Assembly (NCBI RefSeq): GCF_965261555.1
Contig: NZ_OZ253465.1
Coordinates: forward strand, 686,667-750,666
Source of the DNA: Candidatus Palauibacter sp.
GTDB lineage: Bacteria; Gemmatimonadota; Gemmatimonadetes; Palauibacterales; Palauibacteraceae
Reading direction: 5' to 3'
DNA: 64,000 nucleotides
Of this stretch, positions 1 through 64,000 are shown one piece after another. Below the pieces are notes generated by a model. The model saw nothing but the letters and a program-made list of their open reading frames with translations. It had not been told where the DNA came from and did not search any database. Each line of letters opens with the position of its first letter. Position 1 is the stretch's first letter. The position numbers and the translations under genes were made by a program.

Positions 1-881
1 TCGACGTGACGGCGAGCCGGCGGCTGTTCGGCACGGGACCGGAGATCGCGGCGCGGATCCGGCAGCGGATCGCCGAGGAGGAGCGACTCACGGCCTCCGT
101 CGGCGTCGCCTCGAACAAGTACGTGGCGAAGGTGGCGAGCGACCTCAGGAAGCCGGACGCGCTCGTCGTCGTGCCGCCCGGCACCGAACGGGAGTTCCTG
201 GCGCCCCTTTCCGTTTCGCGACTCTGGGGGGCGGGGCCGAAGGTGCAGACCCGCCTGGCCCGGCTCGGTCTCCGGACGATCGGGGATGTGGCGCGCAACG
301 AACCCGAGTTCCTCGAGGCTTCCCTGGGCCGGAAGCTGGGGCGGCGCCTCCACGAACTCGCGAACGGCCTCGACGTGCGGAGAGTCGACCCGCGGCCGGG
401 CCGGAAGTCGCTCGGCAAGGAAGTGACCTTCCCGAAGGACGTCGAGGACCGCGCCCGGGTCGAGCGGACGCTGCTCGCCCTCTGCGAGGCGGTCGCGCGG
501 TCCCTGCGCAGGAAGGGGATCGCGGGGCGCACCGTGCAGTTGAAGCTGCGCTGGGACGGCTTCGAGACGCACACGCGCCAGCGGACGCTCGGGCGGCCGG
601 CGGACATGACGGAGGTCATCTGGCCCGTCGCCCGGGAGCTGTTCCGGGAGGCCGACGATCCCCGCCGCCTGGTCCGGCTCGTCGGGGTCAGCCTTTCCGG
701 CTTCGACCATCCCGAGGGCGCGCAACTCGGGCTCCTGGATGACGTCGACGACGACCCGGCGACCTCCGACGGGGAGAGCCGGCGCCGGCTGGCGAAGACG
801 ATGGACGCCGTGGCGGACCGGTTCGGCCGGGACGCGCTGAAGCGGGCCGCCCTTCTCGACTCGAACGAGCGAGGCACATAG
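1..881 (+). CDS. dinB: DNA polymerase IV (Y-family, DinB), C-terminal portion; 5' end lies outside window
   Basis: ORF 6..881 is open to the window edge; motifs SVGVASNKYVAKVASDLRKPD and GxGxK/little-finger region are typical of Pol IV. Confidence 0.8.
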   Translation, partial: DVTASRRLFGTGPEIAARIRQRIAEEERLTASVGVASNKYVAKVASDLRKPDALVVVPPGTEREFLAPLSVSRLWGAGPKVQTRLARLGLRTIGDVARNEPEFLEASLGRKLGRRLHELANGLDVRRVDPRPGRKSLGKEVTFPKDVEDRARVERTLLALCEAVARSLRRKGIAGRTVQLKLRWDGFETHTRQRTLGRPADMTEVIWPVARELFREADDPRRLVRLVGVSLSGFDHPEGAQLGLLDDVDDDPATSDGESRRRLAKTMDAVADRFGRDALKRAALLDSNERGT

Positions 882-883
882 CG

Positions 884-1387
884 ATGCAGGTATTCCCGAT
901 TCCGCCGGCCTCCGGGCGCGGCATCCTCTGGTTCTTCATCATCATGATGGTCGTGCTCGGCGCCGTGACGCTGATGATGGGCTGGGCGGCCTGGTCCACC
1001 CGGAACAGCCGGGCCGAAGTCTCGCCCGCGGGGCTGAAGCTGGTGGGAGACCTCTGGGGGCGAACCATCCCCCTCGACCGTCTCGAACTCGACGACGCGC
1101 GCGTCGTGGACCTCCGCGGCGAACCCGACCTCGTCCCGCGCCGACGCACCATGGGGACGGCGCTCGGGGACTACTCCGCGGGATGGTTCCGGCTCCGCAG
1201 CGGCGAGAAGGCACTCCTCTACCTCACGGACCGGCGACGGGTGGTGTACATTCCCACGCTCGACGGGTACTCGCTCCTCCTGAGCCAGAGCGACCCCCGG
1301 CGCTTTCTGGACGCCCTGCACGACGCGACCGGCGACGCGACCGACAGCGCGGCCGGCAACAGCGATGAAGCCACCGAAGGAGAGTGA
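884..1387 (+). CDS. membrane-anchored PH-domain-like protein (bacterial PH family), hypothetical
   Basis: 167-aa ORF 3 nt after dinB stop; N-terminal TM helix (ILWFFIIMMVVLGAVTLMMGWAAW) followed by a ~110-aa soluble domain with a bPH-like pattern. Confidence 0.5.
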   Translation: MQVFPIPPASGRGILWFFIIMMVVLGAVTLMMGWAAWSTRNSRAEVSPAGLKLVGDLWGRTIPLDRLELDDARVVDLRGEPDLVPRRRTMGTALGDYSAGWFRLRSGEKALLYLTDRRRVVYIPTLDGYSLLLSQSDPRRFLDALHDATGDATDSAAGNSDEATEGE

Positions 1388-1393
1388 CGACGG

Positions 1394-1981
1394 ATGCTCC
1401 CCACACGGGATGAAGCGCTCGCGATCGTCCACGAATACACCGAGAGCCCCGGACTCCGGCGCCACATGCTGGCGGTGGAGGCCGCCATGCGCGCCTACGC
1501 GAGGAAGTACGGCGAGGACGAGGACCGCTGGGGCGTGACGGGGCTGCTGCACGACTTCGACTACGAGCGCTGGCCCAACCACGACCACGCGGCGGATTCG
1601 GAGCATCCCTCGACCGGGGTCGCCATCCTCCGCGAGAAGGGGGTGGACGAGGACATCCTCGAGACGATCATGGCCCACGCGGACTACACGGATGTCGAAG
1701 CGACGACGCTGATGTCGAAGACGCTCCGGGCCGTGGACGAACTCACCGGCTTCATCACCGCCTGTGCCCTCGTGCGGCCGACCCGGCTCGCCGGCATGAA
1801 GACCCGTTCCGTACGAAAGAAGATGAAGGACAAGGCGTTCGCCGCCGCCGTGAGCCGGGACGAAATGATCGAGAATTGCGCTGAACTCGGCGAAGACATG
1901 GGCGAGCACATCGCCTTCGTCATCGCCGCCATGCAGCTTGCGGCGGAAGATCTCGGCCTGAACGGCCCCGCCGCGGGCTGA
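1394..1981 (+). CDS. HD/HDIG-domain metal-dependent phosphohydrolase
   Basis: 195 aa; H..HD motif (LLHDFDY), HMLAVEAAMRAYA and a C-terminal pattern typical of HDIG proteins. Confidence 0.75.
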   Translation: MLPTRDEALAIVHEYTESPGLRRHMLAVEAAMRAYARKYGEDEDRWGVTGLLHDFDYERWPNHDHAADSEHPSTGVAILREKGVDEDILETIMAHADYTDVEATTLMSKTLRAVDELTGFITACALVRPTRLAGMKTRSVRKKMKDKAFAAAVSRDEMIENCAELGEDMGEHIAFVIAAMQLAAEDLGLNGPAAG

Positions 1982-2022
1982 ACCGCCGTGAAGAACGCCG
2001 CCCGATTCGGAGGTGCCCGAGC

Positions 2023-2142
2023 ATGACCACGACGACGATCATCATGATGGTCCTCATCCTCGGATTCGTCTGGGGAGGACTCGCCGTCCTCGCGTCGGTC
2101 GCCTGGCGCAAGGAAGGCGCCAAGCGAGGCGGAGAGAGCTAA
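2023..2142 (+). CDS. small hydrophobic peptide (39 aa, single TM, WGG motif); possible transporter small subunit
   Basis: ATG at 2023; MTTTTIIMMVLILGFVWGGLAVLASVAWRKEGAKRGGES*; not in the ORF track because it overlaps the spurious N-terminal extension of ORF 2013..2927. Confidence 0.3.
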   Translation: MTTTTIIMMVLILGFVWGGLAVLASVAWRKEGAKRGGES

Positions 2143-2165
2143 CCGCCCACCATGGGCCACCCGCA

Positions 2166-2927
2166 ATGAGGGAGAGGCGGCGCGCGGGACGGATCCTCCT
2201 GGTGACGCTGGCCGCGCTGGCGGTCGGGTCGTGCTTCCTCCCCATCCCGCGCGCGATGCGCCCGCCCGAAGCGGTCGTCTCCGACTCGGCGGCCGCGCGA
2301 CAGGACTCGATCGCGAGAGCCGAGCAGGCCGCAGCCGCCCGACGCGACTCCATCCTCGCCGCGGAGCGCGAGGCCGCACGGCAGGATTCGATCGCGAGGG
2401 CGCAGCGGGAGGCCGCCCGACAGGACTCGATCGCGAGGGCCGCCGCGCGCCGGGACTCCATCCTCGCCGCGGAGCGGGAAGCCGCGCGCCGGGACTCGCT
2501 GGAGGCGGCCCGGCGCGACTCCCTGATCGCGGCCGCCCGACGCGACTCGATCGCCAGCATCGAGGCAGCCCGGGCCGCGGCCGCCGCGGAGTTGGCGCAG
2601 CTCCGCGAATCGGGCCCCGTCTACGTCGCCCACGATGAGGCGCCCCGCCTCGTGTGGGACACCGAGGCCGAGGCCGCGCTGGCCACGACGCTGCTGCCCG
2701 TGATCCGCGGCGAGGGGCTCGACCCGAACATCACGACCTCCGTCTGGCTTCTCGTGCGGACCGATGGAAGGGTCGAGGCGACCGTGATCCAGGTCTCTTC
2801 CGGCGACGGCGCCTTCGACGCGGCAGCCGTGCGGGCGGCCCGCGGACTGCTCTTCGCCCCCGCCCTCCGCGGCGGGCGCGCGGCGCCCGTCTGGGTCCTG
2901 CGCGAAATCTCGCTCCTCATGCGGTAG
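2166..2927 (+). CDS. TonB-family energy transducer (TonB C-terminal domain) with an RxDSIxxAx repeat linker
   Basis: Internal Met at 2166 followed by signal/TM (ILLVTLAALAVGSCF); C-terminal LLPVIRGEG..VWLLVRTDGRVEATVIQVSSGDGAFDAAAVRAARGLLFAPA matches the TonB_C fold; central 27-bp periodic repeats. Confidence 0.7.
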   Translation: MRERRRAGRILLVTLAALAVGSCFLPIPRAMRPPEAVVSDSAAARQDSIARAEQAAAARRDSILAAEREAARQDSIARAQREAARQDSIARAAARRDSILAAEREAARRDSLEAARRDSLIAAARRDSIASIEAARAAAAAELAQLRESGPVYVAHDEAPRLVWDTEAEAALATTLLPVIRGEGLDPNITTSVWLLVRTDGRVEATVIQVSSGDGAFDAAAVRAARGLLFAPALRGGRAAPVWVLREISLLMR

Positions 2928-2930
2928 CCG

Positions 2931-4298
2931 GTGTTTTCGGCGCTGTTCAGGGGACTCGGCGGGACCGCCGAGTGGACTCGAGATGAGGATCGCCACCCGC
3001 ACAGTGCGCGACTGAGCCGCCGCGCATTCACCCGTTTGGTCGGCTCGTTCATCCTCCTGGAGTCCGCGGGTCCTTCCACCGCCTCCGGCGCCGCGTTGGG
3101 GGAGTACTCACGGTACGGCTCTTCCGGCGCGGCGGGCGCCATTCCGGCGAACCGTACCGAAACGAACCCGGGAGTGCCCGGGCAGCAGGCCGTGCGGGGG
3201 ACTATCGACCTGACGATAGGCCGGACCGAGGGGGACGAGCGGTATCTCTTCGGGCGGATCCTCGGCTTGGCGTTGGACGCTCGCGGTCGAATCTACGTGT
3301 CCGATCTACACGCCGGCGTTCGTGTGTACGGGCCCTCGGGTGAGTTTCTCTTCCAGTTGGGTCGGATTGGCGGCGGGCCGTTGGAATACAGACGCTACCC
3401 AAGCAGCACGGCCATCCTGCCGGACGGACACCTGTGGATCGTGTCGTTTGAGGACAAGGTGCTGCGGGCCGATCCGGCGCAGGACGACGTATCCGCAGGT
3501 CTGGAGGTGGTACGCGTCGGGTCGAGCGGGAGTTGGTTGTACGATGGTCTGTTGGCCCTCGATCCCGAGGGAATGCTCATCGCGTCGGGAGGCGAGCCGG
3601 ATCGGCGCGACGGACTCCGCAGGCGGCGCGTTTCGCTGCGCGATGGAAGTACCGTCTCGAAGACCAACCCGTGGGCGCTGCGACCAACGCCGGAGGAGAT
3701 GGGCTGGCGGTTGTCGCCGAAGTTCTCACGGGCGGAGCTGGCGGAGGCCGAGGAATGGAATGCGTTGGGGTACTTGTATGGATTGGGCGGCCCTCCCCCT
3801 TACGGAACCGATCGGCTCATGGCGTTCTCGACCGACGGCCGGGTCGCCCTGGCGGTGACGACGACGTATCGCGTCGACATCTACGATTCTCTCCTGCGCC
3901 CCGTGACGGTCATCGAGCGGGACGAGCAAGGGCCGCAGCTGACGGCTGCCGAACGGCGGAATGCGGTCGCGCACACCGCGGCACGCCGCCGCGACGAAGA
4001 GTTCTACCCCTATGTTGACAGCGACATCCCGGACCGGAAGCCGCCGCTACGAGATCTGTGGTTCGACCGGGACGGGCGGCTGTGGCTCGAGCGCTACCTG
4101 GCGAACGAGCCGCAGCAACAGGGGGCCGACGTGTACGGCGTGGATGGGGACTACCTCTTTTCGGCTGAGTGGCCGCGCGGCGTGGATTTCGGTTACGGGG
4201 CAATTCGGGGCGACACCGGCCTCGGCGTCCAGACGGACGCACTCGGCATCCCGCGCGTTGTCCGTGTGCGGTTCAGTGCCGAGGAGGCGGATCCGTGA
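2931..4298 (+). CDS. NHL-type 6-bladed beta-propeller protein; divergent member of the paralog family arrayed at 28.4-38 kb
   Basis: GTG start overlapping the TonB stop; NHL-like GxxGxGEF/GPxE blades (YVSDLHAGVRVYGPSGEF..) and a C-terminal RVVRVRFS tail similar to the array paralogs; no clear signal peptide. Confidence 0.55.
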   Translation: MFSALFRGLGGTAEWTRDEDRHPHSARLSRRAFTRLVGSFILLESAGPSTASGAALGEYSRYGSSGAAGAIPANRTETNPGVPGQQAVRGTIDLTIGRTEGDERYLFGRILGLALDARGRIYVSDLHAGVRVYGPSGEFLFQLGRIGGGPLEYRRYPSSTAILPDGHLWIVSFEDKVLRADPAQDDVSAGLEVVRVGSSGSWLYDGLLALDPEGMLIASGGEPDRRDGLRRRRVSLRDGSTVSKTNPWALRPTPEEMGWRLSPKFSRAELAEAEEWNALGYLYGLGGPPPYGTDRLMAFSTDGRVALAVTTTYRVDIYDSLLRPVTVIERDEQGPQLTAAERRNAVAHTAARRRDEEFYPYVDSDIPDRKPPLRDLWFDRDGRLWLERYLANEPQQQGADVYGVDGDYLFSAEWPRGVDFGYGAIRGDTGLGVQTDALGIPRVVRVRFSAEEADP

Positions 4299-4364
4299 CC
4301 GCCTCGCGGCGTCCTGCGTGATATACTGTTGCGGCCCGCTCCCGGCGGATAGCTTGCGCGCCCG

Positions 4365-7300
4365 ATGCCACGCCGCGACGACATCTCCTCGATTCTTCTC
4401 ATAGGCTCCGGCCCGATCGTGATCGGCCAGGCCTGCGAGTTCGACTACTCCGGGACGCAGGCCTGCCGGGCGCTCCGCGAGGAGGGATATCGAGTCATCC
4501 TCGTGAACTCGAATCCCGCCACGATCATGACGGACCCGGACATCGCCGACGCGACCTACATCGAGCCGCTGACGGCCGACTGGGTCGCGCGGGTCATCGA
4601 GGCGGAGAAACCCGACGCGCTCATCCCGACGATGGGCGGCCAGACCGCGCTCAACGTCGCGCTCGAACTCGCCGAACGCGGGGTTCTCGACGAGCACGGG
4701 GTGGAGTTGATCGGCGCCGATGTCCGGGCGATCCAGCTTGCCGAGGACCGCGAGCAGTTCGCCGAAGCCATGGAACGGATCGGTCTCGCGCTGCCCCCCG
4801 GCGGCTTCGCCCGCTCGCTCGACGAGGCGCTCGCCCTCGTCGAGGACACGGGATTCCCCGCCATCATCCGGCCGTCCTTCACCCTCGGCGGCACCGGCGG
4901 AAGCACCGCGTACAACCGCGAGGAGTTCGAGGACCTCGTCCGCTCCGGCATCCGCTCCTCGCCGATCGGAGAGGTGCTCATCGACAAGAGCATCATCGGC
5001 TGGAAGGAGTTCGAACTCGAGGTGATGCGAGACCGGGCGGACAACGTCGTCATCGTCTGCTCGATCGAGAACTTCGACGCCATGGGCGTTCACACGGGCG
5101 ATTCGATCACCGTCGCGCCGGCGCTCACCCTCTCGGACCGCGAGTACCAGGCGATGCGGGATGCGGCGATCGCCTGCATCCGCGAGATCGGCGTGGACGC
5201 GGGCGGCTGCAACATCCAGTTCGCCGTGCATCCGACGACCGGCGAGATGCTCGTCATCGAGATGAACCCGAGGGTGTCCCGGAGTTCGGCGCTCGCGTCG
5301 AAGGCGACCGGCTTCCCGATCGCGCGCATCGGCGCCAAGCTCGCCGTCGGCTACCGCCTCGACGAGATCCCCAACGCGATCACGCAGGTGACGCCTTCCT
5401 GCTTCGAGCCGGTGCTCGACTACATGGTCGTGAAGATCCCGCGCTTCGCGTTCGAGAAGTTCCCGAAGGCCGACGCGACGCTCGGCGTGCAGATGAAGGC
5501 CGTGGGCGAGGTGATGGCGATCGGTCGCACCTTCCAGCAGGCGTGGCTGAAGGGCTTCCGCGCGCTCGAGAACGGGCGGTCGGGGTGGCTGCCCTCGCCG
5601 GACCCCGACGCGGACCGCCTAGAGGACGACGCCGTCGATACGGTGCGGGCCGCGATCCGCACCGCGACGCCCGAACGCCCCTTCCAGCTCTACCGCGCCT
5701 TCCAGGCGGGCCTCTCCGTGGACGAGATCAACCGGATCACGGGTATCGACCCCTGGTTCCTCTCCCAACTCGAGGAACTGGTGCGCGAGGGCCAGGCCTT
5801 CGCGGCGGCCGGGGAGGTCACGCCTGACGACGTCGAACGGTTGAAGCGCATCGGCTTCGGCGACGCGGAGCTGGGACAGTTGCGCGGGATTCCGGAAGCC
5901 GAGGTGCGCGAGGTGCGCCAGGCCGCCGGACTCCGGCCCGTCTACAAGACGGTCGACACCTGCGCGGGCGAGTTCCCCGCCGCCACGCCGTACCTCTACT
6001 CGACCTACGAGGACGAGAACGAATCCGAGCGCTCGGACCGGCGGAAGATCATCATCCTCGGCAGCGGCCCGAACCGCATCGGACAGGGCATCGAGTTCGA
6101 CTACTGCTGCGTTTCGGCCTCGCTCGCGCTGCGCGACGAAGGGTTCGAGACGATCATGATCAACTCGAATCCCGAGACCGTCTCCACCGACTTCGACATC
6201 TCGAACAAGCTCTACTTCGAGCCGCTCACGGTGGAGGACGTGCTCGCGATCGTGGAGCAGGAGGAGCCGGAGGGCGTCATCGTCCAGTTCGGCGGACAGA
6301 CGCCGCTGACGATCGCGCGCAAGCTCGAACAACTCGGCGTCCCCATCCTCGGGACGAGCGTGGAGTCGATCGACCGCACCGAGGACCGCCGCCGCTTCGA
6401 CGAACTCTGCCGTGAGCTCGGGGTTCCGATGCCGCCGGGCGGGACGGCGACGAGCATCGAGGAGGCGCTGGCGATCGCGGAGGAGATCGGGTATCCCGTT
6501 CTCGTCCGGCCCAGCTACGTGCTCGGCGGCCGCGCCATGGAGATCGTGTACGACCCGGTCTCGCTGCGGGAGTACTTCGCGCGCGCGGTGCAGGCGTCGC
6601 CCGAGCATCCCGTGCTCCTCGACCGGTTCCTCGAGGACGCGTGGGAGGCGGATGTCGACGCGGTGTGCGACGGGGAGACCGTCCTGATCGGCGGGATCAT
6701 GGAGCACATCGAGGAGGCGGGCATCCACTCGGGCGACTCGGCCTGCGTCCTGCCGCCCTACCTCCTGCGAGACGTCGACATGGAAGCCATGCGCCGCTTC
6801 ACGCGGGACTTCGCGCGGGCGCTGGACGTCCGGGGCCTCATCAACGTGCAGTTCGCCGTGCACGAGAAGACGGTGTACGTGCTCGAGGTGAATCCGCGCG
6901 CGAGCCGCACGGTGCCGTTCGTCAGCAAGGCGACGGGGGTCCCGCTCGCGCGGGTCGCCGCGCGGGTGCTCGCCGGCGTGAAGCTCGCCGATCTCGGACT
7001 CGGGGGCGAACTCGTCCCGCACCAGGTCTCCGTGAAGGAAGCGGTGCTCCCCTTCGACAAGATCCCGGATGCGGACACCGTGCTCGGGCCGGAGATGCGT
7101 TCCACGGGGGAGGTCATGGGATACGCGGACAGCTTCGGGCTCGCGTTCGCGAAATCGCAGATCTCCGTCTACCAGGGGCTGCCGACGGAGGGGGCCGTCG
7201 CGATCACCGTGCACGACCAGGACAAGCCGAACATGGTGCCGGTCGCGCGCCGTTTCCACGAACTCGGCTTCACGGTCCTCGCCACGGAGGGGACGGCGAG

Positions 7301-7628
7301 GTATCTGCGCGGCCGCGGCGTTCCGTGCGAGCGCATCCTCAAGGTGCACGAGGGGCGTCCGAACCTCCTCGACCGCATCGTCTCGGGCGAGGTGCAACTC
7401 CTCCTGAACACCCCGCTCGGCAAGCACGCCCAGTACGACGACTACATGATCCGCCGCGCCGCGGTCTCCCGCCGCGTGCCCTACACGACGACGCTCTCCG
7501 CGGCATCCGCGGCCGCCGACGCGATCATCGCCCTTCGCCACCGCCGGCACACGGTCCACAGCCTCCAGGCGCGTGACGTCGCCGAAGCGGAAGAGGACCG
7601 GCTCACGAGGACCGCCGGCTCCGTCTGA
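4365..7628 (+). CDS. carB: carbamoyl-phosphate synthase large subunit
   Basis: 1087 aa; N-terminus [24 protein letters not shown], duplicated ATP-grasp halves, C-terminal MGS-like domain. Confidence 0.95.
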
Positions 7629-7743
7629 CGTTCCCGCGGGGAGGCCTCCCCGGGCCGACGCCATCCCACTTTCCGACGCGGGCCGCCCACACTTATGCTA
7701 CGGAGGCACTTTGCCTTTCGGTTCCCTTCGCCCCGGTGCGTCC

Positions 7744-9384
7744 ATGGGTACAATCGGTAGACGAACGCTCGCAGCCACGCTGGTCGCCCTTCTCTCCGCT
7801 CCCACGGCTCTGGCGGCCGTGCAGGGCCTCCCCGACGATGAACTCGCGCCCCTCGTGGCCCGTGTCGAGGAAGGCGTACTCGAGCGCGCCAAGCTCGCCC
7901 AGGTCATGGTCGACAAGATCTTCTCCTTCTCCGAACTGGGGCAGCAGGAGATCGAGACCTCGGCCTACATCACCGGGATCCTGGAGGAGAACGGCTTCAC
8001 CGTCGAGTACGGGCCCGTGGGCATCCCGACCGCCTGGTTCGCGCGCTGGGGCAGCGGCTCGCCCGTCATCTCCTTCGGATCCGACATCGATGGAATTCCG
8101 AAGGCCAACCAGAAGCCCGGCGTCGCCTATCACGACCCGCTGATTCCGGGCGCGCCCGGCCACGGCGAAGGTCACAACTCCGGGCAGGCCGTGAACGTCG
8201 TGGCGGCGCTCGCGCTGAAGGACGTCATGGAGGCCGAGGGGATCGAGGGCACGCTCGTGCTCTGGCCCGGGGTCGCCGAAGAGCAGCTGGGCTCCAAGGC
8301 CTGGTACGTGCGGGACGGCTATCTCGAGGACATCGACGTCACCCTCTTCACGCACGTGAGCAGCAACCTGTCGGTGAGCTGGGGCCAGGGGAGCGGCACG
8401 GGGCTCGTCTCCGTGGAGTTCACCTTCGAGGGCGAGGCCGCCCACGGCGCGGGCGCTCCCTGGCGGGGCCGCAGCGCGCTCGACGCGGTCGAACTGATGA
8501 ACGTCGCCTGGAACTTCCGGCGCGAGCACCTGCGACCCGACCAGCGCTCCCACTACGTGATCAGCGACGGCGGCGACCAGCCGAACGTCGTGCCGCCGAG
8601 CGCTTCGGTATGGTACTTCATCCGCGAGATGGACTACGAGGACATCAAGCGCAACTTCGACACGGCCATCCGCATCGCGGAAGGCGCGGCCCTGATGACC
8701 GACACCGAAATGTCGTACCGGATCATCGGAGCCGCCTGGCCGCGACACTTCAACAAGGTCGTGGCCGAAACGATGCACGAACACATCGAGGAGGTCGGGC
8801 TTCCGGAGTGGACCGACGACGACCACGACTTCGCGAGCGCCGTGCAGCAGTCGGTGGGAAGCGTCCCATCCGGGATGCCCATCGCCCTCTCGGGCCTGGG
8901 GGAGCCGGGGCCGCGCCGGAGCGGCGGGTCCGACGACATCGGCGACATCTCGTGGAACGTGCCCACGGTGACGCTGCGCTTCCCGTCGAACGTGCCGGGG
9001 CTTCCGGGTCACCACTGGTCGAGCGCCATGGCGATGGCGACCCCCATCGCGCACAAGGGCGCGGTCGCCGGCGCGCGCGTCATGGCCCGCACGGCGCTCC
9101 AGCTCTTCGCCCAGCCGAAGCTCGTCGACGACGCGTGGACCTACTTCCGGGAGGAACAGACCTCCGCCATGGAGTATGTCCCCTTCATCGGCCCGGACGA
9201 CCCGCCCCCGATCGACCTCAACAGGGAGATCATGGACACCTTCCGTCCGCTCCTTGAGAAGTTCTATTATGACGAGACGCGCTTCGACACGTATCTTGAT
9301 CAGTTGGGGATCAAGTATCCGACTCTCTCGCGGCCGGCTTCGGCTTCCGCGGAGGACCGGCGGGATCACCCGGGATCGGATTGA
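7744..9384 (+). CDS. M20D family amidohydrolase/peptidase (AbgB-like) with signal peptide
   Basis: In-frame ATG at 7744 followed by a signal peptide (TLVALLSAPTALAAVQG); M20 dimerisation and metal-binding pattern (FTFEGEAAHGAGAPWRGRSALDAVELMN). Confidence 0.8.
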   Translation: MGTIGRRTLAATLVALLSAPTALAAVQGLPDDELAPLVARVEEGVLERAKLAQVMVDKIFSFSELGQQEIETSAYITGILEENGFTVEYGPVGIPTAWFARWGSGSPVISFGSDIDGIPKANQKPGVAYHDPLIPGAPGHGEGHNSGQAVNVVAALALKDVMEAEGIEGTLVLWPGVAEEQLGSKAWYVRDGYLEDIDVTLFTHVSSNLSVSWGQGSGTGLVSVEFTFEGEAAHGAGAPWRGRSALDAVELMNVAWNFRREHLRPDQRSHYVISDGGDQPNVVPPSASVWYFIREMDYEDIKRNFDTAIRIAEGAALMTDTEMSYRIIGAAWPRHFNKVVAETMHEHIEEVGLPEWTDDDHDFASAVQQSVGSVPSGMPIALSGLGEPGPRRSGGSDDIGDISWNVPTVTLRFPSNVPGLPGHHWSSAMAMATPIAHKGAVAGARVMARTALQLFAQPKLVDDAWTYFREEQTSAMEYVPFIGPDDPPPIDLNREIMDTFRPLLEKFYYDETRFDTYLDQLGIKYPTLSRPASASAEDRRDHPGSD

Positions 9385-9409
9385 GGACATTCGCAACCGG
9401 AGTTTTTCG

Positions 9410-9913
9410 ATGATCGACACAAGCCGCAGGCTTCTCTCCACAGCCGCCGCCATGCTGTTCGTGGTGACCCTCACCGGCGCGGGCGGCTCCACGGAGGCCG
9501 TCACGGAGCCCCCGGCCGACGCACCGGCGGCGGCATCGGCCGACGATCCCACCGAGGTGGGGTGGCGCCTCCTGGCCAGCCTCAACTACCGGACCGGCGA
9601 GCCGAGCGAGGAGTTGGCGGCCCTCTCGGGCAAGCTCGTCAAGATCCCCGGATTCACGGTGCCGCTCGAGGACTGGGCGTCCTCGGCGACGGAATTCCTC
9701 CTCGTGCCCTATGTCGGCGCCTGCATCCACACGCCGCCTCCACCGCCCAACCAGCTCGTCTACATCGAGATGGATGAGGGCAAGCGGGCGAAGCTGGACG
9801 GGTGGAACCCGGTGTGGGTCGAGGGCGTGCTGACGATCGAGATGACGGAGAGCGTGTACGGCTACGTCGGTTTCACCCTCTCCGGCCAGCAGGTCTATCC
9901 GTACGAGTCCTGA
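9410..9913 (+). CDS. DUF3299-family periplasmic protein (accessory to FtsX-type ABC exporters)
   Basis: ATG at 9410 with signal peptide; conserved VKIPGFTVPLE..LLVPYVGACIHTPPPPPNQLVYIEM pattern of DUF3299; directly upstream of an ABC ATPase/permease pair. Confidence 0.65.
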   Translation: MIDTSRRLLSTAAAMLFVVTLTGAGGSTEAVTEPPADAPAAASADDPTEVGWRLLASLNYRTGEPSEELAALSGKLVKIPGFTVPLEDWASSATEFLLVPYVGACIHTPPPPPNQLVYIEMDEGKRAKLDGWNPVWVEGVLTIEMTESVYGYVGFTLSGQQVYPYES

Positions 9914-9949
9914 TCCACGATGCGGCCACTCGCATGCATTGAGCGCGTC

Positions 9950-9985
9950 CTCGCAGCCCCGGGGGCGCGCTTTTTCATTGAACCA
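9950..9985 (+). terminator. possible intrinsic terminator / attenuator hairpin between the DUF3299 gene and the ABC ATPase
   Basis: GC-rich imperfect palindrome gcagccccgggggcgcgc followed by ctttttca. Confidence 0.3.
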
Positions 9986-10009
9986 CGCTCCGCAGGGAGA
10001 CGCCAGTAG

Positions 10010-10693
10010 ATGAGCCTCGCAATCGACCTCCGACGCCTGCGCTTCCGCTACGGTGGAGGCCCCTGGGTGCTGGACATCCCCGAACTGACCCTCGAGCGGG
10101 GGACGCGCGCGTTCCTGTTCGGTCCGAGCGGGAGCGGCAAGACCACGCTTCTCGGCGTGCTGGCGGGAGTGCTGGAAGCGGAAAAAGGCGAGGTCAGGGT
10201 GCTCGGCGAGGATCTCGCGTCGCTCTCGGGCGCGCAACGGGACGCCTTCCGGGCGGAGCACATCGGCTACGTCTTCCAGATGTTCAACCTCATCCCCTAC
10301 CTGTCGGTGCTCGACAACATCGCGCTCCCCGCGCGCATGAACGCGGAACGCCGGGCCCGGCTGGACGGGACAGGCGTGAGGGAGACCGCCACGCAGCTGG
10401 CCGATCATCTCCAGATCGGCGACCTGCTGAAGAAGCCGGTGACGGAACTCTCGGTGGGCCAGCAGCAGCGCGTGGCCGCCTGCCGGGCGCTGATCGGGTC
10501 TCCGGAACTCATCGTCGCCGATGAACCGACCTCCTCCCTCGACTTCGACCGCCGGGAGGCCTTCCTCGAACTGCTCTTCCAGGAGTGCGAGCGCGCCGGC
10601 GCCACGCTGGTGTTCGTGAGCCACGACCGCACCCTGGAGGGCATGTTCTCCCGCACCATCTCGCTTCCCGACGTCAACAAGGCGGTGCTCTGA
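10010..10693 (+). CDS. ABC transporter ATP-binding protein (MacB/LolD-like)
   Basis: Walker A GPSGSGKTT, signature LSVGQQQRVA, Walker B LIVADEPTSSLD; its stop overlaps the next start (TGATG). Confidence 0.9.
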   Translation: MSLAIDLRRLRFRYGGGPWVLDIPELTLERGTRAFLFGPSGSGKTTLLGVLAGVLEAEKGEVRVLGEDLASLSGAQRDAFRAEHIGYVFQMFNLIPYLSVLDNIALPARMNAERRARLDGTGVRETATQLADHLQIGDLLKKPVTELSVGQQQRVAACRALIGSPELIVADEPTSSLDFDRREAFLELLFQECERAGATLVFVSHDRTLEGMFSRTISLPDVNKAVL

Positions 10694-12201
10694 TGCTGGT
10701 CTTCGATCTCGCGCTCAAGTCGCTCCGCAATCGCGCCTTCAGCACCTCGCTCACGGTGGGCTCCATCGCCCTCAGCGTCGCCCTCCTGATCGGCGTGGAG
10801 AACGTGCGCGTGGGGATGCGCGAGAGCTTCTCCAACACCATCAGCCAGACCGACCTCATCGTGGGCACCAAGGGCGGCACGATTCAGCTGCTGCTGTATT
10901 CGGTCTTCGGCATGGGAGCGCCGACGGAGAACGTCTCGTGGGAGGCCTACAGAGAGTGGGCGGACCACCCCGCGGTCGAGTGGACCATCCCCTACGGCCT
11001 GGGGGACAGCCACAGAGGGTTCCGGGTCATCGGCACGAACGAGGACTTCTACCGCCACTACCGCTACCGCGGAGGTCAGCAGATCGCGCTGGCCGAGGGA
11101 CGGGCGAACGAGGGCCTGTTCGACGTGACGCTGGGCGCGGACGTGGCGACCGAGCTGAACTACGCGCTCGGCGACGAGATCGCGGTGACGCACGGGCTCG
11201 GCGAAGTGGGTTTCGTGACCCACGACCACATGCCCTTCACGGTCACGGGCGTCCTCGCGAAGACGTTCACCCCCGTCGACCGCGCGATCTACGTGACCCT
11301 CGAGGGCATGGAGGCCATCCACTGGGAGGACGGAGCGCCGCCAGCGTCGGACGACGAACACGACCACGAGGCGGAGGCGGAGGCGGCCCCCGCCGACGAT
11401 GGCCACGCCCATGACGACGAGGCCGAGGCGCACGCGGCTTCCGCCGACGACGGCCACGCCCATGACGACGAGGCCGAGGCGCACGCGGCTTCCGCCGACG
11501 ACGGCCACGCCCATGACGACGAGGCCGAGGCCGAGGCGGCTTCCGCCGACGATGGCCACGCCCACGACGACGAAGCGGAGGCGCAGGCGGCTCCCGCCGA
11601 TGATGGCCACGTCCACGCGGAGGATATCTCGATCGAGGATGTCGAGGTCACGCAGGTCACCTCGTTCTTCGTGGGCACGACCAACCGCCGGGACGTGCTC
11701 CAGCTGCAGCGCGAGATCAACGACTTCGAGGATGAGCCGATGATGGCCGTGATCCCCGGCGTCGCCCTGAACGAGATGTGGCAGGGCCTGGCCTACGCCG
11801 AGACCGGGCTGCGGCTGGTGGCCATCTTCGTTGTCCTGGTAGGGCTGCTCGGGATGCTGGTCTCGCTCTACACGTCGCTCAACGAGCGCCGGCGCGAGAT
11901 GGCGATCCTGCGCGCCGTCGGCGCCGGACCCAACCGGATCATCACCCTGCTCGTGCTCGAATCGCTGTGTCTGGCCTCGGCGGGAGCGCTCGCGGGACTC
12001 ACGCTGGTGTACGCGCTGCTCTCGGTCGCACAGCCCATCGTCGAGGCGCAGGCGGGGCTCTTCATCCCGATCCGGCCGCCCGGTTCCATCGAGCTGCTCT
12101 TCCTCGGCGCCGTGGTGCTGGCCGGATTCCTGATGGGCTTCGTACCCGCGCTCAAGGCCTACCGCACCGCCCTCCACGACGGGCTGGCGGTGCGGGTCTA
12201 G
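10693..12201 (+). CDS. ABC transporter permease (FtsX/MacB-like) with a His-rich repeat insertion in the periplasmic loop
   Basis: N-terminal TM then MacB_PCD-like loop, C-terminal FtsX 3-TM bundle; loop carries 4.5 x ADDGHAHDDEAEAHAAS repeats. Confidence 0.85.
   Translation: MLVFDLALKSLRNRAFSTSLTVGSIALSVALLIGVENVRVGMRESFSNTISQTDLIVGTKGGTIQLLLYSVFGMGAPTENVSWEAYREWADHPAVEWTIPYGLGDSHRGFRVIGTNEDFYRHYRYRGGQQIALAEGRANEGLFDVTLGADVATELNYALGDEIAVTHGLGEVGFVTHDHMPFTVTGVLAKTFTPVDRAIYVTLEGMEAIHWEDGAPPASDDEHDHEAEAEAAPADDGHAHDDEAEAHAASADDGHAHDDEAEAHAASADDGHAHDDEAEAEAASADDGHAHDDEAEAQAAPADDGHVHAEDISIEDVEVTQVTSFFVGTTNRRDVLQLQREINDFEDEPMMAVIPGVALNEMWQGLAYAETGLRLVAIFVVLVGLLGMLVSLYTSLNERRREMAILRAVGAGPNRIITLLVLESLCLASAGALAGLTLVYALLSVAQPIVEAQAGLFIPIRPPGSIELLFLGAVVLAGFLMGFVPALKAYRTALHDGLAVRV
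11392..11625 (+). repeat. 51-bp in-frame tandem repeat (about 4.5 units) encoding a His/Asp/Glu-rich motif
   Basis: Units at 11392, 11443, 11494 and 11545 are near-identical (gccgacgatggccacgcccatgacgacgaggccgaggcgcacgcggcttcc). Confidence 0.85.
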
Positions 12202-12243
12202 CGGACCGCGGGCTGCCGGCGGCCCTCAGCCTGCCGGTAGCTC

Positions 12244-13050
12244 TCAGCTCGATGCGCGGGCGGGCTCCTCCACCTGCGCATACGCGTCGTGCTCGTGGAT
12301 CGACTCGAAGTTGATCACGTGGACGCTGAACCAGGTCACGTGGCTCAGTGCGCGGAGACGGAGCGTGACCTCGCGGACCAGGTCCTCGACGAACCGGGGA
12401 TTGTCGTACGCGTGCTCCGTGACCCACTTCTCGTCGGCGCGTTTCAGCACGGGATAGAGCTCGCACGAGGCCGATGCGTCCACCAGCGCCACGACATCCT
12501 CTATCCACAGCCGCCCCGTGAAGCGCGTCTTGACGGTGACGATGCTGCGCTGGTTGTGCGCCCCGCGCGCGCTGATCTCCCGGGAGCACGGACACAGCGT
12601 CGTCACGGGGATCTTGACCGTGAGGATGAAGTCGTCCTCCGCTCCGCTGGAGGCGTCGAAGGCGCAATCGTACGACAGCAGGCCCGCCGCACCGGTCACG
12701 GGAGCTTGCTTCTCCACGAAGTAGGGGAAGGAGATGCCGAGGTGGGCGGTCTCGGCGTTGAGGCGCTCGCGCATCGTGCGCAGGATCGCGGGCAGCGCTT
12801 CCACCGAGATCTCGTCATCGTACGAATTGAGGATCTCCATGAAGCGGCTCATGTGGGTCCCCTTGAAGTCGTGGGGAAGGTCCACGGACATGTCGATGTT
12901 GGCGATCGTGTGCTGCGCCGTCTTCCGTCGGTCCCTCACGGAGATGGGAAAGCGGACGTTCTGTACGCCCACGCGGCTGATCGGCACCATGCGCGTGTCG
13001 GGATGGGCCTGCACGTCGGCCAGCGGGGCCGCGTCGAGGAAGTTCGTCAT
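12244..13050 (-). CDS. folE2: GTP cyclohydrolase I type 2 (FolE2/MptA family)
   Basis: 268 aa; family-typical N-terminus (DVQ..PDTRMVPISRVGVQNVRFPI) and a Cys-rich active-site region (TTLCPCSREIS). Confidence 0.75.
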   Translation of the reverse strand: MTNFLDAAPLADVQAHPDTRMVPISRVGVQNVRFPISVRDRRKTAQHTIANIDMSVDLPHDFKGTHMSRFMEILNSYDDEISVEALPAILRTMRERLNAETAHLGISFPYFVEKQAPVTGAAGLLSYDCAFDASSGAEDDFILTVKIPVTTLCPCSREISARGAHNQRSIVTVKTRFTGRLWIEDVVALVDASASCELYPVLKRADEKWVTEHAYDNPRFVEDLVREVTLRLRALSHVTWFSVHVINFESIHEHDAYAQVEEPARASS

Positions 13051-13143
13051 ATGTCTTCAACCTTACCGGGTTCATGCCGTCCATCGGGTTCCACGATCCA
13101 CCCAAACTATCGAAAAAAGGGCGCGAGGGCTCATATTCCCGCC

Positions 13144-13698
13144 ATGGACCATTCATCGGAAGGGCCCGGCGGCGCCGTCGCCCGGATCGGCATCGTCTCG
13201 GTTTCGGACCGCGCCTTCCGAGGCGTATACGAGGACCGGGGCGGTCCGACGGTCGAGGCGTACCTCAGCGACGTCCTCACCTCGCCGTGGGAGGCGGCCG
13301 CGCGCGTCATCCCCGACGAACCGGAGCTGATCCGCGCGACGCTGGTCGAGCTGGTCGACGAGGCCGGGTGTTGCCTCGTCATCACCACCGGGGGCACCGG
13401 ACCCGCCCCGCGCGACGTCACCCCGGAGGCGACCGCCGCGGTGCTGGACAAGGAACTCGCCGGCTTCGGTGAAGCGATGCGCGCGGTCTCCCGACCCCAC
13501 GTGCCGACCGCGATCCTCTCACGCCAGACCGCGGGCGTCCGGGGTTCGGCGCTGATCATCAACCTCCCGGGGTCGCCTAAGGCCGTGAGCGAGTGCCTGG
13601 ACGCGGTGTTCGCGGCGGTGCCCGACTGCGTCGACCTCATCGGCGGACCCCGTCTGGAAACCGATCCGGACAAGGTGGAGGCCTACCGTCCCCACTGA
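13144..13698 (+). CDS. mogA: molybdenum cofactor biosynthesis protein (MogA/MoaB family)
   Basis: In-frame ATG at 13144; MoCF_biosynth pattern IGIVSVSDRA..GGTGPAPRDVTPEAT..LPGSPKAV. Confidence 0.75.
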   Translation: MDHSSEGPGGAVARIGIVSVSDRAFRGVYEDRGGPTVEAYLSDVLTSPWEAAARVIPDEPELIRATLVELVDEAGCCLVITTGGTGPAPRDVTPEATAAVLDKELAGFGEAMRAVSRPHVPTAILSRQTAGVRGSALIINLPGSPKAVSECLDAVFAAVPDCVDLIGGPRLETDPDKVEAYRPH

Positions 13699-13716
13699 CC
13701 CGCGGCCGCTGCGGGT

Positions 13717-13756
13717 GGTTTGCATAATTATTCACCATCTGGTATAATTTTCCGCT
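13717..13756 (+). promoter_or_regulatory. candidate sigma70 promoter (TTGCAT-17-TATAAT) overlapped by two tandem ARG-box-like sites upstream of argG
   Basis: TTTGCATAATTATTCACC at 13719-13736 matches the ARG-box consensus tnTGAATwwwwATTCAnw with one core mismatch; a second weaker box CTGGTATAATTTTCCGCT lies 2 bp downstream; -35 TTGCAT at 13720-13725 and -10 TATAAT at 13743-13748. Confidence 0.5.
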
Positions 13757-13796
13757 TCTTGAGCCGTCTCTCCCCTGCGATTCTCAGGATCGACGC

Positions 13797-15122
13797 ATGA
13801 ATAACAGCACGACGAAGGACGTGAAGCGGGTCGCCCTCGCGTATTCCGGCGGCCTCGATACATCGGTGATGGTCACCTGGCTGAAGGAGAACTACGGCTG
13901 CGAAGTCGTCGCAGCCGTCGTGGACGTCGGACAGCGGGAAGACTTCAACGAGATCCGCGACAAGGCGCTGGCGACGGGGGCCGTCGCCTGCCGGGTCGTC
14001 GATCTCCGCGAGCGGTTCCTCACCGAGTGCGCGTTCCCGGCGCTCAAGGCGGGGGCCGTGTACGAGGGCCGCTACCTGCTCGGCACCTCCCTCGCCCGGC
14101 CCGTGATCGCGGCCGCCCAGGTCGAGGTCGCGCGGGAGTTCGACTGCGACGCCGTCGCGCACGGCTGCACCGGAAAGGGCAACGACCAGGTCCGCTTCGA
14201 ACTCGCCTACCAGGCGCTCGCGCCGGACCTGACCGTCATCGCCCCCTGGCGCGAATGGGAGATCACGTCGCGCGAGGACGCCTTCGCGTATGCCGCGGAG
14301 CGGGACATCCCCGTGCCGGGGAGCCCCCGGAAGCTCTACAGCATCGACCGAAATCTGTGGCACACCTCGTTCGAGGGCGGCATCCTCGAGGACCCGACGG
14401 CGGCGACGCCGGACGAGTTGCGCGAACTCACGGTGGACCCGGCCGAGGCGCCGGACACGCCCGCGGACGTCGTCATCTCGTTCGAACGCGGGGTGCCGGT
14501 CGCGCTCGACGGCGAAGCGCTCGATCCGGTGACGCTCGTGCAGAGGCTGAACGAGACGGCCGGGGCCCACGGGGTGGGGCGCGTCGACCTCGTGGAGAAC
14601 CGGCTCGTCGGCATGAAGAGCCGCGGAGTCTACGAGACGCCGGCCGGGACCGTCCTCCTCGCCGCGCTCGCGGACCTGGAGGCGCTCACCCTCGACCGCG
14701 ACACGGCGGGCTTCAAGCGCGGCATCGCGGACCGGTACGGGGAACTCGTCTACCAGGGTCTCTGGTTCTCGCCGCTGCGGGCGGCGTTCGACGCCTTCCT
14801 CGACGAGGCGCACGCCATGTCGACCGGAGACGTGACGGTGCGGCTGTTCAAGGGTTCCGCGATGCCCGTCGCGCGGACGTCCCGCTACTCGCTGTACCGG
14901 GAGGACCTCGCCACGTTCGAGGAGGATTCGGTCTACGACCAGGCCGATGCGGGCGGGTTCGTCCGCCTGTGGGGCCTCCCCTCGAGTCTCGCCGCGCGCG
15001 TGCGGGCGAGGGCGGCGAGCGGCGACCGGGACTGGGCCGCGTCCGCTTCCGTCGAGACCGTCCGAAGCTCGGCGAAGCCGATGCAGCGGCCCGGGCGGGC
15101 GGTGGCATCCGGGTCGCGCTGA
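13797..15122 (+). CDS. argG: argininosuccinate synthase
   Basis: N-terminal AYSGGLDTSV PP-loop and a conserved ArgG core; 441 aa. Confidence 0.95.
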   Translation: MNNSTTKDVKRVALAYSGGLDTSVMVTWLKENYGCEVVAAVVDVGQREDFNEIRDKALATGAVACRVVDLRERFLTECAFPALKAGAVYEGRYLLGTSLARPVIAAAQVEVAREFDCDAVAHGCTGKGNDQVRFELAYQALAPDLTVIAPWREWEITSREDAFAYAAERDIPVPGSPRKLYSIDRNLWHTSFEGGILEDPTAATPDELRELTVDPAEAPDTPADVVISFERGVPVALDGEALDPVTLVQRLNETAGAHGVGRVDLVENRLVGMKSRGVYETPAGTVLLAALADLEALTLDRDTAGFKRGIADRYGELVYQGLWFSPLRAAFDAFLDEAHAMSTGDVTVRLFKGSAMPVARTSRYSLYREDLATFEEDSVYDQADAGGFVRLWGLPSSLAARVRARAASGDRDWAASASVETVRSSAKPMQRPGRAVASGSR

Positions 15123-15130
15123 ACCGCCCG

Positions 15131-16603
15131 ATGCCGGATCCGGATGAAGCTCTCTGGGGAGGGCGCTTCGCGGCGCCCGTCCATCCGGCGGTCCAGGAGT
15201 TCACGAACTCGCTGCCGTTCGACCGCCGGCTCGTCCGACACGACCTCCTCGCGAGCCTTGCGCACGCCCGCATGCTGCGCGAGACGGAGATCCTCGCCGG
15301 GAGCGACAGCGACCTGATCCTGTCCGGCCTGTCGGAGATGCTGCGGGAGGTGGAGACGGGAGAACTCGAGGTCGGGGGGCCGGACGAGGACGTGCACACC
15401 TGGATCGAACGCACGCTCGTCGAGCGCGTGGGGGACGCCGGCAAGCGGCTCCACACGGCGAGGAGCCGGAACGACCAGACGGCGGTCGCGCTGAGGCTGT
15501 ACGTGCGCGAGCGCCTCGAGGACATCCTCTCCGGGGTCGCGGGGCTGCAGCGCGTGCTGACCGGCCAAGCGGCCTCGTTCCGCGAGACCTTTCTGCCCGG
15601 CTACACGCACCTCCAGCCGGGGCAGCCGGTGAGCCTCGCGCACCACCTTCTCGCCCACGCGGCCTCGCTCGGCGCGGACGCGGAACGGCTCCGGGCGGCG
15701 CACCGGCTGGCCGGCGTGTCGCCGCTCGGCGCGGGGGCGCTCGCCGGCACGTCGTTCCCCATCGATCCGGCCCGCTGCGCCGCCCTGCTCGGGCTCGACC
15801 GCACGTTCGCCAACAGCATGCACATCGTGGGCGACCGCGACTACGTGCTCGACGCGGCCTACGCGTGCGCCGTGCTCTCCGTGCATCTCTCGCGCTGGGC
15901 GGATGAGATCGTGCTCTGGTCGACGCGGGAGTTCGGGTTCATCGAACTCGACGACTCCGTGGCGCAGGGCAGCAGCATCATGCCGCAGAAAAAGAACCCC
16001 GAGGCGGCCGAGATCCTGCGCGGGAAGTCGGCCCGGGCGATCGGCAACGTGACGGCGCTGCTCGCGCTGATGAAGGGTCTTCCGCTCACGTTCAACAGCG
16101 ACTTTCAGGAAGACAAGGAACGCCTGTTCGACACGCTCGACACGGCGGACTGGTCCCTCGCCGCAGCGATTGCGGTGGCGCGGGGTGTTAACTACCGGAC
16201 GGACGTCATGGAAGCCGCGCTCGCGGGCGGGATGCTGACCGCCACCGAACTCGCCGACCATCTCGTCCGCCGCGGCGTCCCGTTCCGACGGGCGCACCAC
16301 CAGGTCGGCGAGGCGGTGCGCCTGGCCGAGGAAGGCGGAATGGAGCTATGGGAACTGGATTTCGAAACCCTGCGGACGTGCTGTCCTTCCGCGGGAGACG
16401 ACGTACACGAAGTGCTGCGGCCGCAGGCCGCCGTCGCGGCGCACGACTCGCCCGGCGGGCCGGCGCCGGGACGCGTGCTGGAGCAATTGCAGGAAGTCGA
16501 CCGCGAGGTGGCGGCGCTCGAAGCCTGGCTGGATGGGCGCACCGATCCGCCGATCCGGCGCGCCCACCTCGAGGAGCGGCTCCTGGACGCCGCGCTCGCA
16601 TAG
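15131..16603 (+). CDS. argH: argininosuccinate lyase
   Basis: In-frame ATG at 15131; fumarate-lyase signature GSSIMPQKKNPEAAE; 490 aa. Confidence 0.95.
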   Translation: MPDPDEALWGGRFAAPVHPAVQEFTNSLPFDRRLVRHDLLASLAHARMLRETEILAGSDSDLILSGLSEMLREVETGELEVGGPDEDVHTWIERTLVERVGDAGKRLHTARSRNDQTAVALRLYVRERLEDILSGVAGLQRVLTGQAASFRETFLPGYTHLQPGQPVSLAHHLLAHAASLGADAERLRAAHRLAGVSPLGAGALAGTSFPIDPARCAALLGLDRTFANSMHIVGDRDYVLDAAYACAVLSVHLSRWADEIVLWSTREFGFIELDDSVAQGSSIMPQKKNPEAAEILRGKSARAIGNVTALLALMKGLPLTFNSDFQEDKERLFDTLDTADWSLAAAIAVARGVNYRTDVMEAALAGGMLTATELADHLVRRGVPFRRAHHQVGEAVRLAEEGGMELWELDFETLRTCCPSAGDDVHEVLRPQAAVAAHDSPGGPAPGRVLEQLQEVDREVAALEAWLDGRTDPPIRRAHLEERLLDAALA

Positions 16604-16616
16604 CAGCGAGGCTGTC

Positions 16617-17084
16617 ATGACGCCCGAACGCCGCAGGACCCGCGAGCGGGCGATCCTTCACATCATCGACACCCAGGAGATCCGGAGCCAGATCGAACTC
16701 GTGGCGGCGCTCGCGCGAGAGGGGATCTCGACCACGCAGACGACGCTGTCCCGCGACTTCCGCCGCCTCGGCATCGTGAAGCGGGCCGACGCCGGCGGAC
16801 CCAGATATCACCGGCCCGGACGGGACACGACGCCGCCCTCCCCGCGGCGCATGCTGGAGGCGACGCTGAGCGAACTCGCGCTGGACGTCGGCCCGGGCGA
16901 TGCGCTGTTCGCGATTCGCACGCTGAGCGGCTGCGCCAATGCCGTCGCGATCTCCATCGACGAGGCGGATCTGGAGGGCGTCCTCGCGACGGTGGCGGGA
17001 GATGACACGATCCTCGTGCTGTGCCGCGACGCGGAGACCCGTTCCCGGCTCGTGAACGAGTTCAGGTCGCTCGCCCAACTCTGA
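16617..17084 (+). CDS. argR: arginine repressor
   Basis: In-frame ATG at 16617; N-terminal winged-helix (ELVAALAREGISTTQTTLSRDFRRLGI) and C-terminal arginine-binding domain (GDDTILVLC). Confidence 0.85.
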   Translation: MTPERRRTRERAILHIIDTQEIRSQIELVAALAREGISTTQTTLSRDFRRLGIVKRADAGGPRYHRPGRDTTPPSPRRMLEATLSELALDVGPGDALFAIRTLSGCANAVAISIDEADLEGVLATVAGDDTILVLCRDAETRSRLVNEFRSLAQL

Positions 17085-17086
17085 AC

Positions 17087-17130
17087 CGGCGCCGCGCGGC
17101 GGCGCGACTGACGTTAGTTTTGTTCCGTGT
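17087..17130 (+). terminator. possible intrinsic terminator after argR (GC-rich palindrome followed by a T-rich tract)
   Basis: ccggcgccgcgcggcggcgcg palindrome, then ..ttagttttgtt. Confidence 0.3.
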
Positions 17131-17199
17131 CGGCGCTCGTCTGCACGAACGGGCTCGGCGTCCCGTGCAAGAAGTCGCGCGACGCACGGATTTCGTCGG

Positions 17200-18408
17200 C
17201 TACGAGAAGAACTGCTGTCGCACCTCGCCGCTGCCGACGAACTGTGACAGCAGGCGATAGTTATTGCGTTCAAAGCGCACGCGGCCCGCCACGACGGCCG
17301 GATGAACTCCCACATCGCTTGCGAAGTGCATCACGTTCATCGCTGTGGGGCGTTCACGAACGCGGCTGGCGTCCCATACGTCCCCAGGGATCAGTGCCTC
17401 CTCCGCCCACTCGTCAGCCTCGACTTCGCGCGGATCCTCCGTGGAAGGCCGGGCGCGACGAAGGGACTGATCGTCGAGAAACGCCTGGGGATCGTCGTAG
17501 TCCATGTGACGCCCCACATGAGCCAGTTCGTGCAGCAGACAGAACCAGAAGTTGTCTATGCGATCGTGCCGGAGCGTCAGAGCCACCACGGGGGTCCCGT
17601 CGGCGAGCTGCAGCGCGGCGCCGTCAAGGTACGTGCGGGGCAGGTGTTCCAGGGCCACGAACGGGATTCCAAGTTCCGCCAAGGTGGCGGCGGCGCGGCG
17701 GGGACCATCTCGCAGCGGACTCATCTTTGCCAGTTCGCCCAGCACCTCCGGGGTGATGCAGCCCGGAGCGAAATCCGCCTCTGGTCGGTTCGCGTTCGCG
17801 ACCGCCATCACCTGCCAACACCAGGCCTGCAGCGCGTAGGCGTCCGACTTGGCGTTTGCCCGGAGGCCCGTTTGCCGAAACATCACGGCGCTGCCGGGCC
17901 CAACGCCGGCGCGCTCAACAAACCGCTCCATGATCTCCTTGGCATGGTGAACCAGAGATGGAACCTTCGGGACCCATCCGCGATTGGCCATCGTGCGGAG
18001 CGGGAAACGCCTCCAGTGGTCGTCGTCCCAGTCTTCCGGCGGATCCGGCCGCCGCAGCAGAATGTCGGCCCGAACGTCCAGGTGCTTATGTAGCGCCCGT
18101 GCCATGGGGAGCGTCAGCGGGCGCTTGCGACCGAGTACTTCCGACACCCTCGCGGCACTCCCGATGAAGGGAACCAGGTCACGAGGCGACAGACCGCGCT
18201 CTTCCATGCGCAACTTGATGGCGTCGACTGGATCCAGGTCGCCAATGGGGAAGTGCCTGCGCTCATAGAGTTCCACCAAGTCCGCCAGGATGTCCAACTC
18301 TCCCGCTCGATCGCTCCCCGGATCCGCGCCCATCAGTTCGGAAATCCGAGAAAGAGCGGCCTGGTAGGCCGTGTCGGAGCGGATGGGTCTCAGCTGTGGC
18401 ATCTTCAT
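17200..18408 (-). CDS. higA: HigA antitoxin (E. coli-type XRE HTH) fused to an ImmA/IrrE family metallopeptidase domain
   Basis: Start MKMPQLRP at 18408 overlaps the higB stop by 11 nt; N-terminal ~125 aa align with E. coli HigA (IGSAARVSEVLGRKRPLTLPMARAL vs IGSKSMVSRVLSGKRKLTLEHAKKL); C-terminal ~270 aa carry the HEXXH motif (LLHELAHV) of COG2856/DUF955. Confidence 0.8.
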   Translation of the reverse strand: MKMPQLRPIRSDTAYQAALSRISELMGADPGSDRAGELDILADLVELYERRHFPIGDLDPVDAIKLRMEERGLSPRDLVPFIGSAARVSEVLGRKRPLTLPMARALHKHLDVRADILLRRPDPPEDWDDDHWRRFPLRTMANRGWVPKVPSLVHHAKEIMERFVERAGVGPGSAVMFRQTGLRANAKSDAYALQAWCWQVMAVANANRPEADFAPGCITPEVLGELAKMSPLRDGPRRAAATLAELGIPFVALEHLPRTYLDGAALQLADGTPVVALTLRHDRIDNFWFCLLHELAHVGRHMDYDDPQAFLDDQSLRRARPSTEDPREVEADEWAEEALIPGDVWDASRVRERPTAMNVMHFASDVGVHPAVVAGRVRFERNNYRLLSQFVGSGEVRQQFFS

Positions 18409-18418
18409 GTTCCCCCAG

Positions 18419-18712
18419 TCAGATCGTGGCCGCGTCCACTCCGTTGTATTCGCTGTGCGTGCCCGCAAACCGCACGAAGACTATCCCGTTGGCGTAGTCC
18501 ACTTGCACGACGATTCGGTAACGGTTTCCTCGAATCCTGAAAACCACTCTGCGATCGGGCAGGATGCTTGGATTCCATCTACCGGCCCGGATATCAGCAG
18601 GGCTGACCCACTCAGCCCGTTCGACACCTTGAATCCAGTCCACGAACGCGCTCCGCGCGTCCGCGTGATCCCTTGCGCAGTCGTGGATCAGTTTCGTGGA
18701 GATGATCCGCAT
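18419..18712 (-). CDS. higB: type II toxin HigB (RelE/ParE superfamily)
   Basis: 97 aa; ..FRIRGNRYRIVVQVDYANGIVFVRFAGTHSEYNGVD matches the HigB family consensus. Confidence 0.85.
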   Translation of the reverse strand: MRIISTKLIHDCARDHADARSAFVDWIQGVERAEWVSPADIRAGRWNPSILPDRRVVFRIRGNRYRIVVQVDYANGIVFVRFAGTHSEYNGVDAATI

Positions 18713-18778
18713 GGCATCCTGACATCGAGTACATCCTCATCCAAGACATCGCACTTAGTAAGTTTCCAAACCGGAAAG

Positions 18779-20017
18779 TTAAGTGCCGGTCGCGTCATCG
18801 TCAAAGATCCGAGCAGGCTGCGGATCGTTGCCTTCCCCGCCGTCTCTTGCTGGCCGAACCCGCGCCGCGCGCAGGTCCGACAGAGGGATCGGAGGGCCGC
18901 CCCACGCGACGCCCCGCATCATGGCGATGGCCGTGGAACGAAGCAGTGCGTACGCCACGATCACGACGGCGAGCGGAAAAACGAGGACGAGCCAGGGATG
19001 GGCGTCATCCCGCAGTACGGTCAGCGCCGGCAGAAGGCTGGTGAGCAGGCAGGCCGTGAAGATGATGGCGGGGACGGTCTCGCCGGTCGCCCAGAGCAGT
19101 GGCGCCAGCACGCCCGGAGCGGTCGCAAGCCACGACAGCCCCGCGGCGGATACGAGGGAATCGGCGAGACGGTAGTTCCGCGCGGCGAAGAGGTTCTTCT
19201 CCGTCCCGTGAACGAAACCGCCGACGGAATCGTACCAGGGGCACGCGATCATCGCTTCGCCGTTGAGGAACTCCGACTGCATCCCGGACTCCTTCACGAG
19301 CTGACCCATCCGCAGATCCTCGTCGGGCCTGAGGGCGACGCTTCGGTGCCCGCCGAGGGCACGGTACGAATCGGCACGCATGATCGTATAACCTCCGACG
19401 CCCATGAAGGCCGAACTGCGAGGGTCGCGGACCTTCCACAGACGCTTGGTGGCGGAGATGCAAAGCCGAAGGGCCATCGTGCAGGCCCGAAGCAAGGTGC
19501 CGCTCACCGCGACACGGGGGCCCGCGCTGAGATGGTCCAGACCTCCGCGCAGGAGATGCCGCACGCCGAAGGCGACGGCGTCCGGCTCGAAGGTAATGTC
19601 GCCATCGGTGAAGAGCAGAAGCTCTCCCGCAGCCGCGTCCGCCCCCCGTTGGGTCGCGTAGTTCTTGCCGAACCAGCCGTCGGGAAGCTCCTCCACATGG
19701 AGCACCGATAGCCGCCCGTTCTCGCGGGCCAGGTTCTCGGCGATCTCCCCTGTACGGTCTTCCGACCGGTCGTTGACGAAGATGACTTCGAAGTCCGGGT
19801 AGCGTATGGCAAGCAGGGAGCGCAGCGCCTCCTCCACTGACCGTGCCTCGTTCCTGGCCGCCACGATCACCGAGAGACGGGGAAGCGGAGCGTCGTCCGC
19901 GCGGGGCGGAGCCACCTCGTCGAGCCGGCGAACCTTGAGTTCGCTGTAGATGACGGTCCCCGCGAGGCCAGCCCACACGACGAGCGTGAAGACCCCGAGG
20001 GCAACGAGAAGAGTCAT
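18779..20017 (-). CDS. family 2 glycosyltransferase (membrane-associated)
   Basis: GT-A signature SVIVAARNE..DFEVIFVNDRSED..FTDGD (DxD) followed by C-terminal TM helices. Confidence 0.7.
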   Translation of the reverse strand: MTLLVALGVFTLVVWAGLAGTVIYSELKVRRLDEVAPPRADDAPLPRLSVIVAARNEARSVEEALRSLLAIRYPDFEVIFVNDRSEDRTGEIAENLARENGRLSVLHVEELPDGWFGKNYATQRGADAAAGELLLFTDGDITFEPDAVAFGVRHLLRGGLDHLSAGPRVAVSGTLLRACTMALRLCISATKRLWKVRDPRSSAFMGVGGYTIMRADSYRALGGHRSVALRPDEDLRMGQLVKESGMQSEFLNGEAMIACPWYDSVGGFVHGTEKNLFAARNYRLADSLVSAAGLSWLATAPGVLAPLLWATGETVPAIIFTACLLTSLLPALTVLRDDAHPWLVLVFPLAVVIVAYALLRSTAIAMMRGVAWGGPPIPLSDLRAARVRPARDGGEGNDPQPARIFDDDATGT

Positions 20018-20047
20018 CGCGAGAGCCGAGGCGGGGAGAGCCCCGCG

Positions 20048-21580
20048 CTACCGCGTGCCGCTCGTGATCGCCTGTCCCGGGTAGACGCCGGGTACAAGCT
20101 CTCCGTCCCGGACCACGGCCGTCCCCTCGACGAGCAGGTGCATCACGCCCTCCGAGGGCGCCGCCGGGTCCGCGTAGGTCGCGCGATCGATGATCGTCTC
20201 AGGATCGAACACGACGATATCCGCGTCGGCGCCGACCTGGACCCTTCCCTTCCGCGCCATGACCGGGGCGAACCCCTCGACGCGCTGCGCCGGCAGGATC
20301 GTCATCTTCGCGAGGGCGTCCATCAGATTCAGCGCCCCGCGCTCGCGCACGTAGTATCCGAGCACCCGGGAATAGGTGCCGGCGCCGCGCGGGTGGATCG
20401 CCTGGTACAGGTAGGGGATCCCGTCGCTCGCCACGATGACGTCGGGCTGCGCGACGATCCACTCGTTCGTCTCCTCGCTCCTCCCGTGGATCACGACCCA
20501 GCCACCCTGATCCCGGTAGTGCCGGAAGGTCGCGGCGTTCAGCCGCTCCGGCGTCCCCGACCACTGCAGGCGGCCGTATTCCTCGTCGGAGGCGCCCTCC
20601 CACGGGTCGAACAGGGCCGATTCGATGCGCGTCGAGCCCGCGGTGTAGGGGTAGGACTCCGTCGTGATGTCGATCCCTCGCTCGCGCGCCCCGCGGATCA
20701 TCTCCAGCGTCATGCGCGCCATCTCGTCGGCGCTCGAGTTCATGTGGACGATGTGGAGCGAGGCCCCGGTCGCGAGCGCGTTCGCGATCACCTCCTGGAA
20801 GGCCCCCAGCGTACCGCCCGAGTTCTCGCCCCGGATGTGGACGTAGGCCGGCGCCCCCTGCGCGGCCGCGAGCTGGAAGACGCGGTAGATCTCCGTCCTC
20901 GAGGCGCCCGGCGTGTACGTGATGCCGAACCCGATGCCGAGCCCGCCCTCCTCCAGGCCCGTCGCGATGAGCCCGTTCAGTTCGAGCATCTCGTCGTCGT
21001 CGATTCCTCCGTAGACCGCATCGAACTCGAAGGGGCTGGCTTCGCCCGGCGGCGTCATCACCGAGTGGCCGACATCAAAACCCGCGAGCAGCTTGGTGCG
21101 CGCGCCCGGGTGGCTCACCGTCGCCCCGAAGTGGATGGGCGCCGTCCCCTCGCGGGAGGCGACCCATTCGGCCACCGGGTACACGCCGAGCTCCATCTCG
21201 AGGGCCGTCGTCACGCCGTCGAGCGCCTGGAGCTTCGCGCTCACGGTGTCCTGCCCGTGCGCGTGCAGGTCGACGAAGCCGGGCGCGACGACGAGGCCGG
21301 CGGCGTCGACCGTGTCCCGTCCCGTGACGCCCCCCTCCGAGATGGCCGTGATGCGTCCGCCGGCGACCGCGACATCGCGCACGGCGTCGAGCCGCGTCTC
21401 CGGGTCCATGACCCGGCCCCCGAGGATGACGAGGTCCGCGACGCCTTCCGGTCCGGCGGGGGCGTCTCCGCTTCCGGGGGAACCCTCGGGGGAAGCGCAG
21501 GCCGCAAACGCGAGGGCCGCCAGCCACGCCGTTCGCCGTCCACGACCGCCCGTGCGACCCGCGGTGCGATGGATCGTCAT
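20048..21580 (-). CDS. D-aminoacylase-family amidohydrolase (N-acyl-D-amino-acid deacylase-like) with signal peptide
   Basis: Metal-binding GFVDLHAHG; N-terminal ADLVILGGRVMDP and a C-terminal beta-sandwich typical of D-aminoacylases. Confidence 0.8.
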   Translation of the reverse strand: MTIHRTAGRTGGRGRRTAWLAALAFAACASPEGSPGSGDAPAGPEGVADLVILGGRVMDPETRLDAVRDVAVAGGRITAISEGGVTGRDTVDAAGLVVAPGFVDLHAHGQDTVSAKLQALDGVTTALEMELGVYPVAEWVASREGTAPIHFGATVSHPGARTKLLAGFDVGHSVMTPPGEASPFEFDAVYGGIDDDEMLELNGLIATGLEEGGLGIGFGITYTPGASRTEIYRVFQLAAAQGAPAYVHIRGENSGGTLGAFQEVIANALATGASLHIVHMNSSADEMARMTLEMIRGARERGIDITTESYPYTAGSTRIESALFDPWEGASDEEYGRLQWSGTPERLNAATFRHYRDQGGWVVIHGRSEETNEWIVAQPDVIVASDGIPYLYQAIHPRGAGTYSRVLGYYVRERGALNLMDALAKMTILPAQRVEGFAPVMARKGRVQVGADADIVVFDPETIIDRATYADPAAPSEGVMHLLVEGTAVVRDGELVPGVYPGQAITSGTR

Positions 21581-22974
21581 GCGACCACCTTTCCCGGGTT
21601 CATGAGGCCCTTCGGATCCAGCGCCTCCTTGATCGAGCGCATGGCGTCGACCGCATCTCCGTGCTGCGCCCGCATGTAGGGGACCTTCCCGTAGCCGACC
21701 CCGTGCTCGCCGGTGCAGGTGCCCCCGACCGAGATCGCCTGCTCGATCATGCGCGCGTTCACCCGCTTCGCGCGCGCCATCTCATCCTCATCATCCGGAT
21801 CGATGATGAAGAGGACGTGGAAGTTGCCGTCTCCGGCGTGGGCGACGATCGGGGCGAGGAGGCCCTCCGCGTCGATGTCCTCGCGGGTCTTCAGGAGGCA
21901 GTCGGCGAGCGAAGAGATCGGGACGCAGACGTCCGTCGCCCACCCCCGGGCCCCCGGACGGAGGGCGAGCGACGCGTAGTAGGCCTCGTGCCGGGCCGCC
22001 CACAGCCGCGAGCGTTCCTCGGCCCGCGTGGCCCACTCGAAGTCCGTCCCGCCGAGTTCCTTCGCGATGAGACCCACCTCGGTCGACTGTTCCTCGACGC
22101 CGGCGGCCGACCCGTGGAACTCGAAGAAGAGGGTGGGACGCACCGGGTAGTCGAAGTCGGAGTACCGGTTCACCGCGTCCATCTGCACATCGTCGAGGAG
22201 TTCGACGCGCGCGACCGGCACCCCGCTCTGGATCGTGTAGATCACCGCGTCCACCGCGTCGGCCAGCGTCGGGAAGGAGCACACCGCCGAGGCGATCGCC
22301 TCCGGGATCCCGTGCAGCCGGAGCAGGACCTCCGTGATGATGCCGATCGTGCCCTCGGAGCCCAGGAAAAGCCGCGTGAGGTCGTAGCCAGCGGAGGATT
22401 TTCGCGCGCGCCCGCCCGTCCGGATGACCGTCCCGTCCGGGAGCACGACGGTGAGCCCGAGCACGTTCTCCCGCATCGTGCCGTAGCGGACCGTGGTCGT
22501 CCCCGACGCGCCGGTCGCGGCCATCCCGCCCAGGCTCGCGTCAGCGCCCGGGTCGATGGGGAAGAAGAGGCCCGTCCCCTTCAGGTGCTGTTCCAGCGCC
22601 TTGCGCGTCATCCCCGCCTCGACGCGGCAGTCCATGTCCTCGGGGTTGAGGTCGATGAGGCGCGTGAGGCCGCTCGTGGCGATCGTCACTCCGCCGCGCA
22701 GCGCGGCGACGTGCCCTTCGAGCGAGGTCCCGGCGCCGAAACCGATCATCGGGACGCCGTGCCGGTGGCAGGCGCGCACGGCCGCGGACACCTCGGCCGT
22801 GGATTCGGGGAAGACGACCGCGTCGGGCGGCTCGTTGGCGTGGAACGACTCGCCCTCGCCATGCTGCCGGCGCATCGCCTCGGCCGTCGTGAACCGGTCG
22901 CCGAACACCTCTTCGAGTTCGGTCTCGAGCGCCGCCGGGAGCGGGGTCCGTTGCGTCGGTGCGGTCGTGCTCAT
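21577..22974 (-). CDS. FAD-linked oxidase (GlcD / D-lactate dehydrogenase family)
   Basis: FAD_binding_4 pattern (VVFPESTAEVSAAVRACHRHGVPMIGFGAGTSLEGH) and the C-terminal FAD-oxidase_C domain. Confidence 0.85.
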   Translation of the reverse strand: MSTTAPTQRTPLPAALETELEEVFGDRFTTAEAMRRQHGEGESFHANEPPDAVVFPESTAEVSAAVRACHRHGVPMIGFGAGTSLEGHVAALRGGVTIATSGLTRLIDLNPEDMDCRVEAGMTRKALEQHLKGTGLFFPIDPGADASLGGMAATGASGTTTVRYGTMRENVLGLTVVLPDGTVIRTGGRARKSSAGYDLTRLFLGSEGTIGIITEVLLRLHGIPEAIASAVCSFPTLADAVDAVIYTIQSGVPVARVELLDDVQMDAVNRYSDFDYPVRPTLFFEFHGSAAGVEEQSTEVGLIAKELGGTDFEWATRAEERSRLWAARHEAYYASLALRPGARGWATDVCVPISSLADCLLKTREDIDAEGLLAPIVAHAGDGNFHVLFIIDPDDEDEMARAKRVNARMIEQAISVGGTCTGEHGVGYGKVPYMRAQHGDAVDAMRSIKEALDPKGLMNPGKVVA

Positions 22975-23081
22975 GCCGGACGTTGCCGCCGGGGCCCGCC
23001 CCGCGTCAAACGCTCCCCGAGGGACGGCGATCCGGCGCCCGCTCTCTTGACCCGTCCCGGCGTCGCCCGGACTTTGCGCGC

Positions 23082-23558
23082 ATGGACATGCGTGGAGTGA
23101 TGCTCTTTCTGCATCTGGTCGGGCTGGCGCTGTGGTTCGGCGTCACCCTTTCGCTCGCGATCCTCGGCGTCCGGGCCAACAAGACGGGCGACCGGAACGT
23201 GATCGCGTTCATCTATCGCGCCGGCCACCGGCTGCTACGGGGCCCCGGGCTCCTCGGCATGCTGCTGACCACGATCGCGGGCTTCGGCCTCGCCGGACTC
23301 GGCGGCTACGGCGTCTTCCGGCTCACGCCGCACTGGCAGTTTCAGATGCAGGTGCTGGGGCTCATCGCCTTCGTCCTCGCGGTCGCGATCCAGATCCCCA
23401 ACTCGGGCCGGCTCGCGCGCGCCGCGGAGGCCTCCGCCAACGCCGACGAGGACAGCGCCTCGTTCGTCCGCTTCCGGAAGACGAACGCGATCGTCGCCTC
23501 GATCAACGGCGCCCTGATCCTCATCGTCACCCTGCTGGGCACCATCCGCCCCATGTAG
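23082..23558 (+). CDS. small integral membrane protein (4 predicted TM; DUF2269-like), hypothetical
   Basis: In-frame ATG at 23082; four hydrophobic segments. Confidence 0.45.
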   Translation: MDMRGVMLFLHLVGLALWFGVTLSLAILGVRANKTGDRNVIAFIYRAGHRLLRGPGLLGMLLTTIAGFGLAGLGGYGVFRLTPHWQFQMQVLGLIAFVLAVAIQIPNSGRLARAAEASANADEDSASFVRFRKTNAIVASINGALILIVTLLGTIRPM

Positions 23559-23564
23559 GCGGGT

Positions 23565-25859
23565 TCAGTCGGAGGGCGAAGCGAGGTCGGCGAGCCGCGC
23601 GAAGTGATCTGCCCGCCGGTAGGCCCGTTCCGCGGCGTCCGGGTTCCCGTGCAACTCCTCGGAAACGCCATGGAAGACGTGCGCCATGTAGTACACCCCG
23701 GGGATGTTCGACCTCGTGGACGGATCCGGCCACTCGTCCCATGCCAGGACGTCATCCACGAGGAACACGCCTTCCAGCAGTTCTCCGGTGCGGATCCGGT
23801 CGTTCCACGTCGGCAGCGGCGAGTCGGGAAAGTACTCGCTCAGGTCAACGAGGTTCTCGGAGGCCTCGAGCGGCCCGTCCACGAGCTTGAAGGCGAGTCC
23901 CTGCCGCACGAGGTGCGGCTGAAGTCCCCATTTGCCGTACACCGGTGAGGCCGTCGCCGCGAAGTAGACCGGCCGGTCGCCCAGCGCCTGCCGCGCGATC
24001 TGGAACACGCGGATATCGGCTGGCGATAGAACGTCGCCTTCGCTCAGCGGACCCGTGATCCAGTCGGAAAGCCGATAGGTCGAGTCCTCGGATATGGACT
24101 GTCCCCGCGAGAGGGCATCGATCCCCGTACCGGATGGCGGGACGGCCGAACGCGTCGGCGTCGTCGTGGCCATCTCCGCGTACAGCTCCGCCGCCGTCTC
24201 CGGGTCGAAGGGGCGCTGGCAAACGATGGTCGTGGGGGCATCCTCCGGTGACTCCCCCGGTTCGCACGGCTTCGTCAGCCGCCGCAGCTGCCGGTGGTAC
24301 CAGTCCGTCCCCAGGTACGACTGGACGATGACCGTCACGTCGCGCCGGATCCCCTCCACCTCCTGCAGATACCAGAGCGGGAAGGTGTCGTTGTCGCCGT
24401 AGGTGAAGAGCACGGCGTAGGGTTCGACGGACTGCAGCATGTTGTAGGCGAGGTTGCGCGCCGCGCGGTCTCCGCTCCGGTCGGCCCGGGCAAAGTTGAA
24501 GAAGAAGGGGATGAGGCCGAGCGCGAGGAGCGCGGCCGCCTTCCGGTGCCGGGGGCCGAATCCCGCCGGCACCCGCTCCGGCTCGCGCCCCGCGGCGGAC
24601 GCGGTCCACCGTCCCCACAGGGCGGCGAGCCCGAGTCCGGCGTAGATCCCCCACATCTGGAAACCGATGATGAAGAAGTAGTCGCGTTCGCGGACCTCGT
24701 GGGCCGCGATGCTCGGCGCCTCCTCCCAGTACATCGAGTAGCCGTACCTGAAGTTCAGGTAGTAGACGAGCAGCAGCGTGACGGTGAAGAAGAGCGTGCC
24801 CGCGTAGACGAAGGTCTTCCGGTCCCGGCGCAGGTGGGTCCACAGGCCGACGAGCGCGAGGAAGAGGAAGAGGATGCTCGCGGCGACCCGGGCGCCCGGG
24901 GGCAGCGAGCGCGCCCACTGCCAGTCGAAGTACTGCCAGTAGTTCGCGTACTGGGCCGACAGCGGCGCCTGGCGCAGCGTGACCGGCGTCGGGGCGTACT
25001 GGGCGCGTATCAGCGAGAGGGCGAGCGGTTCGCACGCCACGGCGAGCTTGCTCTGCCCGTAGGGGTCGTCGATCCGCCGCGGCGTGACGGCCGAGAGGAG
25101 CGTCGGACACTCCGGGTCCGCCTCGTCGATGACCGGGTTCTGCGCCGAGCGGATGGGGACGAAGAGGAACTGCAGGGAGTAGCCCACGGCGAGCAGCGCC
25201 ACGGCGGGTCCCAGGACGCGCGGGTTCAGGGCGGCCCGCCAGCGGTGCAGCAGCACGAAGACGGCCAGCGCCAGCGCCGGCAGCATCGACATCGTGTGGT
25301 TCGCCCACCCCAGCCCGAGCAGGAGCGCGATGAGGAGGAGAAGACGGTTCCCGCGCACCGTGTCCGCCCGGTCCATCCAGACCATGGCGAGGTAGCTCAC
25401 GAGGGCCACGACGAACATCGAGAGGGGATAGACCTTCTCGTTCAGGTTCGATTGCGTCCACACCGTGAAGGCGGTGGCCCCGATCCACACGGCGGCGATC
25501 GCGGCGACGAGCACCTCGTGACGGTTCTCGCGGAAGCGCCCGACGATGCGGACGACGGCCAGGAACCAGAAGAAGCTCGCCCCGGCGGAGAGGGTGGCGC
25601 CGAGCGCATTGATCCGCAGCGCGACCGGGAGCCCGGTGAACCCCGTCAGGAGGTCCCACACGCGGCCGACGACGACGAAGAGGGGATTCCCCGGCGGGTG
25701 GGGGAGCCCGAGGATGTGCGCCGTGGTCACGTACTCCGACGCGTCCCAGAACCCGACCGTCGGAGCGAGCGTCAGGAGATAGAGAACCCAGATCGCTGAC
25801 GCGGTCAGCAGCCCCCAGGCCCGTAGCGTCAGCCGGCCGACCTTCTCCCGCTCCACCAC
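23565..25859 (-). CDS. DUF2723-domain polytopic membrane protein (GT-C / PMT-TMEM260-like putative glycosyltransferase), paralog A
   Basis: GFWDASEYVTTAHILGLPHPPGNPLF motif; about 11 TM helices plus a C-terminal soluble domain; start taken as GTG at 25859, 7 nt after the upstream paralog's stop (alternative ATG at 25928 would overlap it by 62 nt). Confidence 0.7.
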   Translation of the reverse strand: MVEREKVGRLTLRAWGLLTASAIWVLYLLTLAPTVGFWDASEYVTTAHILGLPHPPGNPLFVVVGRVWDLLTGFTGLPVALRINALGATLSAGASFFWFLAVVRIVGRFRENRHEVLVAAIAAVWIGATAFTVWTQSNLNEKVYPLSMFVVALVSYLAMVWMDRADTVRGNRLLLLIALLLGLGWANHTMSMLPALALAVFVLLHRWRAALNPRVLGPAVALLAVGYSLQFLFVPIRSAQNPVIDEADPECPTLLSAVTPRRIDDPYGQSKLAVACEPLALSLIRAQYAPTPVTLRQAPLSAQYANYWQYFDWQWARSLPPGARVAASILFLFLALVGLWTHLRRDRKTFVYAGTLFFTVTLLLVYYLNFRYGYSMYWEEAPSIAAHEVRERDYFFIIGFQMWGIYAGLGLAALWGRWTASAAGREPERVPAGFGPRHRKAAALLALGLIPFFFNFARADRSGDRAARNLAYNMLQSVEPYAVLFTYGDNDTFPLWYLQEVEGIRRDVTVIVQSYLGTDWYHRQLRRLTKPCEPGESPEDAPTTIVCQRPFDPETAAELYAEMATTTPTRSAVPPSGTGIDALSRGQSISEDSTYRLSDWITGPLSEGDVLSPADIRVFQIARQALGDRPVYFAATASPVYGKWGLQPHLVRQGLAFKLVDGPLEASENLVDLSEYFPDSPLPTWNDRIRTGELLEGVFLVDDVLAWDEWPDPSTRSNIPGVYYMAHVFHGVSEELHGNPDAAERAYRRADHFARLADLASPSD

Positions 25860-25866
25860 ACTCAAC

Positions 25867-28194
25867 CTAGTTGGCGGGGGCGCCGAGACCCGCAAGGAAC
25901 CCGAAACGGTCCGCGCGCTGGTACGCACGCTCGGCGGCTTCCACGTCGCCCAGGTGCTCCTCCGTCATCCCCTGCAGGTAGTACGCGAGGTAGTACTGGG
26001 CCGGGATGCTCGACTGCGTGGACGGCTCGGGCCACTCCTCCCATCCCAGCACGTCTTCGACCTCGAACACCTCCCACAGCAGTTCCGCCGTGCGCACCCG
26101 GTCGTTCCACGTCGGCGAAATCGTGTTCGGCATGTACTCGCGCAGGTCCACGAGGGCGTCCGTCGCCTCGAGCGGTGCGTCCACGAGCTTGAAGGCGAGC
26201 CCGTGCCGGACGAGGTGCGGCTGCAGCCCCCACTTCCCGTACACGGGCGGGGCGGTCGCCGCGAAGTAGACCGGCCGGTCCCCCAGCGACTGCTGCATGA
26301 TATGGAACACGAGGATGTCGGGGTACAGAATCGAGTCCCCGCCGCGCACCGTCGCCGTCACCGCGCTCGAGACCCGGAACGCCGTGTCACGGGCGACCGC
26401 GATCCCCGGCGTGAGCCCGTCGATCTGCGCGTCGTTCAGGGCGATGATCGAGCGCGTGGGCGGGGTCGCTTCCGCGTCGGCATACGGGCTCGCCGCGTTG
26501 GCCGTGTCGAACGGCCGCTGGCACACGACGGTCGTCGGGGAATCCGCCGCGGACACCCCCGGCTCGCACGGCGTCGTCAGCGACCGCAACTGCTTCGGAT
26601 ACCAGTCCGTGCCGAGGTAGGAGTGGACGATGACGGTCACGTCGCGCCGAATCCCTTCCACCTCCTGCAGGTACCAGAGCGGGAAGGTGTCGTTGTCCCC
26701 GTTCGTGAACAGCACGGCGTACGGCTCGACCGACTGCAGGATGTTGTACGCCCAGTCGCGGGCCGCGCTGTCCTCCGTCCGGTCCGCGCGCGCGAAGTTG
26801 AACAGGAAGGGCACGAAGGCGACGGCGAGGATCGGCGCCGCCCTCCGGTGCCGCGCGCTGAACCCGGCCGGGCGGTCCTGCGGAAGACTCGTCCGGTCCG
26901 TGGGCACCGCGCTCCTCCGTCGATCCGGGGCGGACCAGTTGCCCCACAGCGCGACGAGCCCCAGCCCGGCGTAGATCCCCCACAGCTGGAAGCCGATGAT
27001 GTAGAAGTAGTCCCGCTCCCGGACCTCGTGCTGGAGGATGTTCGGCACCTCCTCCAGGTAGAGGGAGTAGCCGTGCTTGAAATTCAGGTAGTAGACGAGG
27101 AGCAGCGTGACCGTGAAGAAGAGCGTGCCCGCGTAGACGAAGGTCTTCCGGTCGCTCCGGAAGTGGGTCCACAGACCGAGGAGCGCGAGGAAGAGGAAGA
27201 TCATGCTGACGGCAACCCGGCCGCCCGGCGGCAGCGAGCGCGCCCACTGCCAGTCGAAGTACTGCCAGTAGTTCGCGTACTGGCGGTGAAGCGGAGCCTG
27301 GCGCTGCGTGACCGGCCCCGGCCCGTACTGGTCGCGGATGAGCGACAGCGCGAGCGGCTCGCACGCCACCGAGATCTTGCTGTTCCCGAACCGGTCGTCG
27401 ATCACGCTCGGCGTGACGGCCGAGAGGAGCGTCGGGCACTCCGGGTCCGCCTCGTCGATGATCGGGTTCTGCGCCGACCGGATGGGGACGAAGAGGAGCT
27501 GCACCGAGTAGCCGACCGCGAAGAGCGCAACCCCCAGCCCGAGGACGCGCGGGTTCAGCGCGGCCCGCCAGCGGTGGAGGAGGACGAAGAGCGCCAGCGC
27601 CGGGCCCGGCAGCAGCGACATCGTGTGGTTCGACCAGCCCAGGCCGAGCAGGAGCGCGATGAGCACGAGCAGCCGGTTTCCGCGGGCGGTGTCCGCCTCG
27701 TCCACCCACACCATCGTCAGGTAGCTCACGAGCGAGACGATGAAGAGGGAGAGCGTGTAGACCTTCTCGTTCAGATTCGACTGGGTCCAGACGGTGAAGG
27801 CGGTCGCCCCGATCCAGACCGCGACCATCGAGGCCACGAGGATCTCGTGCCGGTTCTCGCGGAAGTGCGCGACCATGCGCGCCACCGCGAGGAAGGAGAA
27901 GAAGCTCGCGCCGGCGGAGAGCGTCGCGCTGAGCACGTTGATGCGGAGCGCGACCGGGAGGCCGGTGAAGCCGAGCAGGAGGTCCCACACGCGGCCCACG
28001 AGGACGAAGAACGGGTTCCCCGGCGGGTGCGGGAGCCCGAGGATGTGGGCCGTGGTCACGTACTCCGACGTGTCCCAGAACCCGGTCGTCGGCGCGATCG
28101 TGAGCAGATAGAGCGACCACACGCCGAGGGCCGTCACAAGCCCCCACAGACGCAACGTCAGCGGACCGATCTTCTCGCGCTCGATACCGTTCAT
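25867..28194 (-). CDS. DUF2723-domain polytopic membrane protein, paralog B (tandem duplicate of 23565..25859)
   Basis: 775 aa, collinear with paralog A along its whole length (GFWDTSEYVTTAHILGLPHPPGNPFF). Confidence 0.75.
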   Translation of the reverse strand: MNGIEREKIGPLTLRLWGLVTALGVWSLYLLTIAPTTGFWDTSEYVTTAHILGLPHPPGNPFFVLVGRVWDLLLGFTGLPVALRINVLSATLSAGASFFSFLAVARMVAHFRENRHEILVASMVAVWIGATAFTVWTQSNLNEKVYTLSLFIVSLVSYLTMVWVDEADTARGNRLLVLIALLLGLGWSNHTMSLLPGPALALFVLLHRWRAALNPRVLGLGVALFAVGYSVQLLFVPIRSAQNPIIDEADPECPTLLSAVTPSVIDDRFGNSKISVACEPLALSLIRDQYGPGPVTQRQAPLHRQYANYWQYFDWQWARSLPPGGRVAVSMIFLFLALLGLWTHFRSDRKTFVYAGTLFFTVTLLLVYYLNFKHGYSLYLEEVPNILQHEVRERDYFYIIGFQLWGIYAGLGLVALWGNWSAPDRRRSAVPTDRTSLPQDRPAGFSARHRRAAPILAVAFVPFLFNFARADRTEDSAARDWAYNILQSVEPYAVLFTNGDNDTFPLWYLQEVEGIRRDVTVIVHSYLGTDWYPKQLRSLTTPCEPGVSAADSPTTVVCQRPFDTANAASPYADAEATPPTRSIIALNDAQIDGLTPGIAVARDTAFRVSSAVTATVRGGDSILYPDILVFHIMQQSLGDRPVYFAATAPPVYGKWGLQPHLVRHGLAFKLVDAPLEATDALVDLREYMPNTISPTWNDRVRTAELLWEVFEVEDVLGWEEWPEPSTQSSIPAQYYLAYYLQGMTEEHLGDVEAAERAYQRADRFGFLAGLGAPAN

Positions 28195-28354
28195 TACGCC
28201 CCTGCTACGCTCTCCTGGTCGGGAAGTTCGTTGGGAAGATACCGCCTCCGGCCTGTCGGGTCCCGAGCCGGCCGGGCTGAGCGGCTCCGACCGGCCGACG
28301 CGGCGCGCCGAAACTAGCCGGCGGGTCGGATGGGAGCGAGCGGCTGCCGGGCCG

Positions 28355-28475
28355 TCAGGGGTCGGATCGGTCGAACTGCCACAGTTGGACGTACTCGATT
28401 CCGAGTTCGTCGTTGCGCCGCCCTGGAGGTAGTCAGGGCCGATTTCGAAGACGGAGAACCTTCGCGCGCCCGTGT
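28355..28475 (-). pseudogene. frameshifted C-terminal remnant of an NHL-propeller lipoprotein paralog
   Basis: The reverse strand encodes ..RRFSVFEIGPDYLQG, then a frameshift, then RRNDELGIEYVQLWQFDRSDP* and a stop; this matches the conserved C-terminus (EIGEDYLLG..DELGVEYVQLWSL) of the array genes. Confidence 0.55.
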
Positions 28476-28479
28476 CCGT

Positions 28480-29691
28480 TCATCGGTCCTCCGAGCTCGT
28501 GGCGACCTCCGGTGGGAGAGGGTAGAGCGACACGTACTCGATGTCGAGTTCGTCCTGCTCGATGACGATCAAGTGTCGCTCACCGACGCGGGTCAGCCTG
28601 GCGCTCGCGGGGAGGGCGCCGCGCCCGCGGAGACGCCCGTCGGCGTCGAATGCGAGCCAGCGCTGTCCCTCCGGGTCCCCGGGGCGGCGCCACTCCTCCA
28701 CCCAGAAGCCGCCGTCCGGGGCCGCGCGAAGCCCGGAGACCGTACCGAACTGTTCGGCGACCGGCGCCGCGTCGAAGAACCTGAGCGCCTGCCGCCGCTG
28801 CTCCTCGTTGGTCGCGCTCCGGACCGCCTCCTCGCGTGCCGCCGCCACGTGCGCCTCGGTGACGGTGCGGTCGCGCCCCGCCCAGCGGACCAGCCGGGCC
28901 AGTCGGCCGTCGGGATCGAGGATGCGGACCTCGTACGCGTCGCCCATCGCCAGCGCGATGGCGTCGTCGAGGGCGGTCGCGCCGGCGAGCCCTTCGAAAT
29001 GCCGCGCGAGAAGGACCGTCTCTCCCCCGATGTCCACCGGGCCGAGACGCCAGCCCGGGACGTTGAACACCGTGTCCCGGAGCACTCCGGAGCCGGCGAA
29101 GCGAAGCCCGATGAGCGGCGACCAGGTGAAGTCTTCCGAGCGGGTCATCAGGAGGCTCGTGACGAGCACGCTCCCGTCGCCGAAGCGCCCTCCGGGCAGC
29201 GGGGCGGCCGGGAGCGGGCGCATCGGGCTGACCGAGAGGAAACCGCCACCGGCGGTCCAGTAGGCGAGCCTTCGATTCCTCCAGTCATGGATCACGAGGG
29301 AATCCGCCCCCGCGCTCCAGACGCGCTGCGGCAGGCCGATTTCCCGCGGTCCCTGCCCCAGGGATCCGAAGGAGCGGAGAATGCCGCCGTCCGGGGCGAA
29401 CACACGGATGAGCGGCTCGACCTGGCTCACGACCACGACGGAGCCGTCATCCAGTTCGAGGGCGTCGACAATTCGGAACATCTGGTATTCGGGCGGACCG
29501 TCTTGCATGCCCAGGCGCAAGTTGGGCCGAGGCGGCAGGTCGAACTCCGGGATGTCTCCGCGGTTCTCGACGATCTCGACGCCCGCGCTGTCGCGCACCA
29601 CGAAGTCCTGGGCGCGAGCACCGGTCGATGCGTCGCAGGCGAGGCACAGGACGGCGACAGCCAGGATCGTGATCCTCCGGAAGTTGTCCAT
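28480..29691 (-). CDS. NHL-type beta-propeller lipoprotein, array paralog 1
   Basis: Lipoprotein signal MDNFRRITILAVAVLCLAC; blades carrying GQGPREIG-like motifs; C-terminal DELDIEYVSLYPL. Confidence 0.7.
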   Translation of the reverse strand: MDNFRRITILAVAVLCLACDASTGARAQDFVVRDSAGVEIVENRGDIPEFDLPPRPNLRLGMQDGPPEYQMFRIVDALELDDGSVVVVSQVEPLIRVFAPDGGILRSFGSLGQGPREIGLPQRVWSAGADSLVIHDWRNRRLAYWTAGGGFLSVSPMRPLPAAPLPGGRFGDGSVLVTSLLMTRSEDFTWSPLIGLRFAGSGVLRDTVFNVPGWRLGPVDIGGETVLLARHFEGLAGATALDDAIALAMGDAYEVRILDPDGRLARLVRWAGRDRTVTEAHVAAAREEAVRSATNEEQRRQALRFFDAAPVAEQFGTVSGLRAAPDGGFWVEEWRRPGDPEGQRWLAFDADGRLRGRGALPASARLTRVGERHLIVIEQDELDIEYVSLYPLPPEVATSSEDR

Positions 29692-29709
29692 TGGTCTCTC
29701 CCCCTCCCG

Positions 29710-30837
29710 CTATGGGACCCGGGTGAAGCGGACGCGTGCGGCGCGCCAGACATCGAGAGAGTCGCGCGTCGTGCCGTAGAGGGTCGACTCGGTGACCCAG
29801 GGGGAGCCGAGGTGGCTGACGCGGCGCGGCCAGCGGTATCGCGCCACCAGCGTGCGCGCGCGGTAGACGTCGGCCTCGCGCATCTCCTGCCCATCGACCC
29901 CCGTCTTCTCCACCCACAGCCGGCCGCCGCGATCGAAGAAGAGTTCGGCGAGTACCGGCTTGCGGTCCGGGATCCCGTGCGGGTGGTCCCGCAGGTCGAA
30001 TCTCTCCTTCTCCTGGTCGATCCGGGCCTGCGCGCCCTGGCGTTCGTCCGGGCTCAACTCTGGTCCCTGCAGCGGCGCCTGGATCAGCGACGCGCTCCCA
30101 TCGGGATGGTGCAGCGTGACCGCATACGCGGAACTGACCGCCGTGGCCCACCAGCCGCCCGTCCCGTGCCCGTGGATCCACAGCGGGCCGAAGGGCTGGT
30201 AGAGGAAGAATGTGGCGGCCTGGTCCCCCACTCTGATGTCGACCGGGCTGAAGCCGGTGGCCTGCTCCTCTTCCGTCGCCATCGGGACCGTATCCACCGC
30301 CAGGCCCGGCCCCAAGTGGAAACGCGTGAACCGGGTGTCGCCGGCCGCCATCCCGAGATCGACGAGCCGGCCCTCCGCGTCGAAGGTGACCGGAGCGATC
30401 AGGTTGAAGGAGGCGTTCATGCTCCTGAGCCCGCGCGCGTACTCCGCGCCGTCGTCGTCGAGTCTGAACGCGCTGTAGCGGACGCTCTCCCGTACCCACA
30501 GGAGGCCTTCGGGCCCGAAGGTCATGCAGCAGGGATTCGTCAGTTCGCCGGGCCCCTCCCCCTGGCCGCCGAAGCGGAAGGCGAAGCGGCCGTCCGGGTC
30601 GAACACCCGCACCTCGTGCGTCTGATAGTCCGCCACGATCACCCGTCCGCGGTCGTCCTCCACGACGGAGCCGATGGTCGTGAACAGGTAGGGATCCTCC
30701 CCCTCGATCTCGCCGATCTCAAGGTCGATCATGCCCTCGAAGACCGGAATTTCGGGAGGCGGAGCCGGGGCACCGCTATCGACACACGCGGCGACTCCCC
30801 CCAACAGCGCGACCGCGACCGGGATTCGGGGCTTCAC
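29710..30837 (-). CDS. NHL-type beta-propeller lipoprotein, array paralog 2
   Basis: GTG start at 30837 overlaps the upstream stop (GTGA); signal VKPRIPVAVALLGGVAAC; GQGEGPGELTNP blade motif. Confidence 0.7.
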   Translation of the reverse strand: MKPRIPVAVALLGGVAACVDSGAPAPPPEIPVFEGMIDLEIGEIEGEDPYLFTTIGSVVEDDRGRVIVADYQTHEVRVFDPDGRFAFRFGGQGEGPGELTNPCCMTFGPEGLLWVRESVRYSAFRLDDDGAEYARGLRSMNASFNLIAPVTFDAEGRLVDLGMAAGDTRFTRFHLGPGLAVDTVPMATEEEQATGFSPVDIRVGDQAATFFLYQPFGPLWIHGHGTGGWWATAVSSAYAVTLHHPDGSASLIQAPLQGPELSPDERQGAQARIDQEKERFDLRDHPHGIPDRKPVLAELFFDRGGRLWVEKTGVDGQEMREADVYRARTLVARYRWPRRVSHLGSPWVTESTLYGTTRDSLDVWRAARVRFTRVP

Positions 30838-32045
30838 GAACCGGATCGGTCGAGGGTCCAGGACTCCACGTACTCGATGTCGAGTTCGTCGTCCCGCGTG
30901 CCGAGGATGTAGTCCTCGCCAATCTCCGTGACGTCGAAGCTCCCGGGCATCTCGACCAGGCCGAGGACGCGTCCCTCCGGGTCGAACACGGTCCACAGCC
31001 GGTGCTCTTCCCCGGGAAGCCGGTATTCCTCGACCCAAAGGTGCCCGAGACGGTCGACGAACACCCCGTTGAAGGCGGGGAACGCCTCGACGAGCGGCAT
31101 GCCCGCAACCGCGTCGAGCGCCTCGGGCCGGTCGGGGTTCTGGCGGACGACGTAGTCACGCAGGTCGGCCCGGGTTGGAGCGCGGGCCTCGTGGTCGCGA
31201 CGGACGATCCTCGCCAGCGACCCGTCCGCGCGATATCCGCGGATCTCATAGCGGTCGTTCGTGGTGATGACGATCAGGTCACCCCATGCGAACGCGAACG
31301 CGCGGCGAGCGAACGGGTAGGCCCGGGGAAACGTCCTCTCGGCGGTAGTGGCGACGTACAGTTCCGATCCGGGGTACGCGCCCAGGTCCCGGTGTACGCT
31401 CCCGTCCGCCTCCAGAATCCCGTATTCGAGGTCCGGGCGCGTGAGTTCCGACGTGCCCGGCGTGCCGCCCGAGTACGACGTGAGGGTCTGGGCCAGGATC
31501 CTCCCGTCCGGAAGCTGGCCGACCGCGCTCTCGTAGCGGCCCTGCAGCCTGAAGGCGCGACCGAACGTTCCGCGCGCGGAGAAGACGGACAGCCGGCGCT
31601 GGAACGGCTCCCTGGCCATCAGCGAATCGCCCGCCCACCGCTCCAGACTCGCCGGAGCCATGGCGCCGAATTCGCCCGGACCGTCGCCCTGGCCTCCCCA
31701 CGACTCGAGGTGGACGCCGTCGGAGTCGAAGACGCGGAGTTCGCCGGAACCCGCGTTGGCGACCACGATCCGCCCGTCGGAAAGCCGCATCGCGTCGTAG
31801 GCGCGGAAGAGTTCGTACGCCGGATCTCCCGCCGGGGACCCGATCGTCACGGCCGGTGCCTCCCCTACCCGCCATCCCAGTCGCGAATCGAGCGGAGGCC
31901 GCTCGTTCTCGACGATCGTGACCCCGGCGCTGTCCCTGACGACGCTTCTCGGGCTTCCGCGGCCATCCCCACCGCCGTCACCACCACCCGCACACGCCAA
32001 CCCCACCATACCCGCGAGGAGGGCCGTCAGAGTTCTCCCGTCCAT
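30834..32045 (-). CDS. NHL-type beta-propeller lipoprotein, array paralog 3
   Basis: Signal LLAGMVGLACAGG; GQGDGPGEFG motif; C-terminal DELDIEYVESWTL. Confidence 0.7.
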   Translation of the reverse strand: MDGRTLTALLAGMVGLACAGGGDGGGDGRGSPRSVVRDSAGVTIVENERPPLDSRLGWRVGEAPAVTIGSPAGDPAYELFRAYDAMRLSDGRIVVANAGSGELRVFDSDGVHLESWGGQGDGPGEFGAMAPASLERWAGDSLMAREPFQRRLSVFSARGTFGRAFRLQGRYESAVGQLPDGRILAQTLTSYSGGTPGTSELTRPDLEYGILEADGSVHRDLGAYPGSELYVATTAERTFPRAYPFARRAFAFAWGDLIVITTNDRYEIRGYRADGSLARIVRRDHEARAPTRADLRDYVVRQNPDRPEALDAVAGMPLVEAFPAFNGVFVDRLGHLWVEEYRLPGEEHRLWTVFDPEGRVLGLVEMPGSFDVTEIGEDYILGTRDDELDIEYVESWTLDRSGS

Positions 32046-32319
32046 GACTCTCCCCTATTGGCTCGGTTCCATCGTACCGAACCGGGGACACGATCAGCGG
32101 CGGGTTGGTTGTGCGGAGGTCGAGCTACCCCGCCAGGTGGACGCCCGGGACAGCGCCCCCCTTTGCCGGAACGCAAGAGCCCCGAGGACGAGAAGCGCCC
32201 TCGGGGCCCTTACCCCAGCGTCTTGCTGCACCCGAAGGCCTTTTGCAGTAGAGGACGACCTGAGGCATACACTTGTAGGATCGTCAACTCTCAGCCAAAC
32301 CGCAACCTGCGGAGTTGCT

Positions 32320-33033
32320 ATGCTACCCATCGAAGGCCTTCGAAGTGCGCTTTCAGCGGAGCGGCTGAGTGCCTACGCTCTCCCTGAGGACACCGACGAG
32401 ATCGACTGCGTGGCCAGGTATCTGTGGAATCTGGCGCGGTGCAGCGCCCTCCAACCGGCGCTTCATACCCTTGAAATTACCGTCCGGAACCGCCTTTTCG
32501 ACATCTCCAGAAAGATCATCGATGAGACCAAGCTCAGTCATGACAAGGTTCCGTGTTGGCTCGATGCTCGACCTTCGCTGCTTGCCGAACCCGAGCGTGA
32601 CGCCGTCGAGAAGGCGAAAGCAACGATCTTGGGACGGAGGAGTCCGCTGACCGAGGGCCGGCTTGTCTCGGTCCTGGGGTTTGGTTTCTGGGTGAGCCTG
32701 TGCAAACGGTCATATGAACAGGGGCGCACGGGTGGGCCGCGCCTCTGGCCCGAGTTGGCGACGAGGGGATTCCCGCATCCGCCCAACGCCAGGCGCACAC
32801 GAAGCCAGATCTTCCACGCCCTGAATCCACTCCGCGAACTACGCAACCGCGTTTCTCACCACGAAGCCGTTTGGGACCGGAAGCTCGACCGAAGCCATCG
32901 AGAGATCCTCGAGACCATAGCCTGGATCAACCCCGAATTGGCGGCGACCCTGGAGAAACACTCGCCGCTGCCGGCAGTACTCGACCGGGGCGTCGCCGGT
33001 TTCCGCGCTCAGGCCGAGGCGATCGTCAAGTGA
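32320..33033 (+). CDS. Abi-like protein (Abi_2 / AbiD-AbiF family, abortive-infection-type)
   Basis: In-frame ATG at 32320; LSAERLSAYA..YLWNLARCSAL..LEITVRNRL..LRELRNRVSHHEAVW matches the Abi_2 hallmark pattern; local GC is clearly lower than the flanks. Confidence 0.7.
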   Translation: MLPIEGLRSALSAERLSAYALPEDTDEIDCVARYLWNLARCSALQPALHTLEITVRNRLFDISRKIIDETKLSHDKVPCWLDARPSLLAEPERDAVEKAKATILGRRSPLTEGRLVSVLGFGFWVSLCKRSYEQGRTGGPRLWPELATRGFPHPPNARRTRSQIFHALNPLRELRNRVSHHEAVWDRKLDRSHREILETIAWINPELAATLEKHSPLPAVLDRGVAGFRAQAEAIVK

Positions 33034-33049
33034 CGCCGGCCGGCTTTGC

Positions 33050-34261
33050 CTACTGTCGAGGTCGCTCTGCCAGTTCGTACACGACGACGTTTTGTATGTC
33101 GAGGTCGTCCCTCAGCACGCCGAGGACGAGGGCTCCGGTCACGTCGAGGATCTGGAACCTCGGCGGCGTCTCGACCTGTCCCAGCCACTCTCCGTCCGGG
33201 GAAATGACGGTGTACGGGGACCCCTCTTCCGGGTAGGCGGGCCGGTAGGAGGGCAGCCATATGTTGCCGTCCGCGTCGGCGAAGGGGGTACTGAAGAACG
33301 GAATCGGCTGGCCGATCATGGCGCGATACCGGTCCATGTCTTCCTGAATGATCTCCTCGAGCCGGGCATCGGACACTCCGTAGTGCCTCCGGCCCAACGC
33401 TCGATTATAGGCCTCGCCGTGCTCCAGGAGTTCCTCGGCCAGCAGGTTGGGCTCGGGACGCCAGCGCACGATCTGGGTTACCCTGCCGTCCGGCAGGCGC
33501 CAGGCGATCTCGGGCCTGTCGGACCTCGTATGGACGAACCGCCCCGCCGCGACCGCGACCTCGCCGATGGGCCGGATGATCAGACGCGGCTGCTCCGACC
33601 GCTGTCGCGGGTAGTGGTCGTACGACGCCACCGTGTCGAGGGCGCCGGTTTCGATATCGAACAGGGTCATGTGCCCGGCGAGCCACTCCTCCTCTATGTC
33701 GATCCAGAGACGGTGGGGGTATCGGTCCATCATCATCAGCTCGCCGGATGAACCGATCCCCGCCACACCGAAGTGCGCTGCCCGCGGGAGGTTCACGATG
33801 CGCGCGACCGAATCGCCGACGAAGAGCGTGAGGCGGGACTGACGATCATCAGGCACAAGGACGCTGTCCTGGCCCAGGACGAACACCGCGTAGGGGGAGA
33901 TGACTTCGCCCGGTCCCTCTCCTGCCCTGGCGAGCACCTCGTGCGTCGCGCCGTCCGGACTCAGGACGATCACTTCGCTGTACCAGGCAACGACCGCGCT
34001 TCCATCCGGCAAGAGCCGGCCGGCGTCGACGAACTGAAACTCGTAGTCGCCGGGGTTGGCTCCGTGCCGGTACAGCGGCTCGGCCGCGAGGGTGAAGGGA
34101 GCCTCGACCTCCGGCACACCTGCGTACTCGACGATCCGCACGCCCGTGCTGTCCCGGATCTGGACCTGGATCTCGCCGGCGGGCCCGGCGTCGCCCCCGC
34201 AGGCAGCGAGGGCCGCCGCCAGAATCAGTACGCGGCTCGGCGTGAGTACGCGGCGCGTCAC
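33050..34261 (-). CDS. NHL-type beta-propeller lipoprotein, array paralog 4
   Basis: GTG at 34261 overlaps the upstream stop (GTGA); signal VLILAAALAACGG; GEGPGEV motif; C-terminal DLDIQNVVVYEL. Confidence 0.7.
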   Translation of the reverse strand: MTRRVLTPSRVLILAAALAACGGDAGPAGEIQVQIRDSTGVRIVEYAGVPEVEAPFTLAAEPLYRHGANPGDYEFQFVDAGRLLPDGSAVVAWYSEVIVLSPDGATHEVLARAGEGPGEVISPYAVFVLGQDSVLVPDDRQSRLTLFVGDSVARIVNLPRAAHFGVAGIGSSGELMMMDRYPHRLWIDIEEEWLAGHMTLFDIETGALDTVASYDHYPRQRSEQPRLIIRPIGEVAVAAGRFVHTRSDRPEIAWRLPDGRVTQIVRWRPEPNLLAEELLEHGEAYNRALGRRHYGVSDARLEEIIQEDMDRYRAMIGQPIPFFSTPFADADGNIWLPSYRPAYPEEGSPYTVISPDGEWLGQVETPPRFQILDVTGALVLGVLRDDLDIQNVVVYELAERPRQ

Positions 34262-35367
34262 CGGGCGAAGGGCAGGTTCGCGATGTCGTACCAGTCGAGG
34301 GCTCGGTCCGGAATCCCGTCGCCATCGTCCGGCCCCACCTGCCGATCGACGAGCACGACCAGAGTCGACCCCAGGAGGTCGAAGGCCCTGAGCCGGTCCC
34401 GGACCCGCACCGACCCGACGTATTCGGCGTCGTCGTACACGTCCAGCCAAGACCATTCGTGCTGGTCGCGGCCCGTGGCGACCCAGTAGCGGTTGGCGGC
34501 GTCGAAGAGATGCTCGCCCGCGGACAGATAGTAGTGCTTCGGAGTGGCGCTATACCTCTCCAACCCCTCGTCGATGGCGGGCGTGCGCGGGAGACCCTGC
34601 GATCTGTTGAGGGCCAGGAGTTCCTCTTCCCGCCGGGCCAGGTCCCGCTCGTTCGGGAGTTCCGGGACGTAAGTCGGTGCGCGGAGCACCGTGGCGTCGC
34701 CGGCGTCGCCGACGAAGACCAGATGCCCTTCGCAGGCCACGAACGCCCAGCCCCCGGCCGGGTCCGGGATACCATGGATGATCTGCCCGCACTCGATGCC
34801 CCACGGACCGGGCGGCGACTCTTCCTGCCCCACCGTCTCCCCGGAGGCGAGGTCCACCTCGTACCGGGTCATCAGCGATCCGGACATCCGGCCGAGCATC
34901 ACCATGTAGTCCAGCGACACGCCTGAAATCGCGGTGCCGAACGATGGGAAGGGCTGGAATACATCCGGGAGCAGCACATCCGACACGTAGACGCCCGATG
35001 GCTCGAAGACCGTGAAGCGGCCCAGGTCGGAATCCACCACGCCGACCGTTCCCGCCTCTCCGCGAGCGAGAGACGTGGGATCGCCGAACTCCCCGGGACC
35101 TTCGCCCTCGCGCCCGAAGACTCCCACGACGCCGCCTTCACCCGCCACGCAGCGGACCTGCCCTTCGTAGGAGTCGATGACGCAGGCGGTTCGCTCGTCT
35201 GCGAGCAGCGCGACTTCCTCGCTCTCGCTCAGGGGCACGGCGGCCGTGCCGATCAACTCGGGCGTGAAGACGGCCTCGTCTGTGGCTTCACCCGAACCGC
35301 ACGCCACGGCGATGACCAGGAGTGGAAGGCACGCGCCCGCGCGGCCGCGCGGAACGCGGATGGTCAT
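34258..35367 (-). CDS. NHL-type beta-propeller lipoprotein, array paralog 5 (more divergent)
   Basis: ATG (Met75 of the track ORF) overlaps the upstream stop (ATGA); signal LPLLVIAVACGSG; REGEGPGEFG motif. Confidence 0.65.
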   Translation of the reverse strand: MTIRVPRGRAGACLPLLVIAVACGSGEATDEAVFTPELIGTAAVPLSESEEVALLADERTACVIDSYEGQVRCVAGEGGVVGVFGREGEGPGEFGDPTSLARGEAGTVGVVDSDLGRFTVFEPSGVYVSDVLLPDVFQPFPSFGTAISGVSLDYMVMLGRMSGSLMTRYEVDLASGETVGQEESPPGPWGIECGQIIHGIPDPAGGWAFVACEGHLVFVGDAGDATVLRAPTYVPELPNERDLARREEELLALNRSQGLPRTPAIDEGLERYSATPKHYYLSAGEHLFDAANRYWVATGRDQHEWSWLDVYDDAEYVGSVRVRDRLRAFDLLGSTLVVLVDRQVGPDDGDGIPDRALDWYDIANLPFAR

Positions 35368-36812
35368 GACTTCTCCAGGGAATAGAGGCGGACGTATTCG
35401 ACGCCCCGGCTGTCGCTCCATACGCCGAGCAGGTAGTCGTCGCCGATCTCGAGGCCGGGGGCCATGCTCGCGATGAACCCCCGGTTCAACCCTGCCGGGA
35501 CGGAGACGCTGCCCAGCCAGGTGCCGTCCGCGGCGAAGACCTCGAACGGCGCCACTTCGATCCCCGCGCCGAAGAACGGCTCCACCCACAGACTCCCCGT
35601 CTCATCCAGGCGGATGGACCGCAGCACGGGGAGCGTCGGAGCCCTCGGATCGTCGCGGCGACGACGCCCCATTCCCTCCGCCTGCTCGCGCGAGACGCCG
35701 CCGTACATGACGTTCGTCTCAATGTACTCCTCGATCTCCGCGTCCACGTGGGCGTCCGTGACGGGGACCGGGGCGATGTCGCGACTGAGGATCCGCCTCG
35801 TCCCGCCGTCCTCGAGGGAGATCGACCGTATGTGGAACGCCTCCGTATCGACTGCCGCGAGCGTCCCGGGAGTGACAGCGAACCGCGGCCCTTTCCCGAA
35901 GTCGTAGCCGATGTAGGCGACGTTCTCGCCGTACCGCGCGATCACCTGCTCCGCGCCGGGGAAGTCCGAGACCGCCCGGATCGCGCCGTCGGCCAGGTCG
36001 AAGGTCGCGACTCTGACGGCGGGCCATCGCACGACCCCTCCCTCCGGCATCTCGGTATTGTCCGTGAAGGCCATGACGAGATCGCGACCCGAGACGCCGA
36101 GCGCGCGCTGCGGCATGGATCCGCTCCAAGGCGATTCGACGGGGAGCGTGCGGACGAGTTCGCCCGCCGCGTCGAAGATCTGCACGCGCCCGAGCGCGAG
36201 GTCGTACGTGACGAGCGAGTCGCCGGCGAGCACGCCGAGGAAGGAGAGGAACCGGTGTTCGCCGGGCCCTTCGCCTTCTCCGGCCGCGCGCCACACGAAG
36301 GTTCCCGCGGCATCGTAGCGGCGGAGTTCGCCGGAGCCCCCGTCCCCGAGAACGATGTCGCCGGAGCCGAGGCGGACCGCGCCGACCACGCCGTCGAGTT
36401 CGTAGTCGGGATCTCCGGTCGCGGTCCCGATCTCGAGCAGCGGCGGCTCGCCCACGGTCCAGCCCTCGCCCGGGCCCCACGCCGGCTCGACGGCCGTGGC
36501 GATGGCCACGCCGGCCGAGTCCGAGTGCAGCGTGCCCGCCGGCGCCCCCGCCGAATCGCAGGCTTGCACGGCGAGCACGACCGAGAGTGGAACGAAAGCG
36601 CCCGCGCGCCATGGGGTCGGCCGGCCCGCGCTCCACCGACGGCGAGTCAGGAGGCGGGCTCCCGCGACAACGACCAGAGCTGGACGTATTCGACACCCAA
36701 CTCGTCGGATACCCATCCCAGCAGGTAGTCCTCGCCGATCTCGAAGATGCGGAGGCCGGCCGGGGTCTCGACCAGGCCCTGGACCCGTCCCTCCGCGTCG
36801 AAGACGGTCCAC
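35364..36812 (-). CDS. NHL-type beta-propeller lipoprotein, array paralog 6 (start uncertain)
   Basis: GEGEGPGEH motif and C-terminal RGVEYVRLYSLEKS; lipobox ..LSVVLAVQAC near residue 85 of the track ORF, so the true start probably lies within about 36650-36720; the track start overlaps paralog 7 by 166 nt. Confidence 0.6.
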   Translation of the reverse strand: MDRLRRGGTGPGPGRDPGRPPHLRDRRGLPAGMGIRRVGCRIRPALVVVAGARLLTRRRWSAGRPTPWRAGAFVPLSVVLAVQACDSAGAPAGTLHSDSAGVAIATAVEPAWGPGEGWTVGEPPLLEIGTATGDPDYELDGVVGAVRLGSGDIVLGDGGSGELRRYDAAGTFVWRAAGEGEGPGEHRFLSFLGVLAGDSLVTYDLALGRVQIFDAAGELVRTLPVESPWSGSMPQRALGVSGRDLVMAFTDNTEMPEGGVVRWPAVRVATFDLADGAIRAVSDFPGAEQVIARYGENVAYIGYDFGKGPRFAVTPGTLAAVDTEAFHIRSISLEDGGTRRILSRDIAPVPVTDAHVDAEIEEYIETNVMYGGVSREQAEGMGRRRRDDPRAPTLPVLRSIRLDETGSLWVEPFFGAGIEVAPFEVFAADGTWLGSVSVPAGLNRGFIASMAPGLEIGDDYLLGVWSDSRGVEYVRLYSLEKS

Positions 36813-37984
36813 ACGGCGGCTTCGTACGCCCGCACCCAGAGATAGCCGGCACGGTCCGACAGAACCTCCTCGAAGGCGGGATACGACTCCACCAGCGGCA
36901 TGTCCCGCACGGCATCGAGGCTGCTGCGTCGGTCCTCGTCGGGGAGATCCGCGTAGCGCTGGGCGTAGTACTCGTCCAGATCGGCCTGCGTGGGGCGCTC
37001 CAGGTCACCGTCGCAGCGTACCACCCTGACCAGCGACCCATCGGAGGCGAAGGCCTTGATCTCGTAGCTGTCCTGCACGCCGATCGCGGCGAGTTCTTCC
37101 CACACGGCCCCCGTGGTGCCGCGACCGAAGGGGTGAGGCATGCCGCCCTGGAGGCTGCCGTCCGCCTCGAAGATGGCGTAGAACTCGCTTCCCGGAAATT
37201 CGCCGAGCGAAGCGAACCGCGCGCCGTGTTCGTCCAGGATTCCCCATTCCGCGCTGGAGCGGACGAGGCCCGAGGACCCTGTCATGTCCATGTTGAGGCC
37301 ACCTCCGCTACCGCGGGTGAAGATCTTCCCGTCCGGGAGCAGGTCCACGACGTTGAGCATGGTGGGGTCGAGGGATACGTCACGACCGTGGTTCCCCTCC
37401 GCATCGAACAACGACAGGCGGGTGCCCCAGGGATTCACGGCGGCGATCGAGTCGCCGGGCCACGAGGCCACGGCGCTCGGGCTGTAGCTGACGAACTCCC
37501 CCGGGCCCTCGCCCCGGCCTCCCGCCGTCGCGGAGTGGGAGCCGTCCGCGTTGAAGATTCTGAGTTCGTTGCTGCCCGAGTTGGCGATGACGATCCGGCC
37601 CTCCGCGAGCCGGGTGGCGTCGGTGACGCGGAACAACTGGTCGGCTCCGCCGCCGTCAACGGCGCCGATCGAAAGGGACGGCTCCGCGCCGAACGTCCAC
37701 GGCAGCCGCGTGTCCAGCGCGGGCGCCGGGTTCTCCACGATGCTGACGCCGGCGCTGTCACGGATCGCCGCCACGAGCCCCCGGTCGCCGTTCTCGACGG
37801 TGCCCTCGCACCCCACGGCGGGAAGGGCCAGCGCGAGGATGCCGGTTGCGAGGCACCCCGTGGTGGCCGGCCGGGGCGGTGAGATCGGACCCGGCGCGCT
37901 CGCAGGCCGAGAGAGGAGTGGCCAGGGCCCCGGGACCCGGGAGCCGCGGATTCTCGGATGGCGGCGACGCCTATGGTCTCGCAT
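36647..37984 (-). CDS. NHL-type beta-propeller lipoprotein, array paralog 7 (start uncertain)
   Basis: Lipobox GILALALPAVGC; GRGEGPGEF motif; C-terminal DELGVEYVQLWSLSREPAS; about 40 aa of N-terminal extension in the track ORF is probably not translated. Confidence 0.6.
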   Translation of the reverse strand: MRDHRRRRHPRIRGSRVPGPWPLLSRPASAPGPISPPRPATTGCLATGILALALPAVGCEGTVENGDRGLVAAIRDSAGVSIVENPAPALDTRLPWTFGAEPSLSIGAVDGGGADQLFRVTDATRLAEGRIVIANSGSNELRIFNADGSHSATAGGRGEGPGEFVSYSPSAVASWPGDSIAAVNPWGTRLSLFDAEGNHGRDVSLDPTMLNVVDLLPDGKIFTRGSGGGLNMDMTGSSGLVRSSAEWGILDEHGARFASLGEFPGSEFYAIFEADGSLQGGMPHPFGRGTTGAVWEELAAIGVQDSYEIKAFASDGSLVRVVRCDGDLERPTQADLDEYYAQRYADLPDEDRRSSLDAVRDMPLVESYPAFEEVLSDRAGYLWVRAYEAAVWTVFDAEGRVQGLVETPAGLRIFEIGEDYLLGWVSDELGVEYVQLWSLSREPAS

Positions 37985-38001
37985 GACGCGTGGAGTTCCC
38001 C

Positions 38002-39861
38002 TCAGGGTTCTGAGTTCAAGACGCCCACTTGCCGCGGGATGTCAACGAGTGCGGAGCGCTCGAAGCGGACGCGGCCTTGGGCGTCGAGGACGAAGTTGGC
38101 TTGGATCGCGTACACGCCGAACGCGTCCGTCGCGTCGTCCTCAAGATCGTAGTAGACGGGATACGTGATCCCGCGCTCCTCAATGAACGCATCCATCTCC
38201 ACCCCCGCCGGATCCCGCCAGGCGATAGACAGCACCCGTGCGCCCAGGCGCTCCATCGTCTCCTGAAGACGCACCACGTCCGGGATCTTCTGGACGCACG
38301 GCGGACACCACCGGGCCCAGAAGATGACCACAGTGGGTTTTCCGGCGGTCAGGTCGGCCAGTGTGTGCCGGTTTCCGCCCGCATCGGTTACCTGAGCGTC
38401 GCCGGGGGTCCACTCCACGGCAGCGGACAGGACATTGGGCAACACCTGAACGGTCCCGGCGTCGAGCAGGTCGCGCCATTCGGGGCCGTCGGGGTCGTGA
38501 CCGACCAGCATGGCGAGCGAGTCGGCCTCTTCCGGGGACGTGATCGGGTCGGAGGCCAACGCCGCGTAGGCACGCGCAGCGCCCTCCACGTCGCCGGCAT
38601 TCAGCTTCAACTCGCCGAGGATCTCGAACAAATCCGGGCTCGCTGACCGGGTCGTCGCCTCCTCGACGATTCCCATGGCCGCGTCCGGGCTCGCGAATTC
38701 GTTGAGAAACCTGGCGTAGTCCTTCAACAGGGCACCGCGCTGGACGGCGACCGATTGAGCGTGCTCGTCGGCGGTTCGCCCCAGCGGCCGGACCGGGTCC
38801 GGCAACTCATAGCGCACCCTCGCGAGTTCCACGGCGCGTGAGCGACGCTCAGGGATCACGGCAATCATTCGGGGCAGCGCCAATCCCACCAACCCATAGG
38901 GGAACAAACGCTCGACCCATCGGTCCAGTGCGTTGAGGTCCCTCGCCGCGATGGCGAGCTCAAAGGCGAAAGCCTCAAACGGGCTCGTTGTCCCCTGGGC
39001 GTCCGGCCAATGACGCTCGAATTCGGCCAGCGCCAGCGCCGTATCTCCGTCGGTCTCCAATCGCGTCAAGGTCCTCCATCCGATGTCCATGGCCCAGGCG
39101 TCCGTCCCAGCCGTCTGTTCGGCGATAGACGTCCAGTGGGCACCACCCTCTTGGTGGAGCACGGCGGCGGCATAGCCGGAAAGCCCCTGGATCGCGGACA
39201 GCGAGAGTTCTTCGCTACGGTCCTTGTAGTGTTCGTGCAGCTCGGCGAAATGCGCCTGGTGCCACGCGAAGAGGCTGTCGCCTGTGGTCGATCCCAGAGC
39301 CGATCTCTCGAAAGAGCGAAGCTCACTCCAGCCGTCGAGCGAGTCCGGATACAACTCCATTGCACGGCGAAGCGCCTCCAGCGATGTGTGCACGTTCCGA
39401 TCCTCGAACTCGTCGGCCCGGCGCCTGAACGCGTGGTAGAGTGGCCTGTCGTCCGGTGCGTGCACGAGGAGATCGAAGAGCCGACCGCTGTTCGCGTCGA
39501 GCCGCTCGCCCGTCGCGTCCTCCACAACGAAGGCGGCGTAAACCGCGGCTTCCGGCAGGGTGAACCGCGTAGAAAAAGTGCCGCCGGATCCTCGGTTCAT
39601 GGTGGGGATCGTGAGCAGCCTCTCCTCGAGCCGAACCCGCCAGGACTTGTCATCGGCGGTTCCATACGTGCCACGCAGCACAAGTTCGGGTGCGTCGGCA
39701 AGCGTCCCGATCGGCGTATACGTGACCGTAATCTCGTCGCCCGCCATCGGGCGTTCGGGGGCGAAACGAAGCCCGGTCTCCCCTGGTGCCGTCTCCCGTG
39801 CGCAGGATAGCGCAGTTCCCACCGCGAGGGAGAGCGCAATCGCTCTGGACATTCTGATCAT
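38002..39861 (-). CDS. TlpA-like thiol-disulfide oxidoreductase lipoprotein with a long helical (TPR-like) N-terminal domain
   Basis: Signal MIRMSRAIALSLAVGTALSC; C-terminal thioredoxin fold with VVIFWARWCPPCVQ (CxxC). Confidence 0.75.
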   Translation of the reverse strand: MIRMSRAIALSLAVGTALSCARETAPGETGLRFAPERPMAGDEITVTYTPIGTLADAPELVLRGTYGTADDKSWRVRLEERLLTIPTMNRGSGGTFSTRFTLPEAAVYAAFVVEDATGERLDANSGRLFDLLVHAPDDRPLYHAFRRRADEFEDRNVHTSLEALRRAMELYPDSLDGWSELRSFERSALGSTTGDSLFAWHQAHFAELHEHYKDRSEELSLSAIQGLSGYAAAVLHQEGGAHWTSIAEQTAGTDAWAMDIGWRTLTRLETDGDTALALAEFERHWPDAQGTTSPFEAFAFELAIAARDLNALDRWVERLFPYGLVGLALPRMIAVIPERRSRAVELARVRYELPDPVRPLGRTADEHAQSVAVQRGALLKDYARFLNEFASPDAAMGIVEEATTRSASPDLFEILGELKLNAGDVEGAARAYAALASDPITSPEEADSLAMLVGHDPDGPEWRDLLDAGTVQVLPNVLSAAVEWTPGDAQVTDAGGNRHTLADLTAGKPTVVIFWARWCPPCVQKIPDVVRLQETMERLGARVLSIAWRDPAGVEMDAFIEERGITYPVYYDLEDDATDAFGVYAIQANFVLDAQGRVRFERSALVDIPRQVGVLNSEP

Positions 39862-39876
39862 TGGGTTTTCCGCGGC

Positions 39877-41652
39877 TCAGCCGGGATTCCGTGGTACGGT
39901 GTCCGTCGCCGGGGGACTCAGCAATTCGAGGAGGAAGTCGACGGCCTCTTCGGATTCGGTGCGGCCGAGCCAGTAGATGCCGCGCTCCCGCACTTCCTGA
40001 TCCGGTTCGTCGCGGATCAGTTCCATCAGTACCCTCGGAACCGTGGGGTCGGATCCGGCCCGCTGATAAATCGCGTAGATGGCCTGCCGCTTCAGGAAGG
40101 CCTCGGACAGCTCTCCGTACAGGTCGGCGAGATACGCCACCGTCAGCGTCGGGTGGGCCGCCCACGCGCTGAAGGCCGCGCCGCGCACGTCGCTGGCCAC
40201 CTCCGTGTCGTACGCGACCAGGCGCGCCCATTCGGCGGTCTGCATGTCCTCCTTCTGCCTCACCTTGCGCGCCAGCGCGCTGAGCAGAGACACCTTGTGA
40301 TCGTCCGAATCGAGCTGCTCGTAGAGTCGAACGAACACTCCGCCTTCCACGTGATCGAGGTCGCGCAGCGCATTGATCGCCTGGTAACGAATGCGGCCCG
40401 ACTTCGAGCGGTTGGCGAACGCGGCGACGAGAGCGTTCTGGATCGCGGTCGGCGCCGACGCGTCCACGGCATACCGGCTGCTGCGGAGCCCGCTGATCGC
40501 GTCGCTCTGCTCGGCGTCGTCATCCGAATCCCGGAGGGTTGCCGCGAGCACCCGGAACGCGGCCCGGGAGTTGAAACGCCACATTTCCTGAAGAGCGCTT
40601 CTGCGAACCGACTGTTCCGGATGGTTGGCGATGATGCCCAGGAGGACTCGCTCGGCTTCCTCGGTTTCCTCCCTCGCGATGAGCTCAACCGCCTCATCGT
40701 GAAGCCGCATCGAGCACTCATCCTCGCGGGCCAGGACATCGCGAAGCACCTGCACCCGGTTGACGTCATCGAAGCGCATCACGGCCTCGAGCGCCGCCAG
40801 CTGCACCGACACGTCTTCACACGCTTCCTGTTCCTGTGACCTGGCGCGCAGGGCCTCTTGGAGTTCCACCCGCTGCCAATGGAGGTTCGAAGCCTCGCGC
40901 ACGTAATCCGCAACCTGGCGCTCGTAGTCGGCCACGGGATCCGCCTGATCCGCCAACCGCCGGACGTAGTCGGCCACGCCCTGTACGTCCGGCTCGCCCT
41001 GTACGTCGGCCAGCAGTTCTGCGGCCACCGAGTCCGGCAGATCCGGCAGATCCGGCAGATCTGTCAGGTCGGCCGTCGACACGGGAAGCGAGAGGATGCG
41101 CCCCCCCACCTCCATGGGCATCACGCGAAAGCCCGGTATCGGGGCGGCAACGTCGAGCGTCTCCTCGGCCTCGCGCAACAGCTGCTCCGCATCGCCGGCG
41201 TCGCCGCTCGACGCGAGCTGGCTTTTGATCTCGAAGTCCAGGGCCCGCGCGTCGTGGTACAGCCGTCCGGCGGTCCTGCCCATGTTCGCCGGTCGCGCTT
41301 CGTCAAACCCGACCATCAGTATTTCCAGCAGCAAACGCGCTTCGGCCAGGTCGCCGAGGCGATAGCGGGCGAACGCTTCCCAGTAGTAGGAGTCGGGCTC
41401 GAACCGGGGTGTAGTGAGCGCGGACTCGGTTCGGACCGCCTGGAAGAGCGCCACCGCGCGTTCGAACTCCTCCGCGTTGATGGCGCGACGCGCTTCGAGG
41501 AAGCGCGCCACCTCTTCCTGCTGGACCGTCTGCGCGGCCAGGCTCTCCGCCCCGAACGCCCGCAGCGCATCGGGCGCGGGCGCGGCGTTCACGATGGCGA
41601 GGCCGGCGAGCAGCAGCCCGGTCCGGGTCAAGTGTCTCACGCGGTCACTCAT
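39877..41652 (-). CDS. HEAT/ARM-repeat protein with signal peptide
   Basis: Preferred start is Met292 of the track ORF (ATG 41652; alternative 41718), followed by a signal peptide (LLLAGLAIVNAAPA); the C-terminal half carries HEAT_2/PBS-lyase-like repeats (VRRSALQEM.., IRYQAINALRDL.., VRERGIYWLGR); the low-complexity 5' extension is discounted. Confidence 0.6.
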   Translation of the reverse strand: MSDRVRHLTRTGLLLAGLAIVNAAPAPDALRAFGAESLAAQTVQQEEVARFLEARRAINAEEFERAVALFQAVRTESALTTPRFEPDSYYWEAFARYRLGDLAEARLLLEILMVGFDEARPANMGRTAGRLYHDARALDFEIKSQLASSGDAGDAEQLLREAEETLDVAAPIPGFRVMPMEVGGRILSLPVSTADLTDLPDLPDLPDSVAAELLADVQGEPDVQGVADYVRRLADQADPVADYERQVADYVREASNLHWQRVELQEALRARSQEQEACEDVSVQLAALEAVMRFDDVNRVQVLRDVLAREDECSMRLHDEAVELIAREETEEAERVLLGIIANHPEQSVRRSALQEMWRFNSRAAFRVLAATLRDSDDDAEQSDAISGLRSSRYAVDASAPTAIQNALVAAFANRSKSGRIRYQAINALRDLDHVEGGVFVRLYEQLDSDDHKVSLLSALARKVRQKEDMQTAEWARLVAYDTEVASDVRGAAFSAWAAHPTLTVAYLADLYGELSEAFLKRQAIYAIYQRAGSDPTVPRVLMELIRDEPDQEVRERGIYWLGRTESEEAVDFLLELLSPPATDTVPRNPG

Positions 41653-41723
41653 GGTATGCCTCCGTACTCTATGGTCGACTCTGTGGTCGCTCTCCGTCGT
41701 CCTGTATCGCGCCTGCATCCGGA

Positions 41724-42821
41724 TCACGTGCCGCTCGCGGAGCGAAGCCGCAGCAGCGTCCCCTGCCGTTCCATGCTCTCGCGGGCCAGTTCGCGCTCGA
41801 AGTCCGGAGCGTCCGGGCCCAGGCGCGCGATCTGCACGAGGACGAGCTCGAGATCCTGCAGCAGCGTCCGCGCCTGCTGCCCGTCGGCGGCGGGCGTGGC
41901 GAGCCGTGAACGGGTCTCCACGAGCAGTTCGCGCGCCCACCGGGCGAGATCCTCCTGGGACTCGTCGGTGCCGATGTCCGTCCGGAAGGCGACGAGCAGG
42001 GTGCGGGCCCGGTCGAGGTGTCCCGCCATGTCGTACTCGTCGACGCTGGCGCGCCCCGCGGCGCCGGCAGGCCGTTGCGCCGGCGAGCTGACGGCGGCGC
42101 GGACCGGCGGGTCCGCCTCGGGCCGGGCCGCCGCCGGGGCCGGATCGGCTGCCGGCGGGCGCACGACCGCCGCGAACTGCCGGTTCGTCTCCAGGGGCTC
42201 CTCGACGACGGAAAGGGCCAGCGCCTCCTCGGCGGCCGTCGGCGCGAGGGGCCCGGAGTCGGTCGCGGCGACCGTCGGCCCGGTCGACGCAGCCGCTCCG
42301 ACCGACGCCGGGGCCGCCGACGCCACCGTCTCGGGCTCGGCAGGCACCGCCAGCTGCGGGCCGCCGTCGAGCGCCACGGCGAGCGCGACCGAAGCGGCGG
42401 CGGCTCCCGTCAGCCACGCGGCTGTCCGACCGGGCCGCCGCCCGAGCGTCCGGGCCACGACGAGCCGGAGCGGTCCGCGGGTCGCCTCGCGCGCGCCGGG
42501 GGTTTCGGGCTGCCGCGCGACCCATTCAGCTTCGATGCGTTCCCACATCGCCTCGCGCGGCGCGGGCGGCGGATCGTGGTAGCCCAGCACCTCGAGCGGG
42601 CGATCAGCGGCGTCGCCGACGCAGTCCACGGCATCCGCGATGCCCGACAAGTCCGCCGCCTCCGGCGAGTCCGACACCGGCGGCGCGCCCAGCCGCGTCT
42701 CGATCCCGGCCCACATCGCCTCGACCGGAGGCTCCGGCGGGTCGTGGTAGTCCGCCGCCTCCCGGCGGAGGAACCGGGCGAAGCGGCTCGCGTCGTCCGT
42801 GCGATCCTTCAGCATGCCCAT
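41724..42821 (-). CDS. membrane anti-sigma factor with a duplicated N-terminal motif
   Basis: Start at MGMLKD (42821) overlaps the sigma-factor stop; the motif DYHDPPEPPVEAMWAGIE recurs as GYHDPPPAPREAMWERIE; single TM (AAWLTGAAAASVALAVAL); Ala/Pro-rich periplasmic region. Confidence 0.6.
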   Translation of the reverse strand: MGMLKDRTDDASRFARFLRREAADYHDPPEPPVEAMWAGIETRLGAPPVSDSPEAADLSGIADAVDCVGDAADRPLEVLGYHDPPPAPREAMWERIEAEWVARQPETPGAREATRGPLRLVVARTLGRRPGRTAAWLTGAAAASVALAVALDGGPQLAVPAEPETVASAAPASVGAAASTGPTVAATDSGPLAPTAAEEALALSVVEEPLETNRQFAAVVRPPAADPAPAAARPEADPPVRAAVSSPAQRPAGAAGRASVDEYDMAGHLDRARTLLVAFRTDIGTDESQEDLARWARELLVETRSRLATPAADGQQARTLLQDLELVLVQIARLGPDAPDFERELARESMERQGTLLRLRSASGT

Positions 42822-43411
42822 TCTCCCGCGAAGTCCGCGAGCTTCTCCCGCAGGCGGCTGCGGGCCCGGAAGAGCTGCGACTTGGAGGTCCCGGCCTTGA
42901 TCCCGAGCATCGCCCCGATCTCCTCGTGCGTGTAGCCCTCGAGGTCGTGCAGCAGGAAGACGGTTCGATAGCCCGCGGGAAGCTCGTCGATCGCGCGGTG
43001 CAGCCGGTCCTTGACGTCGGGTTCGAGCCGGTTCGGGCCGCCCGTCGAGCGGAGGTCGTCGTGCAGCGCGGTCTCGCGGCTGCGGAACCGCTTCACCTTG
43101 CGGAGCCCGTTCAGCGACACCGTCGTCGCGATCGATCCCAGCCACGTCCCGAACGCGGCCTCGCCGCGAAACGTGTCGATCTTCGTGAACGCCCGCACGA
43201 ACGTCTCCTGCGTGAAATCCTCGGCGAGATGGTCCTCGCCCGCGAACCGGTAGCATATCCGGAACACGCGGTCCACGTGCGCGTCGTACAACGCGCGCGC
43301 CGCGTCCTCGTCGCCGTCCCTGAGCCGCTGAATGAGTTGCGGTTCCGTCACCGTGCCGGGATCTCCGGGTACACGTCGGTTCTTCCGCTTCCAGAACGGT
43401 GACACAGCCAA
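42809..43411 (-). CDS. ECF (group IV) RNA polymerase sigma-70 factor
   Basis: Region 2 (DFTQETFVRAF) and region 4 (LPAGYRTVFLLHDLEGYTHEEIGAMLGIKAGTSKSQLFRAR) signatures. Confidence 0.9.
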   Translation of the reverse strand: MAVSPFWKRKNRRVPGDPGTVTEPQLIQRLRDGDEDAARALYDAHVDRVFRICYRFAGEDHLAEDFTQETFVRAFTKIDTFRGEAAFGTWLGSIATTVSLNGLRKVKRFRSRETALHDDLRSTGGPNRLEPDVKDRLHRAIDELPAGYRTVFLLHDLEGYTHEEIGAMLGIKAGTSKSQLFRARSRLREKLADFAGEWAC

Positions 43412-43537
43412 CGCAGGATTAGTTGCGCGGGGGACGACCGGACCGCGGCGGGGATGCGCCGCGGCCGGTCGATCGGGGGCGGGGTTCCGCGAGGGGCCGA
43501 GACTCCCGGCCGGGCGCCGGGCGCCCGGACCCGCTAC

Positions 43538-44755
43538 TCAGGCGACGGCGACCGCCGCCCCCTGAATCACTTCGGCGATGTGTTCCAGCGCCCATTCGAG
43601 GCTGGCCTTTTCGATCGTGAGCGGAGGCGCAAAGCGGATCACCTGCTCGTGCGTCTCCTTGGCGAGGATCCCGCGCGCCTGCAGTTCCTCGCAGAACGGA
43701 CGGGCATCCCCGGACTCGTCGCGGATCACGACGCCGATGAACAGGCCGCGTCCACGCACGTGATCCACGTGGGGAGAGTCGATGGATTCCAGCTCCCGCT
43801 TGAACCAGGAGCCCAGTTCGTTCGACCGCCCGGCGAGATCCTCATCCCGTATCACGTCCAGCGCCGCCATGCCGACGGCCGCGGCGAGCGGATTCCCGCC
43901 GAACGTCGAGCCGTGGTCCCCCGGATGGAAGACGTCCATGATCTCGGAGTTCGCGAGGATCCCGGAGACGGGGAACACGCCTCCGCCGAGCGCCTTTCCG
44001 ACGATCATGATGTCGCCTCGGTCCGCCTCCCAGTCGGCGCAGAACAGCTTGCCGGTCCGCCCGAGGCCCGTCTGGATCTCGTCGTTGATCATGAGGACGT
44101 CGTTCGCCCGGCAGATCTCCAGCGCCCGCGCATAGAAACCATCCGGCGGCACGACGACGCCCGCCTCGCCCTGGATGGGCTCGACGAGGAAGCCGACGGT
44201 GTTCGGCGTGATCGCCGCCTCGAGCGCATCCGCGTCGCCGTAGGGAATCGGCACGAAGCCCGGCGTGAAGGGACCGAACCCGAAGGTGGACCCCTGGTCC
44301 GAGGAGAAACCGACGATGGTCGTCGTCCGGCCGTGGAAGTTCTGCTCGCAGACGATGATCTCCGCCCGGTCCTCCGCCACGCCCTTCACGGTGTAGCCCC
44401 ACTTGCGGGCCGCCTTGATCGCCGTCTCCACGCCCTCGGCGCCGGTGTTCATCGGCAGCGCGCGCTCGAACCCCGTCATCTCGCACAGTTGCTGGAGGAA
44501 CGGACCCATCCGGTCGTTGTGGAAGGCGCGCGACGTGAGCGTGAGCTTCTCCGCCTGCGCGCGCAGCGCCTCGATGATGCGGGGGTGACGGTGTCCCTGG
44601 TTCACCGCGGAATAGGCGCTCAGCATGTCGAGGTACTTCCTGCCCTCGACGTCCCACACCCACTCGCCCTCGCCGCGCTCGAGCACGACGGGAAGCGGGT
44701 GGTAGTTGTGGGCGCTCCACTTGTCGACCTGAGAGATGTAATCGCTGGTGTTCAT
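43538..44755 (-). CDS. rocD: ornithine aminotransferase (class III PLP aminotransferase)
   Basis: 405 aa; N-terminus ..WSAHNYHPLPVVLERGEGEWVWDVEGRKYLD and the conserved OAT core. Confidence 0.85.
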   Translation of the reverse strand: MNTSDYISQVDKWSAHNYHPLPVVLERGEGEWVWDVEGRKYLDMLSAYSAVNQGHRHPRIIEALRAQAEKLTLTSRAFHNDRMGPFLQQLCEMTGFERALPMNTGAEGVETAIKAARKWGYTVKGVAEDRAEIIVCEQNFHGRTTTIVGFSSDQGSTFGFGPFTPGFVPIPYGDADALEAAITPNTVGFLVEPIQGEAGVVVPPDGFYARALEICRANDVLMINDEIQTGLGRTGKLFCADWEADRGDIMIVGKALGGGVFPVSGILANSEIMDVFHPGDHGSTFGGNPLAAAVGMAALDVIRDEDLAGRSNELGSWFKRELESIDSPHVDHVRGRGLFIGVVIRDESGDARPFCEELQARGILAKETHEQVIRFAPPLTIEKASLEWALEHIAEVIQGAAVAVA

Positions 44756-44948
44756 CGCTTCCTCATTGGGCTGCCGAGCAATCCTCGGCCCGCGGTTGGA
44801 GCTGAACCCCGTCGGGGGACGGGAACCGTTCCTCGCCGGATCGAACCGGACCTGGGAGAGTAGACGAAAAGCCCACGCCCGACAAGGTGATTCGGGCGCG
44901 TGTTCCCGCCGATCTCCGTCCCCTGCCGCGGGCTGCTACCTTGGGCGC

Positions 44949-46436
44949 ATGAGCGACGCCTCCGCCATCCCCGACTTTACCGAATTCTCCCGCCTCGCCG
45001 AGCCCGGGCGGATGGTTCCCGTGGCCATCGAAATCCCGTTCGATCTGGACACTCCAGTGACGGCGTTCTCGAAGCTGCGGCGCGGCCCCTTCTCCTTCCT
45101 GCTCGAGTCGGTCGAGGGAGGGGAACGCTGGGCGCGATTCAGCTTCGTCGGCTCCGAGCCCCGGGAAGCGTGGCGACTCGACGGTTCGGAGATCCGGCTC
45201 TGGACGCCTACGGGGGGTTGGGGCGAGCCCGAGACCACGAGCGACCCCTTCGGCGCCTTCGAGGCCTGGATCACCCGATACGAACCGGTCGAACTCTCCT
45301 CCCTGCCGCGGTTCTGGGGCGGGGCCGTCGGATTCTTCGGCTACGACACGGTGCGCTGGATCGAGCGGCTGCCCGACGCGCCGCCGGACGACCTCGGCGT
45401 GCCGGACGCCTGCTTCATGGCGACGGAGCGCATGCTCATCGTCGACAACCTGTATTCCCGGGCCTTCGCCGTGGCGGCCGTGCCGGTCACGCCCGACGAC
45501 GACCCGGCCGAGCTGTACGGGGACGCCGTGGACCGACTCGCCGACTGGGTGCGCGGCCTGGAGAGACCGCACGGGCTGGGGCCGCTCGGCAACGGCGGGG
45601 AGGCGAGCACGCCGAACGTGGCCGGAAACCGCTCGCGGGACGATTACGAGGCGGCCGTCGAGCGCATCCGCGAGTACATCGTGGCGGGAGATGCCTACCA
45701 GGTCGTCGTCTCGCAGCGCGCCGGCGCCCGTTACGAGGGCGATCCGCTGGAACTCTACCGCGCCCTCCGCCGCAGCAATCCATCCCCCTACCTCTTCTTC
45801 ATTGAATTGGACGGCATGCGCCTCATCGGGTCGTCCCCCGAGACACTCGTCCGGGTGGAAGACGGGATCGTGACCGTGCGCCCGATCGCCGGAACGCGTC
45901 CGCGCGGAGCCACGCCGTGCGAGGACGAACGGCACGCGCGCGAGCTGCTCGCCGACGAGAAGGAGCGGGCGGAACACCTCATGCTGGTGGATCTCGGCCG
46001 CAACGATGTGAGCCGGGTCGCCCGTCCCGGCTCCGTCGAGGTGTCGCGCTTCATGGAGGTCGAGCGCTACAGCCACGTCATGCACCTCGTGAGCGAGGTG
46101 GCCGGGTCGCTGAAGGACGGAGCCGACGCCGTCGATGCCTTCAAGGCCTGCTTCCCCGCCGGCACGCTCACCGGCGCCCCGAAGGTGCGCGCGATGGAGA
46201 TCGTCGATGAACTCGAACCGACGCGGCGAGGACCGTACGGCGGGGCGGCGGGCTACGTCGGATACGGCGCGACGAGCCTCGACATGGCCATCGTGATCCG
46301 CACGCTGCTCTCCGTCGGGGACCGCGTGTACGCGCAGGCCGGGGCCGGGATCGTCTACGACTCCGAACCCGCGCGCGAGTGGGAAGAGACCCGCCACAAG
46401 GCCCGCGTCCTCCTGGAGGCCCTGACGAAGGTCTAG
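44949..46436 (+). CDS. trpE: anthranilate synthase component I
   Basis: In-frame ATG at 44949; chorismate-binding C-terminus (..CFPAGTLTGAPKVRAMEIVDELEPTRRGPYGGAAGYV..). Confidence 0.9.
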   Translation: MSDASAIPDFTEFSRLAEPGRMVPVAIEIPFDLDTPVTAFSKLRRGPFSFLLESVEGGERWARFSFVGSEPREAWRLDGSEIRLWTPTGGWGEPETTSDPFGAFEAWITRYEPVELSSLPRFWGGAVGFFGYDTVRWIERLPDAPPDDLGVPDACFMATERMLIVDNLYSRAFAVAAVPVTPDDDPAELYGDAVDRLADWVRGLERPHGLGPLGNGGEASTPNVAGNRSRDDYEAAVERIREYIVAGDAYQVVVSQRAGARYEGDPLELYRALRRSNPSPYLFFIELDGMRLIGSSPETLVRVEDGIVTVRPIAGTRPRGATPCEDERHARELLADEKERAEHLMLVDLGRNDVSRVARPGSVEVSRFMEVERYSHVMHLVSEVAGSLKDGADAVDAFKACFPAGTLTGAPKVRAMEIVDELEPTRRGPYGGAAGYVGYGATSLDMAIVIRTLLSVGDRVYAQAGAGIVYDSEPAREWEETRHKARVLLEALTKV

Positions 46437-46446
46437 CGGGGTGTCG

Positions 46447-46839
46447 CTAGCGGGCGAGGCGCTCCTCGCGGGCGATGATGGGGTCGATCTGGTCGGCGTA
46501 TTCCTTGGCGTAGGCTAGGGCTTCCTCGAGGGCCTCCGTCCGCGTCCCGGCGAAGCGCTGGCCCACGGCGGCGCTCATCGCCCGGCCGGGTCCCGCCGCC
46601 GCGGCGATCTCCCATACCTCCGGCCCGCCGCGGAGCGCTGCGCGCCTGCCCGCCCGCGTCTCCCGGAACTCGATCTGCGGGAATCTCTGCGCGGCGAGCC
46701 ACTCCATCAGGATGTTTCTGAGTCCTTCCGAGGGCGTCCATTGCTGCTCGAGGAACACGCGTTCGAGTTCCGACTCGACCTCGCGTGAGACACGCGTGCA
46801 GAGGGGACGGGGCAGAGGCATGTATACATGGTATACCAT
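46447..46839 (-). CDS. hypothetical protein (C-terminus weakly resembles DUF433-like antitoxin-associated proteins)
   Basis: Internal start MVYHVYMPL at 46839; AT-richer palindromic sequence (catgtatacatggtataccat) at the start; the track ORF's 5' extension overlaps trpE's 3' end. Confidence 0.35.
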   Translation of the reverse strand: MVYHVYMPLPRPLCTRVSREVESELERVFLEQQWTPSEGLRNILMEWLAAQRFPQIEFRETRAGRRAALRGGPEVWEIAAAAGPGRAMSAAVGQRFAGTRTEALEEALAYAKEYADQIDPIIAREERLAR

Positions 46840-47039
46840 CCTCCGGAGACGTGCCAGTCCGGGCGGAACCATCGGCTCTGCGGCGAACGGCGATGTAACC
46901 CTTTCCCGGTTCGCGGCGTCTACGGGTGTATCGCGGGGGCGCTGCCGCTCCCGGAAGTCGGATGGAACCGGAACGAGGGAACGCGCTTCGGCCTCGGTTT
47001 CAGCCCTGGCTACGGCACTGGACAGGAGGCGACGCGACC

Positions 47040-49019
47040 ATGGCAACCCTGAACGTACGCAGAATCCGGCAGCGAATCGGCGTCCTGTTGGCGCTCACGC
47101 TCATGATCGCGGGCCCGGCCCCGGCGCACGCCCAGTCGGAGACGGGCGCCGTGCGGGGGACGGTGCTCGATGCGACGGCCGGCGTCGGGGTCGCGGGAGC
47201 GCAGGTCTTCGTGGCCGGGACGACGATCGGCACGCTGACCGACGCGGATGGCGGCTATTCGCTTTCGGGCGTGCCCGCCGGGGAGCGGGTCGTCACAGTC
47301 CGGTTGATCGGCTACAGGGAGACGAGCAAGTCGATCACCGTGACGGCAGGCGAGACGGTGACGCTGGATTTTTCCGTCGAGCAGACAGCGGTGCGACGGC
47401 ACGATCTCACCGTGACGGGCGTGGCCGGCGAGACCCCGCAGGTGGTCCCGTACGTGGTCGAGCGCGCCGCGCGCGGCCTTGCGGCCACCTCGGTCATGCG
47501 CGCGTACGCCGACTTCAACACCGAGTCGTACGCCCGGATCGAGGAGAACGGTTTCCGGAGCGTCGGCGCGTCACCCCTCTCCACCTTCTCGATCGATGTG
47601 GACCGTGCGTCGTATGCGAACGTCCGACGCTTCATCCAGGCGGGGGAGCGGCCGCCCGTCGACGCGGTCCGGATCGAGGAGATGATCAACTACTTCCCGT
47701 ACGAGTGGGACTCCGAGCGGGACACGGCACCCGGCGGGCGGAACTCGGCAGCCGGCGACCACCCGTTCCAACTCCTCACGGAGGTGTGGGACGCGCCCTG
47801 GAAGCCGGAGCACCGGCTCGTTCGCATCGGACTCCGCGCGCCCTCCATCGACACGGAGGACCTGCCGCCGAGCAACCTGGTCTTCCTGCTCGACGTGTCG
47901 GGGTCGATGTCGTCGCCCGACAAGCTCCCGCTGCTGAAGAAGGCCTTCGCCCTGCTCGCCGAACAGCTCCGACCGCAGGACCGGGTCGCGATCGTCGTCT
48001 ACGCCGGCGCGGCGGGGCTCGTGCTTCCTCCGACGCCGGGGAATCGGCGCGCCCGGATCCTGTCCGCGGTGGAGCGGCTGCAGCCGGGCGGAAGCACGGC
48101 GGGCGGCGCCGGGATCGCGCTCGCCTACGAGGTCGCGCGGGAGCACTTCGTCGAGGACGGCAACAACCGCGTCATTCTCGCGACGGACGGCGACTTCAAC
48201 GTCGGCGCCTCCAGCGACGCCGAGATGGTGCGCCTCATCGAGAAGGAACGGGAGGGCGGGATCTTCCTCACGGTCCTCGGCTTCGGCACCGGCAACCTGA
48301 AGGATTCGAAGATGGAGCAGATCGCGGACCACGGGAACGGCAACTTCCACTACGTGGATGGCCTCCTCGAAGCCCGCAAGGTGCTCGTGGAGGAGATGGG
48401 AGGGACGCTCTTCACGGTCGCGAAGGACGTGAAGCTGCAGGTGGAGTTCAACCCCGCGCGCGCCGCCGCATACCGGCTGATCGGGTACGAGAACCGGTTG
48501 CTCGCCGACGAGGACTTCAACGACGACACGAAGGACGCGGGCGAACTCGGGGCCGGCCACACGGTGACCGCGCTGTACGAGGTCGTGCCAGCAGGTCTCC
48601 CAATCCCCCGCACCGTGGATCCGCTGCGCTACCAGCCGACGGCCGAGCCGCGGCCCCCGGTTGAAGCGCCCCCGGCTGAAGCGCCCCCCGCTGCGTTCGA
48701 GGACGAACTGCTCTACGTGAAGATCCGTTACAAGGATCCGGACGGTTCCCAGAGCAGGCTCCTGGCGCACGCGGTCGCGGACCGCGCCCGGTCGCCCTCG
48801 CGGAGTTTCCGCTTCGCCGCGGCCGTGGCGGGGTTCGGCATGCTGCTGCGCGACTCGCCCCACGCCGGAGGGCTCACGCCGGACGATGTCATCGCAATGG
48901 CGGAGAGGGGACGGGGCGACGACCGGCGGGGCTATCGCGGCGAGTTCATCCGACTCGTGGAGGCCGTGCGCGACCTGGATCTGCTCGGAACGGCAGCAGA
49001 GGAGGACGACCAGCGTTAA
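47040..49019 (+). CDS. von Willebrand factor A domain protein, YfbK-like (N-terminal carboxypeptidase-regulatory-like domain + VWA + DUF3520)
   Basis: In-frame ATG at 47040 with signal peptide; VWA MIDAS motif LVFLLDVSGSMSS; DUF3520-like C-terminus. Confidence 0.8.
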   Translation: MATLNVRRIRQRIGVLLALTLMIAGPAPAHAQSETGAVRGTVLDATAGVGVAGAQVFVAGTTIGTLTDADGGYSLSGVPAGERVVTVRLIGYRETSKSITVTAGETVTLDFSVEQTAVRRHDLTVTGVAGETPQVVPYVVERAARGLAATSVMRAYADFNTESYARIEENGFRSVGASPLSTFSIDVDRASYANVRRFIQAGERPPVDAVRIEEMINYFPYEWDSERDTAPGGRNSAAGDHPFQLLTEVWDAPWKPEHRLVRIGLRAPSIDTEDLPPSNLVFLLDVSGSMSSPDKLPLLKKAFALLAEQLRPQDRVAIVVYAGAAGLVLPPTPGNRRARILSAVERLQPGGSTAGGAGIALAYEVAREHFVEDGNNRVILATDGDFNVGASSDAEMVRLIEKEREGGIFLTVLGFGTGNLKDSKMEQIADHGNGNFHYVDGLLEARKVLVEEMGGTLFTVAKDVKLQVEFNPARAAAYRLIGYENRLLADEDFNDDTKDAGELGAGHTVTALYEVVPAGLPIPRTVDPLRYQPTAEPRPPVEAPPAEAPPAAFEDELLYVKIRYKDPDGSQSRLLAHAVADRARSPSRSFRFAAAVAGFGMLLRDSPHAGGLTPDDVIAMAERGRGDDRRGYRGEFIRLVEAVRDLDLLGTAAEEDDQR

Positions 49020-49094
49020 TGTGGCGGCTCATCCCCGGGCCGCGGCGCTGAGCGAGTCGGCCGCGGCGGCCCGCACCGGGAGGAGCCGCGCCCG

Positions 49095-49835
49095 TTGAAG
49101 CTCAATCGACGCATCTCCGGCCAGATCGAACGGCCGGCGGACAAACGACGCTACGTGCGCCGACTGTTCGCCGGCGTGGCCGGCCGTTACGACCTCACCA
49201 ACGATCTCATGTCGCTGGGTCTCCACCGCCGCTGGAAGCGCCGGCTGCTCGCACGGGCCGACCTGCGCCCGGACCACCGCGTCCTCGATCTCGCGGCCGG
49301 CACCGGAGACCTCGCCCGGGGAGCGCTGGATCGGGCCGCGCGCGAGGCGTTCGAGATCCACGTCGTGGCCGCGGATCTCACGCCGGAGATGATGAGGGTG
49401 GGGCGCGGACGCCCGGGCCCCGACCTCGCCGGCTGGATCGGGGCCGATGCGCTCCGTCTGCCCTTTCCCGATGGCGCGTTCGACCGTGTCGTCGTCGGCT
49501 ACGGACTGAGGAACTTCGCCGGCCTGGACTCCGCTTTGGCCGAGAGCTTCCGCTGCCTGCGCCCGGGCGGCCGGCTGATCTCACTCGACTTCGGCCACCC
49601 TCGCTCCGCGGCGCTGCGCCGCATCTACCTCGGATATCTCGACGCCTCGACTCGCATCGCGGGTTGGGCGCTCCACCGCGATCCCGAGTCCTACGTGTAC
49701 ATCCCCGAGTCGCTGAGGAGGTTCCCGGACCAGAGGGAGATGGTCCGCAGGATGGAAGCGGCCGGGTTCGTGGAGTGCGGTTACGAAGACCTGATGATGG
49801 GCACGATGGCCATCAACTACGGAAACCGCCGTTAG
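49095..49835 (+). CDS. ubiE: demethylmenaquinone / ubiquinone C-methyltransferase (UbiE/MenG family)
   Basis: Family N-terminus RYDLTNDLMSLGLHRRWKRR and SAM motif VLDLAAGTGD; the track start is TTG and the true start may lie a few codons downstream. Confidence 0.8.
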   Translation: MKLNRRISGQIERPADKRRYVRRLFAGVAGRYDLTNDLMSLGLHRRWKRRLLARADLRPDHRVLDLAAGTGDLARGALDRAAREAFEIHVVAADLTPEMMRVGRGRPGPDLAGWIGADALRLPFPDGAFDRVVVGYGLRNFAGLDSALAESFRCLRPGGRLISLDFGHPRSAALRRIYLGYLDASTRIAGWALHRDPESYVYIPESLRRFPDQREMVRRMEAAGFVECGYEDLMMGTMAINYGNRR

Positions 49836-49875
49836 CGTCGCGGCTGGAGCCTCGGGCTGGCAGCCCGTGGCAAAC

Positions 49876-50067
49876 CTACATGCCCGGGTTGGATTCCGTC
49901 TTCCAGACGGTGAACTGGCGCTGGCCGGATTCGCTTTCCTCGAGGCGAACTTTCAGCGCATCGCCATCGGCCAGTCGCATGTGGTCGCGCATCTCCAGAG
50001 GAATCGTGATGCGGCCGCCGCTTCCTACGGTGATGTCGCGGTAGTACATGACGCGGAAGATCGCCAT
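49876..50067 (-). CDS. AbrB/MazE/SpoVT-family DNA-binding protein (antitoxin-like), solitary
   Basis: 63 aa, ATG start; swapped-hairpin pattern GGRITIPLEMRDHMRLADGDALKV. Confidence 0.55.
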   Translation of the reverse strand: MAIFRVMYYRDITVGSGGRITIPLEMRDHMRLADGDALKVRLEESESGQRQFTVWKTESNPGM

Positions 50068-50106
50068 CTAACCTCCCCATGGAGGGTTGGATTTCGGCAA
50101 AGTGAG

Positions 50107-50129
50107 GGGAATCCTCAATATGGGGATTC
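50107..50129. promoter_or_regulatory. inverted repeat (GGGAATCC-N7-GGGGATTC) in the divergent promoter region between the AbrB-like gene and the natA-like gene
   Basis: gggaatcctcaatatggggattc; the arms are reverse complements (gaatcc / ggattc). Confidence 0.3.
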
Positions 50130-50198
50130 AACGGCCCCCGCGGTAGGCCGGACCGCCGAACGCGCGGGGCGGCAGACGAGTCCGCTGCTTGGCGACGG

Positions 50199-51176
50199 GT
50201 GCGGGCAGTCCGTATGATCGGGGCCGTGAATACACCGGCCATTCGCCTCCGCGGCGTCACGAAGCGCTTCGACAGGAAGACGGCGGTCCGCGACCTCGAC
50301 CTCGAGATCCCACGCGGATCGATCTACGGGCTCATCGGGCCGAACGGCGCCGGAAAGACGACGACGCTCCGGATCATCCTCGACATCATCGGGCCCGACG
50401 CGGGCTCCGTGGACGTCTTCGGTTCCCCCAACGTCGAGGCCATGCGCACCCGCATCGGGTACCTGCCGGAGGAGCGCGGCATGTACCAGAAGATGACGGC
50501 CGCGGACCACCTCGCGTTCTTCGGCCAACTGAAGGGACTGAAGCGGAAGGAGGCGCTCGCGCGTGCCCGGTCCGGGCTGGACGCGGTGGGTCTCGGCGAC
50601 CGGGCGGACGACAAGGTGGAGACCTTCTCGAAGGGGATGGCCCAGAAGGCCCAGTTCCTGGGGGTCATCCTTCACGAACCCGACCTGCTGGTGCTCGACG
50701 AGCCCTTCAGCGGCCTCGATCCGCTGAACGTCGAACTGTTCAAGCAACTGCTGCAGGAACGACAGCGGGCCGGAGCCACGATCCTGCTCTCGACGCACCT
50801 CATCGAGGACGCCGAGCGCCTGTGCGAGCGGGTGTGCATGATCGCGGGAGCGACCAAGGTGCTCGATGGCCGGGTCCGCGACATCAAGGCCGCGGCGGGG
50901 CGGCGCGACATCGCGCTGTCCTTCGAGGGGAACCCCACGTTCCTCGATGCGCCGGACCTCATCGAGGACATCTCGGCGCACGGCACGTACGTGGAGGTCC
51001 GCATGCTGGAAGGGGCGGATCCGCAGGCGCTGTTGCGGCGGGCGGTGGACGGCGGCGCCCTGATCTCGCGCTTCGAACTCATCGAACCCTCGCTGCGCCA
51101 GATCTTCATCGAGAAGGCGACGGAGGCCGGACTCTCGCACGAGGACGAGAGCGAAGACGACGAGGCGGCGGCATGA
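50199..51176 (+). CDS. ABC-2 type transporter ATP-binding protein (NatA-like)
   Basis: Walker A GPNGAGKTT, signature FSKGMAQK, Walker B LLVLDEPFSGLD; GTG at 50199 or ATG at 50214. Confidence 0.9.
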   Translation: MRAVRMIGAVNTPAIRLRGVTKRFDRKTAVRDLDLEIPRGSIYGLIGPNGAGKTTTLRIILDIIGPDAGSVDVFGSPNVEAMRTRIGYLPEERGMYQKMTAADHLAFFGQLKGLKRKEALARARSGLDAVGLGDRADDKVETFSKGMAQKAQFLGVILHEPDLLVLDEPFSGLDPLNVELFKQLLQERQRAGATILLSTHLIEDAERLCERVCMIAGATKVLDGRVRDIKAAAGRRDIALSFEGNPTFLDAPDLIEDISAHGTYVEVRMLEGADPQALLRRAVDGGALISRFELIEPSLRQIFIEKATEAGLSHEDESEDDEAAA

Positions 51177-52504
51177 ACCCGTTCACACCCAGGGTCGCGG
51201 CCGTGATCCGCCGGGAGTTCATCCTGCGCGTGAAGTCGAAGTGGTTCCTCCTCTCCACGCTGGGCCTCCCCGTGCTGATCGTCGGCCTCGGCGTCCTCTC
51301 CGCCTTCCTGGCCGTGAGAGGGGCGACGGATGCGGGCGAGGAGCGCCGGCTCATCGGGGTCGCCGATCCCGCCGGGCTGATCGGTGACCTCCTGATCGAG
51401 GAGTTCCTCGCGGACTCGCTCGACGCCGTGCGCGCCGCGGACATGGAGGCGGTATCGGTCGACGAGGCGCGGACGCGGCTCGCCGGCTCCTCGTACGATC
51501 TGCTGCTGATGATCCCGCAGAGTGAGGGCCGGCGCTCCGCGGAGATGCCGGGGGCGACGCCGGACGCGGACGAAGGGGAGGGCGACGACGAGCGGACGAC
51601 GCTGCTCGCGCGGGCCAGCGTGCCTTCCGTCATCGAGGGCTCGGTCCGTGGCGCCCTTCAGCGGGCATCGGTACGGGCGCGCCTGCGCTCGATCGGCGTG
51701 CAGAGCATCGATCCCGGCGCGCTGCTCCAGCGGACCTCGTTCGACGTCATCAACGTCACGGAGTCCGGCGAAGCGCGGTCCCAGGATATCTACCGGGCGC
51801 TCAGCTTCGGCATCGCGTTCTTCTTCTACTTCATCCTGCTCATCTACGGCCAGATGATCGTGCGGGCGATCCTCGAGGAGAAGCAGTCCGACATCGTCGA
51901 GATCATGGTCTCCTCCCTTCGCCCGTGGGAACTGATGCTGGGCAAGATCGTGGGCGTCGGCGCCGTGGGTATCGCGCAGATGGCCGTCTGGGCGCTGGTC
52001 TTCGCGCTCGCGGCGGTGTACGGCCTCACCGCCGGGGCATCCACGCTGGCGGAGGCGGGGATCGACATCGCGAGCATCCCGGTCCCGTGGGGCACGCTCG
52101 TGTTGATGTTCTTCTTCCTCGTCTTCGGCTACCTGCTCTACGCAGGCATGTTCGCGGGGGCCGGCGCCACGATCAGCAACGAGCACGACGCCCAGCAGGT
52201 CATGCTCCCGATCACGATGCTGATCATCCTCCCCTTCATCGCGACGCAGGGCGTGATCCAGAGCCCGAACGCGGGCTGGGGCGTCATCCTCTCCCTCGTG
52301 CCGTTCTTCAGTCCGCTGGTGATGCCGGCGCGGCTGTTCGCCACCTCGGTCCCGGTGTGGCAGTGGCTCGTGTCGCTGGTTCTGCTGGGAGTCTTCGTCC
52401 TCGGGGCGGCGTGGGTCGCGGGTCGCATCTTCCGGGTCGGGATTCTGATGAAGGGCCAGCGCGCCAACCTGCCGCAGGTGCTGCGGTGGATACGCCACGG
52501 TTAG
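51173..52504 (+). CDS. ABC-2 family transporter permease (NatB-like)
   Basis: ATG at 51173 overlaps the natA stop (ATGA); N-terminal TM, a large extracytoplasmic loop, C-terminal 5-TM bundle. Confidence 0.8.
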   Translation: MNPFTPRVAAVIRREFILRVKSKWFLLSTLGLPVLIVGLGVLSAFLAVRGATDAGEERRLIGVADPAGLIGDLLIEEFLADSLDAVRAADMEAVSVDEARTRLAGSSYDLLLMIPQSEGRRSAEMPGATPDADEGEGDDERTTLLARASVPSVIEGSVRGALQRASVRARLRSIGVQSIDPGALLQRTSFDVINVTESGEARSQDIYRALSFGIAFFFYFILLIYGQMIVRAILEEKQSDIVEIMVSSLRPWELMLGKIVGVGAVGIAQMAVWALVFALAAVYGLTAGASTLAEAGIDIASIPVPWGTLVLMFFFLVFGYLLYAGMFAGAGATISNEHDAQQVMLPITMLIILPFIATQGVIQSPNAGWGVILSLVPFFSPLVMPARLFATSVPVWQWLVSLVLLGVFVLGAAWVAGRIFRVGILMKGQRANLPQVLRWIRHG

Positions 52505-53343
52505 CCGTCCCTGACAGACGCGCGCGGCGAACCTCCTTCGCCCTCCTCTTCGCCCTCGGCGGGGGAGTCTGCGCGGGGGCGTGCGGGACCGACTCGGACA
52601 CGTTCGTGCTCGGCGCCACGACGTCCACCTACGATTCGGGCCTGCTCGAACACCTGATCGCCCGCTTCAACGAAGACCATCCCGGGCTCCGGGTGCGCAC
52701 GGTCATCGCGGGAAGCGGCGAAGCGCTGCAACTCGGCCGCACGGGGGACGTGGATCTCCTGCTCGTGCACGCGCCCGAAGCCGAGGCACGCTTCGTCGAG
52801 GCGGGGTACGCGCCGCGGCGGAGTCCCGTCCTCGTCAACGGGTACGTGATCGCGGGGCCGCCCTCGGATCCGGCCCGGATTCGCGGGGCCGCATCCCCCT
52901 CCGAGGCGTTCGCGACCCTCGCGCGGGGGGAGCACGACTTCGTCTCGCGCGGCGACAGTTCGGGCACGCACTACCGCGAAATCGCCTTCTGGCGCGAGGC
53001 GGGGGTGACCGGGGGCGGTGCCTGGTACGTGGAGTCCGGACAGGGACAGGCCACGACGCTGCACGTGGCGAGCGAACGCCGCGCCTACGTCCTCACGGAT
53101 GTCGCGACGCTCGCGATGCTCTCGCCGGTGCTCGACCTGGATCCGCTCGTCGCGGACCACCCCTCGCTGCGCAACGTCTACTCGCTGCTCGCGCCGCGCG
53201 CCGCGGCCCGGCCGGAACGGGCCGCCGTCTTCGCGGACTGGCTACGCTCCGGAAACGGGCGCCGCGCGATCGGGGAATTCCGGGTGCGGGGCGGCCCGGA
53301 GGCCCTCTTCGCCCCGTGGCCCCGCGACGATCCGACTCCCTAG
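52486..53343 (+). CDS. tupA: tungstate/molybdate ABC transporter substrate-binding lipoprotein (TupA/WtpA-like, COG2998)
   Basis: PBP pattern LGATTSTYDSGLLEHL..; lipobox LFALGGGVCAGAC; start uncertain (candidate GTG at 52486 overlapping the permease 3' end). Confidence 0.65.
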   Translation: MDTPRLAVPDRRARRTSFALLFALGGGVCAGACGTDSDTFVLGATTSTYDSGLLEHLIARFNEDHPGLRVRTVIAGSGEALQLGRTGDVDLLLVHAPEAEARFVEAGYAPRRSPVLVNGYVIAGPPSDPARIRGAASPSEAFATLARGEHDFVSRGDSSGTHYREIAFWREAGVTGGGAWYVESGQGQATTLHVASERRAYVLTDVATLAMLSPVLDLDPLVADHPSLRNVYSLLAPRAAARPERAAVFADWLRSGNGRRAIGEFRVRGGPEALFAPWPRDDPTP

Positions 53344-53352
53344 ATTCCGCGC

Positions 53353-54051
53353 GTGGATCCGCTGCTCGAGGCTCTCCGGCTCATCACGTCGGGTGACCTG
53401 TACGTCTGGAACGTCATCCTCCGCTCTCTGCAGATCAGCGGATCGGCGCTCCTCCTGGCCATGGTCATCGGACTCCCCATCGGGATCGCGGTCGGGCTGA
53501 CGCGATTCCGGCTTCGCCTGCCCGTGGTCGCGGTGATCAACGCGGGTCTCGCCTTCCCTCCCGTCGTCGTCGGCCTCGGCGTCTTCCTCCTGCTCTCGCG
53601 GGCAGGTCCGCTCGGCGACCTGCAACTCCTCTACACGCCGGCCGCCATGATCGGCGCCCAGGCGATCCTCGCGGGCCCGTACATCGCCGCGGTGAGCCTC
53701 GCCGCCGTGGAGAACATCCCCCCGGACATCGCGCTTCAGGCGCGGGCGCTCGGCGCGAGCCGGCGGCAGGCGATCCTCCTGCAGCTGAGGGAGGTGCGGA
53801 CGTCGCTCGTGGCCGCGGTGGCGGCGGGGTTCGGGGCCATCATCAGCGAGGTGGGCGCGGTGATGATGGTGGGAGGCAACATCCTCGGCGAAACCCGGGT
53901 GATGACGACCGCGATCGTGCTGGAGACGCGGCGCGGCAACTTCGACGTCGCGATCGCCATGGGGATCGTACTCATGCTCATCGCTCTCTGCGTGAACGCG
54001 GCGCTCCTCCTGCTCGGCCGGCGGGCGATCCGCCGCGGGCAGGTCGCGTGA
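53353..54051 (+). CDS. tupB: tungstate/molybdate ABC transporter permease (TupB-like)
   Basis: Five TM helices; BPD_transp_1 EAA-like loop (..EVGAVMMVGGN..). Confidence 0.8.
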   Translation: MDPLLEALRLITSGDLYVWNVILRSLQISGSALLLAMVIGLPIGIAVGLTRFRLRLPVVAVINAGLAFPPVVVGLGVFLLLSRAGPLGDLQLLYTPAAMIGAQAILAGPYIAAVSLAAVENIPPDIALQARALGASRRQAILLQLREVRTSLVAAVAAGFGAIISEVGAVMMVGGNILGETRVMTTAIVLETRRGNFDVAIAMGIVLMLIALCVNAALLLLGRRAIRRGQVA

Positions 54052-55175
54052 ACGCCGCGAGCGGACCGCTCCTCGGCGGAGTCGGCCTGCGCCGGAGCTA
54101 CGGCGGAAGGACGGCCGTCGAGGTGGACCGCATCGAGCTGCGGGAGGGCGAGATGCTCGCGGTGTTCGGGCCGAACGGGGCCGGGAAATCGACGTTGCTG
54201 CGCCTTCTCGCCATGCTGGAGAAGCCCGACGCCGGAGAGGTCGCGTTCCGCGGCGGGTCGGGACGGCCGGCCGAGCGGGCGCTCCGGGCCGCGTCCGCGG
54301 TCGTGTTCCAGCGCCCCCACTTCTGGAGCGACTCCGTCGAGTACAACGTTGGGCTCGGGCTGGCCCTGCGCGGCGTGCCCCGGCCCGAGGCCCGCGCCCG
54401 CTCGCGCGCGGTGTGCGAGCAACTCGCGATCTCGCACCTGCTGGGAGCCCCGATATCGCGGTTGTCCGGGGGGGAGGCGCAGCGCGTGGCGCTCGCGCGG
54501 GCGCTCGTTCTCGACCCGGAGATCCTCTTCCTCGACGAGCCGACGGCGAATCTCGATACGGATTCGCGGCTCGACCTCCGCCACGACCTGGAGCGCGTGG
54601 CCCGGGAGCGGGCGACGAGCGTCTTTCTCATCACCCACGACCGGGGCGAGGCCTTCCACCTCGCGGATCGGGTCGCCGTGATCCGGGACGGGAAGCTGGT
54701 CCAGACGGGCACGCCGAAGGAGATCTACGAGAATCCCGCGGACGTCTACACGGCGCGCGTCACCGGGGCGGAGTTCACGATCTCCGGCGCCGTGACGCGG
54801 GCGCACGAGCGCATGGTCACCGTCGACATCGGGGGCGCTTCGCTCGTGGCCCTCGGCGAGGCGGTCCCGGGGACGCCGGTGAAGATCGCCTATCGGCCAG
54901 AGGACCTCGTCCTCGGGCCCCCGGACGTCCCCCCCGCGGATCTGAGCACGCGCAACCTGGTCGTGGCGACGGTGGAGGAACGGCGCGACATGGGCGGGCT
55001 CGTGCGGCTGCGGCTTCGCGGTCCCGTCGAACTCGTGGCCCTCGTCACGCTCGACGCGGCGGAGGAGCTCGGCGTCGAACCCGGCGCGCGCTTCGCGGTA
55101 CGCGCGAAGGCCACCGCGCTCCATGCGTTCGCGGCGGCCCCGCCGGCCCCAACCCTGCCGGATCCGGCCAGTTAG
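54048..55175 (+). CDS. tupC: tungstate/molybdate ABC transporter ATP-binding protein with C-terminal TOBE/Mop domain (TupC-like)
   Basis: GTG start overlaps the tupB stop (GTGA); Walker A GPNGAGKST, signature LSGGEAQRVALARAL; C-terminal TOBE-like beta domain. Confidence 0.85.
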   Translation: MNAASGPLLGGVGLRRSYGGRTAVEVDRIELREGEMLAVFGPNGAGKSTLLRLLAMLEKPDAGEVAFRGGSGRPAERALRAASAVVFQRPHFWSDSVEYNVGLGLALRGVPRPEARARSRAVCEQLAISHLLGAPISRLSGGEAQRVALARALVLDPEILFLDEPTANLDTDSRLDLRHDLERVARERATSVFLITHDRGEAFHLADRVAVIRDGKLVQTGTPKEIYENPADVYTARVTGAEFTISGAVTRAHERMVTVDIGGASLVALGEAVPGTPVKIAYRPEDLVLGPPDVPPADLSTRNLVVATVEERRDMGGLVRLRLRGPVELVALVTLDAAEELGVEPGARFAVRAKATALHAFAAAPPAPTLPDPAS

Positions 55176-55192
55176 GGCTTTTCCGCAGCCGG

Positions 55193-56425
55193 TTAGCCCG
55201 AATTCCGCCGGAGCGCGGGGCCCGTCCAGATGACGATGGCTCCGCAGCGCCCCACGGCCCCGCCGAACTCGGCCGGCAACTCGCTCGGGCCTCGATAGAC
55301 TTCGATCCCGGCGATCTCGGACGGCGAGACGAAGTTGTCGATCGATTCGCCGGCACCGCCGTCGCGGATCACGCGCACGCCGTCCAGGTAGACGTTCGCG
55401 TTCATGCACCCGTACTCGGCGCGACTGCTCAGGCTGGGCACGCCGCGCGTCATGCGGATGGTGCAGTTGTTGTTCGCGCCTCCGGTGCACTCGGTGCGCA
55501 CGCCCGGAATCCGTCCCAGGTAGTGCGTGACGCGGATCGCGCCGGCGTCCTGGATGTCGTCGCGCGTAAGGAATATCCCGGCGCCGATCGCCTCGCCGAG
55601 TTCTCGCCGGTCGTAGAACCCCTGAAGCTCCAGCCGCTTCTCGCGCAGTGCCGTGACGACGATCGGTGCGAGTTCGATCGGGTCCACGCTGAGTTCGAAG
55701 TCCACCTGCACGGTTCGATCGCTCGGGAGGCGCACCAACTGGTCCAGGGGATCGAAGGTGAGGTGGTCCACGGTCACGCGGTACATCCCCGGATCGAGGT
55801 CGGTGAACATGAAGCGGCCGCTGCCATCGGTCATTCCCTGCTGGTCCTCCGCCAGCAGCGTGTCCGAAAGAACGACGTTCGCGGCTTCCACCGGACGGCC
55901 GGACCGCCGATCCACCACCCGACCCACGATTCGGCCGGGCACGGTGAGCAGGCGGGCGAGCGCACCTTCCTCCACGCCCACGAGGATGTCCCACCCGGCG
56001 GGGGGGCCGGGTGCGATGTTCACTCGCGTCGGCTCCGTGCGGAAGGACGTGAACCTCGCGCTCACCGTGAGATCCTGCTCGGGCGGGAGACCGCAGAGGA
56101 CGTACACGCCCTCGCTGTCCGCATCCACCGAGACGGTGCGCTGCCGTCCCTCGCGTTCGGTCCAGCTCGCCGTGACGGTGGCCCCCGGAATGAGTATTCC
56201 CTGAAGCGTATCGCGGACGACGCCGGCGAGACCGGTGAGGGACGGATCCGTCCCCGCCGGACACGTCACGATGCCATGGGGCGGGGTAAGGGTCAGGCTC
56301 TGAGCGGCGAGACGAGACCCGGCCGACGTCAGGATGGCGGCTCCCGCCAGGGCGAAGGACGCGACCCGGCAGACGGCCCTTCTCCGCGCCTGCGCCTCCG
56401 AACGAACCTCTCGCTGTGTTCGCAT
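55193..56425 (-). CDS. secreted protein: carboxypeptidase-regulatory-like domains + TonB-dependent-receptor plug-like C-terminal domain (no barrel)
   Basis: Start at Met63 of the track ORF with signal peptide (VASFALAGAAILTSAGSRLAAQS); C-terminus ..IEVYRGPSELPAEFGGAVGRCGAIVIWT is plug-like. Confidence 0.55.
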   Translation of the reverse strand: MRTQREVRSEAQARRRAVCRVASFALAGAAILTSAGSRLAAQSLTLTPPHGIVTCPAGTDPSLTGLAGVVRDTLQGILIPGATVTASWTEREGRQRTVSVDADSEGVYVLCGLPPEQDLTVSARFTSFRTEPTRVNIAPGPPAGWDILVGVEEGALARLLTVPGRIVGRVVDRRSGRPVEAANVVLSDTLLAEDQQGMTDGSGRFMFTDLDPGMYRVTVDHLTFDPLDQLVRLPSDRTVQVDFELSVDPIELAPIVVTALREKRLELQGFYDRRELGEAIGAGIFLTRDDIQDAGAIRVTHYLGRIPGVRTECTGGANNNCTIRMTRGVPSLSSRAEYGCMNANVYLDGVRVIRDGGAGESIDNFVSPSEIAGIEVYRGPSELPAEFGGAVGRCGAIVIWTGPALRRNSG

Positions 56426-56612
56426 CCCGCAGTCTCCGCCACGACGTCGACAAGCCACGCATGGAAAGTAATGCGGGCGCGGTTCGCGCACACGACACGC
56501 GACGCGCCGGGGCCGCCCCGGACCTTCAGGGATTTGCGACGGGCGACGGTATTGCGAGACACTCCCGCACGCTGTCACTCTTTCGAGGGTTCTTCGGCCG
56601 CGGAGTCTCATC

Positions 56613-57065
56613 TTGCAAATCGTGCGAAACCGGCAAGTGCGCTACGCAATCGGCGTCGTTTGCATCCTCGTTGGATTGTCCGGCTGCCTGGATCTGGGGA
56701 TCGGAATCTCCCCGACCGTGGGGAACATGCTCTCGTCCGTGGTCAGCGAGGGATCCGCCCTGCCCGAGTTCGCGCGCGCCGCCGGGGGGCCCGGATCCAT
56801 GCGAGTCTCGGGCCAGATCGTGGGCCGGCTGCGGTGCGATTACCTGTCCCCCGATCTGCGGGAGGTCGACGGAGGGCTGGAGCTGGCCATCACGATCGTG
56901 TCGGGCCGGCAGGGCTGCAACAGCCGGACGCCCTCGACGCTGTCCTACGTGGCGAACATCTACAACGTCGAGCCCGGGTCCTGGTCGATTCTCGTGGAGC
57001 ACCGCTACGAAGGCGTGGACGGAACGCCCGGCGAGCGGCTGTACGACGTCGTCACGGTAAACTAG
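56613..57065 (+). CDS. hypothetical small lipoprotein
   Basis: TTG/GTG start region; lipobox IGVVCILVGLSGC; 150 aa. Confidence 0.4.
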   Translation: MQIVRNRQVRYAIGVVCILVGLSGCLDLGIGISPTVGNMLSSVVSEGSALPEFARAAGGPGSMRVSGQIVGRLRCDYLSPDLREVDGGLELAITIVSGRQGCNSRTPSTLSYVANIYNVEPGSWSILVEHRYEGVDGTPGERLYDVVTVN

Positions 57066-57130
57066 CCGCCGGAAGCCCGCGCCCGCAGCGTCACTCCAAC
57101 GGCTACAGCGTCACCCCGGCGCTCGCGGCG

Positions 57131-57400
57131 TCACTCCAGAGGCTTGGAGCGGGAATGGAGTCCCAGCAGATCCGCGTCGCTCATGTCGGCCAGCGCGCGC
57201 GTGGCCTCGGCCACGCTGCGACTCTCGTGTGGCAGCCAGCGCGGTGGCGCGAAGGGGTCCTCGAGGCACACGAAGTAGATACGGGCCGCGTGCGGCGTAT
57301 TCGGCTGGCCGCCCGAGACGTAGGCTTCCCAGCGGACCATTCCCCCGTCGAGGAAGGTGCGGGAGAGCGCCTTCTTCGGATCCACCCTCGCGCCGCTCAC
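57131..57400 (-). CDS. hypothetical small protein (89 aa), overlapping partner of 57397..57686
   Basis: GTG start overlaps the upstream stop (GTGA). Confidence 0.35.
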   Translation of the reverse strand: MSGARVDPKKALSRTFLDGGMVRWEAYVSGGQPNTPHAARIYFVCLEDPFAPPRWLPHESRSVAEATRALADMSDADLLGLHSRSKPLE

Positions 57401-57686
57401 ACCTTCACCGAGCGCGCGAGCAGTTCGCGGAGTCCCGCCTCGTTCATCTCGGACACGGCCTGCTTCGGCACCTTGGAGATCCCCGGCGGCGCCTGGTTGT
57501 AGCGCTGGGGGATGGTGATGTCGTCCTGGTTCCGGAACATCACGAGCAGCCGGGGCGACTGCTGCGTGGTGCCCGAGAAGATCGAGAACTCGGCCTCCCA
57601 GGTGGCCCCGGACTCGCTCTTGAACCGGGTTCGGGCGCTGTCCGCAGCCCCATCCATCCGGAAGATCAGTTTCTTCAGAAGCGACA
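57397..57686 (-). CDS. hypothetical small protein (96 aa)
   Basis: Start taken at Met51 of the track ORF (MSLLKKLIF..); lower-GC segment; its stop overlaps the start of the next small ORF. Confidence 0.35.
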
Positions 57687-57835
57687 TGGGCGCCACACTA
57701 GGCGAGTCGGGCGCGACCCGCCAGCCCGCGGCCAGCCTGAAGGCTTCCGGTGCGGGCGAGAAGCTGCGACTATGCATTGGATTCGAGCCCGGCGGAGGGT
57801 TTGCGGCCATCCGTCGGCCACGCAAGGAGAACGTC

Positions 57836-59014
57836 ATGCCGGTCCACCGTCGCTCGTCCCGCGCCGCTGCGGCGCCCCGCCTGTACTCTGCGACGATCGT
57901 CTTCCTTCTCGGCGTCTTCGTCCTTCCGTCCGTTGCGGCCGGTCAGGACGCGGACGTCATCGACGCGTTCTCGCGGCGGATCGCGGCGGATGTCGAAGCG
58001 GACGGCATCGGCGGGATCACGGCGGCGGTCTTCAAGGGGGATCAGGTGCTGTGGGCGCAGGGGTTCGGCTGGGCCGATCCGGCGAACCGCGTGCCCGCGG
58101 GGGTGCGAACGATCTACCGGACCGGATCGATCTCGAAGTCGGTGACGGCGATCCTGATGGCGGACCTCGTGGAGGAAGGGACGGTCGCACTCGATGACGC
58201 CGTCGTGGACCACCTGCCCGAGGCCGCCGGCTTCGGGGACCCGCCGGCCGACATGGCGCCGATCACGTTACGGCAATTGGCGAGCCATACGGCCGGCCTC
58301 ATTCGGGAGCCCGAACTCGAAGGCGCCGCTGCGGGGCCGATCGAGGACTGGGGATACAAGATCGTCGCTTCGATCCCCCACACTCGCTACGACACGATGC
58401 CCGGAGCCCGATATCAGTACTCCAACATCGGGTACGGCGTCCTCGGCTACGCGCTGCAGCGGGCCGCCGGGACGTCCTTCATGGACCTCGTCGAGGACCG
58501 CCTGTTCGAACCCCTTGGGATGCGCTCCTCGACCTTCATCGTCGGCCCCGACCTGTGGCGGCGAGTCGCGGTGGGCTTCGCGAACGGAGCCGACGGCGTC
58601 GTGAACTCCGACTTTCCGGCGCTCGAGCACGACGGACGCGGATACAAGGTGCCGAACGGCGGTGTCTACGCGACGGTCGGAGATCTTGCGACGTTCGCGG
58701 CCGCGGTCATGGGCATGACCGAACACGAACTCCTGGAGCCGGCGACCCGACGGGAGGTCATGACGGTCCAGACGCCCGAGGATCCCGACGCGGGGTACGG
58801 ACTCGGCTTCTCGATTCGTCCTGTCGCGCTCGAGGGCGGCGCCGTGCGGTTCGTCGGCCACGGCGGTTCCGTCGCCGGATACAACATGTACCTCGTGTTC
58901 GAACCCGAGAGCGGCTACGGCGTCGCGCTTGGCCGCAACTACAATCGCGGCGCCACCAACCTCGGCGAGGCCGGGAACGGGCTCCTCCAGGCGCTGCTCG
59001 AGGCCGGCGGTTGA
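57836..59014 (+). CDS. beta-lactamase-fold serine hydrolase (class C / PBP4-like family) with signal peptide
   Basis: Met109 of the track ORF followed by a signal peptide; active-site SISK (S-x-x-K), YSN, and HGG near the C-terminus. Confidence 0.85.
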   Translation: MPVHRRSSRAAAAPRLYSATIVFLLGVFVLPSVAAGQDADVIDAFSRRIAADVEADGIGGITAAVFKGDQVLWAQGFGWADPANRVPAGVRTIYRTGSISKSVTAILMADLVEEGTVALDDAVVDHLPEAAGFGDPPADMAPITLRQLASHTAGLIREPELEGAAAGPIEDWGYKIVASIPHTRYDTMPGARYQYSNIGYGVLGYALQRAAGTSFMDLVEDRLFEPLGMRSSTFIVGPDLWRRVAVGFANGADGVVNSDFPALEHDGRGYKVPNGGVYATVGDLATFAAAVMGMTEHELLEPATRREVMTVQTPEDPDAGYGLGFSIRPVALEGGAVRFVGHGGSVAGYNMYLVFEPESGYGVALGRNYNRGATNLGEAGNGLLQALLEAGG

Positions 59015-60105
59015 CCTCCCCCACCCGTCCGCTCCTCCGCGGCACCGCGCCGCTCCTCCTGCGGGCAGCCGCTCTCGCGCTGGCGGCGGCCGCTCTCGCG
59101 CTGGCGGCGGCCGCTCTCGCGCCGTACCCGGCCGCGGCGCAGGAGGAAGAGGAAGAGCGGGTCCTCCGCATTTGCCGGCAACTCGGTCAGGCGGAGCTCG
59201 AAGTCGGCATCGAGGGCACGATCCGGGACGATGAGAGCAAGGTTCCGCTGCCAGGGGCGACGGTCGTGATCCGCTACGAGGCCGAACGCGGGCTGCCGAC
59301 GCCGGAGGACGTGCGGCTCGAGGCGGATGGGCGAGGGCGATACCAGGCCTGCGGCCTCGAGGCGTTTCGGGAGATCCGGGTGCGCCCGAACTATCGGTCC
59401 CGGCGCGGGAAGGAGCGCAAGGTCGAACTCGACCGGTCGAAGTTCGTCGACCTCGAGGTGGATATGGGGGACGCCGCCTTCGTCGTCCTCTCCGTCGTGG
59501 ACGCCGCTGACGGGCGACCGGTGGCAGGCGCGCAGATCGACTTCTCCCCGCTGCCCGTCTCCGGGGTCACGGATTCTCTCGGACGCGCGGCGTTCCGCTC
59601 CATGCCGCCGCTCACCTACGGTCTGCGCGTCGCGCACATCGGTTACGCGCCCCTCGAGACCGACATCAACATCCTCACGGACCAGAGCGCGGAATTCCGC
59701 GTCGAACTCAACACCCGGGCGATCGCGCTCGCGCCGATCGAGGTGAGAGTGACCGGCCGCGACCCGTTTCTGCTCACGTCGGGGTTCTACGAACGCCGCC
59801 AGTCCATCGACGAGGGCTACTTCGCGACCTACCCGGAGATCGACCAGTTCGTGCACCTCGGGCAGGTGTTCCAGTTTAAACGGGAACTCTCCGTCCGGTA
59901 CCGCCGGAACCAGCTCATCCTCCTCAACGGCCGGCCGGCCGGCCGCCTCGGGTTCACTCGGAGAAACCTGGACGAACTGAAATTCGACACCGTTCGGGGC
60001 ATCGAGGCGTACAGGTGCAGCGAGGCGCCGCCGGAGATCATGAACCAGGTGCCGAACGCCAGGCTCCTGACCGACTGCAACCTCGTCGCGATCTGGACGT
60101 ACTGA
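59011..60105 (+). CDS. secreted protein: carboxypeptidase-regulatory-like domains + plug-like C-terminal domain (paralog of 55193..56425)
   Basis: TTG start overlaps the upstream stop (TTGA); Ala/Leu signal peptide containing a 21-bp tandem repeat; C-terminus ..TVRGIEAYRCSEAPPEIMN..LVAIWTY. Confidence 0.55.
   Translation: MTSPTRPLLRGTAPLLLRAAALALAAAALALAAAALAPYPAAAQEEEEERVLRICRQLGQAELEVGIEGTIRDDESKVPLPGATVVIRYEAERGLPTPEDVRLEADGRGRYQACGLEAFREIRVRPNYRSRRGKERKVELDRSKFVDLEVDMGDAAFVVLSVVDAADGRPVAGAQIDFSPLPVSGVTDSLGRAAFRSMPPLTYGLRVAHIGYAPLETDINILTDQSAEFRVELNTRAIALAPIEVRVTGRDPFLLTSGFYERRQSIDEGYFATYPEIDQFVHLGQVFQFKRELSVRYRRNQLILLNGRPAGRLGFTRRNLDELKFDTVRGIEAYRCSEAPPEIMNQVPNARLLTDCNLVAIWTY
59068..59124 (+). 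repeat. 21-bp tandem repeat (about 2.7 units of gccgctctcgcgctggcggcg) within the signal-peptide-coding region
   Basis: Units at 59068 and 59089 are identical, with a partial third unit at 59110. Confidence 0.8.
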
Positions 60106-60141
60106 CCCCCCGAGACCGCCTCCTCCTGACAGGACGATTCC

Positions 60142-61569
60142 TTGAGCGACACTGGTCGGCCCGAAGGGGAAACTGCGACTCCCCCACGTTCCGGAGTGTG
60201 GAGGACGCTTCGGGCGCTGCTGTGGGGAACGCACGAGGACTTCACGTCGGGAAGCCTGAACCGCGGGGTCCTGCTCCTCGCCATCCCGATGGTGCTGGAG
60301 ATGGCGGGGGAGTCGCTCTTCTTCCTCGTGGACATGGCTGTCGTGAGCCGGCTCGGGGCCGGCGCCCTGGCCGCGATCGCCCTCACGGAAGCGATGCTGT
60401 CCGTCATCTATTCGATCGCGATGGGCCTCGCGATGGCCACCACGGCGATGGTCGCGAGACGGACGGGAGAGAAGGACGAGCGCGGCGCAGCGAGGGCCGC
60501 CGTGCAGGCGATCGTGCTGAGCGTCGGGATCGCCGTGGTCCTCGGCCTCGCCGGGGCGATGACGGCCCCGTGGCTGCTCCGGGTCATGGGAGGATCCCCG
60601 GAAGTCGTCGCCGCGGGCACGACCTTCGCGCGCATCCAGCTCGGCGGGATGGTCGTCATCATCCTCCTCTTCGTGAACAACGCGATCTACCGGGGGGCGG
60701 GCGACCCATCGATGGCCATGCGTTCCGTGTGGCTGGCGAACGGGATCAACATCGTGCTCGACCCCGTGCTCGTGTTCGGCCTCTGGATCTTCCCGGAACT
60801 CGGCCTCCCGGGCGCCGCCGTGGCCACGACGACCGGACGCGGGATCGGGGCCGTGTACCAGTTGTGGCACCTGTCGCGCGGCGAGCGCATCCGGGTGCGG
60901 CGCGACGACCTCCGGGTCCGTTTGCCCGTCATCGGCCGGCTAATCCGCGTGTCGGTCGGGGGCGTGGGCCAGATGCTCGTGACCCAGGTCAGCTACATCG
61001 CCTCGATCCGGATCCTGTCCGAGTTCGGGACGATCGCGCTCGCCGGCTACACGATGGCCATCCGCGTCGTCATCTTCATCATCCTCCCCGCCTGGGGCCT
61101 CGCGAACGCCGCCGCCACGCTCGTGGGCCAGAATCTCGGCGCGGAGAAGCCGGATCGCGCCGAGCGGGCCGTCTACCTCACGGGCTTCTGGAACATGCTG
61201 TTCATGGCCGTGGTAACGGTCGTTTTCGTGGCCTTCCCTGAGCCGATTCTCGCGCCGTTCGCCCCGGACCCGGAGACGCTCGACGTGGGCGTCCGCGCGC
61301 TCCGGATCATCAGCTACGGGTACATCTTCTACGCCTGGGGCATGGTGACGATGCAGGCCTTCAACGGAGCCGGCGACACGGCGACGCCGACCTGGATCAA
61401 CATCTGGGTCTTCTGGTTCTTCCAGCTCCCCGTCGCGGCGCTCCTCGCGTTCGGCGCCGGGTGGGGCGAGACGGGCGTGTTCTGGTCGTTCGCGGTCGCC
61501 TACTCCCTGTCGGCCGTCGTCGGCCTCTACCTCTTCCGCCGCGGCCGCTGGAAGCAGAAGGAGGTGTAG
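60142..61569 (+). CDS. MATE family efflux transporter
   Basis: 475 aa, 12 TM; MatE patterns (LAIPMVLEM.., ..AMRSVWLANGINIVLDPVLVFG..); TTG start. Confidence 0.85.
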   Translation: MSDTGRPEGETATPPRSGVWRTLRALLWGTHEDFTSGSLNRGVLLLAIPMVLEMAGESLFFLVDMAVVSRLGAGALAAIALTEAMLSVIYSIAMGLAMATTAMVARRTGEKDERGAARAAVQAIVLSVGIAVVLGLAGAMTAPWLLRVMGGSPEVVAAGTTFARIQLGGMVVIILLFVNNAIYRGAGDPSMAMRSVWLANGINIVLDPVLVFGLWIFPELGLPGAAVATTTGRGIGAVYQLWHLSRGERIRVRRDDLRVRLPVIGRLIRVSVGGVGQMLVTQVSYIASIRILSEFGTIALAGYTMAIRVVIFIILPAWGLANAAATLVGQNLGAEKPDRAERAVYLTGFWNMLFMAVVTVVFVAFPEPILAPFAPDPETLDVGVRALRIISYGYIFYAWGMVTMQAFNGAGDTATPTWINIWVFWFFQLPVAALLAFGAGWGETGVFWSFAVAYSLSAVVGLYLFRRGRWKQKEV

Positions 61570-61702
61570 CTCGCGGTCGGTGCGGCGCTCTACGTGTCCT
61601 CTCAATTGGTGTGCCTGATAATTGCCAGTGCGCCAAGAAACCGGTTCCACGGATCTGCTCGGCCAGGTGCAATAGTCGTGTCGCGCCGAATCACTGGTTG
61701 CC

Positions 61703-62101
61703 TCAGCTGTAGCTGCACGCACCTTCCAGCCCCTTCCGTCGCCAGCCGGCGGGATCGGTCCCAAGCTGACTTGACGCCGAGACGAGGGAGTCGTCGAGGT
61801 CGAACTCGTGGGGACGAGCCGCAATCGGGAGACGGCGAAGGCCGACTTGACGAGCTGTCGAAGGGAGGATGCGCGAAGGTGGAATGGGTGGGCTTGATCC
61901 TGGCACCAGGAAGGTGTTTTGACGGAAGACCTCGAGGAGATTGCCGATCGCGTCGTTGTCGTGGCCGGAGGGAAACTTGTGAGTGACTGCGATATCCCGG
62001 AGGGTGCGGCGCCGACCGGCCTTGGCGGTGCGCTTGTCCCCTGCACGTACCTCAACGAACATCGGGACGTCCATGCAGTTGCTCCGTGAACGAGGTGTCA
62101 C
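61703..62101 (-). mobile_element. IS5-family-like transposase fragment (decayed, about 130 aa)
   Basis: ..GRRRTLRDIAVTHKFPSGHDNDAIGNLLEVFRQNTFLVPGSSPPIPPSRILP.. resembles the DDE-region order of IS5 transposases (..ADKGYDSDAIRELLE..PVIPPRSNR..); the segment 61570-62070 has lower GC; no intact ORF or terminal inverted repeats were identified. Confidence 0.4.
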
Positions 62102-62348
62102 GTGTGCAATCGGGAAGGCGCTCTTCGATGACGAGGGCCGAATCTGGGTCGCCCGCTTCGAGCCCTTCGTGTTCGTCGAGAGGCTTTACTACGTGCTCGA
62201 ACCCGATGGCGAACCTGTGGCGCGACTCCGGATCCCGGCGGAAAAACGGGCGCTGCTCTCCGGCGTTCGCGGCGATCGAGTGCTGCTGGCCGGAAAGGAC
62301 GCGCTCGACGTCCCGCGGATCGAGGTCGTACGGATCCGGAAGCCCTGA
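62071..62348 (+). pseudogene. 5'-truncated C-terminal fragment of an NHL-propeller paralog
   Basis: ..GRIWVARFEPFVFVE..EPDGEPVARLRIPAE..LLAGKDALDVPRIEVVRIRKP* resembles the last ~90 aa of the array paralogs; the upstream part is replaced by the IS-like fragment. Confidence 0.45.
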
Positions 62349-62388
62349 CGCCTGGGGTCTGGTGACAAGGAGGTGTAGGCGAACCAGG

Positions 62389-63804
62389 CTAGGCGGAGCA
62401 CCGGATGCGGCCCGGGGACCCGCTAGACCGAAGCGCGAGCACGACGCGAACCTGCGCCCCCTCGGCGACATCTACGGTCTGCACGGAGCTGTCGAAGCCT
62501 CCACACAGGGCACGGATCTTGTATGAGCCCGGGGGAAGACCCGTCAGCGAGAATGCGCCCGTGCGGTCCGTTACGGCGCGGAAATCCGTATCGTCGACGG
62601 TGATACGTACGGCCTCGAGCGGCTGGCGGGTCACCTCGTTGACAGCGAGACCCGTGACCGATCCCGGAGGGGTAACGGGCGCGCTGAGCCTCACCTCGGC
62701 GCCCGCCCTGGCCGGAACCACCGAGGGAAGGCCCGAATGGGGGCCGTAGGCGGCCGTCAGTTCCAGGGTTACGTCGGCCGGGAGATCGCACAGCCGGTAT
62801 CGTCCGATCGAGTCTGTGCGGACCACGGTTTCGACGCGTTCGAGGCCGTTGGGATCCTCGGGATTCGCGTAAGACGCGAACACATGCGCGGCGGGTAGCC
62901 GGACCTGAGTAACCTCGTCTTCCACCAATCCGTTCACCGCCACTTCGCCGGACCGGCCGGCGGGCTCGCACAGGTTGACCTCGATCTTGGGGATCTCCGC
63001 CTCCGCCGCCGTCCAGTTGGACCACAGGATGATCGCGCCGCAGGTCATGGTGCCCGGGTTCCAAGCAAAGAACGGGATCTTGCTACCGGGTTGGTACAAC
63101 TCCGCAGCACCGACATCGTACGCCGAAAGTTCTTCCAGCAGTGTCGGGATCGGCTCCGCGGGAGAACGGGCGGTTCCCGCCGGATTCAGGGAGTACGACC
63201 TGCTCGTCCCCCAACCGTCGGCCTGTCCGACCGGCCTCCGGTCGAGGTATACGGGGATCTTTCGGCACCGCGGCAACGGGGCCCGCATCTGGAGAGTCGA
63301 CATGAAGTCCGAGAGCCTCACGAAGCCTACCTTGTTCGCCTCGATCCATTCGGGCTCAAGGAAGACGCCCCAGCCCTCCTCCATGCGTTCGTAGAAGCCG
63401 GACTCCGCGAGGCGGGGCGGGCGTCCTTCCACGTCGACTTCGAGCGGATCCAGCGGGATCGCTTGCGGCTGCAGGCGCACATCCAGCCGCGGTGGGGCCT
63501 GGGAGCCGATCTCCAACGGGGCACTGAGGACCTCGTAGCCGAGGCGCCGCACGGCGAGCGTGTATGTCCCCGGCGCAACTTGAGCGAAGGCGAACGCGCC
63601 GTCGGGTCCCGTGATGGTTTCCCGAGCCGAACCCGACGGGTCGGCCAGCCGGACTGTCGCGCCTTCGATCGGCTCGCCCGTTCCATCGTCGGTGATCGTC
63701 CCCTCGATCCGAACCGCCTCCTGGGCGTTCGCGGCGTCGGGCAGGAAGGCGTTCCCCGCCACGAGGACGACGGCCAGAGCCAACAGAGGGACCCTCTTCG
63801 TCAT
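62389..63804 (-). CDS. secreted protein: N- and C-terminal carboxypeptidase-regulatory-like domains flanking a plug-like region (third paralog)
   Basis: Start MTKRVPLLALAVVLVAGNA (Met17 of the track ORF); ..GFYERMEEGWGVF.. is shared with 59011..60105 (GFYERRQSIDEGYF). Confidence 0.55.
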   Translation of the reverse strand: MTKRVPLLALAVVLVAGNAFLPDAANAQEAVRIEGTITDDGTGEPIEGATVRLADPSGSARETITGPDGAFAFAQVAPGTYTLAVRRLGYEVLSAPLEIGSQAPPRLDVRLQPQAIPLDPLEVDVEGRPPRLAESGFYERMEEGWGVFLEPEWIEANKVGFVRLSDFMSTLQMRAPLPRCRKIPVYLDRRPVGQADGWGTSRSYSLNPAGTARSPAEPIPTLLEELSAYDVGAAELYQPGSKIPFFAWNPGTMTCGAIILWSNWTAAEAEIPKIEVNLCEPAGRSGEVAVNGLVEDEVTQVRLPAAHVFASYANPEDPNGLERVETVVRTDSIGRYRLCDLPADVTLELTAAYGPHSGLPSVVPARAGAEVRLSAPVTPPGSVTGLAVNEVTRQPLEAVRITVDDTDFRAVTDRTGAFSLTGLPPGSYKIRALCGGFDSSVQTVDVAEGAQVRVVLALRSSGSPGRIRCSA

Positions 63805-63823
63805 CCCTGGCAGCCCTTTCCGG

Positions 63824-64000
63824 CTAGATGGAGCACGTGCCGCGTCTCGCAAGTTGCGTCGAGCGCAGGTGGAGGACGAGGGCCACGCTCCCTCCCTCGG
63901 CCAGTTCCACCTCGTGCGTGGGACCCGTATACCCGGCGCACACGGCCCGTATCCTGTAGGACCCCGGCGGAAGATCCTCGAGGGAAAACCTGCCCGCCCG
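63824..64000 (-). CDS. C-terminal end of another carboxypeptidase-regulatory-like domain protein (partial; continues beyond the window)
   Basis: The reverse strand encodes ..GRFSLEDLPPGSYRIRAVCAGYTGPTHEVELAEGGSVALVLHLRSTQLARRGTCSI*, parallel to the C-terminus of 62389..63804. Confidence 0.45.
   Translation of the reverse strand, partial: RAGRFSLEDLPPGSYRIRAVCAGYTGPTHEVELAEGGSVALVLHLRSTQLARRGTCSI

Follow-up and report, generated by a model that had tools for sequence, protein, structure and literature searches.

Positions 32163-33040 of the window—the whole 64,000-nucleotide stretch of Candidatus Palauibacter sp. DNA analyzed here—probably form a self-contained, mobile two-component module of the AbiF type, that is, a type III toxin-antitoxin or abortive-infection system. 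One component is the rightward abi gene, which encodes a small HEPN protein; the other is a structured small RNA that is encoded on the opposite strand and reads leftward. The unit and its surroundings comprise the following features.

32163 to 33040, no single strand: conserved mobile two-gene unit of ~880 bp, small RNA leftward and abi rightward (blastn)
32320 to 33033, plus strand: abi gene, 237 aa, AbiD/F-like HEPN protein (Abi_2 superfamily, PD-T4-5-related; translation and alignment)
32311 to 32314, plus strand: Shine-Dalgarno sequence GGAG, 5 nt before the ATG (read from the sequence; kept in close relatives)
30834 to 32045, minus strand: DUF5128-type lipoprotein paralog, upstream flank of the unit (context only)
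33050 to 34456, minus strand: lipoprotein paralog, downstream flank, convergent with abi (context only)

The 237-aa reading frame described in the initial annotation proved real, with LSAERLSAY, YLWNLARCSA, LEITVRNRL and LRELRNRVSHHEAVW all found in its translation. Judged by open reading frames with coding-type GC at third codon positions (GC3), it is the sole convincing plus-strand gene in a minus-strand block of about 23.5 to 44.7 kb. Of the two spacers reported around it, the upstream one indeed spans 274 nt (32046-32319) and the downstream one measures 16 nt (33034-33049) instead of 17. The upstream spacer had been taken as empty, yet about 110 nt of it are a conserved small-RNA gene. As to base composition, the dip at the gene is real, since both the GC content of the reading frame (62.0%) and its GC3 (0.72) lie below those of the neighboring genes (66-71% and 0.79-0.95), and the GC content also lies below the window mean; the latter is 68.9%, however, and not the ~72% assumed as background.

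The genes on either side belong to a set of seven paralogous lipoproteins—DUF5128 six-bladed beta-propellers of 21-35% identity with an invariant lipobox cysteine—and the true start of the one at 33050-34456 probably lies downstream of its first ATG. A functional link between these surface lipoproteins and the inserted gene had been suggested, but nothing spoke in its favor: none of ten neighboring proteins matched a PADLOC model, and in other genomes the module sits beside unrelated genes (arginase, LRR proteases, recX, an aminotransferase, type I restriction-modification genes or IS elements). For this genome, the locus is a mobile, putative toxin/defense cassette and no feature of the lipoprotein array.

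The proposed horizontal acquisition was supported as mobility of the whole unit. Homologues at 72-88% identity occur in related Gemmatimonadota genomes in unrelated contexts, with DNA homology confined to 32163-33040; blastn alignments to such relatives (77-92% identity) span exactly this interval. The unit has a GC content of 62.1% as compared to 69.0% for the rest of the window, and it fell 2-8 points under its flanks in 12 of 12 genomes checked (the window and 11 others). Plasmid records (995) and provirus contigs (69) carry homologues as well. One related genome carries the unit at the same site within the same paralog array, its flanks sharing 88.8% nucleotide identity with those in the window; insertion into the array is neither recent nor unique. 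Neither transposon-like ends nor target-site duplications were evident beside the unit, where a search returned only short repeats at chance level.

Placement of the protein as an AbiD/F-type HEPN protein held at the level of the family and not in a Pfam check of the single sequence. Alone, the window protein scored 14.8 bits against PF07751 (Abi_2; E=0.036, aa 163-186 only; cut-off 25.6), so that it lacks the significant hit whose absence the initial annotation had named as grounds for refutation. Among its homologues, 47 of 56 matched Pfam Abi_2 at E<=0.01 (best 1.5e-9), and about 16 of 117 relatives carry a precomputed PF07751 match. The PADLOC search that had been proposed as a further check returned PD-T4-5 (E=5.2e-15) and no other model, the alignment joining positions 13-220 of the 309-position profile (PDLC04038) to aa 10-200 of the protein. 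No match was found in NCBIfam, an exact-sequence look-up found no record, and PHROGs yielded merely a weak family of unknown function.

The HEPN catalytic motif R-phi-xxx-H (phi = N/H/D) is present in the C-terminal helix, here as R175-N176-R-V-S-H180. All 56 aligned homologues keep R175, N176 and H180 unchanged, along with E52, R56 and N57 of a second conserved motif, E52-x3-R56-N57. R175 and H180 align with the catalytic R202 and H207 of AbiFCd, and the conserved motifs follow in the same order (PMC12373285), with hhalign against this one AbiFCd sequence returning E=0.03 but a probability of 1.7%. An AlphaFold model of the window protein (pLDDT 94.6) had as its best and only notable PDB match in Foldseek PbAbiF bound to its ncRNA (8vz6_A), albeit a weak one (prob 0.89, TM 0.46, E=0.37); a sequence-profile search of the PDB found the same chain at E=0.3 only.

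The second component is encoded in the ~150 nt upstream of the reading frame, on the minus strand from ~32270 to ~32163, and consists of the following parts.

32209 to 32271, minus strand: small-RNA core, a 62-nt hairpin (covariance model R2, 73.2 bits, E=2e-15; covariation; better minus-strand fold)
32175 to 32211, minus strand: second hairpin, read as an intrinsic terminator (inverted repeat; 16-18-bp GC-rich stem)
32163 to 32174, minus strand: U-rich tail CUCUUGCGUUCC, 3' of the terminator and left edge of the conserved unit (DNA homology ends at 32163-32170)
32277 to 32305, minus strand: predicted sigma-70-type promoter of the small RNA (cross-locus positional conservation)

The core is built from stems A (CCUCAG/CUGGGG), B (CGUC/GACG) and C (CUGC/GCAG) and an apical stem with a cUUCGg tetraloop, and harbors a conserved internal loop (CCUCUA / CAA) between stems B and C. 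In the second hairpin, the sequence varies among relatives with the pairing always kept, and a long unbroken stem with G.U pairs forms on the minus strand only. Over 114 loci, the 14 nt past the hairpin contain 49% T as compared to a 20% background.

The predicted promoter combines a -35 element TTGCGG (32300-32305), a 17-nt spacer, a -10 element GATCCT (32277-32282) and, 6 nt further, a start G at 32270. Across the 114 loci, TAnnnT hexamers cluster 10-13 nt before the first position of the model (77 occurrences, 41 of them at -11), and TTGnnn elements lie ~17 nt further upstream in many phyla. A strict consensus scan of the window found neither this promoter nor the terminator hairpin, its sole terminator-like site falling inside the abi reading frame; the GATCCT promoter is therefore weak in the window, and both calls rest on positional conservation across loci and not on consensus strength. 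As the promoter overlaps the 5' leader DNA of abi, a single compact, bidirectional promoter region probably serves both genes.

In related genomes, conservation of the non-coding block equals or exceeds that of the reading frame. In characterized AbiD/F systems, the DNA upstream shows higher conservation than the genes themselves (PMC12373285, PMC13064643, PMC12737573). In a hand-made alignment of the core (A6), 88.8% of cells pair as opposed to 77.6% in shuffles (0/500) and 37-45% in slid controls, and compensatory changes occur in 12 of 17 pairs. A covariance-model alignment of 71 sequences—which leans toward structure, being fitted to the model—gave 91.6% versus 75.4% pairing and 172 double-change cells against 56 expected. 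Of 151 homologous genes, 105 have the motif upstream and on the other strand, its 5' end lying at a median distance of 51 nt (IQR 36-53) from codon 1; away from such loci, only 7 matches occurred in 1.04 Mb. The pair ranges over Gemmatimonadota, Chloroflexota, Actinomycetota, Myxococcota, Acidobacteriota, Bacteroidota, Cyanobacteria and Pseudomonadota, as well as Pseudomonas and Enterobacter plasmids, and the RNA motif likewise occurs in provirus contigs and plasmids, among them pAQ5 of Picosynechococcus PCC 7002 (positions 2390-2443 of locus L179, minus strand).

It is unlikely that abi is a single Abi/defense gene whose upstream block serves as a plus-strand promoter, leader or riboswitch-like attenuator, with no divergent RNA gene at all. 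Such an arrangement has a precedent in RCd22, the co-transcribed 5' leader on the strand of the AbiFCd gene (PMC12373285), and a plus-strand model (R1) also scores the upstream element because the hairpin is nearly strand-symmetric; within the core hairpin, the tallies of G.U against A.C (30 vs 19 and 15 vs 19) are ambiguous as to strand. However, conservation ends exactly at the minus-strand U-tail tract, leaving no conserved plus-strand promoter upstream of the hairpin. Covariance-model matches lie opposite the gene in 120 of 124 cases, and the summed folding energy of 16 loci is lower for the minus strand (-863 kcal/mol) than for the plus strand (-803). The T-rich tail past the hairpin (TTTT in 71 of 114 loci), the TAnnnT peak 10-13 nt upstream with its positioned -35 partner, and the cUUCGg tetraloop are all confined to the minus strand, on which the hairpin of distant relatives also runs straight into UUUUU. 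The plus-strand 5'-leader model (A3/A4, model R1) was discarded on the grounds of these folds, U-tails, promoter and loop.

Equally improbable is a second explanation, according to which the divergent small RNA is real but represses abi by base-pairing in a type I-like or antisense manner, through an anti-Shine-Dalgarno-like CCUCU loop, leader overlap or promoter interference. The CCUCU could pair with the GGAG; the small-RNA promoter overlaps the abi leader DNA, with the 5' end of the RNA 36-53 nt from codon 1; in the window, 10 nt of the apical stem-loop are complementary to abi codons 4-7; and Rfam reports a weak likeness to mmgR, an anti-SD sRNA (19.7 bits, with the cut-off at 41 bits). 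Yet the 10-nt complementarity is limited to the window's own subclade, and predicted pairing of the RNA with the region where abi translation begins was energetically no better than in shuffled controls at 10 loci (z -2.2 to +1.3), which speaks against antisense pairing with the abi leader or start region. The long irregular hairpin also covaries strongly, as is typical of protein-binding RNAs. Moreover, CCUCU lies within a structured internal loop, resembling the loop or bulge nucleotides at the active site of PbAbiF-AbiFr (PMC12737573).

Very improbable, finally, is that the protein is neither a toxin nor a defense factor but a HEPN RNase conserved in the lineage for a housekeeping or regulatory role, together with a partner RNA (a processing enzyme with its substrate or guide, for example). 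This would fit the very many Palauibacter-like MAGs that hold nearly full-length orthologues at 72-90% identity, and the lack of a defense island around the gene in the window. However, the location differs in almost every genome, the GC content is foreign, the neighbors elsewhere are often IS elements, integrases, HTH-M78 genes, type I restriction-modification genes or a group II intron, homologues reside on the plasmids and provirus contigs counted above, and the nearest characterized relatives are abortive-infection systems.

Under the preferred reading as an AbiF-type toxin-antitoxin module, toxicity, RNA-protein binding and a role in defense would carry over from published AbiF work. Experiments have established that AbiD/F proteins and the ncRNAs encoded next to them work as type III toxin-antitoxin systems (PMC12373285, PMC13064643, PMC12737573). 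The abi product would be a small HEPN-type RNase from the AbiD/F (Abi_2) superfamily that, by analogy with PbAbiF and AbiFCd, would be expected to dimerize and bring two RNxxxH motifs into one active site. The ~100-nt RNA, predicted to start about 50 nt before the ATG from its own sigma-70-type promoter and to run away from the gene, would comprise a hairpin with the conserved CCUCU-containing internal loop and a terminator. By binding the RNase and blocking its active site, it may act as the antitoxin; were it lost, displaced or out-titrated, for instance upon phage infection or module loss, the RNase would be freed and growth arrest could ensue.

Like AbiF-AbiFr and AbiFCd-RCd22, the module pairs a small HEPN protein, possibly with the same all-helical fold, that carries RNxxxH and the same order of motifs (PbAbiF, 8VZ6, being the best structural match) with an adjacent, highly conserved structured ncRNA, and AbiF systems, too, are carried on plasmids, prophages and islands. 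In the Rfam abiF family (RF03085), as in the window RNA, 6 GC-rich base pairs close the structure, a second, short stem follows, the 5' side of the loop carries CUCU and a U trails the hairpin; the RF03085 consensus reads CCCGCC-A-AGC-CUCUCA...GCU-CAAAUC-GGCGGG-U, compared to CCCCGG-nn-GUC-CUCUM-[stem]-UGAU-GAC-CCGGGG-U for the RNA described here. Unlike the RF03085/RCd22 RNAs, which are co-transcribed leaders on the gene's strand 75-110 nt upstream, the present RNA is encoded opposite the gene under a predicted promoter of its own, has an extra stem in the loop, doubles as a terminator or precedes one, and is present in a single copy instead of two motifs. The respective covariance models each miss the other's RNA: RF03085—which recovered its positive control phiC2 at 37.6 bits—had no match in the window (gathering threshold or E<=10), in 35 related loci or in a 161-nt targeted scan, and our model did not detect the RCd22 abiF motif. 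Rfam searches of the window at gathering and lax thresholds and tRNA/tmRNA scans returned no relevant RNA family. At the protein level, classical AbiF comprises 287-300 aa as opposed to 237 aa here and matches PADLOC AbiD at 7e-95, whereas the window protein falls below the Pfam cut-off and matches PD-T4-5 instead.

PD-T4-5, an E. coli plasmid gene that confers abortive-infection defense against T4, has been described as distantly related to AbiF/D (Vassallo et al. 2022, PMC9519451). No other PADLOC model matched the window protein; PD-T4-5 is similarly plasmid-borne and toxin-antitoxin-like, but was reported as a single gene (PMC9519451). The most PD-T4-5-like relative, a genuine PD-T4-5-like protein of 334 aa (locus L082), matches the profile at 2.6e-43 over positions 10-275 and has no detectable small-RNA motif upstream, and the window protein hence represents a shorter sister clade. 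When E. coli genomes were queried with the Enterobacter plasmid copy for a PD-T4-5 homologue, no match was returned. ToxIN, AbiQ and CptIN share the logic of an RNA antitoxin and an endoribonuclease toxin as well as abortive-infection roles, but their toxin fold is unrelated (ToxN, not HEPN) and their antitoxins are toxin-processed tandem repeats upstream on the same strand, whereas no tandem direct repeats were present between 31950 and 33250. The Cas13 effectors of type VI CRISPR systems, for which AbiF is the proposed ancestor (PMC12737573, PMC12165695), share HEPN RNxxxH chemistry and a hairpin RNA partner; here, in contrast, each chain has a single HEPN domain, CRISPR arrays and spacers are absent, and nothing points to a guide function.

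We tentatively suggest, as a possibility somewhat short of even, that this RNA family, which Rfam 15 does not contain, serves a clade of short HEPN proteins related to AbiD/F and PD-T4-5 as cognate partner, probably as antitoxin, in an ‘inverted’ AbiF-ncRNA architecture: an abiF-like hairpin that is or abuts its own terminator, transcribed divergently from its own sigma-70 promoter at a distance of about 50 nt from the start codon of the toxin gene.

The covariance model is ready for annotating a missing second component beside ‘Abi family protein’ genes, of which there are hundreds on plasmids, prophages and chromosomes. If the reading holds, many such genes now annotated as single would be two-component systems, which bears on cloning, toxicity, PADLOC and DefenseFinder prediction and the reading of single-gene defense screens. 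It would also mean that a large sister clade uses an RNA partner that is divergent and structurally distinct, widening the range of RNA-HEPN pairings and, with AbiF plus ncRNA as the model for the ancestor of Cas13 plus crRNA, the number of starting points for RNA-guided systems.

The plus-strand interval 32320-33033 is an open frame encoding 237 aa and containing the sequence strings quoted in the initial annotation. With coding ORFs recognised by GC3 > 0.8, the signature of a ~69% GC genome, a single minus-strand block extends over about 23.5-44.7 kb, and this gene (abi) is the sole convincing plus-strand gene in it. Its GC content is 62.0% (GC3 0.72), as compared to 66-71% (GC3 0.79-0.95) for its neighbours. 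The gene call, its exceptional strand and the GC dip noticed at first reading were thus confirmed, as was the 274-nt upstream spacer; the downstream spacer measured 16 nt rather than 17 nt.

The neighbours are seven paralogous lipoproteins (21-35% identity), which match DUF5128 (6-bladed beta-propeller) weakly and share an invariant lipobox cysteine; their array spans 28480-37984. None of the ten proteins neighbouring abi in the window matched PADLOC defence models, and we found no evidence for the suggested functional link between abi and the array. The minus strand of the same block also carries tandem genes for membrane proteins of ~780 aa each: the product of 25867-28194 has a TMEM260-like protein O-mannosyltransferase domain (Pfam E=2.6e-40), and that of 23565-25928 is, judging from its translation, a probable paralog. 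Directly after the array, 38002-39861 (minus strand) encodes a 619-aa lipoprotein-like protein with TPR repeats fused to a C-terminal AhpC/TSA-redoxin domain.

Searched alone, the abi product scored 14.8 bits against Pfam Abi_2 (cut-off 25.6), covering only the RNRVSHHE stretch, and had no NCBIfam match; its single PADLOC match was PD-T4-5 (E=5.2e-15, aa 10-200). A database search placed the sequence in Candidatus Palauibacter (Gemmatimonadota), returning ~45 orthologue clusters at 72-88% identity as well as more remote relatives, to as little as 26% identity, PF07751 being present in many of the latter. In a 56-member alignment, S12, R15, Y34, E52, R56, N57, W80, F121-G-F-W124, R175, N176 and H180 are invariant, R175-N-x3-H180 being the HEPN R-phi-xxx-H motif. 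Since 47 of these 56 proteins reach E<=0.01 with Abi_2, the family-level evidence rescues the initial Abi_2 assignment despite the formally negative Pfam test of the protein itself.

The motif order equals that of the experimentally characterised AbiFCd, with whose catalytic R202/H207 residues R175/H180 align, at weak profile-to-sequence statistics (E=0.03, probability 1.7%). An AlphaFold model from the family alignment is confident and all-helical (pLDDT 94.6, pTM 0.90), and its sole notable, albeit weak, PDB match was 8vz6_A, 'PbAbiF dimer bound to ncRNA' (E=0.37, prob 0.89, TM 0.46). In PADLOC, the classical AbiF of phage phiC2 matches the AbiD model (7e-95) and not PD-T4-5, the abi product and its plasmid relatives match PD-T4-5 only (1e-13 to 1e-19), and a true PD-T4-5-like protein of 334 aa (locus L082) reaches 2.6e-43. 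PD-T4-5 is a plasmid gene with demonstrated abortive-infection defence against T4; its description calls it distantly related to AbiF/D (PMC9519451). We place the abi product in the AbiD/F (Abi_2) HEPN superfamily as a short and divergent branch, nearest to PD-T4-5 but distinct from it.

The main omission of the initial annotation is a small-RNA gene in the upstream 'spacer', divergent from abi:

32300-32305, minus strand: predicted -35 element (TTGCGG)
32277-32282, minus strand: predicted -10 element (GATCCT), weak
32270, minus strand: predicted RNA start (G)
32209-32271, minus strand: small RNA core, matched by covariance model R2 (73.2 bits, E=2e-15)
32175-32211, minus strand: predicted terminator hairpin
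down to about 32163, minus strand: predicted tail of the small RNA

A strict consensus scan of the window recovered neither this promoter nor this terminator. At distant loci (39-60% protein identity; Longimicrobiales, a Planctomycetota MAG, metagenomes), the sequence has changed and the pairing is kept. In a 23-sequence core alignment with a hand-assigned 17-bp structure, 88.8% of cells pair as compared to 77.6% in shuffles (0/500) and 37-45% with slid partners; compensatory changes affect 12 of the 17 pairs, with 47 double-change cells where 14 were expected. The R2 model, built from this alignment, was applied to the 151 homologous loci for which 200 nt or more of upstream sequence was available and found a minus-strand match at 105; the median distance of the RNA 5' end from the estimated first abi codon is 51 nt (IQR 36-53). 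Only seven matches fell elsewhere in 1.04 Mb, and 120 of 124 lay on the strand opposite abi. With the 71 distinct model-aligned sequences, the paired share of cells is 91.6% (shuffles 75.4%) and covariation is seen at 14 of 17 pairs; these figures lean toward structure because the alignment was fitted to the model. The hairpin is also present, preceded by TATACT, on an Enterobacter (L177 2282-2485) and a Pseudomonas syringae plasmid (L178 2297-2482), with CCUAGG in place of CCCCGG in the closing stem; as these copies score below the R2 threshold, 70% detection is an underestimate.

Across 114 loci, T makes up 49% of the 14 nt following the hairpin (background 20%) and TTTT occurs in 71 loci; TAnnnT hexamers have a sharp peak 10-13 nt before the RNA's first model position (77 occurrences, 41 at -11). 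In many phyla, TTGnnn lies another ~17 nt upstream of them, and a Picosynechococcus pAQ5 copy has a perfect TATAAT. These promoter elements are better conserved than anything visible for abi.

With respect to strand, a plus-strand model (R1) was built first and dropped after several lines of evidence favoured the minus strand. Over 16 loci, summed folding energy is -863 kcal/mol for the minus and -803 for the plus strand, plus-strand A.C mismatches becoming G.U pairs on the minus strand; the window element folds at -55.7 (z -4.2) versus -43.5 kcal/mol (z -3.1). Such G.U versus A.C counts did not decide the strand for the core hairpin alone. Read on the minus strand, the apical loop is cUUCGg, and the first hairpin with its preceding conserved A-tract becomes a GC hairpin with a U-rich tail after it. 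Distant relatives (Dehalococcoidia, Frankia, Bryobacterales, Pyxidicoccus) have a single hairpin, CCCCGG-nnGUC-CUCU-[stem-loop]-UGAU-GAC-CCGGGG, running directly into UUUUU on that strand. The minus-strand call rests on promoter, U-tail, UUCG loop, terminator hairpin and the edge of conservation.

The spacing to abi varies: 85-190-nt insertions separate the small RNA and promoter from the ORF in L005 (9857-9942) and L014 (4811-5000), so the tight ~50-nt spacing is not obligatory. Frankia-type loci L071 (2200-2251) and L067 (7965-8015) contain second matches away from the queried gene that may mark further module copies. L082 (4669-5933), the most PD-T4-5-like relative, has only a bidirectional terminator and no copy of the small RNA upstream; the RNA may belong only to the short clade (~215-260 aa).

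The known abiF motif, RF03085 (consensus CCCGCC-A-AGC-CUCUCA...GCU-CAAAUC-GGCGGG-U), was found as a positive control 75-110 nt upstream of phiC2 abiF, on the gene's strand (37.6 bits). The small RNA shares its 6-bp GC closing stem, short second stem, 5'-side CUCU of the loop and trailing U, but has an extra stem inside the loop, a differently placed asymmetric loop and inverted orientation to the gene. RF03085 matched neither the window RNA at E<=10 nor any of 35 related loci, and R2 did not detect RCd22, the AbiFCd RNA. Given the inverted orientation and lack of cross-detection, 'abiF-like' denotes likeness, homology being unproven.

Gene and RNA travel together. Palauibacter-like orthologues occupy unrelated places: between arginase and HTH-Peptidase_M78 genes; in an LRR/M66 protease array adjoining integrases; between gamma-glutamyltranspeptidase and a group II intron plus IS21; between aminotransferase and histidine phosphatase genes; after recA-recX; immediately upstream of a type I R-M operon; and adjoining IS110. 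L171 (6001-9615), a relative with 60% identity, has an abi ORF that overlaps the beginning of an hsdM-hsdS-AAA_13 operon (type I R-M), a defence-island setting that the window lacks. In blastn comparisons of the window with orthologue loci, homology (77-92% identity) is confined to 32163/32170 to 33037/33041, that is, abi with some 150 nt of non-coding DNA upstream of it; the onset of homology is abrupt, and the non-coding block is conserved at least as well as the ORF. In 12/12 genomes checked, GC is lower in the unit than in the flanking DNA, and more distant homologues occur on 995 plasmid records and 69 provirus contigs. Unrelated contexts and low GC support the mobility implied by the proposed horizontal acquisition, but the insertion is common to a sister genome: in L011 the unit sits at the same site of the same array with colinear flanks (29719-35360, 88.8% nt identity), so it predates the split of the two genomes. 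The array itself is dynamic, its paralog at 28480-29691 lacking an L011 orthologue. A ~55-nt direct duplication immediately outside the terminator in L002 (about 9735-9850) may be an insertion scar or duplicated target.

In published work, AbiD/F proteins with a neighbouring ncRNA form type III TA systems: the ncRNA binds the HEPN dimer and fills its active site, the protein is toxic when the ncRNA is absent, and conservation is higher in the upstream DNA than in the genes themselves (PMC12373285, PMC13064643, PMC12737573). The intact HEPN motif, the tightly linked, co-mobile structured RNA, its conserved single-stranded pyrimidine loop and its well-conserved promoter make the unit a probable AbiF-like type III TA/abortive-infection module, in which the divergent small RNA would act as antitoxin of the HEPN protein; we infer the binding and toxicity steps, and all functional statements are by analogy. 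The alternative, control of abi by antisense pairing, is weakened: RNA-mRNA duplex energies at 10 loci are no better than shuffled controls, and only the subclade of the window has the 10-nt complementarity of the apical stem-loop to codons 4-7. The palindrome TCGAAGGCCTTCGA (32330-32343) in abi codons 4-8, complementary to that stem-loop (32233-32242), is likewise present in this subclade only. The RNA 5' end lies only 36-53 nt from codon 1, so the RNA promoter overlies the abi leader, which suggests a possible bidirectional promoter region and possible transcriptional interference.

Because AbiF-ncRNA systems have been known since 2025, the module is not categorically new. Though the 2025 AbiF literature may already catalogue this RNA, the divergent orientation, own promoter, absence from Rfam 15 and wide distribution over phyla and plasmids make it appear to be a new variant.

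Follow-up and report, generated by a model that had tools for sequence, protein, structure and literature searches.

In the genome of Candidatus Palauibacter sp., the genes for a sigma factor, a candidate anti-sigma factor, a HEAT-repeat protein and a TlpA-like thioredoxin lipoprotein are tightly packed on the minus strand, and they are followed by an array of propeller lipoprotein genes. This arrangement raises the question of whether these genes constitute an envelope-redox-linked ECF regulon with lipoproteins as its output, as was proposed in a first-pass annotation of the same DNA. We analysed the locus within a stretch of 64,000 nucleotides (hereafter, the window; Table 1). Judging from their context, the sigma, partner and HEAT genes are a genuine stress-signalling gene cluster, and they recur together throughout the phylum Gemmatimonadota. 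We consider the explanation developed below, in which the locus represents one copy of a phylum-wide ECF signalling module, probable as a whole.

Table 1. Features of the locus, with positions counted from the first nucleotide of the window.
Feature	Position	Strand	Basis
Predicted autoregulatory ECF-type promoter P1, CGC-GCAACT-N15-GTGTC-ACCG	43397-43429	-	conserved motif, PWM 31.6
Second predicted sigma-type promoter P2, CGC-ACAACC-N15-GTGTC-CCCG	32083-32115	-	PWM 21.8
Hairpin region 3' of the upstream aminotransferase gene, holding GGAACC (43483-43488)	43433-43532	-	folding energy
ECF sigma factor of 180 aa, starting with GTG	42809-43351	-	Pfam, TIGR02937, conserved start
Candidate anti-sigma factor, single-pass membrane protein, 363 aa	41724-42815	-	overlap with sigma gene, synteny
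Motif copy 1, DYHDPPEPPVEAMWAGIE, aa 24-41, predicted cytoplasmic	42699-42752	-	sequence features
Motif copy 2, GYHDPPPAPREAMWERIE, aa 80-97, predicted cytoplasmic	42531-42584	-	alignment
TM segment, TAAWLTGAAAASVALAVAL, aa 133-151	42369-42425	-	hydropathy
Conserved C-terminal helical bundle of the anti-sigma candidate, predicted periplasmic	41733-42059	-	AF2, conservation
Secreted TPR/YfiO-like and HEAT-repeat protein, 591 aa	39877-41652	-	HEAT_2, orthology
TlpA/ResA-like lipoprotein, 619 aa	38002-39861	-	Pfam, AF2, Foldseek
Propeller gene 1	36647-37984	-	gene model
Propeller lipoprotein genes 1-4	33050-37984	-	after the TlpA-like gene, without own promoter
Propeller lipoprotein genes 5-7	28480-32045	-	downstream of P2

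The identification of the first gene product as an ECF sigma factor is supported concordantly by Pfam (Sigma70_r2 at residues 41-108 and Sigma70_r4_2 at residues 135-187, in the numbering of the 200-aa ORF), by TIGR02937 (94.8 bits, with the cut-off at 42.9) and by its nearest solved structures, which are Mtb SigE, B. subtilis SigW and E. coli RpoE. The protein carries sigma-2 and sigma-4 domains only, and with its length it fits the definition of the ECF (group 4) sigma-70 factors (about 170-220 aa). None of the NCBIfam equivalog models exceeded its cut-off, and the best of them was PRK11922 (127 bits against 204). The gene had been assigned a TTG start at 43411; this codon falls within the conserved promoter, and relatives keep the GTG at 43351 (MTEPQL...), to which the start was corrected. 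The only apparent sigma/anti-sigma fusion that we met, P0058, was rejected as a frameshift artefact.

In 77 of 78 related loci, the sigma gene is preceded by the motif GCAACY-N15/16-GTGTC, at a distance of 56-120 nt from the start codon. In the window the motif is represented by P1, with GCAAC (43426-43422) as the -35 element and GTGTC (43405-43401) as the -10 element. By chance, a PWM score of at least 16 is expected 0.02 times per window of 64 kb. At the sequence level, the motif matches the description of an autoregulated ECF promoter, namely a -35 element that contains AAC and a -10 element that is rich in G and C, such as (C)GTC. The search for GGAAC-N16-CGTC-like promoters suggested by the first-pass annotation had a divided outcome: GCAACY-N15/16-GTGTC was found before the sigma gene and the fifth propeller gene, whereas the GGAACC that had been put forward as the -35 element is present but forms part of a hairpin loop and is missing in three close relatives. 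The hairpin in question is small and is flanked by two strong hairpins, all of them behind the upstream aminotransferase gene; the region as a whole has a free energy of -69.8 kcal/mol (z = -2.5) and is deleted in L016, L018 and L022.

The four genes have the short or overlapping junctions that had been described for them. The stop codon of the sigma gene and the ATG of the anti-sigma candidate overlap by 7 nt (13 nt if the ATG at 42821 is used), an unstructured spacer of 71 nt precedes the HEAT gene, and the gaps on either side of the TlpA-like gene are 15 nt towards the HEAT gene and, as previously reported, 17 nt towards the first propeller gene. A search for the strong terminators that the first-pass annotation had regarded as evidence against its reading found none beyond chance between the four genes. 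The order of sigma, anti-sigma candidate and HEAT genes was retained in all 89 loci with a relative of the anti-sigma candidate, with gene overlaps of 4-13 nt; these loci were drawn from Palauibacterales, Longimicrobiales, Longimicrobium and Gemmatimonadaceae. Translational coupling was seen in 6/6 gene-called loci, and the tblastn coordinates of the remaining loci are consistent with it. In total, 223 GTDB species encode a tblastn-confirmed relative of the anti-sigma candidate. The conserved core is therefore the sigma factor, the anti-sigma candidate and the secreted TPR and HEAT protein.

The anti-sigma candidate contains two motif copies ahead of a single hydrophobic segment, as had been claimed. 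Copy 2 is the one common to single-motif members of the family; its P88 and W93 are invariant in the alignments A1 and A2, whereas M92 and I96 show full invariance in A1 and near-invariance in A2. The motif, YxxPPxxPxxxMW, belongs to a helix-PPxxP-helix module of 32-37 residues, which is found in 1, 2, 3, 4 or 6 copies in different members. The TM segment is the sole 19-residue window of the protein with a Kyte-Doolittle hydropathy of at least 1.6, its residues W136, A142 and A143 are conserved, and the Arg-rich stretch before it indicates an N-in topology. The Ala/Pro-rich tail noticed earlier corresponds to aa 161-262 (30% Ala, 15% Pro). In the AF2 model, N-terminal helices and a disordered linker are followed by a confident C-terminal bundle (pLDDT > 90 over the helices of residues 255-363), and it is in this bundle that the family is most strongly conserved.

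The first-pass annotation had suggested that this protein might resemble zf-HC2 or RskA-like domains, and that similarity was not recovered. Neither Pfam nor NCBIfam gave a match at E <= 0.1, a profile search of PDB sequences returned nothing relevant, and Foldseek against the PDB found no anti-sigma chain (best E-value 0.25) and nothing significant for the C-terminal bundle. The HxxxCxxC motif and matches to PF13490, PF03872 and PF10099 are absent, the single cysteine is not conserved, and the three N-terminal helices in the AF2 model stand apart from one another instead of packing into a four-helix domain of the anti-sigma type. This want of homology or fold match, the unpacked helices and a copy number of 1-6 that is unusual in an anti-sigma domain would suit a protein with another role, for instance in positive regulation, in scaffolding the HEAT protein or in tethering to the membrane, with the sigma factor controlled otherwise. 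We consider such a role improbable in view of the coupling to the sigma gene described above and of the N-in single pass with cytoplasmic motifs, which is the standard anti-sigma layout. Moreover, sigma factors of the RpoE/SigW/SigE neighbourhood, to which this one belongs, are controlled by single-pass anti-sigma factors. Short N-terminal peptides also bind sigma factors elsewhere; for example, Dma1(1-40) suffices for binding Das1 (PMC10927553). The place of the gene, its overlap with the sigma gene, the topology of its product and its conservation at every locus examined agree with the anti-sigma role originally proposed. The partner protein belongs to an undescribed family (2,271 cluster representatives) and most likely keeps the sigma factor inactive.

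The HEAT gene is preceded by a GGAGG ribosome-binding site, and the description of its product as a secreted HEAT-repeat protein was borne out by a Sec-type signal peptide and by HEAT_2 (PF13646), which matches in two stretches with 43.3 bits against a gathering score of 27.7. The orthologs match HEAT_2 as well and carry YfiO and TPR_6 at the N-terminus. The protein has only two cysteines, C278 (40819-40821) and C313 (40714-40716), which are kept in 80/80 and 79/80 orthologs, respectively.

For the fourth gene, the lipobox (TALSC), Pfam and Foldseek agree on the lipoprotein with a WCPPC-bearing thioredoxin fold that had been recognized before. AhpC-TSA (72.8 against a cut-off of 26) and Redoxin (64.9 against 26.6) match at residues 488-600, and WCPPC occupies residues 518-522 (nt 38296-38310). 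The AF2 model (pLDDT 87.5) comprises a beta-sandwich, a TPR-like solenoid and the thioredoxin fold, and Foldseek retrieved ResA (TM-score about 0.8), TlpA, DsbE, DsbF and Etrx2. The fold, the CxxC and the predicted location outside the cytoplasm are those of TlpA/ResA/DsbE oxidoreductases; identity at the equivalog level, which would point to maturation of cytochromes or copper centres, is not indicated, as all NCBIfam equivalog and subfamily scores are far under the cut-offs (TlpA 33 against 230; ResA 55 against 170).

Of the proposed four-gene block, the sigma, anti-sigma candidate and HEAT part is conserved, whereas the TlpA-like gene is absent from the locus in the closest relatives, L010 and L011. 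The first-pass annotation had also held that residence of the HEAT or TlpA genes in unrelated operons would count against it: the HEAT protein is orthologous in all loci, and TlpA-like paralogs do occur elsewhere in unrelated contexts, without the promoter. The TlpA-like gene is thus an accessory member of the module. Relatives with 92% identity to the window on either flank lack its segment 39898-35361, which holds this gene and propellers 1-2, and the window has no sigma-type promoter directly 5' of the TlpA-like gene. From these facts one could argue that the four genes do not form a single transcription unit, that the TlpA-like gene and the propellers are independent of the sigma factor, and that their adjacency is a recent rearrangement devoid of regulatory meaning. 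We give little credence to this argument. The gaps of 15 and 17 nt are too short for a promoter, terminators are absent, and sigma-70-like promoters were not found in the 28-44 kb part of the window. Furthermore, the TlpA-like ortholog of L021 lies elsewhere, directly behind a sigma-type promoter of its own (score 31.5), and in L091 the gene is within the operon.

The reading of the propeller array as output of the sigma factor is supported by P2, which lies about 37 nt 5' of the ATG at 32045 of the fifth propeller gene and is also present in L010 and L011; a score of 20 was reached in none of 200 simulated windows. Among the relatives (1.5 Mb of loci), all 49 additional PWM sites are on the operon strand, where they precede propeller genes, the TlpA-like ortholog of L021 or upstream same-strand genes, and in many relatives a propeller gene comes straight after the HEAT gene. 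The array genes are paralogs with lipobox-like signal peptides, and propeller 1 has a weak match, over 92 residues only, to DUF5128 (PF17170), a family of six-bladed beta-propeller lipoproteins (24.6 bits; cut-off 22.9). The sigma-type promoter before a propeller gene in the window and in many relatives directly supports the output originally suggested. The module appears to switch on the TlpA-like lipoprotein and a set of beta-propeller lipoproteins.

The original proposal of an envelope-redox-linked ECF regulon is supported as to the ECF module and, on promoter evidence, its propeller output; the redox link is plausible but inferred, given that the HEAT cysteine pair is invariant or nearly so phylum-wide and that thiol-redox neighbours recur in three lineages. 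Besides the TlpA-like gene inside the operon of L091, these are CcdA and a small TlpA, which lie behind the HEAT genes in 11-12 Gemmatimonadaceae loci, and MsrA, OsmC and DoxX, which in about 30 loci of Longimicrobiales lie near the module. An alternative is a system for envelope or lipoprotein stress in general that lacks redox sensing, and we rate its chance as appreciable, if somewhat below even. The HEAT cysteines could then form a purely structural disulfide, and the thioredoxin-like genes could simply be frequent neighbours or be carried along in a lipoprotein array that reshuffles. The absence of the TlpA-like gene in L010 and L011, its different placement in L021 and the promoterless paralogs agree with such a system, as does the window itself, which holds no CcdA/DsbD, MsrA, OsmC or further redox genes. 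Mature propellers have 0-4 cysteines and for this reason are no obvious disulfide substrates, and the Longimicrobiales MsrA/OsmC synteny could be an inherited neighbourhood. Three kinds of thiol-redox neighbours in three lineages, the strong promoter immediately 5' of the TlpA-like ortholog in L021 and the near-invariance across the phylum of two cysteines that are the only ones in a periplasmic protein argue against this alternative.

RpoE-RseA-RseB (E. coli), AlgU-MucA-MucB and SigW-RsiW are envelope-stress ECF modules under regulated intramembrane proteolysis. The present locus shares with them the order of sigma factor, single-pass N-in anti-sigma and periplasmic accessory protein, the resemblance of the sigma factor to SigE, SigW and RpoE among solved structures, and autoregulation, predicted here, from a promoter whose -35 element contains AAC. 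It differs in the promoter consensus, in an anti-sigma candidate without RseA_N or zf-HC2 similarity, and in an accessory protein that is a TPR and HEAT solenoid with a cysteine pair rather than an RseB/MucB fold; proteolysis is established for those modules and proposed for this one. CnrY and NepR are class II anti-sigma factors. RsbN is of class III (PMC6101532). With class I (zf-HC2: RsrA, RslA, ChrR) and the non-canonical classes, the candidate shares a helical cytoplasmic N-terminal part, putatively the one that binds sigma, followed by one TM segment, but unlike class I it has no HxxxCxxC, four-helix bundle or Pfam match, and its putative binding unit, in 1-6 tandem copies, is unlike those of classes I, II and III.

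The EcfO regulon of Bacteroides fragilis reportedly consists of envelope lipoproteins (Ndamukong et al. 2013). In the ECF21 systems EcfO-Reo and Das1-Dma1 (B. thetaiotaomicron), a short N-terminal stretch of the anti-sigma is enough for sigma binding, as is proposed here, and EcfO is described as protecting against oxidative stress (PMC10927553 and work cited there). These systems belong to another phylum, Dma and Reo span both membranes, unlike the candidate here, and the sigma factor scores below the cut-off of the Bacteroidota ECF model NF058625 (79 against 130 bits). The TlpA-like protein has the thioredoxin fold, WCxxC and lipoprotein anchor of TlpA, ResA, DsbE (CcmG) and Etrx, which lack its 450-residue N-terminal beta-sandwich and TPR-like solenoid. 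Canonical zf-HC2 anti-sigma factors (P0178 and P0179) have the same N-terminal domain as their ectodomain, where it forms the sensor, and this counts in favour of our explanation.

According to the mechanism that we propose, the N-terminal modules of the membrane protein would sequester the sigma factor, and the HEAT protein, as a periplasmic co-sensor, would act on the C-terminal bundle, much as RseB does on RseA. A signal from the envelope, which may be thiol-redox state or oxidative damage sensed via the HEAT cysteine pair, would then cause the anti-sigma to be lost, most likely through regulated proteolysis. The released sigma factor would transcribe from GCAACY-N15/16-GTGTC promoters, with P1 serving the sigma, anti-sigma and HEAT genes, the TlpA-like reductase lipoprotein and propellers 1-4, and P2 serving propellers 5-7.

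We know of no described anti-sigma class with 1-6 tandem copies of its binding unit. A bolder idea, which we regard as speculative and rather unlikely, is that YxxPPxxPxxxMW is a new autonomous sigma-binding module whose copy number sets how many sigma molecules or domains are held, a multivalent anti-sigma coupled to a HEAT disulfide switch that reports the thiol-redox state of the envelope. If this were true, one anti-sigma chain could hold several sigma molecules or sigma domains.

The gene models agree with the first-pass annotation, which described four minus-strand genes with tight junctions at the head of the propeller array (see table), in DNA of high GC content (~69% GC). Pfam and NCBIfam confirm three of the proposed identities, namely an ECF sigma factor, a protein with a HEAT_2 region and an AhpC-TSA/Redoxin protein with WCPPC, and the predicted secretion of the HEAT protein and lipoprotein nature of the TlpA-like protein are matched by a signal peptide and a lipobox, respectively. 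The remaining product, the candidate anti-sigma factor, matches an NCBI protein from Candidatus Palauibacter (Gemmatimonadota) at 100% identity and shows the features ascribed to it: two copies of the motif YxxPPxxPxxxMW (aa 24-41 and 80-97), one hydrophobic segment (aa 133-151) and an Ala/Pro-rich tail. Strong terminators between the genes would argue against a common unit; a scan of 28-44 kb for terminator-like sites and sigma-70 promoters yielded none above chance, and the anti-sigma-to-HEAT spacer has less structure than shuffled sequence. Propeller 1 carries an unusually long Arg/Pro-rich stretch ahead of its lipobox (37855-37984), with ~40 residues before the hydrophobic segment, 57 before the lipobox Cys and no alternative start codon.

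Features of the module and its predicted promoters
Feature	Position	Strand	Remarks
P1, sigma-type promoter	43429-43397	minus	weight-matrix score 31.6
Sigma gene, ECF	42809-43351	minus	
Anti-sigma candidate	41724-42815	minus	start overlaps sigma stop by 7 nt
HEAT protein gene	39877-41652	minus	71-nt spacer after anti-sigma candidate
TlpA-like gene	38002-39861	minus	15 nt after HEAT gene
Propeller 1 gene	36647-37984	minus	17 nt after TlpA-like gene
P2, sigma-type promoter	32115-32083	minus	score 21.8; ~37 nt before propeller 5 ATG

An alignment of the DNA upstream of the sigma gene in 17 Palauibacter-type loci contains a block, CGCAAC(T/C)AATC...TGTGTCACCG, that is conserved far above its surroundings. 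Throughout the phylum, GCAACY-N15/16-GTGTC occurs upstream of sigma in 77 of 78 loci, at 56-120 nt (mostly ~75 nt) from the conserved MTEPQL start. The sigma start proposed earlier, TTG 43411, falls inside P1, between its -35 and -10 elements, and is therefore ruled out in favor of GTG 43351, the conserved MTEPQL start, which is preceded by GGAGA. The proposal of GGAACC (43483-43488) as the -35 element also had to be abandoned. This sequence occupies the loop of a small hairpin between two strong hairpins, has no conserved -10 partner, and is deleted with the hairpin region in the related loci L016, L018 and L022. The hairpin region (-69.8 kcal/mol, z = -2.5) follows the upstream aminotransferase gene. 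Its two strong GC hairpins (43433-43532), which have no U-tract, stand between that gene and P1 and are kept in most Palauibacter relatives. They are probably a factor-independent terminator or a repeat element. The region around GGAACC, probably part of the terminator region of the aminotransferase gene, is not the promoter.

A two-block weight matrix built from 63 distinct sigma-upstream sites picks out P1 and P2, and no other site, in the 64-kb window. The chance level in simulated windows is 0.02 sites scoring at least 16, and none scored at least 20 in 200 trials. The gene that P2 precedes, propeller 5, has the ribosome-binding site GGGGAGAG. Applied to related loci totalling 1.5 Mb, the matrix recovers the 78 sigma-upstream sites and 49 more, all of them on the operon strand without exception. 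These additional sites occur before propeller genes, downstream and immediately upstream of the operon; one lies 101 nt ahead of the TlpA-like ortholog in L021 (score 31.5), and in some Longimicrobiales others precede an aminotransferase gene that lies upstream of sigma. Sites before propeller genes and before the TlpA-like ortholog are direct sequence evidence for the predicted membership of the propeller lipoproteins and the TlpA-like protein in the sigma regulon. The earlier suggestion that the propeller lipoproteins are an output of the system gains support in this way, both from propeller 5 in the window and from the propeller genes of relatives.

In L003 (8379-8412), and at the same place in L037, L040 and L048-L053, there is a second sigma-type site ~1,050 nt ahead of sigma; it precedes an Aminotran_4 gene, which in turn abuts the sigma gene. 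Between the P1-driven genes and P2 in the window, ~1 kb of the propeller array (32055-33049) is lower in GC (~0.64) and contains no convincing ORF. This stretch shows 95% conservation with L010 and aligns with L011 too, but L021 and L060 lack it. The window, this gap included, gave no matches in Rfam and tRNA scans. The last propeller gene is followed immediately, on its own strand, by the genes of two large paralogous membrane proteins (23565-25964 and 25867-28479, minus; 799- and 870-codon stop-to-stop frames) with the common N-terminal sequence EREKxGxLTLRxWGLxTA...YLLTxAPTxGFWD.

In a genome scan, 223 species proved to encode a relative of this anti-sigma candidate. The order of sigma, anti-sigma candidate and secreted TPR/YfiO+HEAT protein is preserved in 89/89 loci carrying such a relative, with a sigma/anti-sigma gene overlap of 4-13 nt. 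This core of the proposed four-gene block therefore stands, but the TlpA-like gene is not a fixed part of it. L010 and L011, which are the closest relatives, share ~92% DNA identity with the window over the operon up to and including the HEAT gene. They lack the next segment (39898-35361, the TlpA-like gene and propellers 1-2), in place of which they encode a 340-aa secreted protein, and downstream of it their identity is 95% and 89%, respectively. In L021 the TlpA-like ortholog follows propeller 1 and has its own sigma-type promoter, and in L091, from a different order, the same operon ends in two redoxin proteins, one a 57%-identical TlpA-like ortholog. Other TlpA-like paralogs are found in unrelated places without a sigma-type site. 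Because of this pattern of absence, relocation and recurrence, we consider the TlpA-like gene to be a recurrent yet accessory member of the regulon. One paralog (43% identical; L093 8078-11929) is third in a BlaI (Penicillinase_R)/BlaR (Peptidase_M56) operon, and the family is therefore tied to another type of envelope signalling system as well. A DUF5128-type propeller gene lies directly 3' of the HEAT gene in many loci of Longimicrobiales and Palauibacter, and the product encoded at that place in L003 is a propeller relative. The 407- and 413-aa genes 3' of HEAT in distant loci, considered as homologs of the TlpA-like N-domain, showed no homology to it. Two contigs of one Deltaproteobacteria-labelled bin, L051 and L052, carry near-identical copies of the Gemmatimonadota-type module, which suggests that the bin is contaminated or the assembly duplicated.

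The assignment of the 363-aa protein as a candidate anti-sigma factor rests on context, namely the gene overlap, its conservation in all loci, its N-in topology and the RpoE/SigW/SigE-like sigma factor. The similarity to known anti-sigma domains for which the first-pass annotation proposed a Pfam search did not materialize, and the candidate fails every known-family test: Pfam and NCBIfam gave no match, a sequence-profile search of the PDB gave no relative, and a Foldseek search of the PDB with the AF2 model gave nothing significant. Ten longer family members with N-terminal extensions likewise have no Pfam match. In the AF2 model of the candidate, N-terminal helices (5-25, 33-45 and 89-103) are followed by a transmembrane segment of low confidence and a linker that is disordered, whereas the helical bundle at the C-terminus (255-363) is modeled with confidence. 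An exhaustive profile search retrieved 2,271 cluster representatives (50% identity clusters), 801 of them with E <= 1e-30, and the best 150 of the 2,271 have one common architecture. The motif forms the core of a helix-PPxxP-helix unit, 32-37 residues in length. Among sampled members, it occurs once in 106, twice in 122, and three, four and six times in one each; the second copy in the window is the one common to single-motif forms. The tandem units number six in P0185, four in P0220 (both with a period of 32-37 aa) and three in P0189, and the near-identity of the copies in P0220 points to a recent expansion. A precedent for a short N-terminal sigma-binding peptide is Dma1(1-40) (PMC10927553). 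A 530-aa protein comprising sigma and anti-sigma, P0058, was rejected as a Rosetta-stone fusion; because its sigma C-terminus is replaced by out-of-frame read-through, we regard it as a frameshift artefact.

The TlpA-like protein is modeled confidently, with a beta-sandwich, a TPR-like solenoid and a thioredoxin fold of the ResA/TlpA type. Its N-domain recurs as the ectodomain in P0178 and P0179, canonical single-pass zf-HC2 anti-sigma factors with HxxxCxxC whose periplasmic domain is homologous to it; P0178 has an additional thioredoxin domain, which is degenerate and lacks CxxC. C278 and C313 are the only cysteines of the HEAT protein; they sit at equivalent positions in adjacent repeats, and across the phylum 80/80 and 79/80 orthologs, respectively, have them. 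Such a near-invariant pair in a secreted protein suggests a disulfide, structural or regulatory. Three kinds of thiol-redox neighbour recur around the module. The window, L021 and L091 have the large TlpA-like lipoprotein; 11-12 Gemmatimonadaceae loci have CcdA and a small TlpA 3' of the HEAT genes; and ~30 Longimicrobiales loci have MsrA, OsmC and DoxX no more than a few kb away, with MsrA also near the module in four other loci. However, no CcdA, MsrA or OsmC gene was found in the window, the propellers are not cysteine-rich, and a neighbourhood common to one order may reflect inheritance and not function. We regard a redox role of the module as a serious possibility that falls slightly short of being probable.

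The layout of the module resembles that of RpoE-RseA-RseB or SigW-RsiW. It differs from these systems in that its anti-sigma candidate fits none of the known anti-sigma domain families tested and its accessory protein, the HEAT protein, is of another kind. Our literature search found nothing on this module, DUF5128, Gemmatimonadota sigma factors or ECF systems, or Palauibacter regulators. The system is of an ordinary type, with undescribed components and a clear promoter code.

Although genetically little studied, the Gemmatimonadota abound in soils, oceans and sponges. The module supplies them with a defined candidate envelope-stress pathway, a readable promoter code and a predicted regulon that comprises propeller lipoproteins of the DUF5128 type and TlpA-like reductases. 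A large unannotated family (~2,270 clusters at 50% identity) can be named as a candidate anti-sigma family, and the propeller lipoprotein arrays receive their first regulatory context. Two testable hypotheses follow: a multivalent anti-sigma factor, in which the variable-copy motif would be the putative binding element, and a periplasmic cysteine switch formed by the HEAT pair.
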